From positions 10,230,001 to 10,294,000 of the forward strand of contig NC_090404.1 in assembly GCF_036365525.1 (NCBI RefSeq): 64,000 nucleotides of DNA, in the 5' to 3' direction. Shown here one piece after another: positions 1 to 64,000 of the stretch. This DNA comes from Heterodontus francisci. Its lineage: Eukaryota. The translations under genes were made by a program, and so were the position numbers. A model generated the notes under the pieces. It ran no database searches. It was not told the DNA's origin and saw nothing but the letters and a program-made list of their open reading frames with translations. Each line of letters opens with the position of its first letter. The first letter of the stretch is position 1.

Positions 1-163
1 ATATCATCTGGACCTGGAGCACCATCTAGTTTGAGATTTCCTATTTTATCCAGGATGACAATCTCTTTCTATTTTAATATTTATGATATTGTTGACAGCA
101 CATCCCACAGATGAAATCTGAGTATCATCCACAGGAGTGCAGACTGATGTGAAATAGTCATTT

Positions 164-3100
164 AGAACATAAGAAATAGGAGCAGGAGATTCAGCCCCTC
201 AAGCCTGCCCTGACATTCAATAAGATCATGACTGATCTGCCCCAGACCTCAACTCCTCTTTTGTGCCAGTTCCTCATAACCCTCAACTCTCCGATGTTTC
301 AAAAATCTATCTACCTCCTCTTGAAATACTTTCAGCGATCTAGCCTCCACAGTTCTCTGGGGAAGAGAATTCCAGACATTCACTAACTTCAGAATAAATT
401 CCTCCACAGCTCAGTTTTAAATGATTGTCCCTTTATTCTATAATTATGCCCCCTAGTTTGAGATTCCCCCACTAGTGGAAACATCTTCTCAACATCTACC
501 CTGTCAAGCCCCCTCAGAATCTTGTACATTTCAGTAAGATCACCCCTCATTCGTCTAAACTCGAATGAATAAAGGCCTAACCTGTTTAGCCGTTCTTGAT
601 AAGTCAACCCCTTCATCCCAAAAATCAGCCAAGTGAATCTCTTTTGAACTGCCTCCAATGCCAGTATATCTTTTCTTAAATATGTGGACTAAGACTGTAC
701 ACTGTACTTCAGGTGTGGCCTCACCAACACACTGTACAGTTGTAACAAGACTTGCTTACTTTTAAACTCCAACCCCCTAGCAATAAAGGCCAAAATTTAA
801 TTTGCCTTAATTACTTGCTGCACCTGCATGCTAACGTTTTGTGTTTCATGCACAAGAACACCCAGATCCCTCTGTGCTGCACTTTTTTGGAGTCTCCCTC
901 CATTTAAATAATAGTCTGCCTTTTGATTCTTCCTACCAAAGTGCATGACCTCACACTTTCCTACATTAAACTCCATCTGCCAAGTTTTTGCCCACTCACT
1001 CAACCTATTTATATCCTCTTGCAGATTCATTATGTCCTCATCACAACATGCTCTCCCACCTATTTTTGTATCATCAGCAAATTTGGATATATTACACTCT
1101 GTCCCCTCCTCCAAGTCATTAATAGAGATAGTAAATACTTGAGGCTCTAGGACTGATCCTTGTGGCACTCCACTAGTTACATCTTTTCAACCTGAAAGAC
1201 CCATTAATCCCAACTCTGTCTTCTGTGAGTTAACCAATCCTCAGTCCATTAACCAAATTCCATGAACTCCTATCTTGTGCAATAATCTTTTATGTGGCAC
1301 CTAATCGAATGCCTTCTGAAAATTCAAATACACTACATCTACCGGTTCCCCTTTATTAACTCTGCTTGTTATATCCTCAAAGAACTCTGGCAAATTTGTC
1401 AAGCATGATTTCCCTTTCACAAAACCGTGTTGACTGTTTGATTGCATTAAGCTTTTCTAAATGTCCTGCTATTTTCTTCCTTAATAATGGACTCTAGCAT
1501 TTTCCCAATGACCGATGTTAGGCTGACTGGCCTATAGTTTCCTGCTTTTTGTCTCCCTCCCTTCTTGAACAGGGGCATCACATTAGAGGTTTTCCAATCC
1601 AGTGGGACCCTCCCAGAATCCAGTGAGTTCTGGAATATTTCAACCAATGCCTCCACTATCTCTGCAGCCACTTTCTTTAAAGCCCTTGGATGCAGGCCAT
1701 CAGGTCCTGGCGACTTGTCTGCCTTTAATCCCATTAGTTTGTCAAAATACTTTGTCCCTCGTGATAGAGACTGTTACAAGATCTTTCTTCCCATTAGCTC
1801 ATCGCTTATCGGATATCTGTGGGATGTTTATAGTGTCCTCCACCATGATGACCTATGCAAAATATTGGTTTAAATTATCTGCCATTTCCCTGATCCCCAT
1901 TATCAATTCTCCAATGTAGTCCTCCAAGGATCCCAATCTCACTTTAGCTACTCTTTCTTTTTATATACCCATGGAGGCTCTTGCTGTTTGTTTTTATATT
2001 TCTTGCTAATTTACTTTTATAATCAATTTTCTCCTTTATTAGCTTTTAGTCATCCGCAGCCGGCTTCTAAAAGAATTCCCAATCATCTGGCCTACCACTA
2101 GTTTGCGCTGCTTTGTATGCCTTAGTTTTTTGATTGGATACTCTCCTTGACTGCCTTTGTTAACCGTGGGTGGTTCATCCTTCTCATTGAGTCCTTCTTT
2201 TTGACCAGGATAAATTTTTGCTGAGCATTATGAAATAGCTGCTTAAATGTCTGCTACTGCTCATTCACTTACCTTCCCCTTAGTCTATTTTCCCAGCCCA
2301 CTTTAGACAACTTTCTTCATACCTCCGTAATTTCCCTTGTTTAAGTTGAGGACGCTGGTTTGAGACCAGAGTTGCTCACCCTCAAACTGAATTTGAAATT
2401 CTACCATGTTGTGATCGCTTCCCCATAGAGGATCCTTAATGAGATCTCTTATTAATCCTACCTCATTACACATGACTATATCTAAAATAGCCTGTTAACT
2501 GGTAGGTTCTGCGACGTATTGCTCTAAATAACAATCTCTGATGCACTCTACAAATTAGTCTTCCAGGTTACCTCTGCCAATCTGATTTGTTCAGTCAATA
2601 TGCAGATTAAAATTTTCCATGACAATTGTAGCACCCTTATTATACGCCTCCATTATGTCACAACTTATACTTTGTCCTACGGTGAGGCAACTCTTCGGGG
2701 GCCGATAGACGACTCCCATCGAAAATGATTCCACATCACCATCTATTGTACCTATAATCACTACTCACTACCCCACTGATACCTTCCTTTATTAACAAAG
2801 CTACTTCACCTTTTCCTTTTTGCCTATTTTTCCGGAACATCCAATACCCTTGAATATTGAGTTCCCAGTCTTGATCACCCTGCAACCACGTCTCTAACAG
2901 CACAAGTCATATTCATTTATTTCTATTTTTTCAGTCAACTCATCTATCTTTAACTGAATGCACGCAGCATTTGTAACACGAGCCTTAAAGCTTTGACTTT
3001 TTAACCACTATTACTCATTCTGGTTCTAATTTCTGCCCCTTCCTGTCACACTTTGATTACTGTTCGCCTCTTCACTACCCTGCACCTCTGCTCTCTCATT

Positions 3101-4540
3101 TCTTTGATTTTTTTTTTTAAACTTCCCTTCAATTGAACCCTCCCCCCACTAAATTAGTTTAAAGTCCTATCTACAACCCTAGTTATATGATTTGTCAGGA
3201 CACTGGTCCCAGCATTGTTCAAATGAAGCTCGTCCCAATGGAACAGCTCTCCTTCCCTAGTACTGCTGCCAGTGCCCCATGAAATTGGAACCCATTTCTC
3301 CCACACCAATCTGTTTACCTCTCTAATCTAAATTTACCCTATGCCAATTTGCACATGGCTCAGGTAGTAATCCTTTGAGCTTCTGCTTTTTAAATTTGGC
3401 CCCAAGCTGCTCATAGTCCCTCAGCAGAACCTCTTTCCTAGTCCTACCTATGTCATTGGTACCTACATGGATGACGACAACTGGATCCTTCCCCTCCCAC
3501 TCCAAGTTCCCATCCAGCCTAGAAGAGATGCCCTTAACCTTGGCACCAGGTAGGCAACACAGCCTTCAGGACTCCCTGTCTTTGCTGCAAAGAACAGTAT
3601 CTATTCCCCCTACTATGCTATCCCCTATTATCACTACATTTCTCTTTTCTCCCCCCTCCCCTCTCCTCCCTCCACTTGAATGGCACTCTGAACCATGGTG
3701 CTGTGGTCAGTTCGCTCATCCTGCCTGCAGACTGTGCCCTCGTCCACAGCAGGAGCAAGAACCGCATACCTATTGGATAAGGGCACTGGCTGAGGCTCCT
3801 CCAAAGCTAAATTCTGGATCCCCATATCTGCCTCACTCGCAGTCACACCCTCCTGTCCCCTGTCCAAATTTGATGTAATTAATCTAAGGGGTGTGACTGT
3901 CTCCTGAAATACAGTGTCCAGGTATCTCTCCCCCTCCCTGATGTGTCGCAGTGTCCGCAGCTCGGACTCCAGCTCATCAACTCTGAGCCGAAGGTCCTCG
4001 TGCAGCCAACTCTTTCTGCAGATCCGGCCACCGTGGATCGCACCGGCGTCCACCAGCTCCCACATATGACAGCTGCAACACATTGGCTGCCCAGCCATCT
4101 CTATTCCATTTAATTAATTAGGATGTTTGATGCGATGTTTGATTTAAATTAAAATAAAAGTGCCTGTTTAAACAATCAATTGTAATTAATACTTGTAGTC
4201 CTGCACGGTGTTCATACTATTAGAACACTTGCTGTTACACTCCCACGATTGAAAGAATTGTAATCACCCAGCTCCTAATCTGAACTAATACTGTGTGTGC
4301 ATGTATATATATTGAGTTTTTGTACTAATGAATTGATCAAGTCTTATTTTATTTAATTAAAAGATTAAATTAAAAGCTTACCGATACACCCACCCCAGCT
4401 TGCTTTGTTTCCCCACGCCCTGTTGATTGTGACGTCACTTTTTGATTTGCCTCCAAACCTCCTGCTTCTGAGGTTCTGGCGCGCTTTTTGAATGCTCTCC
4501 TCTTCCGCTGCTTCTCTCCGAATCAGAGGTTCTGGCACGC
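164..4540 (-). mobile_element. Near full-length degenerate CR1 LINE (5'UTR, ORF1, ORF2 EN-RT, 3' tail)
   Basis: ORF1 pieces 3634-4098 (CxxC...LRLRVDELESEL zipper) and 3323-3505 (VVVIHVGTNDIG esterase-like). ORF2 pieces 1447-1734 ([20 protein letters not shown]), 797-1168 (PQGSVL, KFADD) and 389-658. CR1 tail ending ...ttcttatgttct at ~164. Multiple frameshifts. Confidence 0.93.
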
Positions 4541-4544
4541 TTTG

Positions 4545-5443
4545 TAACAGCTCTGTCATAGCCTGACAATTTGTTTCAATTTGTCCTGAACAGTCTCTCA
4601 GTGGCCCTAAAACATCTTTAACCACCTTCTCATTCCTGACGTAGCTGGAAAAGCTTTTGCTGTTATGACCACAATCGTGCACCATCTTTTTCCAAAGATC
4701 TGAGTTTCTCTGACCTGCTGAGTGGTTCCAGCATTTCTTGTTTTTATATCGGAGTTTCTCTGATGGCTGCTTTTGTTTCATTCAATTGTAGGTGATTTGT
4801 CCCTATTCTCCTGTAAACTGAATTCATCTGGTTACAAACTGGGTTCAATGTCAGACAGTCTAGGAGTCAGGCATGGTATCACGCCCGCGTGCAAACACAC
4901 TAAAACAGGGAATTGCAGGAAACACTGCAGGTCCTTCTTTATCTGAAGATCAAATAACTGCTTGTACAATCATACAACAGACAACAGGCTCCTATGACCT
5001 CCTCCAACTGCTCTTATAATGCAGATTTTCACCAACACTTTAAATGGGTTTATTTTAAATGAGTTAACAGCTCAGACAAACACGTTAAATCTTCATAGAA
5101 TAATTACCAGTCATTTACAGACTGGAAACGTAAACCTGCCATTTCACTTTCAGTCAGGAACAGATCACAATTTTACACCAATCTCTGATTTGACAGCACG
5201 TTTCCAGCATTCACTGTTGTTCTTCCTGCCTCTAAACACTGTTGTAAAGGAGTCTTCTGTTCCGTGCCCGGGAGCTCTGAACCATGGAAGAGTGACTGGG
5301 ACACTCAGATGGGAAAGGCAAAAACCTGCAACAAAGTGTTTAAAAACAAAGCTGATTTATTTCAAATGTATCCAGAATATTGAACTCCAACACAGGAAGA
5401 GGGGTTATTAACTTCAGCAGAAACAAACCCCAACTGCCAGAAT
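4545..5443 (-). other. Orphan zinc-finger-gene 3' trailer plus downstream flank (no finger array attached)
   Basis: 5335-5443 is the reverse complement of the trailer found after other finger arrays (cagttggggtttgtttctgctga...aataacccc...aatattctgga...AATAAAtcagctttgtttt). 4590-5330 aligns by eye to 48195-48730 and, inverted, to 33425-33840. Confidence 0.85.
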
Positions 5444-5444
5444 A

Positions 5445-6655
5445 GAGACATAGAAAATTTATAGCAGAGGAGGCCATTCAGCCCATTGTATCTGTGCCAG
5501 CCGAGGAAGAGCTATCCAGCCTAATACACTTTCCAGCTCTATGTCTGTAGACTTTTAGGTTTTAGCACTTCAAGTGCATATCCAGGTGTGTTTTCTTTTT
5601 AAAATGTGATGAGGGTTTCTGCCTCTACCACCCTTTCAGGCAGTGAGTTCCAGACTCCCACCACCCTCTGGGTGAAATGATTTATCCATTTCCCTCTAAT
5701 GCTTCTACAAATTACTATAAATCTATGTCTTCTGGTTAGGAGAACTCTCTGCTAAGGGAAAAGGTCCTTCCTATCCACTCTGTCTAGGCCTCTCAATTTT
5801 ATACACCTCAATTAAATCTCCCCTCATCCTCCTCTATTCCAAAGAAAACTACCCCAGCCGATCCAATCTTTCCTAATAGCTAAAATTCTCCATTCCTGGC
5901 ACATCCTCTATATATCTCTTCTGCACCCTTCCCAGTGTAATATCTTGCCTGTAATGCAGTGACAGAACTGTACACAGTACTCTATCCGTGATCTAACTAG
6001 TGTTTTATTCGGGTCTAGCATAGCCTCCCTGCTCTTGCAATAAAAACAGAAAATGCTAGAAATACTCAGCTGGTCTGGCAGCATCTCCGGAAGCAGAAAC
6101 AGAGTTAACGTTTCAGGTCAGAGATGTTTCATCAATAGAAAATGCTGGAAATACTCCCTGCTCTTGTATTCTATACCTCAGCTAATAAAGGAATGTATCT
6201 AGTATGCATTCTTAACTACCTTATCTACTTGTCCTGCTATCTTCAGGGATCTGTGGTCATGCATTCCAAGGTCTCTCTGTTCCTCCACACTTCTCAGTAT
6301 TCTATTAGTAATATTGTATTCCCTTTATTACATTGTATCCTATTATTATATTGTATTCCCTTGCCTTGTTAACCTTCCCCAAATGCATTACCTCACACTT
6401 CGCCGGATTCAACCCCATTTGCCTCTGTTCTGCTCACTTGACCAATCCATTGATATCTTCCTGCAGTCTACAGCTTTCTTCCATCAACCACAAGGCTGAA
6501 AATGTCTTAATCGTGCCCCCTATCTTCAAGTCCAAATCATTGATATATACTGACATTGATATTGCTATAGTACTGAATCATGTAGGACCTCATTGGTAAC
6601 AGCCTTCCAGTCACAAAAACACTTCTTGACCATTACCCTTTGCTTCCTGCTGCTC
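5445..6655 (-). mobile_element. 5'-truncated CR1 LINE (RT C-terminal half and 3' tail)
   Basis: Reverse-strand CR1 signatures (cccagagggtggtgggagtctggaactcactgcctgaaaggg; gtactgtgtacagttctg). Interrupted by a Penelope tail at ~6039-6155. Confidence 0.88.
6039..6155 (-). mobile_element. Penelope-like element terminal fragment with decayed hammerhead motif
   Basis: Reverse complement reads ttgatgaaacatctctgacctGAAACGTTaactctg...gatgctgccagaccagctgagtatttctagcattttctg, the same tail as 43811-43910. Flanked by duplicated host sequence ctccctgctcttg. Confidence 0.8.
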
Positions 6656-6875
6656 TAGCTGAAGACACTTCCTGCACATGAGGTTGTCCAAGACATAAGT
6701 GTCCTGGAGTTCCCACATGGAACAGAATGTGCACTCCACTGGACTGAGATGCCCTGCCATTATTTATTAGACTATTAATTGACTTAACCAGAATAAACTT
6801 AAGATTTTAAATAAATACAAATTCATTAGTTGCTCACTTGTCAGCTGCTTCCTTTGTGCTGATGTCACTTTATTT
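6655..6875 (-). mobile_element. CR1 5'UTR / ORF1 start fragment
   Basis: Reverse strand atggcagggcatctcagtccagtggagtgcacattctgttccatgtgggaactcc resembles the CR1 ORF1 N-terminus at 4098. Confidence 0.6.
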
Positions 6876-7080
6876 GATGGAGTTAACGTAAAATGTTTTA
6901 CTTAACTATTCTCTAGATATGATTTTAATTTACTGAAAAATTCAGAACCCTTTAGTGTCACTATCACTTGTTATTTCACTTTATCCTTAGATAAGATTAA
7001 TTGAACAGACTGTAATTATGTTAAATTATCAAATTAGCTTTAGTTTTATGCTAATTATTTCATCTAGTCTTACTTTACAC

Positions 7081-7675
7081 TTCTTCTTTGGCCTTCTTGT
7101 CTCAGGAGACAATGGGTAAGCGCCTGGAGGTGGTCAGTGGTTTGTGGAGCAGCGCCTGGAGTGGCTATAAAGGCCAATACTAGAGTGACAGACTCTTCCA
7201 CAGGTGTTGCAGGTAAAATTGGTTGTCAGGGCTGTTTTGCAGTTGGCTCTCCCCTTGCGCTTCTGTCTTTTTTCCTGCCAACTGCCAAGTCTCTTCGACT
7301 TGCCACACTTTAGCCCCGCCTTTATGGCTGCCCACCAGCTCTGGCAACTGACTCCCACGACTTGTGATCAATGTTACAGGACTTCATGTCGCGTTTGCAG
7401 ACGTCTTTAAAGCGGAGACATGGACGGCCGGTAGGTCTGATACCAGTGGCGAGCTCGCTGTACAATGTGTCCTTGGGGATCCTGCCATCTTCCATGCGGC
7501 TCACATGGCCAAGCCATCTCAAGCGCCGCTGACTCAGTAGTGTGTATAAGCTGGGGATGTTGGCCGCCTCGAGGACTACTGTGTTGGAGATGCGGTCCTG
7601 CCACCTGATGCCGAGGATTCTCCAGAGGCAGCGAAGATGGAATGAATTGAGGCGTCGCTCTTGGCTGACTTTACA
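7081..7675 (-). mobile_element. RTE-clade LINE 3' fragment
   Basis: RRLNSFHLRCL.RILGIRWQDRISN...QRRLRWLGHVSRMEDGRIPKD.LYSEL..G.RPTGRP.LRFKDVCKRDMK, C-terminal CxxC..H (FTCNTCGRVCHSSIGLYSH), and a (gaa)n tail. Confidence 0.92.
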
Positions 7676-7844
7676 CTTCTTTAATGCGGAAACAGATCCG
7701 TACACAATTCTCTGGCTGTTGGGGTGTAGGGGCAGTGCTGACCAGTGTTTTTTCAGTTCCAGCATTACTACCCTGATCTTACTCTCTGGGCCTTGGCTAA
7801 TAAAGGGAAGTATCCCATACACCTTCAAAATAGTAATTCAGGAA

Positions 7845-8180
7845 AACAAAATACTGACAAATGTTAAAGTATTTTGTTGATAAAAGAAACGTTGTTTTCA
7901 CTTTGAAAGGATAAATAGTTTGCCAGGGGTTCACACTGACTCACCTGACTGGCAGGCCGCAATTGCTTCCAGAAGCCGCTGCTCCCTTGGTCCTGCGACC
8001 TCTGAGCTTCTTCCTGTTGTTTCCCAGGACAATCAATCAGCTCTTGGTAACATGACCCTGTCAGAGGGAGTTTAGGGGCTCAGAGGAAGAAAACAAATGA
8101 GGTCATGAATCTGAGTTGGGAAATACAATGACAGAAATAGGATTCAATTTATAAACTAAACTATTTCACATCAAAACAAT
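7845..8180. repeat. Conserved promoter-flanking module, paralogous to 57140-57480
   Basis: Shared blocks aaaatactgacaaatg, cacactgactYacctgactggcag, agaagccgctgctcccttgg, ggacaatcaatcagc, ggggctcagaggaagaaaa, gattcaatttataa. Confidence 0.85.
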
Positions 8181-8189
8181 TATTGTAAT

Positions 8190-8800
8190 TAATTTGGCGC
8201 GATAGATGTGAGTCGCATCAGCGGGAAGAAGGGATGGGGAGGCCCCGCAAACACCTGGTGCTGTCCACCAATCCCCATTAATAAACAGCAACACCCGGTG
8301 GGCGGGGCTTCAGGTTCCTGTTCCCAACTGCTCCCGAGGGAGAAAATCATTGGTCGTTTGGGAGTCACGTGCATGTCCTGCGTGGCTTCTCTCGGTGATA
8401 AACGCGGATTAACGGCCGCTATTTTTTATAAGGGGCAATATGGCGCATGCGCGGCCATCCTGGGACAGAACAATGAGTGGGTGGGGCCTTAGGTTTCTGT
8501 TCCCAACTGCATTTTGATCAGTGTTGTGCGAGCGCTGGAGACGCTTTTGCAGCGAGTGAGAGTCGGCGGGTGAGCGGGGAGGCTTTCGAAACCCCTGTTG
8601 TGGGCTGCAAACCCCGAATGAGGACCTCCAGATCCCGTGTTTGCAGCCACGGTGCTTTTTCCCGGGAATGGGTCCAGATCAATGGCCGCCATCTTGGTCC
8701 AGCGGGGAGCAGAGCGCATACGCAGTCATCTCGGTGACGCCACAGATTGGGCGGGGCTTCAGGGCCCCAGTAACCAGCAGAGAAAATCATTGACTCATTG
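8190..8800 (+). promoter_or_regulatory. CpG-island promoter and probable non-coding first exon of zinc-finger unit 1
   Basis: CpG-rich. GC boxes (gggcgggg), NRF1-type GCGCATGCGC 8443-8452, YY1-type CCGCCATCTT 8686-8695, ATTGG next to a GC box. Candidate donor GG|GTGAGC at 8570 and acceptor cttttacAG at 9059. Confidence 0.75.
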
Positions 8801-9387
8801 CTTTGATTCTCATTCTGCACACAGGGGCTGGAGAACTGAAGCCAGTCAAAGTAGAGGGAGGGAGAAAACTGACAGTGGAGGAAAGAAATGGTGCGATGGC
8901 TTTGGATTTCAGCACAAAGAGGAGGGAGAGTGTGTGAGATGGGGATTTACAGCTTTGGAGGAACAAGAGAGGAAAAAATGTGCCATAGACATTAGAATTG
9001 TCTGTTCAGAATTTCTATCCTGTTCCGACAGTGATGACTTTTGTAAACTCCTTTTACAGGGATTAGAAGGGGAGGATTTGCAGACAGAAAACTCAAGCCA
9101 ATCATCACATCAAAAACTGATGGAGCCACAATTCATCAGGACCTGAATATCATTGAACTTCAACTGTGGAAGGAGAAATCTTTGTCTGTTCCAACTGTGA
9201 GAAAAGATTTCAAACATCAGTGTGACTGGTAAAGCACCGAGACGCACACACCAGAGTGAGAGTGTTCCAGTGCACTGACTGTGGAAAGAACTTCAACCAG
9301 TTACGCAGCCTGAAAAAAAATCGCACCATTCGCAGCGGGGAGATAGTGTGATGAGGCTTCAACTGATTGTCCAACCTGGAGAGACAC

Positions 9388-9852
9388 ATGGACTCTCGCA
9401 CCATGGAGAAACCTTGGAAATGTGGAGACTGCGGAAAGGCATTTAATTACCCGTCAGACCTGCAATCTCATCGACGCAGTCACACTGGGGAGAGACCATT
9501 CACTTGCTGTGTGTGTGGGAAGGGATTCACTCAGTCATCCATCCTCTATAAACACCAGCAAGTTCATACTGACAAGAGACCGTTTAAATGTTCTGACTGT
9601 GAGAAGAGCTTTAAAAGCAGAAAGGATCTGCTGACACACCAGCGGGTCCACACTGGGGAGAGGCCATTCACTTGTTCAGAGTGTGGGAAGGGATTCACTC
9701 GTTCCTCCCATTTACTGAGGCATCAGCGAATTCACACTGGGGAGAAACCATTTATCTGCTCTGTGTGTGGGAAGGGATTCACTCGTTCCTCCCATTTACT
9801 GAGGCACCAGCGAGTTCACGCCCGTGTCATGCCTAGTAGAGGCAAGCCCTAG
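9388..9852 (+). CDS. C2H2 zinc-finger protein, 5 tandem fingers (unit 1), C-terminus truncated by an insertion
   Basis: Five CxxC-x12-HxxxH fingers with TGERP/TDKRP/TGEKP linkers. ATG at 9388 and a second ATG at MEKPWKC. The last ~10 codons come from the insertion starting at ~9825. Confidence 0.8.
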
Positions 9853-11241
9853 TCATAAATTTTAACATGGACTATTCAGCATAGCATCTTCTGGAACTGA
9901 ATTTTCCTTTTGTTTTAATGAACCACAATGGACAGCAAAGATGGCCACTGAAGATCAGCTGAACTTCAGCCTGAGTATTCAAAAACTGACTCATTGTCTC
10001 AAAAAGACAAAAAGATACCTTCCATGCTATGAGGTGTCATCGATGCCCATCTTGAAACCATCAGGAGACATGCCTGAAGTGAATGGTTTCTCCTGAAGCA
10101 AAGAAGATTGTCTTAACCCTCCTCAGGGTGAATGTCTCAGAATAAACCAGAATGAGGCTAATCAACCTGGACCCCCACCATATTTGGTTACATGATGGGG
10201 CAGCCATGATGGTCTCCTTTTAAAATACGGACTGCAGAAAAAAGCAGCAAGCAGACCAGGCCGTACCATCGTGCCTTAAGAGAACTGGAGGCTGTAACAT
10301 CTTAAGCTCTCCAAGCCTGTTCCTTTTCAGTTCTCCAGTACAGAAAACCAACCTCCTCGTGATGAGACTACAAGCAACTAAGGTCGTGACCTGCTGAAAA
10401 TCCACCTCTTCGAAAGAATCTTGCAACGACTTCGATATACAACTCTGGCTATCGAATCCAAACTAACTACACTTCAGGAGTGAACACGCCTTCTTCACCG
10501 GGCGTGCAATGCATACCTTTTCCCCACAACAAGTTGAATCACGTGACTTACAAATTGCAAACAAAGCAATAGTTTGTGAAAGTGCACTGTCCTTTTAACA
10601 GCTTTCTTTCTCGAGTGTGTGACTGAGTGACGTAGCGTCAGACTTTCGGGTCGAACTTTTTAAAAATTCTTTTATGGGATGTGGGCGTCGCTGGCAAGGC
10701 CAGCATTTGTTGCTCATCCCTAATTGCCCTTGAACGACTGGCTTGTTAGACCATTTCAGAGGGCAGGTAAGTGTCAACTTCATTACTATGGGTCGCGGGT
10801 CACATGTTGGCCAGACCAGGTAAGAATGGCAGATTTCCTTCCCTAATGGACATTAGTGAACCAGATGGGTTTTTACAACAATCGTTGATGGTTTCATGGC
10901 ATCATTACTGAGACCAGCTTCCAGTTCCAGATTTTTATTAATTGATTGGATTTAAATTCTACCAGCTGCTGTGGTGGGATTTAATCCTGTGTTCCCAGGA
11001 CAGTAATCTGGACCTCTGGTTCACTAGTTCAATGATATTACCACTACGCCACCACCTCCCAATGTGTGAATAAAAAGAATTCTCTTTATTTAAACCCACC
11101 AAAAGCGTGCTGCTGGTTATTCAAATTGGTCACACACACAGGTTGAGAAACATGCATCTTTCTTTTCAAAAAACACACCGATTTATGGACAGTAAAGGGA
11201 AGGGAATTATGGTTTCAGTTCTTTCTCAATTCTGTTCGTAA
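9825..11241 (+). mobile_element. ~1 kb insertion (plus nested SINE), probable solo LTR
   Basis: Interrupts the finger array in a linker. Begins TGT, has AATAAA at ~11069 followed by a short U5-like stretch ending ...gttcgtaa. No coding similarity and no clear TSD. Confidence 0.5.
10655..11060 (-). mobile_element. tRNA-derived SINE sharing both head and tail with the LINE at 27750-30838
   Basis: A box TGGCGTAGTGG (rc 11041-11051), decayed B box (rc 10976-10987), body aaaaacccatctggttcactaatgtcc...ggaaggaaatctgcc, tail caagggcaattagggatgagcaacaaatgctggcc...cccacatccc. Confidence 0.88.
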
Positions 11242-11242
11242 A

Positions 11243-11500
11243 ACTGGAGATAAACCGTTTACATGCTCTGTGTGTGGGAAGGGATTCACCCGTTCATTCC
11301 ACTTACTGAGGCACCAGCCAGTTCACATTTGACTGCAGGAGTTGGACTCTGCTGTTGTGAATCACAACCGAAACTGAACCATCTTCATTCTGATCATCAG
11401 GGTTTGTTTCTGATCTGAACCCCATAACCGGGCTGGAGTTTAATATTGTGGATATCCGTCAAATAATTCAGCTTTCGTTTAAGCTTATTGTAGAATTTTG
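11243..11500 (+). pseudogene. Stranded last finger, original stop codon and 3' trailer of unit 1
   Basis: [32 protein letters not shown] (11330-11332), followed by the family trailer ctgcaggagttggactctgctgtt...gggctggagtttaatatt. Confidence 0.88.
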
Positions 11501-11539
11501 TCTTTCGCACCTGAATGTGCCAGCAGAAAAACAGTTAAT

Positions 11540-14120
11540 CAGAGAATCATAGTAGGTATACGGCACAGAAAGAGGCCACTTGGCCCATTGTGTCTGCGCC
11601 AGCTGAAACACAAGCCACCCAGGCTAATACCACTTTTCAGCATTTGGTCCGTAGCCCTGCAGGTTATGCCACTTGAGGTGCACATCCAGACTCCTTTTAA
11701 ATGAGTTGAGATGACTGCCTCTACTACCCTTTCAGGAAGTGAGTTCCAGACCCCCACCACCCTCTGGGTGAAAAGATTTTTCCTCATCTCCCCTCTAATC
11801 TTTCCACCAATCACTTTAAATCTACGCCCCCCTCATCACTGACCTCTCTGCTCAGCTAAATAGGCCCTTTCCATCCACTCTATCCAGCCCCTCAGAATTT
11901 TGTACATCTCAATCAAATCTCCCCTCAGCCTCCTTCCAAGGAGAACAATGGCAGCTAATCCATTCTTTCCTCATAGCTGCATTTTTCCAGTCCTGGCAAC
12001 ATCCTTGTAAATCTCCTCTGTACCCTCTCTAGCATAATTACATCCTTTCTGTAATGAGGTGACCAGAATGGCACACAGTACTCGAGTTGTGGCCTAACCA
12101 ATGAGGTGTACAGCATAACCTCCCTGCTCTTATATTCTATATTATATTTTCTATTGAGAATTGGTTAACGGACAGAAAACAAAGAGTAGGAGTAAATGGG
12201 TCATTCTCAGGTTGGCAAGCTGTGACTGGTGGGGTACTGCAAGGATCATTGTTTGGGTCCCAGCTATTCACAATCTATATCAATGATTTGGATGTTGGGA
12301 CCAAATGTATTATTTCCAAGTTTGCTGACGACACAAAACTTGGGAATGAGTTGTGAGGAGGATGTAAAGAGCCTTCAAGGGGATTTAGACAGGCTAAGTG
12401 AGTGGATAAGAACATGGCAGATGGAATATAATGTGTAAAAATGTGAAGTTATCCACTTTGGTAGGAAAAACAGAAATGCAGAGTATTTCTTAAATGGTGG
12501 GAGATTAGAAAGTGTTGATGTCCAAAGGGACCTTGGTGTCCTTGTTCATAAGTCACTGAAAGATAACACGCAGATGCAGCATTGATGGGAAGTCAATGGT
12601 ATGTTGGCCTTTATTGCAAGAGGATTTGAGTACAAGAGTAAAGCAATCTTGCTGCAATTATATAGAACCTTGGTGAGATTGCACCTGGTCTTACCCAAGG
12701 AAGGATATACTTCCCATAGAAGAGTGCAATCAAAGAGCCGAGGAGTGGGACTGACTGGATAGCTCTGCAGAAAGCCAGCATGGAGTTGATGGGCTGAATG
12801 GCCTCCTTCTGTGCCATAAATGACTCTATATCTCGCCTAATAAAGGAAAGGATTCCATAAGCCTCCTTAATCAGTTTATCGACCTGTCCTGCTACCTTCA
12901 GGGATCTGTGGACATTCACTCCAAGGTCCCTCACTTCGTCCACACTTCTCAGTACTTTCCCGTTTATCGTGTATTCCTTTGCCTTATTTGACCTCCCCAA
13001 ATGCATCATCTCACACTTTTCCAGGTTGATTTCCATTTGCCACTTTCCTGCCCACCTGACCAGTCCAGTGATATCTTCCTGCGGTCTACAGCTATCCTCT
13101 TCGCTATCAACCACCTGGCCAATTTTTGTTTTGTCTGCAAACTTCTTTATCATGCCCCCTACATTTACATCCAAATCGTTAATATATACCACAAAAAGCA
13201 GGGGACCCAGTACTGAGCCCTGTGGAACACCACTGGACACAGCCCTCCAGTCGCTAAAACACCCATCAACAATTATGCTTTGTTTCCTGCCACTGAACCA
13301 ATTTTGTATCCAGCTTGCTGCATTTCCCTGGATCTCATGTACTTTTATTTTTTTAACCAGTCTGCCACGTGGGACCTTGTCAAAAGCCTTGCAAAACTCC
13401 ACGTAGACCACATCAACTGCATTACTCTTATCTATCTTCCTTGTTACTATAAAAATTCGATCAAGTTGGTCAAACGAGCTCTTCCCTTAACAAATCCATG
13501 CTCACTATCCTTGATTAACCTGTGCCTTTCTAAGTGACAGTTTATCCTGTCTCTCCGAATAGATTCGAATACTTTGTCCATTACTGTGGTTAGACTGATG
13601 GGCCTGTAATTATTCGGTCTATTCTTCACTCCCTTTTTAAAGAGGTACAACATTAGCAATTCTCCAATCCTCTGGCACGACACTGGTATTCAATGAGGAC
13701 TGGAAAATGATGGTGAGACCCTCTGCTATTTCCTCTCTTGCTTCTTTTAATAGCCTGGGGTACATTTCATCTGGCCCTGGAGACTTATCAACTTTCAAGG
13801 ATGCTAATGCCATTAATACTTCCTCTCTCCCTGTGTTTATCACATCCAATACCTCACGCTTCTTCTCCTTAACTACAATATCTGCATCACCCCCTCTTTT
13901 GTGAAGATAGACGCAAATTATTCATTAAGAACCATACCAACATCTTCTGCTCCGACACATGGGTTATCTTTTTGGTCTTTTACGGGCCCTACTCTCTCAG
14001 TTAACCTCTTAGTCTGAATGTATTGATAAAACATCTTTGGGTTCACCTTGATTTTGCTTGCCAATATTCTTTCATGCCCTCTCTTTGCTTTCCTAAATTA
14101 CTTTTTGATTTCACCTCAGC
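11540..14120. mobile_element. Mosaic of CR1 fragments: 11540-12140 (-), 12145-12720 (+), 12720-14120 (-)
   Basis: ORFs with [39 protein letters not shown] and FTQRVVGVWNSLP on alternating strands. Confidence 0.9.
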
Positions 14121-14169
14121 TTTCTGTCGTATTGTGAAGCCGGTTTAGACATTTCTCCCTGATCGCAGC

Positions 14170-14750
14170 TGCTGTTCGGGAGTGACGTCCATCTTTCTAT
14201 GGGGCTGCGATGCTTCATTTCGCCTGGTTTAATCACATTCGTGCAGATTTGCCCCGAACAAAGATGGCGATGATGGGGGCGGGGTGTGACGTTTCTCCCT
14301 GAGCGCAGCAGTGCGCGAGTGGCGGTTGTCGGAGTCGCGCGGAGGATTTGTTCCACATCCGGAAGTTCGAGCGGAAACGTTTAACGTTCGCCGGCGTTGC
14401 CATGGCTGCGGGGGCGGGGCTTGGTAACGGCGGGCGCCGGCACAGGTTGGCCATTGAGCTCAGCTGCAGCAGCGGCAGGTGAGCGGCCAGGAGCAAGGCC
14501 GCGGAGAGAGCCTGGTGCTCGAGTGGGAGGCGGCTGCCGGCAGGCCCCTCTCTTTGGAAGGACACCACTCTGACTGGGGCCACCCACAACACTGAAACAC
14601 GGGGATTTTAATGTCACAGCCTTTGAGGGGGAGGCAATGGGTGTGAGAAAACCTGGTTGATAATTACTGAGCTTGGATGGGTTTTGGTGTCTCCAGTGGG
14701 TGGGCTTCAGATTTTCCACCAGTCCCTTTGAGGAAAGGACTGGCTGCAAG
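14170..14750 (+). promoter_or_regulatory. CpG promoter and non-coding first exon of zinc-finger unit 2
   Basis: YY1-type AAGATGGCG 14261-14269, GC boxes, TGACGT, ETS-type CCGGAAGT 14359-14366, donor CAG|GTGAGC at 14479. Close paralogue at 26805-27375. Confidence 0.8.
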
Positions 14751-14754
14751 TTTT

Positions 14755-15345
14755 TACTAATTCATTCTTGGGATGTGGGCATCGCTGGCAAAGCTGGTAT
14801 TTATTACCCTGTCCCTAGTCACCCCTTGAGAAGGTGCTGGTGGTGGGCGGCCGCCTCCTTGAACCGGTTTCATACGACTGAGTGGCTCGTTCGGCCACTT
14901 CAGGGGCAGTTAATAGTCAACCATGTTAGTGTAAGACTTCAGTCACATATACAGGCCCAGACCGGGTAAGGTTGGCAGGTTTACATCACTCGAAGTGCGT
15001 TAACGAAACAATATTACACTAATTGTGAAAAAGCGGGCTATGTGGTCCTTTATCCCTTTGCTGTTTGTGGGATCTTGCTGTGTGCAGCTTGGGCTGCCCA
15101 CATTACCTTACGTTACAGGAGTGAGTACGCATTTTAAAGGTGCTTAATTGACTGTAAACCACTTTGGAATGTCCTGAGGTCGGCAAAGGTGCAGTATAAA
15201 TGAATGTTCTTAGACAATCCAGCAGCTTCATGGTCATTTCTACTGACAACCAACTTTTTTATTTCCAGATTTTGACTTCCAACGCTCAAACTGCCATGGC
15301 AGGATTCGAACTCACGGCCTCTGCATCAATGTAACAGAACCGCGA
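14755..15345 (-). mobile_element. Second variant of the tRNA-head SINE (longer LINE-derived tail), split by a DeuSINE fragment
   Basis: Tail at 14755-14865, body at 14866-15005, head remnant with B box (rc of ggcaggattcgaactc, ~15298-15313). Partly duplicated at 27380-27640. Confidence 0.7.
15020..15210 (+). mobile_element. DeuSINE (AmnSINE1/SacSINE1-like) 3' fragment with L2-type tail
   Basis: gctgtttgtgggatcttgctgtg...ggctgcc...gactgtaaaccactttggaatgtcctgaggtc...aaaggtgcagtataaatg. Truncated copy at 27640-27745. Confidence 0.7.
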
Positions 15346-15386
15346 CTGAGTGCTGTGTGACAGTGTTTAATTCGGGAATTTGGTAA

Positions 15387-15735
15387 GTTTTTTTATTTAT
15401 TTCGAGATACAGCACTGAAACAGGTCCTTTGGCCCACCGAGTCTGTGCCGACCATCAACCACCCATTTATACTAATCCTACATTAATCCCATATTCCTTT
15501 CACATCCCCACCTGTCCCTATATTTCCCTACCACCTACCTATACTAGGGGAAATTTATAATGGCCAATTTACCTATCAACCTGCAAGTCTTTGGCATGTG
15601 GGAGGAAACCGGAGCACCCGGAGAAAACCCACGCAGACACAGGGAGAACTTGCAAACTCCGCACAGGCATTAACCAGAATTGAACCCGGGTCCCTGGAGC
15701 TGTGAGGCTGCGGTGCTAACCACTGCGCCACTGTG
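15387..15735 (-). mobile_element. V-SINE (HE1-like), tRNA-derived
   Basis: Reverse complement has A box tggcgcagtgg, B box ggttcaattc, V-domain (gagtttgcaagttctccctgtgtctgcgtgggttttctccgggtgctccggtttcctcccac) and a CR1-type tail. Confidence 0.92.
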
Positions 15736-16552
15736 GGAATTTCAAGGGGGTTGATCTCTTTCTAAAATCTAGTCATGTTTCCATTCAGCATTTAACTTTA
15801 ACATTAAATTGTAGTTTCTTTCTATCGTAGTCAATGGTAAACAAGCTGCTTGCTAGTGTCAACTGCACAGTTAGTTACTTAGGTAGCTAGTTAGAACTGG
15901 TTCCCCAGTCAGCAGGGCCTGACTCAGGTCTCTGGATTCTCGTTAGTATCAATACAGGAGGTTTTGCTAATGCACAAAGTAAGCAGCAGTTTAAGCCGGT
16001 ACTGACAAGATAAAAGTCTTTTATTAAATTTTTGGCTTTACTATTTGAACTACTTAATATAACTACAAATTATCAGTGCTATTTCTAAACTTGAAACCTA
16101 ACTAGTTCAACAAAACCCAATAAAGATGGACGGGCAGGTGACATGTTGCAGCAGTAGCATGTGGGAGCTGATGGATACCAGTGTGATCCACTGCAACCAT
16201 ATCTGCAGCTCGAGGAGCTTCAGCTCAGAGTTGATGAGCTGGAGTCCAATTTTCAGACATTGTGATGCATTAGGGAGGGGGAAAGTTACCTGGACACTTT
16301 GTTTCAAGAGGCTGTCACACTCCTTAGGCTAGGTACTTCAGATTTGGTCCACGCTCAGGGACAGGAGGATGTGTTTGCGAGTGTATGGGGATCCAGAACG
16401 TAGCACTGGAGGAGCCTCAGTCCCTGCAGTTGTTCAACAGATTCGAGGTTTTTGCAGCTTGTGTGGAAGAGAGCAGGGACTTCAGGATTGATAAGCAAAC
16501 TGACCATAGCATCATGCTGCAGGGTACTATTCAAGTAGGCGGAGTAAAAGGG

Positions 16553-16689
16553 AATAAAAGCAAAATACTGCGGATGCTGGAAATCTGAAATAAAAACAAG
16601 AAATGCTGGAACCACTCAGCAGGTCTGGCAGCATCTGTGGAAAGAGAAGCAGAGTTAACGTTTCGGGTCAGTGACCCTTCTTCGGAACT
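16553..16689 (-). mobile_element. Penelope-like terminal fragment carrying a minimal hammerhead motif
   Basis: Same tail as 43811-43910 and 53751-53855. Flanked by a near-direct repeat cggagtaaaagg(g)aat. Confidence 0.85.
16653..16689 (-). ncRNA. Minimal type I hammerhead ribozyme motif (U4C core variant)
   Basis: rc = AGUU CCGAAGA A GGGUC ACU GACCC GAAA CG UU AACU: stem I AGUU/AACU, stem II GGGUC/GACCC, palindromic ACGU stem III. Confidence 0.65.
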
Positions 16690-17053
16690 TCGGAGTAAAA
16701 GGAATGTAGTTGGAGGGGGCTAGATACTGTTCTGTGCAGCCAAGAGCATGAGTCCAGAAGGCTGTGCTGCCTGCCCAGGGCCAGGGTTAAGGACATCTCC
16801 TTGCGGCTGGAGAGGAACTTGGAGTGGGAGGGGAAGGATCCAGTTGTTCGGGTGCATGTGAGTACCAAAGACATAGGTAGGACTAAGAAAGAGGTTCTGC
16901 TGAGGGAGTATGAGCAACTAGGGGCTAAATTAAAAAAGCAGAATCTCAAAGGTGGTAATTTCTGGCTTACTACCTGAACCACAAGCTTAGGGTAAATAAG
17001 ATCAGAGAATTAAATGCATGGCTCAAACATTGGTGTGAGAGAAATGGGTTTCA

Positions 17054-19230
17054 GGGAGGCGATAGCAGGGGCTCTGACACAAATTTTCAAATCCTCTCTA
17101 GCCACAGGAGAGGTACTGGAGGACAGCGAATGTGGTACCATTATTCAAGAAGAGTAGCAGGGATAAACCAGTAATTGTAGGCCAGTGAGTCTAACATCAG
17201 TGGGAGGGAAATTATTGGAAAAAAATTCTGAGATACAGGATTAATCTCCACTTGGAGAGGCAGGGATTAATCAGGGATAGTCAGCATGGCTTTGTCAGGG
17301 GGAGATCGTGTCTAACAAATTTGATTGAATTTTTCGAGGAGGTGACTAGATGTGTAGATGAGGGTAAAGCAGTTGATGTATTAGAATTAGAACATCACAG
17401 CGCAGTACAGGCCCTTCGGCCCTCGATGTTGCGCCGACCTGTGAAACCATCTGACCTACACTATTCCATTTTCATCCATATGTCTATCCAATGACCACTT
17501 AAATGCCCTTAAAGTTGGCGAGTCTACTACTGTTGCAGGCAGGGCGTTCCATGCCCCTACTACTCTCTGAGTAAAGAAACTAACTCTGACATCTGTCCTA
17601 TATCTATCACCCCTCAACTTAAAGCTATGTCCCCTCGTGTTTGCCATCACCATCCGAGGAAAAAGACTCTCACTATCCACCCTATCTAACCCTCTGATTA
17701 TCTTATATGTCTCTATTAAGTCACCTCTCCTCCTCCTTCTCTCCAACGAAAACAACCTCAAGTCCCTCAGCCTTTCCTCGTAAGACCTTCCCTCCATACC
17801 AGGCAACATCCTAGTAAATCTCCTCTGCACCCTTTCCAAAGCTTCCACATCCTTCCTATAATGCGGTGACCAGAACTGCACGCAATACTCCAGGTGCGGT
17901 CTCACCAGAGTTTTGTACAGCTGCAGCATGACCTCATGGCTCCGAAACTCGACCCCCCTACTAATAAAAGCTAACACACCATATGCCTTCTTAACAGCCC
18001 TATTAACCTGGGTAGCAACCTTCAGGGATTTATGCACCTGGACACCAAGATCTCTCTGAAGTCTACATGGACTTCAGTAAGGCTTTTGATAAGGTCCCGC
18101 ATGGGAGATTGGTTAAGAAGGTAAGAGCCCGTGGGATCCAGGGTAATTTGGCAAATTGGATTCAAAATTGGTTTAGTGGAAGGAGGCAGAGGGTGATGGT
18201 CGAAGGTTGTTTTTGTGAATGGAGGCCTGAGAACAGTGGGGTACCGCAGGGATCGTTGCTGGGACCCTTACTGTTTGTAGTGTACATTAATGATTTAGAC
18301 GTGAATATAGTAGGTATGATCAGTAAGTTTGCAGATGGCATGAAAGTTGGTGGTGTCGTAAATAGTGAGGAGGAAAGCCTTAGATTACAGGATGATATAG
18401 ATGGGCGGAGCTGTGGCAGATGGAGTTTAATGCTGAGAAGTGTGAAGTGATGCACTTTGGGAGGACTAACAAGGCAAGAGAATATACAATGGATGGTAGG
18501 ACCCTAGGGAGTACAGAGGGTCAGAGTGACCTTGGAGTACTTGTCCTTAGATCACTAAAGGCAGCAGCACAGGTAGATAAGGTGGTTAGGAAGGCATACG
18601 GGATACTTGCCTTTATTAGCCGAGACATAGAATATAAGAGCAGGGAGGTTATGTTAGAGCTGTATAAAATGCTGGTTAGGCCACAGCTGGAGTACTGTGT
18701 ACAGTTCTGGTCACCACACTATAGAAAGGATGGGATTGCACTGGAGAGGGTGCAGAGGAGATTCACCAGGATGTTTTCTCGGCTGGAGCATTTCAGTTGT
18801 GAAGAGAGACTGGATAGGCTGGGGTTGTTTTCCTTTGAGCAGAGAAGGCCGAGGGGGGACCTGATTGAGGTATACAAAATTGAGGGGCATTGATAGGATA
18901 GATAGGAAGGAACTTTTTCCCTTAGTGAAGGGGTCAGTAACCAGGGGGCATGGATTTAAGGTAAGGGGAAGGAGGTTTAGGGGGGAGTGGAGGAAAAAAA
19001 ATTTCACGCAGAGGATCGTTGGAATCTGGAACACACTGCCTGAAGGGGTGGTAGAAGTAGGGACCCTCACAACATTTAAGAAGTATTTAGATGAGCACTT
19101 GGCACGTAGCCTTGTATGCTATGGCGTTTTAAGTGCTGGAAAATGGGATTAGATTGGACAGGTGCTTGATGGTCGGTGCAGGCGCGTTGGGCCGAAGGGC
19201 CCGTTTCTGTGCTGTAAAACTCTATGACTC
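17054..19230 (+). mobile_element. 5'-truncated CR1 nested in the previous CR1
   Basis: [45 protein letters not shown], and 3' tail ...gggccgaagggcccgtttctgtgctgtaaaactctatgactct. Confidence 0.9.
17383..18057 (-). mobile_element. Young CR1 3' fragment nested inside 17054-19230
   Basis: Uninterrupted 193-aa ORF2 C-terminus (17456-18037) with a (ttctaa)n tail. Splits the host at AVDV|YMDFSKAFD. Confidence 0.92.
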
Positions 19231-20112
19231 TAATTGATGGGTCACTGGCATCAGTTCTGAGGAAAGAGGGAGCTGTACCGTTGGGACAGTCTTCACCTCA
19301 ACTGTGCTGGGACCAGAGTCCTGATAAGTCGTATAACTAGGGCTGGGCTGCAGAAAGGGCTTTAAATTAAGTAGCGGGGGTGGGTGGAGGAAGTGTGGGT
19401 TCATGTGAGGGCAGATTTGAAAATTTAAAGCGAAAGGACAAGGCAATAGTGCAGGGTAGCGATACGGGTAATGGCAACTAGGGTGTGACAGGAAGGGACA
19501 GAGTGTACCAGCAAATATGGTCAGAGTCGGGACAAAAATGGCTTTCAACTATTAGAGGCAGAGGAGGGTTTGGATGAAGGGAAATTTAGAAATCCAAAGA
19601 TGAAAGTTGAGGTAATCGAAAAGTTTATTGATGTGGGTAAAGACAAGCTGAGTGGGACAGGAAGGGACAGAAAGTTTAACGGTAACAGTGCTTCAGAGAG
19701 TAAGGACCCTGCAGGGAATAGTAGTTAAAAATAAAATTGAAGTCACTTTATCTGAATGCATGGAGCATCCGCAATAAGATAGATGAACTTGAGTCATAAA
19801 TAGAGATAAATGGTTTAGAGCTAATCGCCATCACAGAGATATGATTACAAGCTGACAAAGGCTGGGAAATAAATATTCCAGGGTATGTGATATTTCAAAA
19901 AGACAGAGAGAATGGAAAAGGAGGAGGACTGGCCCTGATATTAAAGGATGACAAAAGGACATGAGTGAGAAAGGATCTTGGTTCAGAAAATCAGGAAGTA
20001 GAATTAGCATGGGTGGAGATTCGGGATAGCAAGGGTCGGAAAATGCTGGTGGGAGTAGTTTATAGGCCCCCTGACTGTAGATTGGTCCCTGGGATGAGAG
20101 GCTGAGTAAAAT

Positions 20113-20470
20113 GGGCAGCACAGTGGCGCAGTGGTTAGCACTGCAGCCTCACAGCTCCAGGGACCCGGGTTCGATTCTGGGTACTGCCTGTGTGGAGTTT
20201 GCAAGTTCTCCCTGTGTCTGCGTGGGTTTTCTCCGGGTGCTCCGGTTTCCTCCCACAAGCCAAAAGACTTGCAGGTTGATAGGTAAATTGGCCATTATAA
20301 ATTGTCACTAGTATAGGTAGGTGGTAGGGAAAATATAGGAACAGGTGGGGATGTTTGGTAGGAATATGGGATTAGTGTAGGATTAGTATAAATGGGTGGT
20401 TGATGGTCGGCACAGACTCGGTGGGCCGAAGGGCCTGTTTCAGTGCTGTATCTCTAATCTAATCTAATCT
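20113..20470 (+). mobile_element. V-SINE (HE1-like), full length
   Basis: gggcagcacagtggcgcagtggttagcac...ggttcgattc, V-domain, CR1-type tail ending (tctaa)n. Confidence 0.93.
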
Positions 20471-21460
20471 ATTCTCTGGAGTTTCGAAGAATCTAATTGA
20501 AACATTCAAGATTATGAAGGGGCTTGACAGGGTAGATACTGAGAGATTTTTTAAAAATGTGATTAGGGTTTCTACCTCGACCTCCCTTTCAAACAGTGAG
20601 TTTCAGAGCCCCATCGCCCTCTGGGGTGAAAATTTCTCCCACTTCCCTTCTAATCCTTCTCCTAATGACTTTAAATCGATGCCCCCCTCACTATTGACCT
20701 TTCTGCTTAGGGAAAAATATATCCTTCCTATTCACTATCTTGGCGCCTCATAATTCTATACCCCTCAATTAAATCACCCCCTCAGCCTCGCCTGTTCCAA
20801 AGAAAACAGCCCCAGCTTATCCTATCTTTCCTCGTAGCTGAAATTCTCTATTTCTGGTACATCTTCATAAATCTTTCTACCGTCTCCAGTGTGATCACGT
20901 CCTTCCTGTAACATGATCAGAACTGTACGCAGTTCTCCATCTGCAGTCTAACTATGCTTTATACAGTTCTAGCATGACCTCCCTGCTCTTATATTCTGTC
21001 CTTGACTAATATACATATGCCGCCTTAACCACCTTATCTACCTGCCCAGCCACCTTCAGGCATCTGTGGACATGCACTCCAAGGTCCCTCTGTTCCTCTA
21101 CACTTTGCAGGATCCTACCATTCACTCTGCATTCCTTTGCCTTCTTTGCCCTCCCCAAATGCATTACCTCATACTTCTCCGGATTGAACTCCATTTGCCA
21201 TTTTTCTTCCACCTGACCAGTCCATTGATATCTTCCTGCAGTCTACAACTTTCTTCCACACTCAACCACACAGCCAATTTTTGGATCATCAACAAATTTC
21301 TTAATCTTGCCGCTACATTTAAGTCTAAATCAATGATATATGCCACAAAAAGCAAGGGACTGAGGACTGAGCCCTGTGCATCCCCACTGGAAACAGCCTT
21401 CCGGTCACAAGACACCCGTCGACCATTATCCTTTGCTTCCTGGCACTGAGCCAGTTGTGG
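20470..21460 (-). mobile_element. CR1 fragments (short + piece 20470-20548, then - strand RT fragment)
   Basis: WQMEFNPEK.EVMHLGR, QGSVLSPLLF motifs. Confidence 0.85.
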
Positions 21461-21464
21461 ACCC

Positions 21465-24400
21465 AAATGTGTTCCAGTGCACTAACTGTGGAAAGAGTTT
21501 TAACCAGTTACACAGCCTGAAAAAAAAATTGTCCCATTCACAGGAGGGAGAAACCAGACACTAGTTCTGTGTGTGAACGAGGCTTCTACTGGAGAGACAC
21601 AAGCACACTCGTGCTATGGAAAAGCCACGGAAATGTGGGGACTGTGGGAAGGGATTCAGTTACCCATCCCATCTTGAAATTCATCAACGTAGTCACACTG
21701 GGGAGAGGCCTGCTCCATGTGTGGGAAGGGATTCAAAGAGTTATTCAGTCTCCACAGGCATATGCGAGTTCACACTAGGGAGAGGCCGTTCACCTGCTCC
21801 ATGTGCAGGAAGGGATTCACAAGATTATCCAGTCTCCACAGGCACATGCAAGTTCATGCAGGGGAGAGGCCTTTCCCTTTCTCCATGTGTGGGAATGAAC
21901 TCACTCAGTGATCCACCCTGCTGAAACATCAGAGAAATCACACTGGGCAGAGACCATTCACCTGCTCAATTTGTGGGAAGGGATACGAACATACGAATTA
22001 GGAGCAGGAGTAGGCCACTCGGCCCTTCGAGCCTGCTCCACCATTCAATAAGTTCATGGCTGAACTGATTACTGCATATTTCCACCTACCCCCGATAACC
22101 TTCCACCCCCTTGCTTATCAAGAATCTATCTCCCTCTGCCTTAAAAATATTCAAAGACTCTGCTTCCACCGCCTTTTGAGGAAGAGAATTCCAAAGACTC
22201 ACAACCCTCAGAGAAAAAATTTCTTCTTATCTCTGTCTTAAATGGGCGACCCCTTATTTTTAAACAGTGACCCCTAGTTCTAGATTCTCCCAAAAGTGGT
22301 AACATTCCCTCCACTTCCACATCCTGTCAAGACCCCTCAGGATCTTATATGTTTCAATCAAGTCGCCTCTAACTCTACTAAATTCCAGCGGATACAAGCC
22401 TAACCTGTCCAATCTTTCCTCGTAAGGCAGCCCACCCATTCCAGGTATTAGTCTCGTAAGCCTTCTCTGTACCTCCTCCAACGCATTTACATCCTTCCTT
22501 AAATAAGGAGACCAGAACTGTACACAGTACTCCAGATGTGGTCTCACAAATGCCCTGTATAGCTGAAGCATAACCTCTCTACTTTTGTATTCAATTCCCC
22601 TCGCGATAAACGATAACATTCTATTAGCTTTCCTAATTACATGCTGTACCTGCATACTGACCTTTTGCGATTCATGCACTCGGACACCCAGATTCTTCTG
22701 CATCTCCAAGCTCTGCAATCTCTCACCATTTCGATAATATGTTTTTTTATTCTTCCTGCCAAAGTGGACAATTTCATACTTTCCCACATTATACTCAGTT
22801 TGCCAGGTCTTTTCCCACTCACTTAACCTATCTATATCCCTTTATAGCTCCCTATGTACTCTTCACAGGTTACTTTCCTACCTATCTTTGTGTCATCAGC
22901 AAATTTAGCAACCATACCTTCAGTCCCTTCATGTAAGTCATTTATATAAATTGTAACAATTGTAACATTGCACATGTAACTCCCTCAAAGAACTCCAATA
23001 AATTGATTAAACATGATATCCCTTTCACAAAGCCATGTTTATACTCTGCCTGATTACCTTGAATTTTTCTAAATGCCCTGCTATAACGTCTTTAATTACA
23101 GCTTCTAACATTTTTCCTCAGACAGATTAAGCTAACTGGCCTGTAGTTTCCTGCTTTCTGTCTCCCTCCCTGTTTGAATAAAGGAGTTACATTTGTTATT
23201 TTCCAATCTAATGGAACCTTCCCTGAATCTAGGGAATTTTGGAAAATTAAAACTAATGCATCAACTATCTCACTAGCCACTTCTTTTAACACCCTAAGAT
23301 GAAGTCCATCAGGACCCGGGGACTTGTCAGCCTGCAGCTCCAACAATTTATTCAGTACCACGTCCCTGGTGATTGTAATTCTTTTGAGTTCCTCCTTCCC
23401 TTCCATTTCCTGAGTCACAGCAAATATTGGAATGTTACTTGTATCCTCAATAGTGAAGACCGATGCAAAATATTTGTTCAATTCATCTGCCATCTCTTTT
23501 TTATCCATTATTAATTCCCCAGACTCACTTTCTATAGGATCAACGCTCACTTTAACTTTTTTCTTTTTTAAATATCTATAGACACTCTTACTATGTCTTT
23601 ATAGTTGTAGCTAGCTTTCTCTCGTACTCTAATTTTACCTTCCTCGGCAATCTTTTAGTCATTCTTTGCTGTTTTTAATATTCTGTCCAATCTTCTGACC
23701 TGCCTCCCATCTTTGCACAATTATAGGCTTTTTCTTTAAGTATGATACTGTCTTTAATTATTTTAGATAACCACGGATGGTGGGTCCCACTCTTGGAATT
23801 TTTCTTTCTTGTTGAAATGTATCTATTCTGTGTATTCTGAAATATCCCCTTAAATGTCTGCCACTGCATCTCTATTGACCTATCTGTTAACCTAATTTGC
23901 CAGTTCACTTTAGCTTGCTCTGCTTTCATGCCCTCATAATTGCCCTCAGTTAAGTTTAAAGTACTAGTCATGGACCCACTCTTCTCTCCCTCAAACTGAA
24001 TGTAAATTGCAATCATATTATGATTGCTGCTGCCCAGGGGCGCCTTAACTATGAGGTCATTAATTAATCGGATCTCATTGCACAATACCAAGTCTAGTAT
24101 AGCCTGCTCTCTGGTTGGCTCCAGAACGTATTGTTCCAAGAAATTATCCCGAAAACATTCTCATCTCTACCCAAACTGCTTCGACATCCTGGTCTGCTGA
24201 ACTTAGGTCATCCCTCTCTATTGCACTAATAATTCACTCAGTCATTCAGCCTACTGAGACACCAGAGAATTCACACTGGGAAAAACCATTCACCTGCTCC
24301 ATCTGTGGGAAGGGATTCACACAAAAATCCAACCTGCTGGCCCACCAACGGCTTCGCACTGGGGAGAAGCCGTTCTCATGCTCCATGTGTAAGAAGGAAT

Positions 24401-24615
24401 TCACTCAGTATTCCATGCTGCTGAAACACTAGAGAGTTCACACTGGGGAGAGGCTGTTCACCTGCTCCATGTGTGGAAAGGGATTCATAGGTTCATCCAA
24501 CTTGCTGATGTGCCAGGTAGTTCATGCTGGGAAGAGGCCGTTTACCTGCTGCATGTGTGAGAAGCAATTCACTCATTCATCCAACCTGGTGACTCACCAG
24601 CAAGTTCACAAGTGA
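21465..24615 (+). pseudogene. C2H2 zinc-finger pseudogene (unit 2), split by a CR1 insertion
   Basis: Fingers at 21465-21985 (FQCTNCGKSF; [14 protein letters not shown]...) with frameshifts and stops, resuming at ~24240-24615 with an in-frame TAG. Ends gttcacaagTGA, then the family trailer to ~24790. Confidence 0.9.
21986..24235 (-). mobile_element. CR1 LINE, 5'-truncated and internally deleted, inserted inside a finger
   Basis: [33 protein letters not shown] ORFs. Tail rc ...ttcgtatgttcgtat at 21984-21998. Confidence 0.92.
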
Positions 24616-25849
24616 CCACAGGGGTCAGATTCTGCTGTTATTGCTGCTTTTAATCACATTCAGGACTGAACTATGTTCATTCAGACAGATGGAGTTTTTT
24701 TTCCCTCCTGCTAATAACCACTATAACTGGGCTGGAGTTTAATATTTTGGAGAAATGTGAAATGAATCAGTTTTGTTTTAAATACACTGTTGAATATTTT
24801 TGTCAGTTGGGGTTTGTTGCTGCTGAATCGGAATTGACAGTGATAGACTGAGGTATAGACATAAGTGAATTTAAGAGAATCACTTGATTGGAGTAACTGA
24901 AGGGCGTTCTTTGTTTGTAATTGTGTTTATCTAATTTTGTCGCTAACTTTGGTGAGCAAATGACATTTTATCCATGAGAGATTCTGTTTCTGTATTTTAG
25001 AATCCAGGACCTGTTTCACAGCCTGTCTAGATGAAAAAACTTGGCTACCTACCGTTAATCTCTCTGTCGCTTCCTGTCCCACCCTGCTTTTCTGTTATAC
25101 TTGACTTTTCGAACTGCTAACTGCTTCACCCCATAAAACTCCCCAGAGTTGGTGATCACTGCCCTTTTATTGGCTGCCCTGTCTTGAGATACATATAACA
25201 AGCAGGTGGAGAAGTTGCACCATCAGAGATCATCATGAGTTAAATTATCTTGTGACAACAGCAATGAGAAATGATCCGTCTTCCTATTACTGATTTTTCT
25301 ACTGCCTCACCTCAAAGACCACAATAACAATCCTCTCCTTGAGTATCATGATTTATTGGATGAATTTGCATCCTGACACAGTGTGAATCCAGAGGTCATC
25401 CGATAAGGTCTATCTACCATCCCGTCACATGATGCAGCTAGCTCTATTCTGTCACCAAAAGTAATTTGCATTGGCATTGCTATTTTGCTTGCTAGCTAGC
25501 TGATATAGTTGTGCTGTTCTCCATTAATGTTTGTATCCTTACCTACTTTATTTAGAGGGAGAAATGTGTTTTAAATTGGTGTGTTTTGGTGGCATTAGAT
25601 TGGCTATGGATTTTATACACAGTTTAATTGCCCCATGTCCGTGGCTGAGTCACTAATTTTGACACATGTCTGTGGTGCAACATGTTGGTGCCTATCCCTG
25701 CTCTCAGCTGCTGTGAAAGTGTCTCCAGCACACTCACAGCTCTGATCAAAGTGACACTGCAAAAGCTCCAGATACAGTCCAGCACCTCGCCTGCGCGCTG
25801 GGCTCCTGTAGTGTGAATAAGGCACATTTACTTCCATGGGGAATGATCA

Positions 25850-26290
25850 GACACATCCGCAGGATGGAAAATGATCGCATGACCAAGGACCTCCCGTATG
25901 ATGAGGTGCCCTGGGCCAGACGACCAGTGGCCGCCTAAAGCTCCACTTCAAGGTTGCTTGCAATTGTGACAATGAAGGCCCCAAATGTCGACTATCACAG
26001 CTCGGATTCACTAGCTGATGAAAGCGGGAAATGGTGACACATCCTGTGGACTGGTTTGCACGACCACGATGACCAGTTGCTGCAGCAGCTTCACAACTGG
26101 CGCCAATGTCAAAAACAACAACTCACAGAGTCACTCGGCAGCTTCACCTGCAGCACTTGTGGCAGAACTTGCCTCTCAAGGATTGGCCTTCACAGCAACA
26201 GCAAAGGTGAACCAAGAGAAGACAACCCACTTCAATGTATTGCTTACTGTGAGTCCATCATCTTTCTGGAGATGGAAGGATGTCAACCAA
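25850..26290 (+). mobile_element. Old RTE-clade LINE 3' fragment
   Basis: HIRRMENDRMTKDL.Y.E-like stretch and SFTCSTCGRTCLSRIGLHS. Confidence 0.8.
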
Positions 26291-26469
26291 CCCGCCATTG
26301 AAAACCCCAAAAGCAGGTTCAGAGATTTCAGACATCTTTGTAAGGAGAGACGAATGGGTACAAGTAAATCAACATAACAATTAAAATGTGCCTGCATAAT
26401 ATTTTGCCCGAGAAGAACTGAAAATAAGATCCACCCAAGCTTTTTTTTTACAGAACAAGTACTAATAGT

Positions 26470-26785
26470 CATACAGCACTGAAACAGGCCCTTCGGCCCA
26501 CCGAGTCTGTGCCGACCAACAACATCCATTTATGCTAATCCTACATTAATCCCATGTCCCCGACCACAAACCCACCTTCCCTCAATTCTCCTACCACCTA
26601 CCGAAACTAGGGGCAATTTACAACAGCCAATTTACCCATCAACCTGCAAGTCTTTGGCTGTGGGAGGAAACCGGAGCACCGGCGAAAACCCACGCGGTCA
26701 CAGGGAGAACTTGCATACTCCTCGCAGGCAGTGCCCAGAACTGAACCCGGGTCGCTGGAGCTGTGAGGCTCACCACTGCGCCACC
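26470..26785 (-). mobile_element. V-SINE (HE1-like)
   Basis: Same V-domain and tail as 20113-20470, reverse orientation. Confidence 0.9.
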
Positions 26786-26804
26786 CTATGAAATGTCCTT
26801 TTCC

Positions 26805-27375
26805 GGAGTGACGCCCATCTTTCTCTAGGGCTGCGATGCTTTATTTCTCCTGGTTTAATCGCGTTCGTGCAGATTTGACCCGAACAAAGATGGTGGGCGG
26901 GGTTTGTCATTTCTCCCGAGCGGAGCAGCTGCGCATGCGCGAGTGGCGGTTGTCGGAGGCGCACGGTGAATTTTTTTCGCATCGGGAAATTTGAACGTGG
27001 GACGGTTTAACGGTCGCCGGCGTTGCCATGGCTGTGGGGGCGGGGCTTGATAACGGCGCGCGCCGGCACAGGTCGACCATCGAGCTGAGCAGCGGCAGGT
27101 GAGCGGCCAGGAGCAAGGCCGCGGAGAGAGCCTGGGGCTCGAGTGGGAGTCGGCAGGCCCCGGGCTGGCCTCTCTCCTGAAGAGGACACCACTCTGACTG
27201 GGGCCACCCAAAACACTCAAACACGGGGATTTTAATGTCACAGCCTTTGAGGGGGAGGCAATGGGTGCGAGAAAACCTGGTTGATAATGACTGAGCTTGG
27301 ATGGGTTTTGGTGTCTCCAGTGGGTGGGCTTCAGATTTTCCACCAGTCCCTTTGAGGAAAGGACTGGCTGCAAGT
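26805..27375 (+). promoter_or_regulatory. CpG promoter and non-coding first exon of zinc-finger unit 3
   Basis: Paralogue of 14170-14750. NRF1-type GCGCATGCGC 26931-26940, GC boxes, donor CAG|GTGAGC at 27099, acceptor cttttaCAG at 31013. Confidence 0.8.
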
Positions 27376-27749
27376 TTTTACTAATTCATTCTTGGGATGT
27401 GGGCATCGCTGGTAAAGCTGGTATTTATTACCCTGTCCCTAGCCACCCCTTGAGAAGATGCTGGTGGTGGGCGGCCGCCTCTTTGAACCGATTTCATACG
27501 ACTGAGTGGCTCGTTCGGCCACTTCAGGAGCAGTTAATAGTCACCCATGTTAGTGTAAGATTTCAGCCACATATACAGGCCCAGACTGGGTAACGACAGC
27601 AGGTTTCCATCCCTCGAGGGACATCAAACAACCAATTTTACATTAATTGTGAAAAAGCGGTCTATCTGGTCCTTTATCCCTTTTCTGTTTGTGGGATCTT
27701 GCTGTGCACATCTTATGCTGCCCAAGTTAACTGACATTACAAGACCTGC

Positions 27750-30700
27750 ATTTATTGCCCATCTCTAATTTCCCTTGAGAAGATGGTGGTGAGCTGCCGT
27801 CTTGAACGGCAACAGTCCATGTGAGGTAGGTACACCCACAGTGCTGTTAGGAAGGGAGTTCCAGGATTTTGACCCAGTGACAGTGAAGGAACAGTGATAC
27901 AGTTCCAAGTCAGGATGGTGTGTGGCTTGGAGGTGAACTTGCAGGTGATGGTGTTCCCATGCATCTGCTGCCCTTGTTCTTCTAGATGGTTGAGGTTATG
28001 GGTTTGGAAGGTGCTGTCTAAGGAACCGTGGTGCATTGCTGCAGTGCATCTTGTAGATGGTACACACTGCTGCCACTGTGCATCAGTGGTGGAGGGAGCG
28101 AATGTTTGCGGATGGGGTGCCATTCAAGGAGGCTGCATTATCCTGGTTGCTGTTGAGCTTCTTGAGTGCTGTTGGAGCTGCATCCATTACTCACTGCAGG
28201 ATTCCTAGCTTCTGATCTGCTCTTGTAGCCAGGCCATTTATATGGCTACTCTGGTTCAGGTTCTGGTCAATGGTAACCCTCAGCATGTTGATAGTGGGAG
28301 ATTCAGTGATTGTGATGCCATTGAATGTCAAGGAGAGTTGCTTAGATTCTCCCTTCTTTGAGATAGTCATTGCCTGGCGCTTGTGTGGCATGAATATTAC
28401 TTGCCACTTATCAGGGAAAGCCTGGACAATATCCAGGCTTTGCTGCATTTCTACACAGACAGCTTCAGTATCTGAAGAGTCGCGATTGGTGCTGAACACT
28501 GCGATCATCACTGAACATCCCCACTTCTGACCTTATGACTGAAGGAAGGTCAGAGATGAAGCAGCTGAAGATGATTGGGCCTACCCTGAGGAACTCCTGC
28601 ATTAATGTCCTGGAGCGGAGATGATTGACCCCCAACAACACCACCATCTTCCTTTGTGTTAGGTATGACTTCAACCAGTGGAGAGTTTTGCCCCTGATCC
28701 CCATTGACTCCAGGTTTGCTGGAGCTCCTTGATGCCATATTCGATCAAATGCTGCCTTGATGTCAAAGGCAATCACTCTCACCTAACCTCTTGAATTCAG
28801 CTCTTTTGTCCATGTTTGAACCAAGGCTGTGATGAGGTCAGGAGCTGAAAGGCCCTGGCGGAACCCAAACTGAGCGCCAATGAGCAGGTTATTGCTGAGC
28901 AAGTGCTGCTTGATAGCACTGTTGTCAACAGCTTCCATCACTTTACTGATGATCGCGAATAGACTGATGGGGCAGTAATTGGCCGGGTTGGATCTCTCCT
29001 GCCTTTTGTGTATATTACATATCTGGGCAATTTTCCACATTGCCGGATCGATACCAGTGTTGTAGCTGTACTGGAACAGCTTGGCTAGGGGTGCAGCAAG
29101 TTCTGGAGCACAAGTCTTCAGTACTATTGCCGGAATGTTGTCAGGGTCCAAATGCTTTGCAGTATCCAATGCCTTCAATCGTTTCTTGGTATCACGTGGC
29201 GTGAATCCAATTGGCTGAAGACTGGCATCTGTGATGCTGGGGACCTCAGTAGGAGGCTGAGATGCCTGAAGATTGTTGCAAATGCTTCAGCCTTATCCTT
29301 TGCACAGTTGTGCAGGGCTCCCCCCATCATTGAGGATGGGGATATTTGTGGAGCCACCTCCTCCAGTTAGTTGTTTAATTGCCTGCCCCCAATTACAACT
29401 GGATCTGGCAGGACTGCAGAGCTTAGATCTGATCTGTTGTTTGTGGGATCGCCTAGCTCTGTCTATCACATGCTGCTTTCGCTGTTTGGCACGCGGTTGT
29501 AGCTTCACCAGGTTGACATCTTATTTTGAGGTATACCTGGTGCTTCTCCTGGCATGCCCTCCTGCACTCTTCATTGAACCAATTTGGTCACCTGGCTTGA
29601 TGATTATGGTAGAGTGGGGGATATGCCGGGCCATGAGGTTACAGATTGTGGTCGAGTGCAATTCTGCTGCTGCTGCTGATGGCCCACAGCGCCTCATGGC
29701 CGCCCAGTTTTGCTTTGCTAGATCTGTTTGAAATCGATCCCATTCAACACGGTGGCAGTGCCATAAAACACAATGGAGGGTATCCTCAGTGTGAAGACGG
29801 GACTTCGTTTCCACAAGAACTGTGTGGTGGTCACTCCTACCAATACGGTCATGGACAGATGCATCTGCAGCAGGCGGATTGGTGAGGACGAGGTTAGGTA
29901 CGTTTTTCCATTTTGTTGGTTCCTTCACCAACTGCCACAGACCGAGTCTGGCAGCTATGCTTTTTTGGACTTGGCCAGTAATAGTGCTACCGAGTCACTC
30001 TTGGTGATGAGTACCGCCAGAGTACATTCTGTGCCCTTGCCACCCTCCGTGCTGTTCCAAGTGCAAGTCCACTTGCTCCAAGTGCTGTTCAACATGGAGG
30101 AGTACTGATTCATCAGCTGTTGGGGCGGGCGGGGGGGGGGGTGATGATCAGCAGGAGGTTTCCTTGCCCAGGTTTGACCCGAAGCCATGAGACTTCATGG
30201 GGTCTGGCATCGATGTTGACTCCCAGGGCAACCCCTGACTGTATACCACTGTGTTGCCACCTCTGCTGGGTCTGTCCTGCTAGTGGGGCAGGCCATACCC
30301 AGGGATGGTGATGGTGGTGTCTGGGACATTGTCTGTAAGGTATGATTCGGTGAGTATGACTATGTCAGGCTGCTGCTTGACTAGTCTGTGGGACAGCTCT
30401 CCCAACTTTAGCACAAAGCCCCCAGATTTTAGAAGGAGAACTTTGCAGGGTCCACAGGGCTCGGTTTTCTGTTGTTATTTCCGGTGCTTTGGTCGATGCC
30501 GGGTGGTCCATCCAGTTTCGTTCTTTATTGACTTTGTAGCGGTTTTGATACAACAGAGTGGCTGGCTCAGCCATTTCAGAGTCAACCGCATCGCCTGGGG
30601 ATCTGGAGTCCATGTAGGCCAGGCTAGGCCAGGTCAGGATGGCAGATAGTGAACCAGATGGGTTTTTACAACAATCAACAGTGGTTTCATGGCCATCATT

Positions 30701-30838
30701 AGGCTAGCTTTTTAATTCTAGATTTATGAATTGAATTCACATTCCACCTTCTGCCATAGTGGAATTTGAACCCATGTCCCTGGAGGTATTCTCTGGGTCA
30801 TTAGTCCAGTGATAATACCACTGCACCACCGCCTCCCC
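27750..30838 (-). mobile_element. Near full-length CR1/L2-group (Crack/Daphne-like) LINE with tRNA-derived 5' head and no ORF1
   Basis: Head with A box (rc 30818-30828) and B box (rc 30761-30772). APE endonuclease start ~30430 (GELSHRLVKQQPDIVILTESYL...IPGY...DRPSRGG), SDHHTV, PDNIPAIVLKTCAPELA, QFGFRQG, DIKAAFDRIWH. 3' tail ...agggaaattagagatgggcaataaatgc. Confidence 0.88.
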
Positions 30839-31354
30839 GGTATCGTGGGATAAGTTTGGATTTCAGCACAGGGAGGAGGGAGAGTGTGTGGGACGAGGAT
30901 TTACAGCTTTGGGGGCACAAGAGAGGAAATAATGTTCCATAGAAACTAGGATTGTCTGTTCTGAATTTCTATGCTGTATTGATGGTGATGACTTCTGTAA
31001 ATCTCTTTTACAGGGTATTAGAAGGGGAAGATTTGCAGACTCAAACTCAAACCAAACATCACGTCAAGAACTGACAGAGACACTCAATTCACCAGAACCT
31101 GAATATCATCGGCTTTTGAATGTGGAAAGAAAAATGTTTGTCTGTCTGCCTGTAGGATAAGATTTCAAACATCAGTGTGACTGGAAAAGCACCAAGACAC
31201 ACGCACACCCGATGAGAGTGTTCCAGTGCACTGACTGGAAAAAACATTACATCAATCACAGCAGGGGGAAACTGTACACCCACTGTGTGTGTGTGTGTGT
31301 GGACAGGGTTTCAAGTGAGCGTCCAACCTGGAGAGACGCAAGGACACCCACACC

Positions 31355-32113
31355 ACGGAGAGACCATGGAAATGTGGGGACTGTGGAAAGGGATTTACTT
31401 CCCCATCCCAGCTGGAAACTCATCGTCGCATTCACACTGGGGAGAGGCCATTCACCTGCTCCGTGTGTGAGAAGGGATTCATTCGGTCCTCCCACCTGCT
31501 GACACACCAGCGAGTTCACACTGGAGAGAGGCCGTTTACCTGCTCCATGTGTGGGAAGGGATTCACTGAAGCATCCAACCTTTTGAGACACAAGCGGGTT
31601 CACACTGGGGAGAAGCCGTTCACCTGCTCTGTGTGTGGGAAGCAATTCACTCAGTCAGCCCACCTGCTGAAACATCAGAGAATTCACACTGGGGAGAGGC
31701 CATTCACCTGCTGTGTGTGCGAGAAGGGATTCATTGATTCATCCCACCTGCTGTCACACCAGCGCATTCACACTGGGGAGAGGCCGTTCACCTGCTCTGT
31801 GTGTGGGAAGGGATTCACTCATTCATCAAACCTGCTGATACACCAGCGAATTCACACTCGAGAGAAGCCATTCACCTGCTCCGTTTGTGGGAAGGAATTC
31901 ACTCAGTCATCTCACCTTCTGACACACCAGCGAATTCACACTGGGGAGAGGCTATTCACCTGCTCCGTGTGTGAGAAGGCATTCATTAATTCATCCGTCC
32001 TGCTGAGACACCAGCGCATTCACACCGGGGAGAAGCCTTTCACCTGCTCCATTTGTGGAGAGGGATTTAATCAATCGTCTGTTCTGCTGAGACACCAGCG
32101 AGTTCACAAGTGA
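31355..32113 (+). CDS. C2H2 zinc-finger reading frame, 9 intact fingers (unit 3); usual ATG is ACG
   Basis: Open from the TGA at 31316-31318 to the TGA at 32111-32113, with 9 canonical fingers and TGE(R/K)P linkers. ACG at 31355 aligns with the ATG of MEKPW in unit 1. First in-frame ATG is 31547. Confidence 0.75.
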
Positions 32114-32174
32114 CTGCAGGGTTTGGATTCTGCTGTTATTGCTGCTGTTAATTGCATCCTGGGCTGAATCCTGA

Positions 32175-33095
32175 CTGGAAGCCTGTTTCCAGTTGGGATT
32201 CCACAGGGCTCAAAACTAGGCTGCTTTTGTGGTTATGTATCAATGATTTAGACTTGAATGGAGGGGCTCTGATTAAGAAGTTTGCAGCTGATAACGATTG
32301 GTCGTATGGTTGATAAAGTTTCTGCTCCAGAACTTGTCGCACCCCTAGCCAAGCTGTTCCAGTACAGCTACAATGGCAATGTGGCATCTACCCAGCAATG
32401 TGGAAAATTGCCAGGTATGTCCTGACTCCCCAAAGCCTGTCCACCATTTACAGGGCACAAATCAGGAGTGTGATTGAATAATCTCTACTTGCCTGGATGG
32501 GTGCAGCTCCAACAACAGTGAAGAAGCTCGACACCATCCACGTCAAAAGAGCCCGCTTGATTGGCACCCAGTCCACAAATATTCACTCCCTCCACCACCG
32601 ATGCACAGTGGCAGCAGTTTGTGTACCATCTACAAGACGCGCTGCAGCAATGCACCAAGGCTCTTTTGACAGCACCTTTGAAACCTGCGACCTCTACCAT
32701 CTACAAGGACAAGAGCAGCAGATGCCTGGGAACACCACCATGTGAAAGTTCCCCTCCAAGCCACACACCATCCTGACTTGGAACTATATCACTGTTCCTT
32801 CACTGTTGCTGGGTCAAAATCCTGGAACTCCCTTCCGAATAGCACTGTGGGTGTGCCTATACCCCAAGACTGCAGTGGTTCAAGAAGGCAGCTCACCGCC
32901 ACCTTCTCAAGGGAAATTAGAGATGGGCAATAAATGCTGGTCTAGCCAGCAGTGCCCACATCCCACGAACGAGTAAAACTGACAGGGCTATGGAGCAAGA
33001 GCTGGAAAGTGGAAATAGGCTGGATAGTTCTTTTTTGGCCAGCACAGAAATGATGGGCCGAATGGCCTCCTGTGCAACTAGTTTTCTATGTTTCT
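32175..33095 (+). mobile_element. CR1 fragment with nested Crack-like LINE 3' fragment (32322-32975), inserted in the unit-3 trailer
   Basis: MGAAPTTVKKLDTI..., tail gggaaattagagatgggcaataaatgctgg. The trailer resumes at 33095. Confidence 0.85.
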
Positions 33096-33845
33096 GTTCT
33101 GAGAGTTGGGGTTTGTTTCTGCTGATAATAACCCCTCAAACTGGGCTGGAGTTTAATATTCTGGATGGATTTGAAATCAATCATCTCTTGTTTTAAACAC
33201 AGTGTTGTAGATTTTTGTCTTTCCCACCTGAGTGTTTAACATCACCTGGCTAGAGCTCAGAAAGGACAATCTTGGGGAAGGATCATACGGCAGGAACAGA
33301 ACGTCAGCCTGGACAGTCCTTCAGGATCTCACTGAGAGGGACAAACAGCACCTTCGTCTTGTCGTCTCTCTTCACTGACTGCAAAGTTCCCATGCAGGTT
33401 AATCCTGAGGCATGTAAGAAATGTGTCCCAGCCACTCTTTTCCATGGTTCAGAGCTCCTGGGCACGGAACAGAAGGCTCCTTTACAACTGTGTTTAGGGT
33501 CAGGAAGAACAACGGTGAATGCTGGAAACGTGCTGTCAAATCAGAGATTGGTGTAAAACTGTGATCTGTTCCTGACTGAAAGTGAAACGGCGGGTTTAAA
33601 TTTCCAGTCTGAAAATGACTGTGGTAATTAATCTACTAAGATTTAACGTGTTTGTGCGACAGTCCTGAGTTGTTTTCATGCAGGCGTTAACTCATTTAAA
33701 ATCCATTTCAAATAACTTGGTCACAGTCTGCATTAAAATGGCAGGTGCAGGAGTTCACGGGAGCCTGTTAACTGCTGGTACAATTATACAACAGACATTT
33801 GATCTCCAGACAAAGAAGGACCTGCAGCGTGTTTCCTGCAGCCAC
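33095..33845 (+). repeat. Zinc-finger 3' trailer plus conserved downstream flank
   Basis: Closely matches the reverse complement of 48320-49055 and 4915-5443. Confidence 0.88.
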
Positions 33846-33949
33846 GTGTCAGTAATGGCTATCAGATCGTACTTATTTATTTCTATTTGCGCTCTCAGTT
33901 CATCTGTTTTGTTTCGAATTCTACGTGCATTCAGATTCAGAGCCCTTTA

Positions 33950-34117
33950 GTTGCAACTGTGCAACAGCCCCGACAAACAAATTTCTCTGCAGCACCTGTG
34001 GAAGAGCCTGTCACTCCAGAATTGGCCTTTATAGCCACTCCAGGCGCTGCTTCACAAACCACTGACCACCTCCAGGCGCGTATCCATTGTCTCTCGAGAT
34101 AAGGAGGCCCAAAGAAG
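33950..34117 (+). mobile_element. RTE 3' end inside a CR1 fragment (33850-34255, -)
   Basis: Matches the reverse complement of 7081-7240 (ccactccaggcgctgc...ccactgaccacctccaggcgc...aaagaag). Confidence 0.85.
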
Positions 34118-34259
34118 TTTTGTCCTTTTATTATTTTCGTAACCTCTAGCCTTATCTGCTGATTTACTGTTAGATTTGTACTCACTGTCCCTTCCTGTCA
34201 CAGTCTTTTTATCTTTTCCCATATTAATACCTTTCTCTCTTGCCTTGTCTCTACCCATT

Positions 34260-34505
34260 GTGCTGGACATGATAGAGGTTTGGATCAGGGAATGATGCAG
34301 GGAACAGTCCCATCAGAATGCTGAAATGGAAGGGGAGGATGTGTCTGGTGGTGGCATCACACTGGAGGTGAGGGAAATGATGGAGGATGATGTGTTGAAT
34401 GTGGATGCTGGTAGAGTGGAAGGTGAGGACAAGGGGAACCCTATCGTGCTTCTGGAACATGGGGAAAGGGGTAAGAGCAAACGTGCGAGAAATGGAATGG
34501 AACAG
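34260..34505 (-). mobile_element. Penelope-like element fragment
   Basis: DRVPLVLTFHSTSIHIQHIILHHFPHLQ.D, the same region as 41540-41640. Confidence 0.8.
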
Positions 34506-34969
34506 GATAGAGGAGGCTGGAGGGAGCAGGTTAATAAACCCTGGGGCAACACGGACTTCACACAAACTGAGTGTAGTCCCAGACCCCAATATAAACAGGG
34601 AACATTATCCGATTTACAGACATCCGGTGTAGGTCTCAAACCCAGAATAAGTACCTTTCGGTCCCACGTTTGAATCTAACCTGTGGTGTACTTGCTGTGG
34701 GAGTGTTTGATGCAACAGTGTAGAGGGAGCTTTACTCTGTATACAGCCCATGGTGTATCTGACTGGAGAATGCTTCGAGCAGACGCCAGGTACTCAGAAT
34801 TTCCCATTTCTATTTCCCTGACGCTGACATCCATCACTATAAACTAAGGATGAGATAAACCCATCAGTTTTTCCTCGGTCACAGATCTGGAGGGACAGTG
34901 AGTGTCTGGAACATTTTTGTACAGTCTGCTCGATATTTCATCCCTGTGTTTCCATCTTTTGGTGATGAT

Positions 34970-35380
34970 TTGAATTTGAGATCCTCTAGTTATTGACTCA
35001 CCGACCACTGGGAATACATTTTCCTCATTTACCTGATGAAGTTTTGGACCTCTCCCTCAGATCTCCAATGACTTTGTTCTAATGAAAAGAGCCCCAGTTT
35101 CTCTAATCTCTCCTGATAACTAAAGCCTCTCTTCCCTGGTATCATCTCAGTGAATCTCTTCTGCACCCTCTCCATGGCCTTGACGTCCTTCCTGGTGTAA
35201 GATCCCCAAAACCTGACCCAATATTCTAACTGCAGCCTAACCAATGATTTGTATAGGTTTACATGACTTCTGTCCTTTTGTACTCTACACCCCTAATTAT
35301 AAAGCCTCGGATCCCAATGTGTTTTTTAACCACTTCATCAACTTGTCCTCCAACGTTTAAAAGTTTGTGTATCCGAACCA
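34970..35380 (-). mobile_element. Old CR1 fragment
   Basis: VRLQLEYWVRFW...MERVQKRFT.MIPG...LGLFSLE. Confidence 0.8.
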
Positions 35381-35650
35381 TTTGCAGGTTTCAAAGATAT
35401 TAACATCATATGTCTAAAATACATTGACATCAAATGTCCGATATATGTATTCTGGGATAGAAAAGTTTAGTCTGAGTTAGAAACTCGAACAGGTGCCTCA
35501 CTGCAGCCAGGTCACTATGGCAACACTGATAAGACATTCCATTCCACAGAATCGACTCATTGGAAACTGTAATCAGATCAGGAGAAAGGACCGGGCTTGT
35601 CTGTTATTAACGGCAATATAAACTTAAACCAAATTGAGCAATATATAATG

Positions 35651-36086
35651 TGTGATGTTTATATCTGCAATTGTGAAACTGTAAGAAACAACAGAATTAA
35701 CAGGCAGGGTAGTTTAAGGATAATAAGAAAATTACTGAAGAAAAGTAACTGCTGGGAACCAGGGAATGTGTCCTTGTAAATCACAGATTAGAGAAATTCC
35801 AGCTGAGTTTTCCTAACTTCCTGCTAAAACCCAGTGGAGAAGACAGAGAGTCAGGGACCAGTGCTGGATCACTGTAGGGTATAAAAATGAGGGGGTACTG
35901 CTGTAAAGGGGCAGTCAGGACTGGAGACACCGGAGATCAAGCTCGGGGCACCCGAGGTTCCATCCAGCAGGCTGACCTCGTGTAAGTGACTGTGAACACA
36001 TGGGACTTGCATGTTTACTCTGATTGATGGATCAATATACGATACAGTAGAGGACAGAGAATCTGTTCAACTTATATTTCTTAACA
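35651..36086 (+). mobile_element. Possible solo LTR
   Basis: TGT...ACA ends, TATAAAA at ~35880 and a degenerate poly(A)-like signal ~36033. No TSD seen. Confidence 0.35.
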
Positions 36087-36545
36087 CAGTATTAAAGGTG
36101 CTAATACTGGACTCTCAAATCTGCTCATTAAACAAGACAAGGTTTTAGCTAGAATCTTCCAGCTCTTTACTGGTCTGCTCCTCTACTACTTTTAAACCTT
36201 TACCATTTAGTGTACATTTCATCTTTAATAACTTACAAAATGTATCACTTCATATTTCTCTGTTAAATTTAATCTGATATCTACCTGCCCCATTTATTAA
36301 CCTGTGTATTTACACTGAATCACTTACATTCCTCATCACAGTTCCCCCATTTTAGTACTCCCTATTTTAAAGTTATCTGGAGATTTTGATCTTATGCCCC
36401 ATGCACACAAGCCCAGCTCATTTCTCTGTTCTCATTTCCAACACTGGGGACAGTCCGAAGAACATCCATTAATCACTACTGTCTGTTTTCTGCCCTTTAC
36501 CCAACTTCCTACCCACTCTGTCCCACTCCCCATTCATACCATCAG

Positions 36546-39500
36546 TTTTTTTTTTAATTTCCAAAATATACTTTATTCATAAAAATCTGTCAAAAATACA
36601 TTACCAAACAGTTTCAAACAGCACCAAGTCAAAAATTACAAACAGTGCAAAGGTGATCAGTTTCCTTCAATACAATCATGAGTTGCCTCACAACCCTTCC
36701 ATTTTATTTGTTATGCCATAGACATTTTTACATTTTATAGCACACGAAATTTTCCCGATACAGTTCAAGGGCTTTCCCATGGATCCAGCCCCTTCAGCTT
36801 GGTGGGGGGACCTTACACAGTGGTCTTTCCCTATTGAGCCTTTGCTGCGGCTGCCCCAAGCTTTAGTGCGTTCCTCAGCACGTACTCCTGGACCTTGGAA
36901 TGTGCCAGTCTGCAACATTCGGTCGTGGACAACTCTTTGTGCTGGAAGACCAGCAAGTTTCGGGCAGATCAAAGGGCGTCTTTCACCGAATTGATAGTCC
37001 TCCAGCAGCAGTTGATGTTTGTTTCGGCGTGCGTCCCCGGGAACAGCCCATAGAGCACAGACTCCTGTGTTACAGAGCTGCTTGGGATGAACCTCGACAA
37101 AAACCACTGCATCTCTTTCCACACCTGCTTTGCAAAGACACATTCCAGAAGGAGGTGGGCAACCGTGTCTTCCCTACCACAGCCACCACGGGGGCATTGT
37201 ACGGAGGGGGTGAGACTTTGGGCGTGCAGGAAGGATCTAACGGGGAGGGCTCTTCTCACCACCAGCCGAGCTACATCTTGGTGCTTGTTTGAAAGTTCTG
37301 GTGATGAGGCATTCCGCCAAATGACTTTGGCGGTCTGCTCGGGGAACCATCCGATAGGGTCCACCGTCTCCTTTTCCCATAGGGCCTTGAGAACATTCTA
37401 TTCATACCACTACCTGATGGATCAGTGGTCAAAGGTGTTTTCCCGCAGAAATTGCTCCACGAAGGATAGGTGGTACGGCACAGTCCAACTGGTTGGAGCG
37501 TTCCGCGGCAATGTGACCAGGCCCATCCTTCGCAACACCAGGGACGGATAGAACCTCAGCACGTAGTGACCCTTGGAGTTTGCGTACTGGAGGTCTACAC
37601 ACAGCTTGATGCAGCCGCACACGAAGGTGGTCATCAGGATGTGGGCCACGTTTGGTACATTTTTCCCGCCCTTATCCAGAGATTTGAACGTCGTGTCCCT
37701 CCGGACCCGGTCCATTTTGGATCCCCAGATGAAGCGAAAATGGGTCAGGTGACCGCCACAGCGCAGGAGTGGGGTATGGGCCAGACCTGCGCCATGTACA
37801 GCAACAACGTGAGCGCCTCGCACCTGATGACCAGGTTCTTACCCACAATGGAGAGAGATCGCTGCCCCCACATTCTCAGCATATGTTGTACCTTGGCTAC
37901 TTGCTCCTCCCAGGTTTTGGTGCACGCCCCAACCCTTCCGAACCATATCCCAACACCTTCAGGTAGTCTGACCTTACGGTGAAGGGGACAAAGGATCGGT
38001 CAGCCCAGTTCCCAAAGAACATGGCCTCGCTCTTGCCGTGGTTAACTTTGGCTCCCGAGGCCAGTTCAAACTGGTCGCAGATGCTCATCAGTCTGCGCAC
38101 AGACAGCAGATCCGAGCAGAAAATGGCGACGTCATCCATGTACAGGGAGGTTTTAACCTGAGTGCCTCCACTGCCGGGATTGTCACCCCTCTTATGCTCG
38201 CATCCTTCCGAATAGACTCAGCAAAGGGTTCATTACAGCAAACAAACAAGACCGGGGAGAGAGGACAGCCCTGTCTGACTCCAGATTGGATCGGGAAACT
38301 TTCCGATTCCCACCCATTGATTGAAACAGCGCTACTGATGTTTGTGAAGAGCAGTTGGATCCAATTGCAGATTCCCTCCCCAAACCCCATTTTAGAAAGC
38401 ACGTCCATCATGTAGGTGTGCGATATCCTGTCAAAAGCCTTCTCCTGGTCCAGGCTGATGAGGCAGGTGTCCACCCTCCTGTCCCGCACATAGGCGATTG
38501 TATCCCTGAGTAGCGCGAGACTATCAGAGATCTTCCTGCCGGGTACAGTACAGGTCTGATCAGGGTGAATCACCAACTCCAAAGTAGACTTGACTCGACT
38601 GGCTATGACTTTGGACAGAATCTTGTAGTCAACATTAAGCAGTGAGATGAGCCGCCAATTTCTGATTTCTGCCCTCTCCCCCTTCTGCTTGTAGATGAGG
38701 ATGGTGCTGCCTTTCCTCATGGATTCTGACATGCTGCCGGCCAGGAGCATACTCTCGTATACTTCCAGCAGGTCCGGGCCGACCCAGTCCCACAGGGCCG
38801 AATACAACTCGACCGGTAAGCCGTCGCTTCCGGGAGTTTTACTCATCTCGAAGGACTCGACGGCATTCGTCAGCTCGTCCAGAGTTAGCGGCTTGTCCAG
38901 TCTCTCCCTCATGCTGTCATCTAAGAACTCCGTGATAGATGACAGGAAGGACTGGGAGGCTCTGCTGTCTGTGGGCTTCGCGTCATACAGCCCAGCATAA
39001 AAGGATTTGCTGATCCTTAGTATGTCGAACTGCGAAGACGTTACTGAGCCATTCTCTTCCTTCAGGCTGCTAATCACAGAGCTCTCTGTGTACCTTTTGG
39101 AAGAAGTAACGCGAGCACGTCTCATCCTGCTCAATGGAGCAGACTCTGGACCAGAAGATGATCTTGGAGGCCTCCATGGCAAAGAGCAAGGCCTGCTGGC
39201 TCTTCACCTCTTGGAGATCCTCCTTGACCTCGACCCCTATCGACTGCAGCCGGAGCAGATTTTGCATACTTTTCTGGGGTCAGGACATTTCCCTCTGTCT
39301 CTCTCTCGCCCTCTGAACACCTTTGAGGATAAAGAACCTCTTGATGTTCTCCTTGATCACCTCCCACCAGTGAACTGGAGACTCAAAGAGGGGTTTCATG
39401 GTTCGCCAACCTTTGTAATCCCTTTTGAGTTCCTCAATGTTCTCTGGAGTTAGCAGTGTAATATTGAGCTTCCACGTCCCCCTGCCAACCCGCTGGTCGT

Positions 39501-39875
39501 CCTGTAAGTGACAGTCGGCCAGTAAGAGGCAGTGGTCGGAGAAGAACACTGGTTTGATGTCGGTGGATCCGACCGTGACAGCACAGGACACAAACAGGAA
39601 GTCAATCCTGGAACGGGCAAACCCGTCCGATCTTGACCGGGTGTATCTATGCTGCGCTCCGTCTGCAGATTTGCTGAAGACATCGTGCAGTTTGGCATCT
39701 TTAACTGTTTCTATTAGGAATCTGGACGTAGCGTCCAGTTTGCTATCGTCTCTGCCGGATCGTCCAGCTGCATCAATGATGCAGTTGAAGTCACTGCCGA
39801 GGATGACCGGCCTGGACGTCGCCAGCAGCAGTGAGAGCTGCTGGAAGACGGTCAGCCGCTCGATGCATTGAACCG
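36546..39875 (-). mobile_element. L1/Tx1-clade LINE, 5'-truncated within the endonuclease
   Basis: PVILGSDFN, SRIDF, FSDH, GTWKLN, KTPGSDGLP.E.Y, LLNVDYKILSK, SLDQEKAFDRISH, GVRQGCPLSP, YMDD, C-terminal CPRGGC..EDTVAHLLLEC, poly(A) at 36546. Several frameshifts. Confidence 0.95.
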
Positions 39876-40139
39876 GGAGCTTTAATTTTATCAACAAGCC
39901 TCCTGTCTGGCACCAAATAAAACACCTTTTGACAATCCATCTACACAACATCCACTGCATTTCCTTTCTCACTAAACTGTGTTGTTCACTTAAATAATCG
40001 CTGCTGTCCATCCTGAATGAATCCATTTCACTAACGCATGTTGAAATGTTTGCTCCACACCCACAGGGTTTCATCTGTTTAAAGCCACAACAGAAAAGGC
40101 CAGTTTACTCCTGGCGTTTGAGATAAATTAGGTTTCAAA

Positions 40140-40400
40140 ATGATGCAGAGTTTCAGCCAATGAGGGACATCCTGGCTCAGCCCCGCCCATTACAAACACT
40201 GATTGGTTGGAGGACCAACTACTAAATCGGTCCTCCACTCCTGCCCAGCTCTTTCGATTGGTCTGGAGCTCATGTCAATCATGTAGGCATTGTGAGCTGG
40301 CAAGCAAGAGGTGTGGAGGGAGCGGGTTAATAAACCCCATGGGGAGTGGCACCCGGGTTCACCCCGGCTGGAAAGCACAGTGTAAACGACAAACTCTGGG
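40140..40400 (+). promoter_or_regulatory. Promoter-like remnant
   Basis: CCAAT/ATTGG x3, GC box ccccgccc. The block ggagggagcRggttaataaaccc is shared with 34517-34541. No downstream gene seen. Confidence 0.35.
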
Positions 40401-40479
40401 AGTAACAGCAAGTGCTGAAAACTCTCAGGAAGCATCTGTAAATTAAGGAGAAATTTCTTGCATTTCTGTAGCACTTTTC

Positions 40480-43400
40480 ATGAACACAGGTTATCCGTAT
40501 CAAGCTACTGTCCACAGGATTGTCACTGACCTCATCTCCTTCGGAGATCTTCCCTCTACAGCTTCCAACCTCATAGTCCCACAACCCCAGACAGCCTGCT
40601 TCTACTTCCTTCACAAAATCCACAATCAGGACTGTCCCGGCGGACCCATCGTTTCAGCCTGTTCTTTCCCCACTGAACTTATTTCTTCCTATCTTGACTC
40701 TATCTTTTCTCCCCTGGTCTAGTCTCTTCCCACCTAAATCCACAACTTCTGATGCCCTACATCATTTTGACAATTTCCAGTTTCCTGGCCCTAACCGCCT
40801 CCTCTTCACTATGGACATCCAATCTCTCTACACTTCCATCCCCCACCAGGACGGTTGGAGGGCTCTCCGCTTCTTACTTGAACAGAGGCCCAACCAGGCC
40901 CCATGCACCACCACCCTCCTCCGCCTGGCTGAACTTGTTTTCACATTGAACAACTCCTCCTTCAACTCCACGCACTTCCTTCAAGTAAAAGGTGTCGCTA
41001 TGGGTACCCGCATGGGTCCTAGTTATGCCTGCTTTTTGTGGGATATGTCGAGCATTCTTTGTTCCAGTCCTACTCAGGCCCCCTCCCCCAGCTCTTTTTC
41101 TGGTACATTGATGACTGTATCGGTGCCATTTCCTGCTCCTGCCCCGAACTGGAAAACTTTATCAACTTTGCTTCCAATTTCCACCCTTCTCTCACCTTTA
41201 CATTGTCCATCTCCGACACTTCCCTTCTCTTCCTCGACTTCTCTGTCTCCATCTCTGTGGATAGGCTGTCCAGTAATATTCATTATAAGCCCACTGACTC
41301 CCACAGCTACCTGGACTACACTTCTTAACACTTTGCCTCCTGTAAGGACTCCATTCCATTCTCCCAGTTTCTCCATCTCCGACACATCTGCTCTGATGAT
41401 GTAACCTTCCACAACATATCCAACATTTCCCACCACCACCCTCCCCCCCCCCACCCCACTGTGTTTGACAAGGCCCACAACTGGCTTCGGCCCATTTCCT
41501 GCACCTCTACCCTCACCCCTTCCCCTCCCTCCCAGAACCGCTACAGGTTTCCTCTTGTCCTCACTTTCCACCCCACTAGCCTTCACATCTAACGGATCAT
41601 CCTCCGCCATTTCCACCATGTCCAGCGTGATGCCACTACCCTTCCCCTCCCCTCCTGTCAGCATTCCGAAGGGATCGTTCCCTCTGCGACACCCTGGTCC
41701 ACTCCTCCATTACCCCCACCACCTATTTAATGAACTACAAAGCGGGTATATACCCCTGAGAGGAAAAAGCTCCACTTCACTGAAAAAACAGCCATGGACA
41801 ACTAAAGAGATTTGGGATAGCATAAAACAAAAAGAAAGGGCTTACAAAACGTAGCACAGATCCGGCTGAATGGGATCGATACAAACACCAGCAAAGGGTC
41901 ACAAAGCAGCTTATCAGAGCGACTAAAAGATTATGAAAGGAAACTTGCAAGGGACATCAAAATCAATAAGAAGAAATTTTATAGTTACATAAAGGGAAAA
42001 CGGGTGGTCAAGAGCAAAGTAGGCCCACTAAAAGCTGAAAATGGAGATATTGTCATTGATAATGGGGAAATGGCAGACATGTTGAACAATTACTTTGCCT
42101 CAGTATTTACAGTTGAAAAGGAGGATAACTTGCCAGGAGTCCCAAAAAAATTAATAGCCGATAGGGGACAGAGACTTAATACAATTAACGTAAGTAAAAC
42201 ATCAGTAACAAGGAAATTAATGGAACTAAAGCGTGAGAAATCCCCAGGAACTGACGGTTTCCACCCGAGGGTGTTAAAGGAAGAAGGGGAGCACATTGTA
42301 GATAGAGCAGGGTACTTTCTAAATAGGAAGTGGTTAAGTACAGTGGACGTCCAAAGAGACTTGGGGGTTCAGGTGCATAGATCTTTAAAATGCCATGAGC
42401 AAGTGCAGAAAATAATCAAAAAGGCTAATGGAATGCTAGCCTTTATATCTAGAGGACTGGAGTATAAAGACACAGAGGTTATGCTGCAGCTGTACAAAAC
42501 CCTGGTTAGACCCCACTTGGAGTACTGTGAGCAGTTCTGGGCACCACACCTTCGGAAGGATATATTAGCCTTGGAGGGAGTGCAACGTAGGTTTACAAGA
42601 ATGATACCTGAACTACAGGGGTTAAGTTACAAGGAGAGATTACACAAATTAGGCCTGCTTTCGCTAGAATTTAGAAGGTTAAGGGGTGATCTGATTGAAG
42701 TCTTCAAGATATTAACAGGAAAAGACAGGCTAGATAAAGATAAACTATTTCCACTGGTTGGAGAGTCTAAAACTAGGGGGCATAGTCTAAAAATTAGGAC
42801 CAGACCGTTCAGGAGAGATGTTAGGAAGCACTTCTTCACGCAAAGGGTGGTAGAGGTTTGGAACTCTCTCCCACAAACAGCAGTTGGAGCGAGATCAGTT
42901 GTTAATTTTAAATCTGAGATAGATAGAGTTTTGTTAAGCAAAGATATTAAAGCATATGGGCCAAAGGCAGGTATATGGAATTAGGCCGTGGATCAGCCAT
43001 GATCTCATTGAATGGCGGGACAGGCTCGAGGGGCTGAATGGCCTACTCCTGTTCCTGTGTCCTATGTTCCCCTTCCATGGCACCTTCCCATGATCGCAGG
43101 AGGTGTAATAGCTGCCCTTTTACCTCCTCTCTCCTCACTATCCAAGGCCCCAAACACTCCTTTCAAGCGAAGCAATGATTTACTCGTACTTCTTTCAATT
43201 TAGTATACTGTATTCGCTGCTCACAATGCGGTCTCCTCGACATTGGGGAGACCAAACGCAGATTGGGTGACCGCTTTGCGGAACACCTCCGCTCAGTCCA
43301 AAAACATGACCCTGAACTTCCTGTCACTTGCCATTTCAACACCCCACCCCACTGCCCTCATGCCCACATCTCTGTCCTGGGCTTGCTGCAGTGTTCCTGT

Positions 43401-43910
43401 GAACATCAATGCAAGCTCAAGGAACAGCATCTCATTTACCGATTAGGCACACTACAGCCTACCAGACTGAACATTGAGTTCAATAATTTCAGAGCATGAC
43501 TGGCCCCCTTTTTTATTTTATATTTTATTTTAGTTTGTTTCAGCATTCAATTTTTTACCATGTGCCTGCCCACTGTTTTTTCATGTTTGTGCTTTTGGCC
43601 AGGGCTGTTCATTATTTTGTCATTTAACACCCTCTCTGCACAAAATGATTTATCTTTCACCACACATTAACACACCCTTTGCCTTTGCTCCATGACCTTC
43701 TTGTCAGTTATTCTCTGTGACCCTCTGTCCTATCCACACCTTCCCTTTTGTTATCTTTTGCCCTCCACCACTTTATTTGCTTAAAACCTATTACATTTCT
43801 AACCTTTGCCAGTTCTGATGCAAGGTCATTGACCTGAAACATTAACTCTGCTTCTCTCTCCACAGATGCTGCCAGACCTGCTGAGTATTTCCAGCAGTTT
43901 TTGCTTTTAT
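40480..43910 (+). mobile_element. Penelope-like element (RT + GIY-YIG endonuclease + hammerhead-type tail), degenerate and split by a CR1
   Basis: MDIQSLYTSIPH, GVAMGTRMGPSYA, YIDD, YKPTDSHSYL, then VYCIRCSQCGLL.IGETKRRLGDRFAEHLRSV (43200-43499) and terminal segment 43811-43910. Confidence 0.92.
41725..43070 (+). mobile_element. CR1 LINE with large internal deletion, nested in the Penelope element
   Basis: 326-aa ORF jumps from KSPGTDGFHPRVLKE directly to the post-RT region (RT core missing). CR1 3' tail present. Confidence 0.9.
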
Positions 43911-43914
43911 ATCC

Positions 43915-44020
43915 GAAAGTACTTTATAGCCAATGAATAGTTTTTACATGTAGTTACTGTTGAAATGTCAGAAATATAGCAGCAATTTCAAGCTCCCACA
44001 AACAGAAATGTGATAATTTT
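43915..44020 (-). mobile_element. DeuSINE/L2-tail fragment
   Basis: rc tgtttgtgggagcttg...caacagtaactac...cattggctataaagtacttt. Confidence 0.55.
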
Positions 44021-44029
44021 GTTTTTATT

Positions 44030-45585
44030 CCTTCATCGGGTTGAGCATCGCTGGCTACACCAGCATTTATTGCCCATCCCTAATTTCCATTGAGAAGGTG
44101 CTGGTGAGCTGCCTTCTTGAACCGCTGCAGTCCATGTAGGATAGGCAAACCCACAGTGCTGTTAGGAAGGGAGTTCCAGGATTTTGACCCAGCGACACTG
44201 AAGGAACGGTGATATAGTTCCAAGTCAGGATGGTGTGTGACTTGGAGGAAGCTTGCAGGTGGTGGTGTTCCAATGCATTTGCTGCCCTTGTCCTTCTATG
44301 TGGTAGAGATCGTGCGTTTGTAAGGTGCTGTCTAAGGATCCTTGGTGCATTGCTGCAGTGCATCTTGTAGATGGTACACACTGCTTCCACTGTGCGTTGT
44401 TGGTGGAGGGAGTGAACATTTTTGGTTGGGGTGCCTATCAAGCGGGCCGCTTTGTCCTGGATGGTGTCAAGCTTCTTGAGTGTTGTTGGAGCTGCACCCA
44501 TCCAGGCAAGTGGAGCGTATTCCATCACACTCCTAACTTTTTTTTTATTTAGAGATACAGCACTGAAACAGGCCCTTCGGCCCACCGAGTCTGTGCCGAC
44601 CAACAACCACCCATTTATACTAACCCTACAGTAATCCCATATTCCCTACCACCTGCCTACACTAGGGGCAATTTACAATGGCCAATTTACCGATCAACCT
44701 GCAAGTCTTTGGCTGTGGGAGGAAACCGGAGCACCCGGCGAAAACCCACACGGTCACAGGGAGAACTTGCAAACTCTGCACAGGCGGTACCCAGAATCGA
44801 ACCCGGGTCCCTGGAGCTGTGAGGCTGCGGTGCTAACCACTGCGCCACTGTGCCGCCACTTGTGCCTTGTCGATGGTGGACAGACTTTGGGGAGTCAGGA
44901 GGTGAGTTACTCACCTCAGGATTCCTAGTCTCTGACATGCTCTTGTAGCCATGGTATTTATATGGCTACTCCAGTTCAGTTTCTGGTCAGTGGTAACCCC
45001 CAGGATGTTGATAATGGAGGATTCAGCGATCATAATGCCATTGAATGTCAAGGGGAGATGGTTATTTTCTCTCTTGTTGGAGATGGTCATTGCCTGGCAC
45101 TTGTGTGGCGTGAATGTTACTTGCCACTTATCAGCCCAAGCCTGGATATTGTCCAGGTCTTGCTGCATTTGGGCACGGACTGCTTCAGTATCTGAAAAGT
45201 CGCGAGTGGTGCTGAACATTGTGCAATCATCAGCGAATATCCCCACTTCTGACCTTATGATTGAAGGAAGGTCATTGATGAAGCAACTGAAGATGATTGG
45301 GCCTCAGATACTACCCTGAGGAACTCCTGCAGTGATGTCCTGGAGCTGGGATAATTGACCTCCAACAACCACAACCATCTTCCTTTGCGCTCGGTATGAC
45401 TCCAACCAGTGGAGAGTTTTCCCCCTGATTCGCATCGACTTCAGCTGTGTTGGGGCTCCTTGATGCCATACTCGGTCAAATGCTGCCTTGATGTCAAGAT
45501 CAGTCACTGTCACCTCACCTCTTGAGCTCAGCTCTTTTGTCCTTGTTTGAACCAAGGCTGTAATGAGGTCAGGAGCTGAGTGGGT
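44030..45585 (-). mobile_element. Crack-like LINE 3' half (same family as 27750-30838)
   Basis: LDIKAAFDRVWHQG, GVPQGS, FADD, VRSVMEYAPLAWMGAAPTTLKKLDTIQ, shared 3' tail. Confidence 0.9.
44538..44858 (-). mobile_element. V-SINE (HE1-like), nested in the LINE
   Basis: A and B boxes, V-domain, CR1-type tail. Confidence 0.92.
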
Positions 45586-46665
45586 TGGTGAACTGAAGGC
45601 CAGATAGCCACGTGGAAGTACGAGGTTGTGGTGATAATGGAGACCTGGCTCAATAAAGGGCAGGACTGGATACCAAACATTCCTGGATATAAAATATTCA
45701 GGAAAGGATGGAAAGGGGGAGGGATGACAGTTTTGATTGAGAAGAACACTGCAATGATGGAGAGAGAGGATATCCCAGAGGGGTCAAGGACAGAATCCAG
45801 TTGGCTGGAGCTGAGAAAGAAAAAAGGTGCAATTGAATTGCTTGGTGTGGTCTATAGGCCACCAACTAGTGGAAACTAAGTAGAGGGACAAATTTGCAAG
45901 GAAATTACAGAGAGGTGCAGGAATTATAGAGTAATTATAATGGGGGACTTTACTTATCCGAATATAGACTGGGATAGCAGTAGTGTAAAGGGCAGAGAGG
46001 GGCATGAGTTCCGAGACTGTGTTCAGGAGAATTCTACAGCAGTATGTTTCCAGTCCAATGAGAAAGGAGACACTGCTAGACATGGTTCTTGGGAATGAGG
46101 TGGGTCAAGTGTCAGTAGGGGAACAATTAGGGGACAGTGATCATTGTATCATAATGTTTAGGTTGGCTATGGAAACTGACAAGGAACAATCCAGAGTAAG
46201 AATAATTAACTGGGGGAAAGCTAACTTCAATGGGGTAAGAATGGATCTGACCCAGATAAATTGGAATCAAAGGTTGGCAGGCAAAACAGTAGCTGAACCA
46301 TGGGCTACCTTTAAGAAGAGATGGTACGGGCACTGTAAAGGTATATTCCCACAAAGGGGAAAGGTAGAGAAAAGAAATCCAGAGCTCCCAGATGATGATG
46401 AAGAAGAAAAAGAGTGCTTTTGACAGATGTCAGCTGGATAATACAACCAAGAGCCAGGCTGAATATCGGAAGCTTAAGAGAGGAAGTGGAAAGCAACTAG
46501 AAGCAAAGAGAGGGTATGAAAAGAGACTGGCAGCTAATATAAAAAGGAATACATAGGAAAAGGATGGTAAAAGGAGTGGGGCCGATTAGAGACCAAAAAG
46601 GGGATAAACGCATGGAGGCATAGTTGAGGTATTAAATGAATACTTTGCATCTGTCTTTACCATAA
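45585..46665 (+). mobile_element. CR1 ORF2 endonuclease region fragment
   Basis: ETWL, IPGY, GVVYRPP, MGDF, LGDSDH motifs. Confidence 0.88.
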
Positions 46666-46704
46666 AAACCCCGGGGGATGGGAGAAAAAATGGAAGGGAA
46701 AAGA

Positions 46705-47160
46705 ACAAAAGTGTAGGCGCAGTGCTGGACTGTATCCACTATAATCCCACCGACTCTCACAGCTAGCTTGACTAAACTTGCTGCCATCCCAGTTCCTGTC
46801 AGACTCTATTCTATTCTCCCCTTCTTCTCACCTTCCACTCCAACCACCTCCACATGTAACACATCACCCTCCGCCATTTCCACCATGTCCGGCTAAAATC
46901 AACACCAAATACATCTTCCCATCCACTCCTGTCCCCCGCCCCTTGCAACACACTGGTTCATGCTTCTGTCACTCCTGCCATCCAGTCTCCCTCCCCTGTC
47001 CAGAACCTTCCTGTACAGGTACAGTAGATGCAAAATCTGCCCTTTCACTTTCTTCCTTCCCCCTCTTCAGGGCCCAAATGCTCCATCCAGGTGAAACAGA
47101 GATTTACTTGTACTTCTTCCAATGTAGTTACTGTATTCACTGCCCACCATGCAGTCTCCT
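46705..47160 (+). mobile_element. Highly decayed Penelope-like fragment
   Basis: tataatcccaccgactctcacagcta, ctccgccatttccaccatgtcc and caggtgaaacagagatttacttgtacttc resemble 41283-41620 and 43160-43240. Confidence 0.7.
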
Positions 47161-47169
47161 GGTCACTGG

Positions 47170-47660
47170 ACACTAAAGCCCCGCCCACCAAAACGGTCAC
47201 GCATGCGCCCTGCTCGCTGATTAAGCCCCGCCTTTATCTACCAAGATGGTGGTCGGTTGCCTGGCTAACCCAGGCCTAACACCGGGGAGGAAGCCCCAGC
47301 TCCTTGATTATCCCTGAATCCCACTCACAAAACTTCGTCCAGTGACCCGGCTCCCGGGGCCTTGGGTCTACCCTGGGTGTTTATGAAGCTTTCCAGCCCA
47401 CACACGGCTCCAATCTCCGCCCGCCGCCCGAGCCACCTGTTCCGCCGCCACTGAGCGCATGCTCAGACCACAGATCCCCTCCCCCCCCCATCAATTGCGT
47501 GCGAATTAGGTTCCTGTAGACATTGATAAGGGACTTTCTCGGTCGCGGAGAACCCTGGGTACGTCATCCGCCATTGCCCACTGAGCTCCTGTAGTCATTG
47601 GGACAGGGAACTTTCTGCTCCTTGCGGAATCCAGCAAAATTTGTAACCTCGTGGCCCTCC
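47170..47660 (-). promoter_or_regulatory. CpG-rich promoter of the zinc-finger family type, no gene body attached
   Basis: GC boxes, CGCATGCGC 47200-47208, ctgagcgcatgctcag 47451-47466, acgtca, ccgccatt. 47190-47300 resembles 63890-63975. Confidence 0.6.
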
Positions 47661-48194
47661 TCCGTTACCTTCAATGAGAGGTATAGAAGATCCAACCCAG
47701 CCAATGATCATCTGATCAGCCTCCTCTGAATCATCAGCACAGTCAGCAACAGTCTTAGCAAGCAGCACTTAGTAACCAGTGAGGGGTGGAGATGATGTGA
47801 CAGCTGTAAAGAAGTGGTTGGACCCCATCTGGAATACTGCATTCAGATCTGGGCACCAGACCTCAGGAAGGAGAGACTGGCCTTGGGCGGTGGGGGGGCA
47901 GCACAGGTTCACCAGAATGATATCAGGCCTAAAAAGGTTAAATTTCTTAACAAAACTCAAACAGGTTTGTAAGAAGTGAACGTCCTTTCCAGACCATGTT
48001 GAGTATCTCTAATGATGCCTTCCCTTCCCCAGTGATCAAACACAGCATCACTCAGGATCCCTTCAAGCATCTTCTTCAGGTTACACTTCATGAGTTACTT
48101 TTCAATCCCAGTGAACAATTTCTAACTCTGTCCACAGCATCCGGAGCATCCACAGCTCTGTCATCGCCTGGCAATTTTTTCAATCTGGCCTAAA

Positions 48195-49118
48195 CCGTCT
48201 CTCAGTGACCCAAAACCATCTTTAAAAGTCTTCTCGCTCCTGACGTAGTTGGAAAATCATTTGTGATTACCAGCATAATGTGCACCATCTTCTTTTCCAA
48301 AGATCTCTTGGTTTCTCTAATGACTGCAGATCCTTCTTTATTTGGAGATCAAATGTCTGTTGTATAATTGTACCAGCTGTTAACAGGCTCCTGTGAACAC
48401 CTCCATCTGCTATTTTAATGCAGGCTTTAACCAATTTATTTTAAACAGGTCTATTTTAATGGGATTAATGCCTGCCTTAAAATGGTAGATTCGGGACTAT
48501 CACAAAACATGTTAAATCTTTGTAGAATAATTACCACAGTCATTTTCAGACTGGAAACTTAAATCTGCCGTTTGACTTTGTCAGGAACAGATCACAGTTT
48601 TGCACCAATCTCTGATTTGACAGCACGTTTCCAGCATTCACTGTTGTTCTTCCTGATTCTAAACACAGTTGTAAAGAAGCCTTATGTTCCGTGCCCAGGA
48701 GCTCTGAACCATGGGAGAGAGTGGCTGGGACACATTTCTTACAGACCTCAAGGTTAACCTGCATGGGGACTTTGCTGTCAGTGAAGAGAGTCGAGAAAGA
48801 CCAAAGTGCTGTTTGTCCCTCTCAGTGTGATCCTGAAGGACTGTGTCCAGGCTGAAGTTCTGTTCCTGCCATATGATCCTCCCCCCAGATTGTCCTTTCT
48901 GAGCTCCAACCAGGTGATGTTAAACACTCAGGTGGGAAAGACAAAAGTCTACAACAATGTGTTTAAACCAAAGCTGATTTATTTGACATGAATCCTGAAT
49001 ATTAAACTCCAGTCCAGTTATGAACATCAGAAAAAACAGACTTCAACTGTCAGAACGAACATGGTTCACTTCTGGATGTGATTAACAGCAGCAATAACAG
49101 TAGAATCAACCCATACAG
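48195..49118 (-). repeat. 3' trailer (AATAAA at rc ~48977-48982) and conserved downstream flank of unit 4
   Basis: Paralogous to 33095-33845 (inverted) and 4590-5443 (direct). Confidence 0.88.
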
Positions 49119-50228
49119 TCACTTGTGAACTCGCTGGTGTCTGAACAGGTTAGATGACAGAGTGAATCCCTTTCCACACACGGAGCAGGTGAATGACTCT
49201 CCCCAGTATGAATGTGTTCATGTATCAGTAGATCCCTTTTGCTTTGAAAACTCCTCTCAGTCAGAACATTTAAAAGATTTCTGATCAGTGTGAACAAGTT
49301 GATGTGCAGTGAGATGGGATGACTGAGTAAATCCCTTCCCACAGATGGAGCAGGTGAACGACCTCTCCCCAGTGTGAGTGCGCTGGTGTCTCAGCATGTC
49401 AGAGGAGTGAGTAAATCCCTTCCTGCAGACGCAGCAGGTGAATGGCCTCTCCCCAGTGTGAGTGCATTGGTGTACAGTCAGTTCAGATAATCGTCTGAAT
49501 CCAGTCCCACAGTGAGAGCACCTGAATGGTCTCTCATCAGTGTGAACATGTTGATGACACGTCAGTTCCACAGAACTTTTATAACACTTCCCGCAGTCTG
49601 GGCATTTAAAAGGTCTCTCGTGAGTGTGAACTCGCTGGTGTGTTAGCAGGTTGGATGATTGAGTGAATCCCTTCCCACACTCAGAGCAGGTGAATGGCCT
49701 CTCCCCGGTGTGAACCCGCTGGTGTGTCAGCAGGTTGGACAATCGCCTGAACCTCTTCCCGCAGTGAGAGCAGCTGAACGGTGTGGAACCAGTGTGAATG
49801 CGCTGGTGCTCCCTCAGTGAACATGGGCTTTTAAAGCTCTTGTCACAGTCTGAGCATTTAAACTCTCTCTCTCCAGTATGAACTCGCTGGTGTGTCTGGA
49901 GGCTGGATGACCGAGTGAATCCCTTCCCACACACGGAGCAGGTGAACGGCCTTTCACAGTGTGACTGCGCTGATGAGCTTCAAGCTAGGACAGGTAATTA
50001 AATCCCTTCCCACAGTCCCACATTCACACGGTTTCTCCCCAGTGTCACTGTGCTTGTGCCACGACAGGCCAGATGATCGGCTGAAACCTCGACCACACAA
50101 AGAACATGTGTACAGTTTCTCTCCGCTGTGTTCGGTGCTTTTCCCTTCCATGTTCAAGATCTGATGATATTCAGGTCCTGATGAATTTAGTGACTGTCAG
50201 ATCTTGATGTAAACGGGTTTCCTGTCTA
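49119..50228 (-). pseudogene. C2H2 zinc-finger pseudogene (unit 4): 8 intact central fingers, frameshifted at both ends
   Basis: [16 protein letters not shown] start, frameshifts and a TAG in finger 2 (~49950-50020), open frame 49257-49934, two further frameshifted fingers, terminal gttcacaagTGA at 49119-49121. Confidence 0.88.
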
Positions 50229-50269
50229 CAAATTTAAAATAGGAAAAAGGGAGCGCGAGAGAACCCACA

Positions 50270-50758
50270 AAAATACAAAGGCCGGTTGTGTAATTGTGAT
50301 GAATGAATTGGGTAATTTGTTGAGCCAAGACCAGAAAAAAGTTACCATGAAACCTGTTGGATTATCGTTAAAAACCCAACTAGTTTGTTAATGTCTTTCA
50401 GGGCAGGAAATCTGCCACCTGGTCCGGGCGTACGTAAGACTCTGGTATCTACAGGAGGAGTGGAGAGCGGGGAGGGTTAGGGGAGAAGGAGAGGAACTTT
50501 ATACACCTTCAACTCGACCAGAGCTTTGACAGAATCTCCCAAAACTGCAGCCTCCACCACCAAGGAGCACCTGGACAGCAGGTGCTATGGGAAAACCACC
50601 ACCTCCAAGTCACAGACATATATCACCATTCCGTCATCATCACTGGGTAAAAATCCTATAACTCCTTACCCAACAACAGAGTGTATCATCTACAAGATGC
50701 GCTGCATAAATTTGCCAACAGCACCTTCCAAATCCAAATAATCTCTACCACCTATCAT
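50270..50758 (+). mobile_element. Old tRNA-head SINE/LINE derivative in the unit-4 intron (continues at 52445-52655)
   Basis: aaaaacccaactagtttgttaatgtctttcagggcaggaaatctgcc body followed by LINE 3' sequence. Inverted counterpart at 58400-58870. Confidence 0.65.
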
Positions 50759-50759
50759 A

Positions 50760-52445
50760 CTAGAAATGCTGGGTTACACAGGGCTTAGTGAGAGAGAGGA
50801 ACTGAAAGAAATCAGTATTAGTAGAGAAATGGTGTTGGGGAAATTGATGGGATTGAAGGCCGATAAATCCCCAGGGCCTGATGGTCTGCATCCCAGAGTA
50901 CTTAAGGAAGTGGCCCGAGAAATAGTGGATGCATTGGTGGTCATCTTCCAAGATTCTATAGACTCTGGAACAGTTCCTACAGATTGGAGGGTAGCTAATG
51001 TAACCCCACTATTTAAAAAGGGTGGTAGAGAGAAAGCAGGGAATTATAAACTAGTCAGCCTGACGTTCGTAGTGGGGAAAATTCTAGAGTCCATTATCAA
51101 AGATTTTATAGCAGAGCACTTGGAGAACAGTGGTAGAATCGGACAGAGTCAGCATAGATTTACGAAAAGGAAATCATGCTTGACAAATCTACTAGAATTC
51201 TTCGAGGATGTAACTATTCGAGTTGATGAGGGGGAGCCAGTGGATGTGGTTTATTTGGACTTTCAGAAGGCTTTCGACAAAGTCCCACATAAGAGATTAG
51301 CATGTAAAACTAAAGCACATGGGATTGGAGGTAGTGTATTGCGATGGATTGAAAATTGGTTGGCAGACTGGAAACAAAGAGTAGGGATAAATGGGTCTTT
51401 TTTCGAATGGCAGGCAGTGACTAGTGGGGTACCACAGGGATCGGTGCTAGGACCCCAGCTATTCACAATATACATGAATGATTTAGATGAGGGAACTAAA
51501 TGTAATATCTCCAAATTTGCAGATGACACAAAAAAGGTGGGAGGGTGAGTTGTGAGGAGGATGCAGAGAGGCTTCAGGGTGATTTGGACAAGTTGAGTGA
51601 GTGGGCTAATGCATGGCAGCTGCAGTATAATGTGGATAAATGTGAGGTTATCCACTTTGATAGCAAAAACAGGAAGGCAGATTATTATCTGAACGGCTAT
51701 AAACAGAGAGGGGAATATGCAACGAGACCTGGGTGTTCTCGTACACCACTCGCTGAAGGTATGCATGCAGGTGCAAAGGGCGGTAAAAAAGGCAAATGGT
51801 ATGTTGGCCTTCATAGTGAGATGATTCAAGTACAGGAGCAGGGATGTCTTGCTGCAATTATATAGGGCCTTGGTGAGGCCACACCTGGAATATTGTGTGC
51901 AGTTTTGGTCTGCTTATCTGAGGAAGGATGTTCTTGCTATAGAGGGAGTGCAGCGGAGGTTTACCAGACTGATTTCTGGCATGGTGGGACTGACATATGA
52001 GGAAAGATTGAGTTGGTTAGGATTATATTCGCTGGACTTCAGAAGAGTGAGGGGGGAAATCTCATAGAAACATATAAAATTCTAACAGGACTTGACAGGG
52101 TAGATGCAGGAAGGATGTTCCCGATGGTGGGGGAATCCAGAACCAGGGGTCATCGTCTAAGGATACGGGGTAAACCTTTCAGGACTGAGATGAGGAGAAA
52201 TTTCTTCACCCAGAGAGTGGTGAACCTGTGGAATTCTTTACCACAGAAAGCAGTTGAGGCCAAAACATTGTATGTTTTCAAGAAGGTGTTAGATATAGCT
52301 CTTGGGTCTAAAGGGATCAAAGGGTATGAGGCAGAAGCGGGAACAGGTTGAATTGGATGATCAGCCATGATCATAATGAATGGCGGAGCAGGCTCAAAGG
52401 GACGAATGGCCTACTCCTGCTCCTATTTTCTATGTTTCTATGTTT
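50760..52445 (+). mobile_element. 5'-truncated CR1 LINE
   Basis: 260-aa RT ORF 50766-51548, downstream fragments, tail (ttctatgt)n. Confidence 0.93.
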
Positions 52446-52699
52446 CACCTGGAAGAACAAGGGCAGCAGATGCATGGAAACATCACCAACTGCAAGTTCC
52501 CCTCCAAGCCACACACCATCCTGACCACGACATGTATCATCATTCCTTCACTGTCTCTGGGTGAAACCCCTATAACTCCTTACTGAGCAGCATGTGTGAG
52601 TGAGTACCTTCAGCATATGGACTACAAAGGTCGATGAAGAAGGCCCATCACCATTACAGTTAAAAAGCTCGGGTTAGGCTCCAACATTACACCCAGTTC

Positions 52700-55600
52700 T
52701 GGTTGCCACACAAGATACTACAGGCACAATGTAGGCCTGTCCCCACAAAGATAAAGGTTGGTACTGCCCAATCTCGAGCCCCTTGGTTATTTAGAAGCAT
52801 ACAGGGTAAGTTAAAGCAGAAAATGAAAGCTTATGACGATCACAAAAATCTTCATACATTCGAAAGCCGAGAGGAGTATTGAAGATGCAGGGGTGAAGTA
52901 AGAAAGGAAATGAGAAAAGCAAAGAGAGGACATGAAAAATTATTGGCAGGTAAAATCAAGGAAAACCCCAAGATATTTTATCAGTACATTAGGAGCAAGA
53001 GGATAACTAAGGAAAGGTTAGGGCCTTTTGCAGATGTATAAGGGAATTTATACGTGGATGCAGATGATGTGGGCAGGGTTCTTAATGAGTTTTTTGTCTC
53101 TGTCTTCACAAAGGAGAGGGTTGATGTAGACATTGTAGTTAAAGAGGAGGATTGTGAAATATTAGATATGATAAGCATAATGAGAGAGGACGTACTAGAG
53201 GGTCTGACATCCTTGAAAGTGGATAAATCACCAGGGCTGGATGGTCTGCATCCCAGATTGTTAAAGGAAGCCAGGGAGGAAATAACGGATGCGCTGAGGA
53301 TCATCTTCAAATCCTCACTAGTTACAGGAGGTACCAGACAATTGGAGGCCTGTGAATGTTGTACCATGGTTTAAAAAGGATGCAAGGGATAGGCCAAATA
53401 ATTATAGACTGGTCAATCTGACCTTGGTGGTGGGTAAATTGTTAGACTCTATTCTGAAGGACAGGATAAACTGCCAATTGGAAAGGCACGGATTAATCAG
53501 GGATAGTCAGCATGGATTTGTTAAGCGAAGGTCATGTCTTACTAACTTAATTGAGTTTTTTGAGGAAGTAACAAGAAGGATTGATGAGGGTAGTGCAGCG
53601 GATGTGGTCTACCTGGACTTTAGTAAGGCATTTGACAAGGTCCCACATGGCAGACTGGTCAGTAAAATGAAAGCCCATGGGATATAGGGGAATGTGGCAG
53701 GGTGGATCCAGAATTGGCTCAGGGCCAGGAAACAAAGGTTAGTAGTCATCATAATAAAAACAAGAAATGCTGGAACCACTCAGCAGGTCTGGCAGCATCT
53801 GTGGAAAGAGAAGCAGAGTTAACGTTGCGGGTCAGTGACCCTTCTTCGGAACTGACAAATATTAGAAAAGTCACAGATTATAAGCAAGTGAGGTGGGGGG
53901 TGGGGCAAGAGATAACAAAGGAGGTCTAGATTGGACCAGGCCACATAGCTGACCAAAAGGTCACGGAGCAAAGGCAAACAATATGTTAATGGTGTGTTGA
54001 AAGACAAAGCATTAGTGCAGATTAGGTGTAAATACCCTGAATATTGAACAGCAGCAAGTGCAAACCTGAAAAAAAAACAGTGGGTAAGCAATCTGAACAA
54101 ACTAAGATGAAATAAAATAAATGCAAAAAAAAGGTTTGTAAAAAATGTAAAAAAGAATGTAAAAAAAAAAGGAAGAAAAAAATAACTAAAAATGAAAGTA
54201 AAATGGGGGGCTGTCATGCTCTGAAATGATTGAACTCAATGTTCAGTCCGGCAGGCTGTAGTGTGCCTAATCGGTAAATGAGATGCTGTTCCTCGAGCTT
54301 GCGTTGATGTTAGTAGTCGTCAGATGTTTTTGTGAATGGAAAGCTGTTTCCAGTGGCGTTCCACAGGCTCAGTGTTGGGTCCCTTGCTGTTTGTGGGTAT
54401 ATATTAATGATGTGGATTTAAATGTGGGAGGCAGGATTGGGAAATTTGCTGATGACACAAAACTTGGCTGTATAGTTGATAGTGAAGAGGATAGCCGTAG
54501 TTCTAGAAAGATATCAATGGTTTGGTTGAGTGGGTGGAAAAGTGGCAAATGGAATTCAATCCAGAAAAGTGTGAGGTAATGCATTTGGGAAGGGCAAATA
54601 AAGCAAGGGAATACACAATAAACATTGAGGATACTGAGTGGGGTAGAAGAAGTGAGAGACCTTGGAGTGCATGTCCACAGGTCCTTGAAGGTGGCAGGAC
54701 AGGTAGATAGAGTGGTGAAGAAGGCATATGGATTTTATCGGCCGAGGTACAGAAATCAAAAGCAGGGATGTAATGCTGGAACTGTATAAAAAGCTGGTTA
54801 GGCCACAGTTGGAGTATTGCGTACAGTTCTGGTCACCACATTACAGAAAGGACATAATTGCTCTGGAGAGAGTACAGAGGAGATTTACAAAAATGTTGCC
54901 AGGGCTCAAAAGTTGCAGCTATGAGAAAAGATTGGACAGGCTAGGGTTGTTTTCCTTCAAACAGAGGAAGCTGAGGGGTGACTTAATAGACGTGTACAAA
55001 ATTATGAGGGGCCTCGATAGAGTAGACAGGAAGGACCTGTTTCCCCTAGCGGAGAGGTCAATTACCAGGGGGCACAGATTTAAGGTGATTGGCAGACTGA
55101 TTACAGGGGACATGAGGAAAAACTTTTTCACCCAGAGGGTGGTGGGTGTCTGGAATTCACTGCCAGGAACAATGGTGAAGGCAGAAACCCTCAATTCTTT
55201 TAAAAGGTACCTGGACATGCACCTGAAGTGCTGTAACCGACAAGGCTATGGACCAAGCGCTGGAAGGTGGGATAAAATTGGGTGGCTATTTTTTTTCTGG
55301 CCGGCATGGGCATGACAGGCTGAATGGCCTCCTTTGGTGCTGTATTTTTTCTATGGTTCTATGAGGGGTTTGTCCTATGATGAGAAGCTGAGTGAATTGG
55401 GCCTATATTCTCTGGAGTTTAATAGAATGAGAGGTGATCTAATTGAGACATACACGATTCTGAAAGGGCTTGATAGAGTAGAAGCTGAGAGATTGTTCCC
55501 ACTGGTCAGAGAATCTAGAACACAGGGACACAGTCTCAGGATAAGGGGTCAATCATTCAGGACTGAGATGAGGAGAAATTACTTCACTCAAGGGTTGTGA

Positions 55601-56190
55601 ATCTTTGGAATTCACTACCCCATATGGTTGTGGATGCTCCATCATTCAATACATTTAAGGCTGGAATAGATAGATTTTTGGTCTCGCAGGGAATTAAGGA
55701 CTCTGGGGAGTGGGCAGGAAAGTGGAATTGAAGCCCAAGATCAGCCATGATCATATTGAATGGTGGAGCAGGCTTGATGGGCCATATGGTCTACTTCTGC
55801 TCCTATTTCGTGTGTTCTCAGTAGAGCAAAAAGGGTAAACAGGAGGTGCGCAGAGGTGTTCAGAATCATGAACAGTTTTGATAGGCTAAATAAGGGGAAA
55901 ATGTTTCTCGTAGTAGAAGGACTGGTAACCAGAGGACACAGATTTAAGGCGATTAACAGCGAAGCTGACGAGACATGTGGAATCAGTTTCTATGCAGTGA
56001 GTTGTGATCTGGAAAGCACTGCCCGAAAGGGTGGAGGAAGCAGATTCAATAGTAACATTCAAGAGAGAGTGAATATATAGTTGAAGGGAAGAGATGTCCA
56101 AGGCTATGAGTAAACAGCAGGGCAGTGGGACTAATTTGACAGCTCTACTAAAGAGCTGCCACTCGCAAGATGGGCCAAATATTTCCTTAG
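52700..56190 (+). mobile_element. Tandem CR1 fragments: 52700-55360, 55360-55820, 55820-56190
   Basis: RT motifs in ORFs 53054-53687 and 54728-55315, with three successive CR1 3' tails. Confidence 0.9.
53751..54310 (-). mobile_element. Young Penelope-like 3' fragment (GIY-YIG C-terminus, 3' region, hammerhead-type tail) nested in CR1
   Basis: rc encodes RKLEEQHLIYRLGTLQPAGLNIEFN as at 43410-43495. Tail nearly identical to 16588-16689. Flanked by ttagtagtc repeats. Confidence 0.9.
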
Positions 56191-56314
56191 CTGCTGGACC
56201 AACTGAGGATAATGGCGGCTGATCCTACCCAGAATGCTCCATACAGTAGAATACAGCCTATATCCTTCAGCAGGGATGTAACGCGCAGGCTTGGATTTTT
56301 CTTCTTTTCTTCTC

Positions 56315-56500
56315 CTGAAGGTGCTGTGCGCTGGTGGGTTCAGTCCCAGTCACTGTTTACCCACCAGCACCTTGCCAAGTGATATTTCTGAGCTTGTGAT
56401 CCTATACTGAAGGTGCTGTGTGATGGTGGAGTTCAGTCCCAGTCACTGTTTACCCTGCAGCACCTTGCCTAGTGGTAATTCTGAGCTTGTGATCCTGCGC
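56315..56500. repeat. 2 x 92-bp tandem duplication with internal hairpin
   Basis: ctgaaggtgctgtg at 56315 and 56407. Inverted arms gctggtgggt / acccaccagc and aaggtgctg / cagcacctt. Confidence 0.85.
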
Positions 56501-56585
56501 TGTCAGCATTTGAACCATGGGGAGCAGCTCAGCCGCCGTCCCTGGCCGATTCTGTTTGGCAAAGCTGAGGCCAATGGTAGCACAC

Positions 56586-56880
56586 CAACAACAACTTGTA
56601 TTTACATAGCACCTTCAATGTAGTGAAACATTCCAAAGTGCTTCACAAAAATGTAATCAGTTAAAAATTGACACCAAGCCAAAGAAGGAGACATTAGGAC
56701 ATGTGGCAAAAAACTTGGTCAACGATCTTAGGACCAAGGTAACCAATGGTGGGGTGAAGGAAGTGGAGAGTGGTCAGAGATGGAGAAACATTGGCAAGTT
56801 ATAGGCCTGGAGGAGATTACAGAGACAGGGAGGGACAAGGTCAAGGAGGGAATTGAACAAACGAGGGAGAAATTTAAAGG
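56586..56880 (-). mobile_element. L2 LINE 3' fragment
   Basis: (caa)n tail followed by cttgtatttacatagcaccttcaatgtag...ccaaagtgcttcaca, the reverse complement of the L2-type tail. Confidence 0.7.
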
Positions 56881-57139
56881 CTGAAATCACCAGCCATGTT
56901 CCTCAGTACAGAATGTCACTCATTGCGAGAGGAAAGATGTAACTTTAACTAATAAAAGTGCAGAAAGGTAAGACACTGTCCCTCTAAATATCACAAATAG
57001 ATACATAATGAGGAAAAGTCAATCTCCATATCATTAACTAACAGTGAGATATGAACAGATGTCAGTATTTCTATGTTTATGTTAAACATCTGGTCCACAA
57101 AGCACCGAAGTGTCTGAAACTCAAAACAGGAACACCGGG

Positions 57140-57480
57140 GGAAAAAAATACTGACAAATGATAAACTGCTTTGTTGACAAAAGAAATATTGATTTAATTT
57201 TTAAAAGATAAATTGTTTTACAGGGCTTCACACTGACTTACCTGACTGGCAGACTCAGGTTGCACCCCTCAAACACTGCGATTGGTTACAGAAGCCGCTG
57301 CTCCCTTGGCCCTCTGGCCTCTAAGCTCTCTTCCTGTTGGTTCCCCGGACAATCAATCAGCACTTGGCAACATTACACGACCAAATGGAGTTCAGGGGCT
57401 CAGAGGAAGAAAAAAAATATGAGGCCATTGAGAGAAACATGATTCAATTTATAATCGAAACTTATTTCAAGTCAAATGTT
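57140..57480. repeat. Conserved promoter-flanking module, paralogous to 7845-8180
   Basis: See 7845-8180. Minus-strand donor-like CAG|GTAAGT at 57241. Confidence 0.85.
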
Positions 57481-57569
57481 ACAAATAATATATTAGTTTT
57501 GAATGACACCGATGCGGAATGGGAGTGGATAATGTTCATTGTTTGATACCATTGTATTTTGCTATGATT

Positions 57570-58095
57570 ATGACGCACGAACTTCACCTCCAGGCAATCA
57601 GGTAGAAATGGTGGATGATCCTATCCAGAGCTCTCCGCGCGAAAGAATATGGCTTATCTTCATCAGAAGGTTCGCAAGGCGCAGGCGCAGGAAGGGTCCG
57701 CTTCCGGAGATGGCTTGTCTAAGCGGGGCGGCTCCAGGAAGCAGAGCGGGGGCGAGCGCAGAATCAGAAATACCGAGTCTCAGAGACTCTCAGACCCCGA
57801 ATTAGAGCCGTCGGGCCCAGCGGATATGTGGTGAAGGCCCCAAGAGGTTGGGATGCACCGTTAAACCGATGGTGCAGCGCCTCCCCGATCCGACCCGCCG
57901 CTTCCCGGTTTCTCCCGTTTCCATCGAGTCCGACTCGCAACAAAGGACAGAATCGAGGCCGCCCAAGAATGCCCTGTGCCTGGACTTAGGGAGCATGCGC
58001 ACTCATAACACCTGGAGAAATCAACGCTTTAGATAGAGCGATTTCTAGTGGGCAGAGAATTGTGGGACCTACGATCGCCATTAGTCAGTAACTGT
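57570..58095. promoter_or_regulatory. CpG-island promoter between divergent units 4 (-) and 5 (+)
   Basis: High CpG content, cttccgg ETS-type core, GC boxes, GCATGCGCA ~57993. Candidate + donor CT|GTAAGT at 58094 and acceptor ttttaCAG at 58916. Confidence 0.7.
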
Positions 58096-58109
58096 AAGTG
58101 TTTATTGCG

Positions 58110-58243
58110 GGCTGACGAAAGGTCAGCGACCTGAAACGTTTACTTTATATTTCTCTCCACAGATGCTGCCTGTCCTGCTGCGTATTTAGAGCATTTCTCT
58201 TTTTATTTCAGATTTCTAGTATCTGCAATATTTTGCTTTTGTT
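58110..58243 (+). mobile_element. Penelope terminal fragment with hammerhead core
   Basis: CTGACGA a AGGTC agc GACCT GAAACGTT (58112-58140), then ctctccacagatgctgcc...tttttatttcagatttc. Confidence 0.8.
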
Positions 58244-59023
58244 TGATTCCAGACTTTGCTCACAGAACCGAGTCTAGAAACACAGATGGACCCAATAATA
58301 TCCGTATTGCAAGTTGGAAAAAATATTTCTGCGCAGGCATTTAATCCATTTTAGATATTGAGCTATTTAAAATTGATTGTTAGGATACGGGTGTCACAAG
58401 CAAGACCATCTGCTTGGGCTGCCTTCATCAACTGCTGCAGGCCGTGTGGTGAAGGTACTCCCACAATGCTGTTAGGTAAGGAGTTACTGCATTTTCACCC
58501 AGCGACAATGAACGGTGATATTTGTCCAAGTCAGGATAGTGTGTCTTGGAGGGGAACTTGGAGGTGATGGTGTTGCATTACATCTGCTGCCCTTATCCTT
58601 CGAGCTGCTGGAGGTTGCGGGTGTGGGAGGTTCTGTCAAACTTCTTGTCGAGTTGTATATGCATAAATTTCCTCTCCACCACTGCTCCCCCTCCTATCTA
58701 TTTCTTTTATTCCACTGAGTCTTTTGTAGGCCCAGACCGGGTGGCAGGCTCCCTTTTCTGAAGGACATTAGTGAACCAGTTGGGTTATTAATGACAATAC
58801 AGCAGCTTTCATGGTTGCTTTTTCTCGTGCTGGCTCCACAAATTCCATCAGTTCAATTTCACAACCTGCTTTTGTCCTTCACACTCCCTGTCACTTATTT
58901 TAAATTCATTTTACAGGGTATTAGAAGAGGAGGATTTGCGGACAGGAACCTCAAACAAAACATTAAATCAAGATCTGACAGTCACTCGATTCATCAGGAC
59001 GTGAATATGATGGGCCTTTGAAC

Positions 59024-59893
59024 ATGGAAGCAAAGAACCCCATTCACAGTGGGGAGAAACCGTTCACATGTTCTGTGTGTGGACGAGGCTTCAGCCGATC
59101 GTCCAACCTGGAGAGACACAAATGCAGTCAAATGGGGCAGAAACCGAGAAAATGTGGGGACTGTGGGAAAGGATTCAATTACCCATCTGAGCTAGAAATT
59201 CATCAACGTAGTCACTCTGGGGAGAGGCCATTCACCTGCTCCGTGTGTGGGAAGGGATTCACTAAGTCATCCCACCTTCTGAGACACCAACGAGTTCACA
59301 CTGGGGAGAGACCATTCACCTGCTCTGTGTGTGGGAAGAGATTCACTAACTCATCCCACCTCCTGACACACCATCGTGTTCACACTGAGGAGAGACCTTT
59401 TAAATGTTCTGACTGTGAGAAGAATTATAAAAGGAAAAATGATCTACTGACACACCAACGCACTCACACTGGGGAGAGACCGTACAGCTGCTCTCAGTGT
59501 GGGAAGGGATTTACCCGTTCATTCGACCTTCTGACACACCAACTTATTCACTCTGATAAAAAGCCGTTTAAATGTTCTGAATGTGAGAAGAGCTTTAAAA
59601 GCACAGAGGATCTGATACAACACCAACACACACACACCAGGAAGAGACCTTTCACCTGCTCTTTATGTGGCAAAGGTTTCACTTGGATGTCCTACCTGCT
59701 TAATCACCAGCGGAGTCACTCCGGGGAGAGGCCGTTCACCTGCTCTGTGTGTGGGAAGGGATTCACTCAGTCATCCACACTGCTGACACACCAGCGAGTT
59801 CACACTGGGGAGAGGCCATTCTCTTGCTCCACATGTGGGAAGAGATTCAGTCGTTCATCCACCCTGCTGAGGCACCAGCGAGTTCACATGTGA
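59024..59893 (+). CDS. Intact C2H2 zinc-finger protein (unit 5): 1 degenerate + 9 canonical fingers, no effector domain
   Basis: ATG in aacATGg context at 59024, uninterrupted frame to the TGA at 59891-59893, family trailer follows to ~60050. Confidence 0.92.
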
Positions 59894-60109
59894 CGACAGG
59901 TGTTGGATTCTGCTGTTATTGCTGCTGTTAATCACATTCAGGATCGAACCACATTCATTCTGACAATTGGAATTTATTTCTGTGATAATAACCCCTAAAA
60001 CTGGGCTGGACATTGATATTCTGTATAAATATTGATTTTGGAACACACAGTGTGTGGAGTATTTGATTTCTCCATGATAAGAGGAGACTAATTGATGTTC
60101 TGTTTCATT

Positions 60110-61270
60110 TTTGGACCTTTTTTTACTCTCAGTTATTTCAGTTCTCATCGAGTTCACCTTCTACCACATCAAACCCCAAGCTTTCATCATTCCTATCAAC
60201 CTATTGAAGACATTTGATGGTTGCTGGAATCCACCTGATGTTGGTGTCATTGCCTTTTGGAAGGTTTCCCAGTCTGTTTTTTTGAAATTCCATCGTGGTT
60301 CTGGTATTGATGTAATGACAGGAGTTTCAATGCCAATGGTGATGATTGAGGGCCTGTGTTAACTGTTGGGGAATTTGTCAGGAACAGTTCTGGAGGTGAT
60401 GATTGGGTTCCTTTTGCTATCTTTGGAGAGGAAACATAGATCTGGGTTATATTCTCCCTGCCAACTTGAGGAATGGAATATACCTCAACCCTTGGCATCA
60501 AAAAGGAGAAATTATTCTCTAGTGAAGCCCACTGTACAATTGCTTCTCCATTATAGTCGATGTCTACATTGCCCCAGATTATGTGGTGGATTTTAAAGTC
60601 TCTGAGATGGATTGATGGATGGTGATGAAGAGGGAGCAGTGGGTCAGGTCATTGTATGAGTGGTGGTTTGGAGACATTGGAGATTGTTCACTCTCCTACG
60701 TGTATTGTTGTGGTGAAAACTCCAGCAATACTGGGTCTGCGATCCTTTGTTTGATGTAATAGGCCTGGCCTATTGGGATGGTCATTGAAAACAGTTAGGT
60801 CAAATCCTGTAATATATCTACTTGTGTTGAACTAGAGGATGTGTTCGATGTGTGTTTCTTGAAGAACCAGGACATCAACCCTGAGTAAACAACAACAACT
60901 TATATTTATATAGCACCTTTAACTTAATAAAATGTCCCAAGGTGCTTCACAGAGGCATTATAAAAAATCTCTGACACTTAAGGAGATATTAGATCAGATG
61001 ACCAAAAGCTTGGTCAGAAGGATAGGTTTTAATGAGTGTCATAAAGGAGGAAAGAGAGGCGGGGAGGTGTTGGGAGGGTAACCTTTGGAGACATTGGCAT
61101 TTTGTGTGAGATATGCCTTCGATGTTAAGTTGACAGATTCGGGTGGTTGGCCAGACATGTGGTTTTCTCTGGTCCTGAAGAGGAGAGTTTCATTTGCTCA
61201 ATTTGCTGCTGTCACCAGGAGGTTGATTTAACAAGTTCGGTGTCCTTCGAGATGATGTTAGTTGTGATCT
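60110..61270 (-). mobile_element. Vingi/Ingi-like LINE 5' part (APE endonuclease), decayed
   Basis: Manual reverse translation gives ICQLNIEGISHTK (~61140), VDVLVLQETH (~60880), WQGEYNPDLCF, HRPSII and PRWNFKKTDW (~60290). Confidence 0.72.
60887..61080 (-). mobile_element. L2 LINE 3' fragment
   Basis: (caa)n tail followed by cttatatttatatagcacctttaac...cccaaggtgcttcacag, same family as 56586. Confidence 0.72.
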
Positions 61271-61279
61271 AAGATGATG

Positions 61280-61575
61280 GAACAGGGTGAGCCACGAGAA
61301 GGCTGTCATCGTCCAACCGAGAACAGCCTCAGACCCGGTCATGGTGACGGCTGCCACCTTCTCCATAGCAGGAAGATTAAAGCATCTCCATCATGGGACT
61401 GCGGAGCTCCTAAACAGACCCTGGAGAACATTGTCAAACGCTGTCCTCAGAGGAGATTCACAGGCAGCCTACACCATATCCACACTGTTACACCGGAAGC
61501 TTTGGCCTGGATTTCTGACTCAGATATTGATATTTAATGTGGTTTTTGGTTTGACCATACAAAAGAATAAGAAAC
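61280..61575 (+). mobile_element. Vingi/Ingi-like LINE 3' end
   Basis: NSLRPGHG...SPSWDCGAPKQTLENIVKRCP.RRF.G...EALAWI..DIDI-stop (CCHC-knuckle remnant), short UTR and A-rich tail. Confidence 0.7.
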
Positions 61576-61954
61576 CCCAAGCTTGTTCAGTTTGAGTGCA
61601 TGGCTTGTGGGTGTCATAGACTGAACTATAGTGTCTCACTTTACATCCATCTGGAGTTCCTTTGAACCGCCCCTGTATAGATCTCTCTTGTATATGATTT
61701 GAAAACTGTTATTTACTGTATCATTTCACCCTTTTTGGATCTGATTGAGTAAAACCTCTCCACAGATACTGCATGTGAGAGTCTTTGAAATGTTCGGATC
61801 TTTATAATTGTCATTGCTAATTTTGATGGTCTCGTTGATTTAACCTCTTGTTGTTAACTTCCATCCACTATTTCCTTAATCAAGGGAATTGTTGCAAACT
61901 CTTCCTTTATCAGCTCTTTAGCTCCTCCATTGATCCCTGTCAATAATCCTTGGT

Positions 61955-62285
61955 GAGGGTGTAGGGTCAGGGGTTAGTGTTTTGGACTAGTGGTTATTGG
62001 TTAGGGATTGGGGTTATTGATTAGGGTTGGGGTTAGTGGCTAGGATTGGGGTTAGTGGTTATTGGTTGGGATTGGGGTTAGAGATTATTGGTTGGGATTG
62101 GGGTTAGTGGTTATTGGTTGGGATTGGGGTTAGAGATTATTGGTTGGGATTGGGGTTAGTGGTTATTGGTTGGGATTGGGGTTAGTGGTTATTGGTTGGG
62201 GTTCTTGGTTAGGGATTAGGGTTAGAGATTATTGGTTGGGTTTGGGGTTAGTGGTTGTGAGTAGTCAAGAGAATATTAGGTTTAG
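61955..62285 (+). repeat. G/T-rich, telomere-like 26-bp minisatellite
   Basis: Units ggttattggttgggattggggttagt / gattattggttgggattggggttaga, with scattered TTAGGG. Confidence 0.85.
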
Positions 62286-62289
62286 GAAT

Positions 62290-62432
62290 TGCACTGTGGG
62301 TGTACCTACCTCACATGGACTGCAGCGGTTCAAGAAGGCAGCTAACCACCACCTTTTCAAGGGCAATTAAGGATGAGCAATAAATTCTGGCCTGGCCAGT
62401 GACGCCCACATCCCATGAATGAATTAAAAAAA
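62290..62432 (+). mobile_element. Crack-like LINE 3' end
   Basis: gcactgtgggtgtacctac...caagggcaattaaggatgagcaataaattctggcc...cccacatcccatgaatgaat. Confidence 0.85.
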
Positions 62433-62601
62433 TTTAGCGATTAGGGTTTGAAACGACTATTAACAACACCAGTGTCAGTTGACACGTTTTTTTCACTTCG
62501 TGTTTTTTTATGCTCACATTGATGAGTCACAAAACAGCCTCATGAATTTTTCGTTCAGGGAACCTTCTGTCTGGCCCTAGCCCAATTTCTTCCCCTCTTT
62601 C

Positions 62602-63181
62602 ACATAAGGACATAAGAAATAGGAGCAGCGGTAGGCCATTCAGCCCCTCGAGCCTGCCCTGCCATTCAATAAGATCATGGCTGATCTGTCCTAGTCCTCA
62701 ACTCATCTTTCGGGCCTGCTCCGCCTAACCCTCGACTCCCCGAGATTTCAAAAATCTATCTACTTCCTCCTTAAATACATTTAGTGACCTAGCCTCCACA
62801 ACTCTGAGGTAGAGAATTCCAGAGAATCACCACCCTCTGAGAGAAGAAATTCCTTCGCATCTCAGTTTTAAATGTGTGCCCCCTTATTCTGTAATTATGT
62901 CCCCTAGTTCGAGATTCCCCCACTAGTGGAAACATCTTCTCAACATCTACCCTGTCAAGCCCCCTTAAAATCTTATATGTTTCTATAAAATCACCTCTCA
63001 TTCTTCTAAACTCCAATGAATAAAGGCGTAACCTGTTTAGCCATTCTTGATAAGACAATCCCTTCATCCCAGGAATCAGTCTAGTGAACCTTTTCTGAAC
63101 TGCCTTCAATGAAAGTATATCCTTCTTTAAATACGGGGACCAAAACTGTACGCAATACTCCAGGTGTGGCCTCACCAACAT
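62602..63181 (-). mobile_element. CR1 3' fragment
   Basis: ORF 62789-63181 (LVRPHLEYCVQFWSP...). Same subfamily as 164-730. Confidence 0.92.
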
Positions 63182-63283
63182 CCACAGTCACTGACACCAA
63201 TGTCCTCCTGTCTGATATAAACCAACCCCACAGTCACTGACACCAATCTCCCACTGTCTGATATAAACCAACCCCACAGTCAT
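63182..63283. repeat. 46-bp tandem repeat (2.2 copies)
   Basis: ccacagtcactgacaccaat...ctgtctgatataaaccaacc at 63182, 63228 and a partial copy at 63274. Confidence 0.88.
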
Positions 63284-63807
63284 TCTGAGCAGGTGAACGG
63301 TTTCTCTCCAGTGTGAACCCACTGGTGTCTCTGAAGGCTGGAACTCTGAGCGAATCCTTTCCCACAGGCAGAGCAGGTGAATGGTCTTTCCCCAGTGTGA
63401 ACCCGGCGGTGTGTCAAAAGGCTGGATTTCTGTGTGAATTCATCCCCACAAATGTAGCAGCTGAACAGCCTCTCCCCAGTGTGACTATGTTGATGTATTT
63501 CCAGCTCAGACGGGTAACTGAATCCCTTCCCACAGTCCCTACATTTCCATGGTTTCTCCGTGGTGCGGGTGTCTTTGTGTCTTTCCAGCTTGGACGATCA
63601 GTTTGTTCACAAACAGAACACGTGAGCAGTTTCTCCCCGCTGTGAATGGTGCGATGTTTTTCAGGCTTTATAACTAGTGAAAACAGTTCTCCTCCCACAT
63701 TCAAAAGCCAATCATATTCAGGTCCTGAACAATCAAGTGGCTCTGTCAGATCTTGGCGTGATGTTTGGTTTGAGTTTTCTGTTTGGAACTCTTCCCCTTC
63801 TAAGCCC
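63284..63807 (-). pseudogene. Truncated C2H2 zinc-finger pseudogene (unit 6)
   Basis: Acceptor cttttaCAG (rc 63808-63816), leader GLEGEEFQTENSNQ..., MEKP-type finger start and about three fingers, cut off at the 46-bp repeat. Confidence 0.85.
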
Positions 63808-63874
63808 CTGTAAAAGGAGCTTACAAAAGCCATTACTGTCAGTTAGGATAGAAATTCACAACTTTCTCTCCTGC

Positions 63875-64000
63875 TTCCTGGCCCAGGATGGCCGCGCATA
63901 TGTCCTGTTGCACGTTGCTTGCTATAAAATGGCGGCCATTAACCTGGGCCTGTCACCAGGAGAAGCCCTGCAGCTGCCGCCGCACACGGTGCAAACTCAA
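63875..64000 (-). promoter_or_regulatory. Promoter/first-intron module of unit 6
   Basis: Matches the reverse complement of 8385-8470 (cccaggatggccgcgcat...aaaatRgcggccRttaa...tcacc...gagaagcc). YY1-type AAAATGGCGGC 63926-63936. Confidence 0.65.

Follow-up and report, generated by a model that had tools for sequence, protein, structure and literature searches.

LINEs are taken to be RNA polymerase II elements, and tRNA-derived heads are the mark of non-coding SINEs. In 64,000 nucleotides of the Heterodontus francisci genome (contig NC_090404.1, positions 10,230,001 to 10,294,000; hereafter the window), a preliminary description made from the sequence noted a LINE that seems to break this rule: a tRNA-derived, polymerase III-type head followed directly by endonuclease and reverse transcriptase, without ORF1, was proposed to be an autonomous element and the parent of the local SINEs. 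The locus raises the question of whether the head belongs to one copy or to a family and, if to a family, what its function might be and how it relates to the SINEs that share it.

Anatomy and surroundings of the LINE copy

The LINE copy extends from 27744 to 30838 on the minus strand and is made of the following parts, listed from its 5' end.

30762..30838, minus strand: tRNA-like head with A box (30828-30818) and B box (30772-30762); the same start is found in 7/7 elasmobranch consensuses of the Zenon family (see below)
30545..30761, minus strand: body, common to free SINEs; an 18-nt motif of the window matches rows of elasmobranch Zenon
30445..30544, minus strand: LINE-only linker, ~100 nt, recovered in contigs, predicted proteins and consensuses
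29800..30444, minus strand: APE endonuclease segment of the single, broken ORF, located by tblastn of the Pfam-annotated proteins P0046 and P0065
27765..29799, minus strand: remaining ORF with the reverse transcriptase (about 29030-28350), broken; stop at ~27767
27744..27764, minus strand: 3' UTR, ~45 nt short by comparison with sister copies

The head begins at 30838 and contains, as initially described, matches to the A box (TGGTGCAGTGG, 30828-30818) and to the B box (GGTTCAAATTC, 30772-30762, one mismatch relative to the family form). The A...B box pattern occurred once in 64 kb and in 0/300 mononucleotide shuffles, a chance figure that is post hoc since the pattern was composed to fit the boxes of this copy. 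ARAGORN detected no tRNA gene in the head and Rfam gave no tRNA match, so the head is tRNA-like rather than a tRNA gene. Head and body together (30838-30545) measure 294 nt, in line with the ~290-nt SINE-like stretch reported initially; the body alone accounts for ~220 nt and harbors copy-specific deletions near 30647 and 30580. The first 191 nt of head and body are 73% identical to the free SINE at 11060. The direct succession of linker and endonuclease was also found as described, although the linker is about 100 nt long and not 120. Inspection of the copy likewise revealed no room for an ORF1 between head, body, linker and endonuclease; the join shows neither poly(A) nor the tail of a SINE.

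The endonuclease starts at ~30444, as the alignments of the full-length endonuclease-reverse transcriptase (EN-RT) relatives P0046 and P0065 begin at 30435 and 30444, respectively; its 3' limit (29800) is approximate. Pfam detected no endonuclease in the ORF pieces of the window itself, and RVT_1 matched the ORF piece 28782-28468. The ORF is interrupted by many stops and frameshifts. The copy ends at ~27744 without the final ~45 nt present in its sister copies and has lost its poly(A) tail, whereas short A-rich tails are preserved at the ends of the sister copies at 44023 and 62436. Because these final ~45 nt are missing, the target-site duplication is unreadable. The 5' boundary is sharp, since the flank matches a paralogous zinc-finger intron (8888) as far as 30842 and no further. 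The LINE copy is a dead, nearly full-length element. Its relatives in the window are truncated.

44023..45579, minus strand: 5'-truncated sister LINE in two pieces, about 85% identical, with an intact A-rich tail
32320..32978, plus strand: 5'-truncated sister LINE pieces
62286..62436, plus strand: 3' end of a sister LINE with an A-rich tail

The window covers a C2H2 zinc-finger gene cluster with many LINEs and SINEs. One zinc-finger exon lies at 31319-32113 (plus strand), and the LINE lies antisense just upstream of it, probably in an intron. A reverse transcriptase fragment at 38193-38867 (minus strand) belongs to a further LINE, distant from both Zenon and the other CR1-type family, which was used as a control. 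A block at 14172-15120 and one at 26798-27744 are 87.5% identical over 950 nt and represent a duplication that includes a GC-rich, likely promoter region.

9260-9820, 21500-21990, 24230-24800, 49000-50600, 58900-60000 and 63280-63860 (near these positions): zinc-finger paralogues
164-2527, 12150-14120, 17470-19110 and 21980-24150: old pieces of the other CR1-type LINE family (control), about 65-84% alike
42330-43080, 50800-53750, 54320-55820 and 62600-63180: further pieces of the control family

The head-to-endonuclease join in the Zenon family

By sequence likeness, the LINE is an elasmobranch Zenon, a family that has already been catalogued (PMC13343379). Zenon is defined in that source as lacking ORF1 and as poly(A)-tailed across all phyla, and the window copy indeed has a single APE-RT ORF and no ORF1. 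The initial description of a head-bearing, ORF1-less LINE stands, with the corrections that the family is catalogued and that the absence of ORF1 is typical of Zenon. According to the same source, elasmobranch Zenons are present in no repeat repository, yet were recognised in the whale shark genome; for 6/7 elasmobranch families, its Table S3 has denominators between 59 and 2,313 per family and counts 0-3 intact ORF2 (PMC13343379).

The elasmobranch consensuses were compared by eye over the first 400 nt of each (Supplementary Table 2 of PMC13343379). All seven (2,886-3,314 nt; five species, namely four sharks and one ray: white shark, whale shark, catshark, spiny dogfish and stingray) begin with head, body and linker, whereas none of the three coelacanth and hagfish Zenon consensuses (one and two, respectively) begins with the head. 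The LINE copy was colinear by eye with the published elasmobranch consensuses over these 400 nt. CarCar_Zenon-1, RhiTyp_Zenon-1, ScyCan_Zenon-1, SquAca_Zenon-1/2/3 and HypSab_Zenon-1 (Stuart et al. 2026) thus have the same 5' 400 nt as the window copy and, like it, a single EN-RT ORF without ORF1; the family has an A-rich tail and a length of about 3.1-3.3 kb, and the decay of the copy is the sole difference. In the 1,004-row consensus table, exact window motifs of 18 and 13 nt matched 6 and 4 rows, and six spellings of the B box matched 6 rows, all of them elasmobranch Zenon. The other Zenons (coelacanth CR1-5_LCh, hagfish, insects, crustaceans and molluscs) are likewise described as ORF1-less, poly(A)-tailed LINEs of the CR1 group (PMC13343379). 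The first 400 nt of the coelacanth and hagfish consensuses (three, in the orientation as printed) lack a tRNA head and contain runs of four or more T.

Contigs from four public runs (three organisms) were aligned to 29950-31000 at 80% likeness (37,155, 51,159, 53,813 and 1,041 contigs). The bins of the LINE-only linker had a high summed contig depth in three organisms, a value that differs from copy number and has no single-copy baseline, because the zinc-finger flank is repeated too. About 120 contigs per DNA run carried the same alternative letters at 30488-30520. Among the 32 contig pieces listed, three bridged the linker and the endonuclease and none bridged the body and the linker; the body-to-linker join therefore rests on the published consensuses and the predicted proteins. 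Of 86 proteins examined, six matched head, body or linker DNA, and all six continued into the endonuclease of this LINE. P0010, P0011 and P0017 carry body-coded peptides (E 8e-7, 2e-5 and 2e-14, respectively), P0011 and P0017 probably skipping part of the linker by splicing or deletion, and the linker-endonuclease join was visible by eye in the predicted Mustelus protein P0088. The closest named protein matches to the LINE came from the sharks Heptranchias, Pristiophorus, Scyliorhinus, Mustelus and Heterodontus. The LINE copy was nearer to P0046 than to P0043, the reverse being observed for the other CR1-type family of the window.

These data bear on two other possible origins of the join. The window contains no second full-length copy and the 3' end of this one was hit by a deletion, as might be expected if a LINE had inserted beside or into a SINE, or if a local recombinant had formed. 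We consider such a one-off event to have a negligible probability, since consensuses, contigs of three organisms and predicted proteins share the same joins, which excludes a junction unique to this locus. A LINE always inserting at one site of a SINE, the head being target DNA, would also generate many identical joins. This origin is very improbable: the 5'-truncated sister copies lie in unrelated flanks with no 3' half of a SINE behind their tails, and the consensuses of about 3.3 kb run from the head to the end. As judged from these comparisons, full-length elements of the shark and ray family normally consist of head, body, linker and endonuclease, in this order.

Several other signals were set aside. 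Low contig depth at 30598-30633 and 30418-30453 matched the LINE copy's own indels and was not a finding. Metagenome pattern matches at 17 loci were attributed to chance, as 0/17 showed similarity beyond the 21-29 nt around the pattern, and the protein matches P0020, P0028 and P0051 were unrelated repeats. In three runs, contigs aligned on both sides of 30416-30647 with the middle unaligned, which may reflect a shorter variant or divergence of the copy. The public shark gene models P0002, P0004, P0005, P0006, P0008, P0088, P0089 and P0090 contain pieces of the LINE inside unrelated proteins, likely as annotation artefacts or exonisation.

The main text of PMC13343379 contained no match for tRNA, none for promoter and one for SINE. 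The head is present in the data of that study, yet undiscussed in its main text. No description of a tRNA-headed autonomous LINE family was found among the papers searched, as distinct from entries in Repbase, Dfam or SINEBase. The family and its missing ORF1 are thus known; the tRNA head appears to have gone unremarked.

SINEs that map onto the two ends of the LINE

Three SINE copies of the window, one full and two partial, map wholly onto the 5' and 3' ends of the LINE.

10655..11060, minus strand: full-length SINE of ~405 nt, made of the LINE head and body followed by the last ~80 nt of the LINE
27375..27620, minus strand: SINE fragment, made of the body and a ~110-nt LINE tail; the overlap at the join is a shared CG
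14760..15010, minus strand: paralogue of the preceding, long-tailed fragment

Both fragments (27620-27375 and 15010-14760) derive from one insertion, duplicated with the paralogous block. The SINE joins contain no unassigned base and have two different breakpoints. With no base left over, this is the anatomy of an internal deletion of the LINE. Some local SINEs are likely to have arisen from the LINE by loss of its middle, to judge from how they map. The proposed parentage of the local SINEs probably holds for these three copies and does not extend to other tRNA-headed types: neither the second tRNA-headed SINE nor the fragments of the third type matched the LINE head.

26471-26790, 15407-15731, 20123-20451 and 44555-44848: second tRNA-headed SINE of ~320 nt, four copies, 81-85% identical to the first
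15030-15215 (plus strand), 27654-27744 (plus strand) and 43911-44016 (minus strand): third SINE-like repeat, fragments

The second SINE presumably resembles V-type HE1, and we take the third repeat to be an L2-tailed SINE. At 15030 the latter seems, on visual inspection, to split a complete head-type SINE, the 5' part of which lies at about 15215-15330. The third repeat also adjoins the cut LINE tail at 27744.

The opposite history has to be considered, in which a Zenon-tailed SINE came first and donated head and body to its partner LINE, today's SINEs descending from that SINE. This reading concerns history and is compatible with transcription by either polymerase. The headless first 400 nt of the three non-elasmobranch consensuses imply that the head was gained. 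The window SINEs share 68-85% identity with the LINE parts, a greater divergence than among the LINE copies themselves (about 85%). Exchange of modules is common among SINEs, and a SINE-like piece is reported in the 5' UTR of the Ingi-3_AC LINE (PMC5786205). Against this, the shared 5' part of the LINE stops exactly where the tail of the long-tailed SINE starts, with a 2-nt overlap, implying that a capture would have had to switch templates at that very point, and the other SINE that maps onto the LINE has its own clean breakpoint. A SINE-first origin is a serious contender to which we give somewhat less than an even chance.

The body of SacSINE1 is presumably a different sequence from that of the Zenon-type SINEs. 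An initial assignment of the body to the Deu domain or SacSINE1 was withdrawn; no printed SacSINE1 consensus was found in the papers searched. SacSINE1, of the DeuSINEs, is a tRNA-headed SINE of sharks like the partner SINE here (Luchetti 2017; PMC5499810). As described, SacSINE1 (463 bp, L2-type tail) would differ from the partner SINE (~405 nt, Zenon tail) (PMC5499810).

Closer precedents exist for the two-part architecture. Bipartite LINE-derived SINEs (Bov-tA, RTE and Vingi derivatives) similarly combine a 5' part and a 3' part of a LINE (Kojima 2018; PMC5786205). In those SINEs the tRNA head has been placed on a LINE that is deleted and non-autonomous, with RTE and Vingi as the only contributors identified (PMC5786205), whereas the Zenon head is located on a full-length coding element of a CR1-group clade. 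In its survey of Repbase, the same study recovered LINE 5' parts in SINE bodies from RTE and Vingi only, and it regards the origin of the widely conserved bodies as unknown (PMC5786205). Zenon is also described as the partner of tRNA-headed SINEs in bivalves on the basis of tail homology (PMC11481361). Finally, tRNA sequences are fused 5' of a LINE in tRNA/LINE-1 chimeras, reported as 21 one-off insertions with mostly antisense tRNA halves (PMC13174262). The Zenon head, by contrast, is in sense orientation, comprises the whole promoter and is fixed in a family that propagates.

Putative promoter, start of the ORF and a possible life cycle

The A box fits TRGCNNAGTGG in 7/7 elasmobranch consensuses and the B box is canonical in 6/7, with a variable A-to-B spacer (by eye). 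In the LINE copy and in the three consensuses measured, the 5' end precedes the A box by 8-10 nt. A tRNA-type promoter starts transcription about 8-10 nt before the A box, and full-length retrotransposed copies record the 5' end of their RNA; the ends of the copies thus match the start of a tRNA-type promoter. By sequence, the A and B boxes lie inside the transcribed 5' end, as in a type-2 polymerase III promoter. From the conserved boxes and the position of the 5' end, we infer that Zenon may be transcribed by polymerase III.

A polymerase III RNA of 3.3 kb must avoid runs of T. The sense strand of the LINE copy has one run of four or more T in 3,095 nt (4.8 expected, P 0.04), and family copies have 17 runs of three or more T versus 37.5 expected. 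No deficit was observed in the control CR1 family (125 versus 105 expected), which is older and more T-rich and not a matched control. By alignment, three of the four T4 runs of the family copies are private to one copy, and the fourth appears so from protein P0001. The T4 deficit was not significant relative to dinucleotide shuffles (1 versus 2.1, P 0.30). A codon test for specific avoidance of T runs was not significant (Phe TTT share of 0.35 versus 0.44 for the other two-fold codons, P 0.48; xTT/xTC, P 0.053). A general preference for C-ending codons accounts for most of the T-run scarcity, which is compatible with polymerase III but not specific to it.

The start of the single ORF poses a distinct problem. 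RNAs made by polymerase III lack a cap and tend to be short, so that it is difficult to see how an ORF of ~900 codons would be translated from one. No conserved in-frame AUG for the endonuclease-RT ORF was found in the family. A family ATG at 30521 (ACG in the LINE copy) opens a frame of ~46 codons that overlaps the start of the endonuclease with an offset of one base; the T at 30520 is present in about 96-99% of the aligned contig depth in the four runs. The endonuclease frame has a basic leader. The body ATG at 30591, in frame in the LINE copy, was rejected as the start: the spacer from the body to the conserved ATG varies (29, 29, 25, 29, 28 and 21 nt in six consensuses, counted by eye), so that the frame of the body ATG is not conserved among them.

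An ordinary polymerase II 5' UTR or promoter, producing a capped RNA, would eliminate this translation problem. The A and B boxes of the family-wide head would then be relics, or act as an insulator or enhancer. The mostly codon-based T-run deficit is in keeping with such a promoter, and LINEs and their bipartite derivatives are considered very likely polymerase II transcripts (PMC5786205). Such a promoter, however, accounts poorly for the persistence of both boxes in sharks and a ray despite a changing spacer, and for full-length copies whose 5' ends coincide with the start expected of a type-2 polymerase III promoter. We hold it to be unlikely, if well short of negligible. Transcription of Zenon by polymerase III from the tRNA-derived head, combined with SINEs born by deletion, is the reading that we favor by a slight degree from the sequence comparisons.

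The preferred polymerase III reading can be set out as a cycle. An ancestral Zenon would have gained the head by a template switch to a tRNA or SINE RNA before the split of sharks and rays. The head would act as the internal promoter from which RNA polymerase III transcribes the complete 3.3-kb RNA for endonuclease and RT: TFIIIC would bind the two boxes of every new copy, and full-length copies would carry their own promoter, with a start 8-10 nt before the A box. The single ORF would be translated with no conserved AUG in frame, the probable routes being non-AUG initiation or a -1 shift from the conserved upstream AUG frame. The Zenon protein would bind the 3' end of the RNA and insert it by target-primed reverse transcription. 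Internal deletions that retain promoter and tail would then generate ready-made SINEs. The complete scheme, in which Zenon is an autonomous polymerase III retrotransposon with an uncapped RNA translated without a conventional AUG and with one-step birth of SINEs by deletion, is offered tentatively, with somewhat less than an even chance of being correct.

Zenon, with a tRNA-type promoter kept across sharks and rays, provides a natural test of whether polymerase III can produce a 3-kb coding RNA that is translated. Its two ends offer a one-step route to the birth of a SINE and an origin for one SINE body, a question left open in Kojima 2018. Repeat libraries may split head-bearing Zenon copies into a SINE and a LINE, in which case full-length elements would be hidden and shark SINE counts inflated. 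If Zenon is transcribed by polymerase III, translated and a source of SINEs, the line drawn between LINEs and SINEs on the basis of their promoters would be erased.
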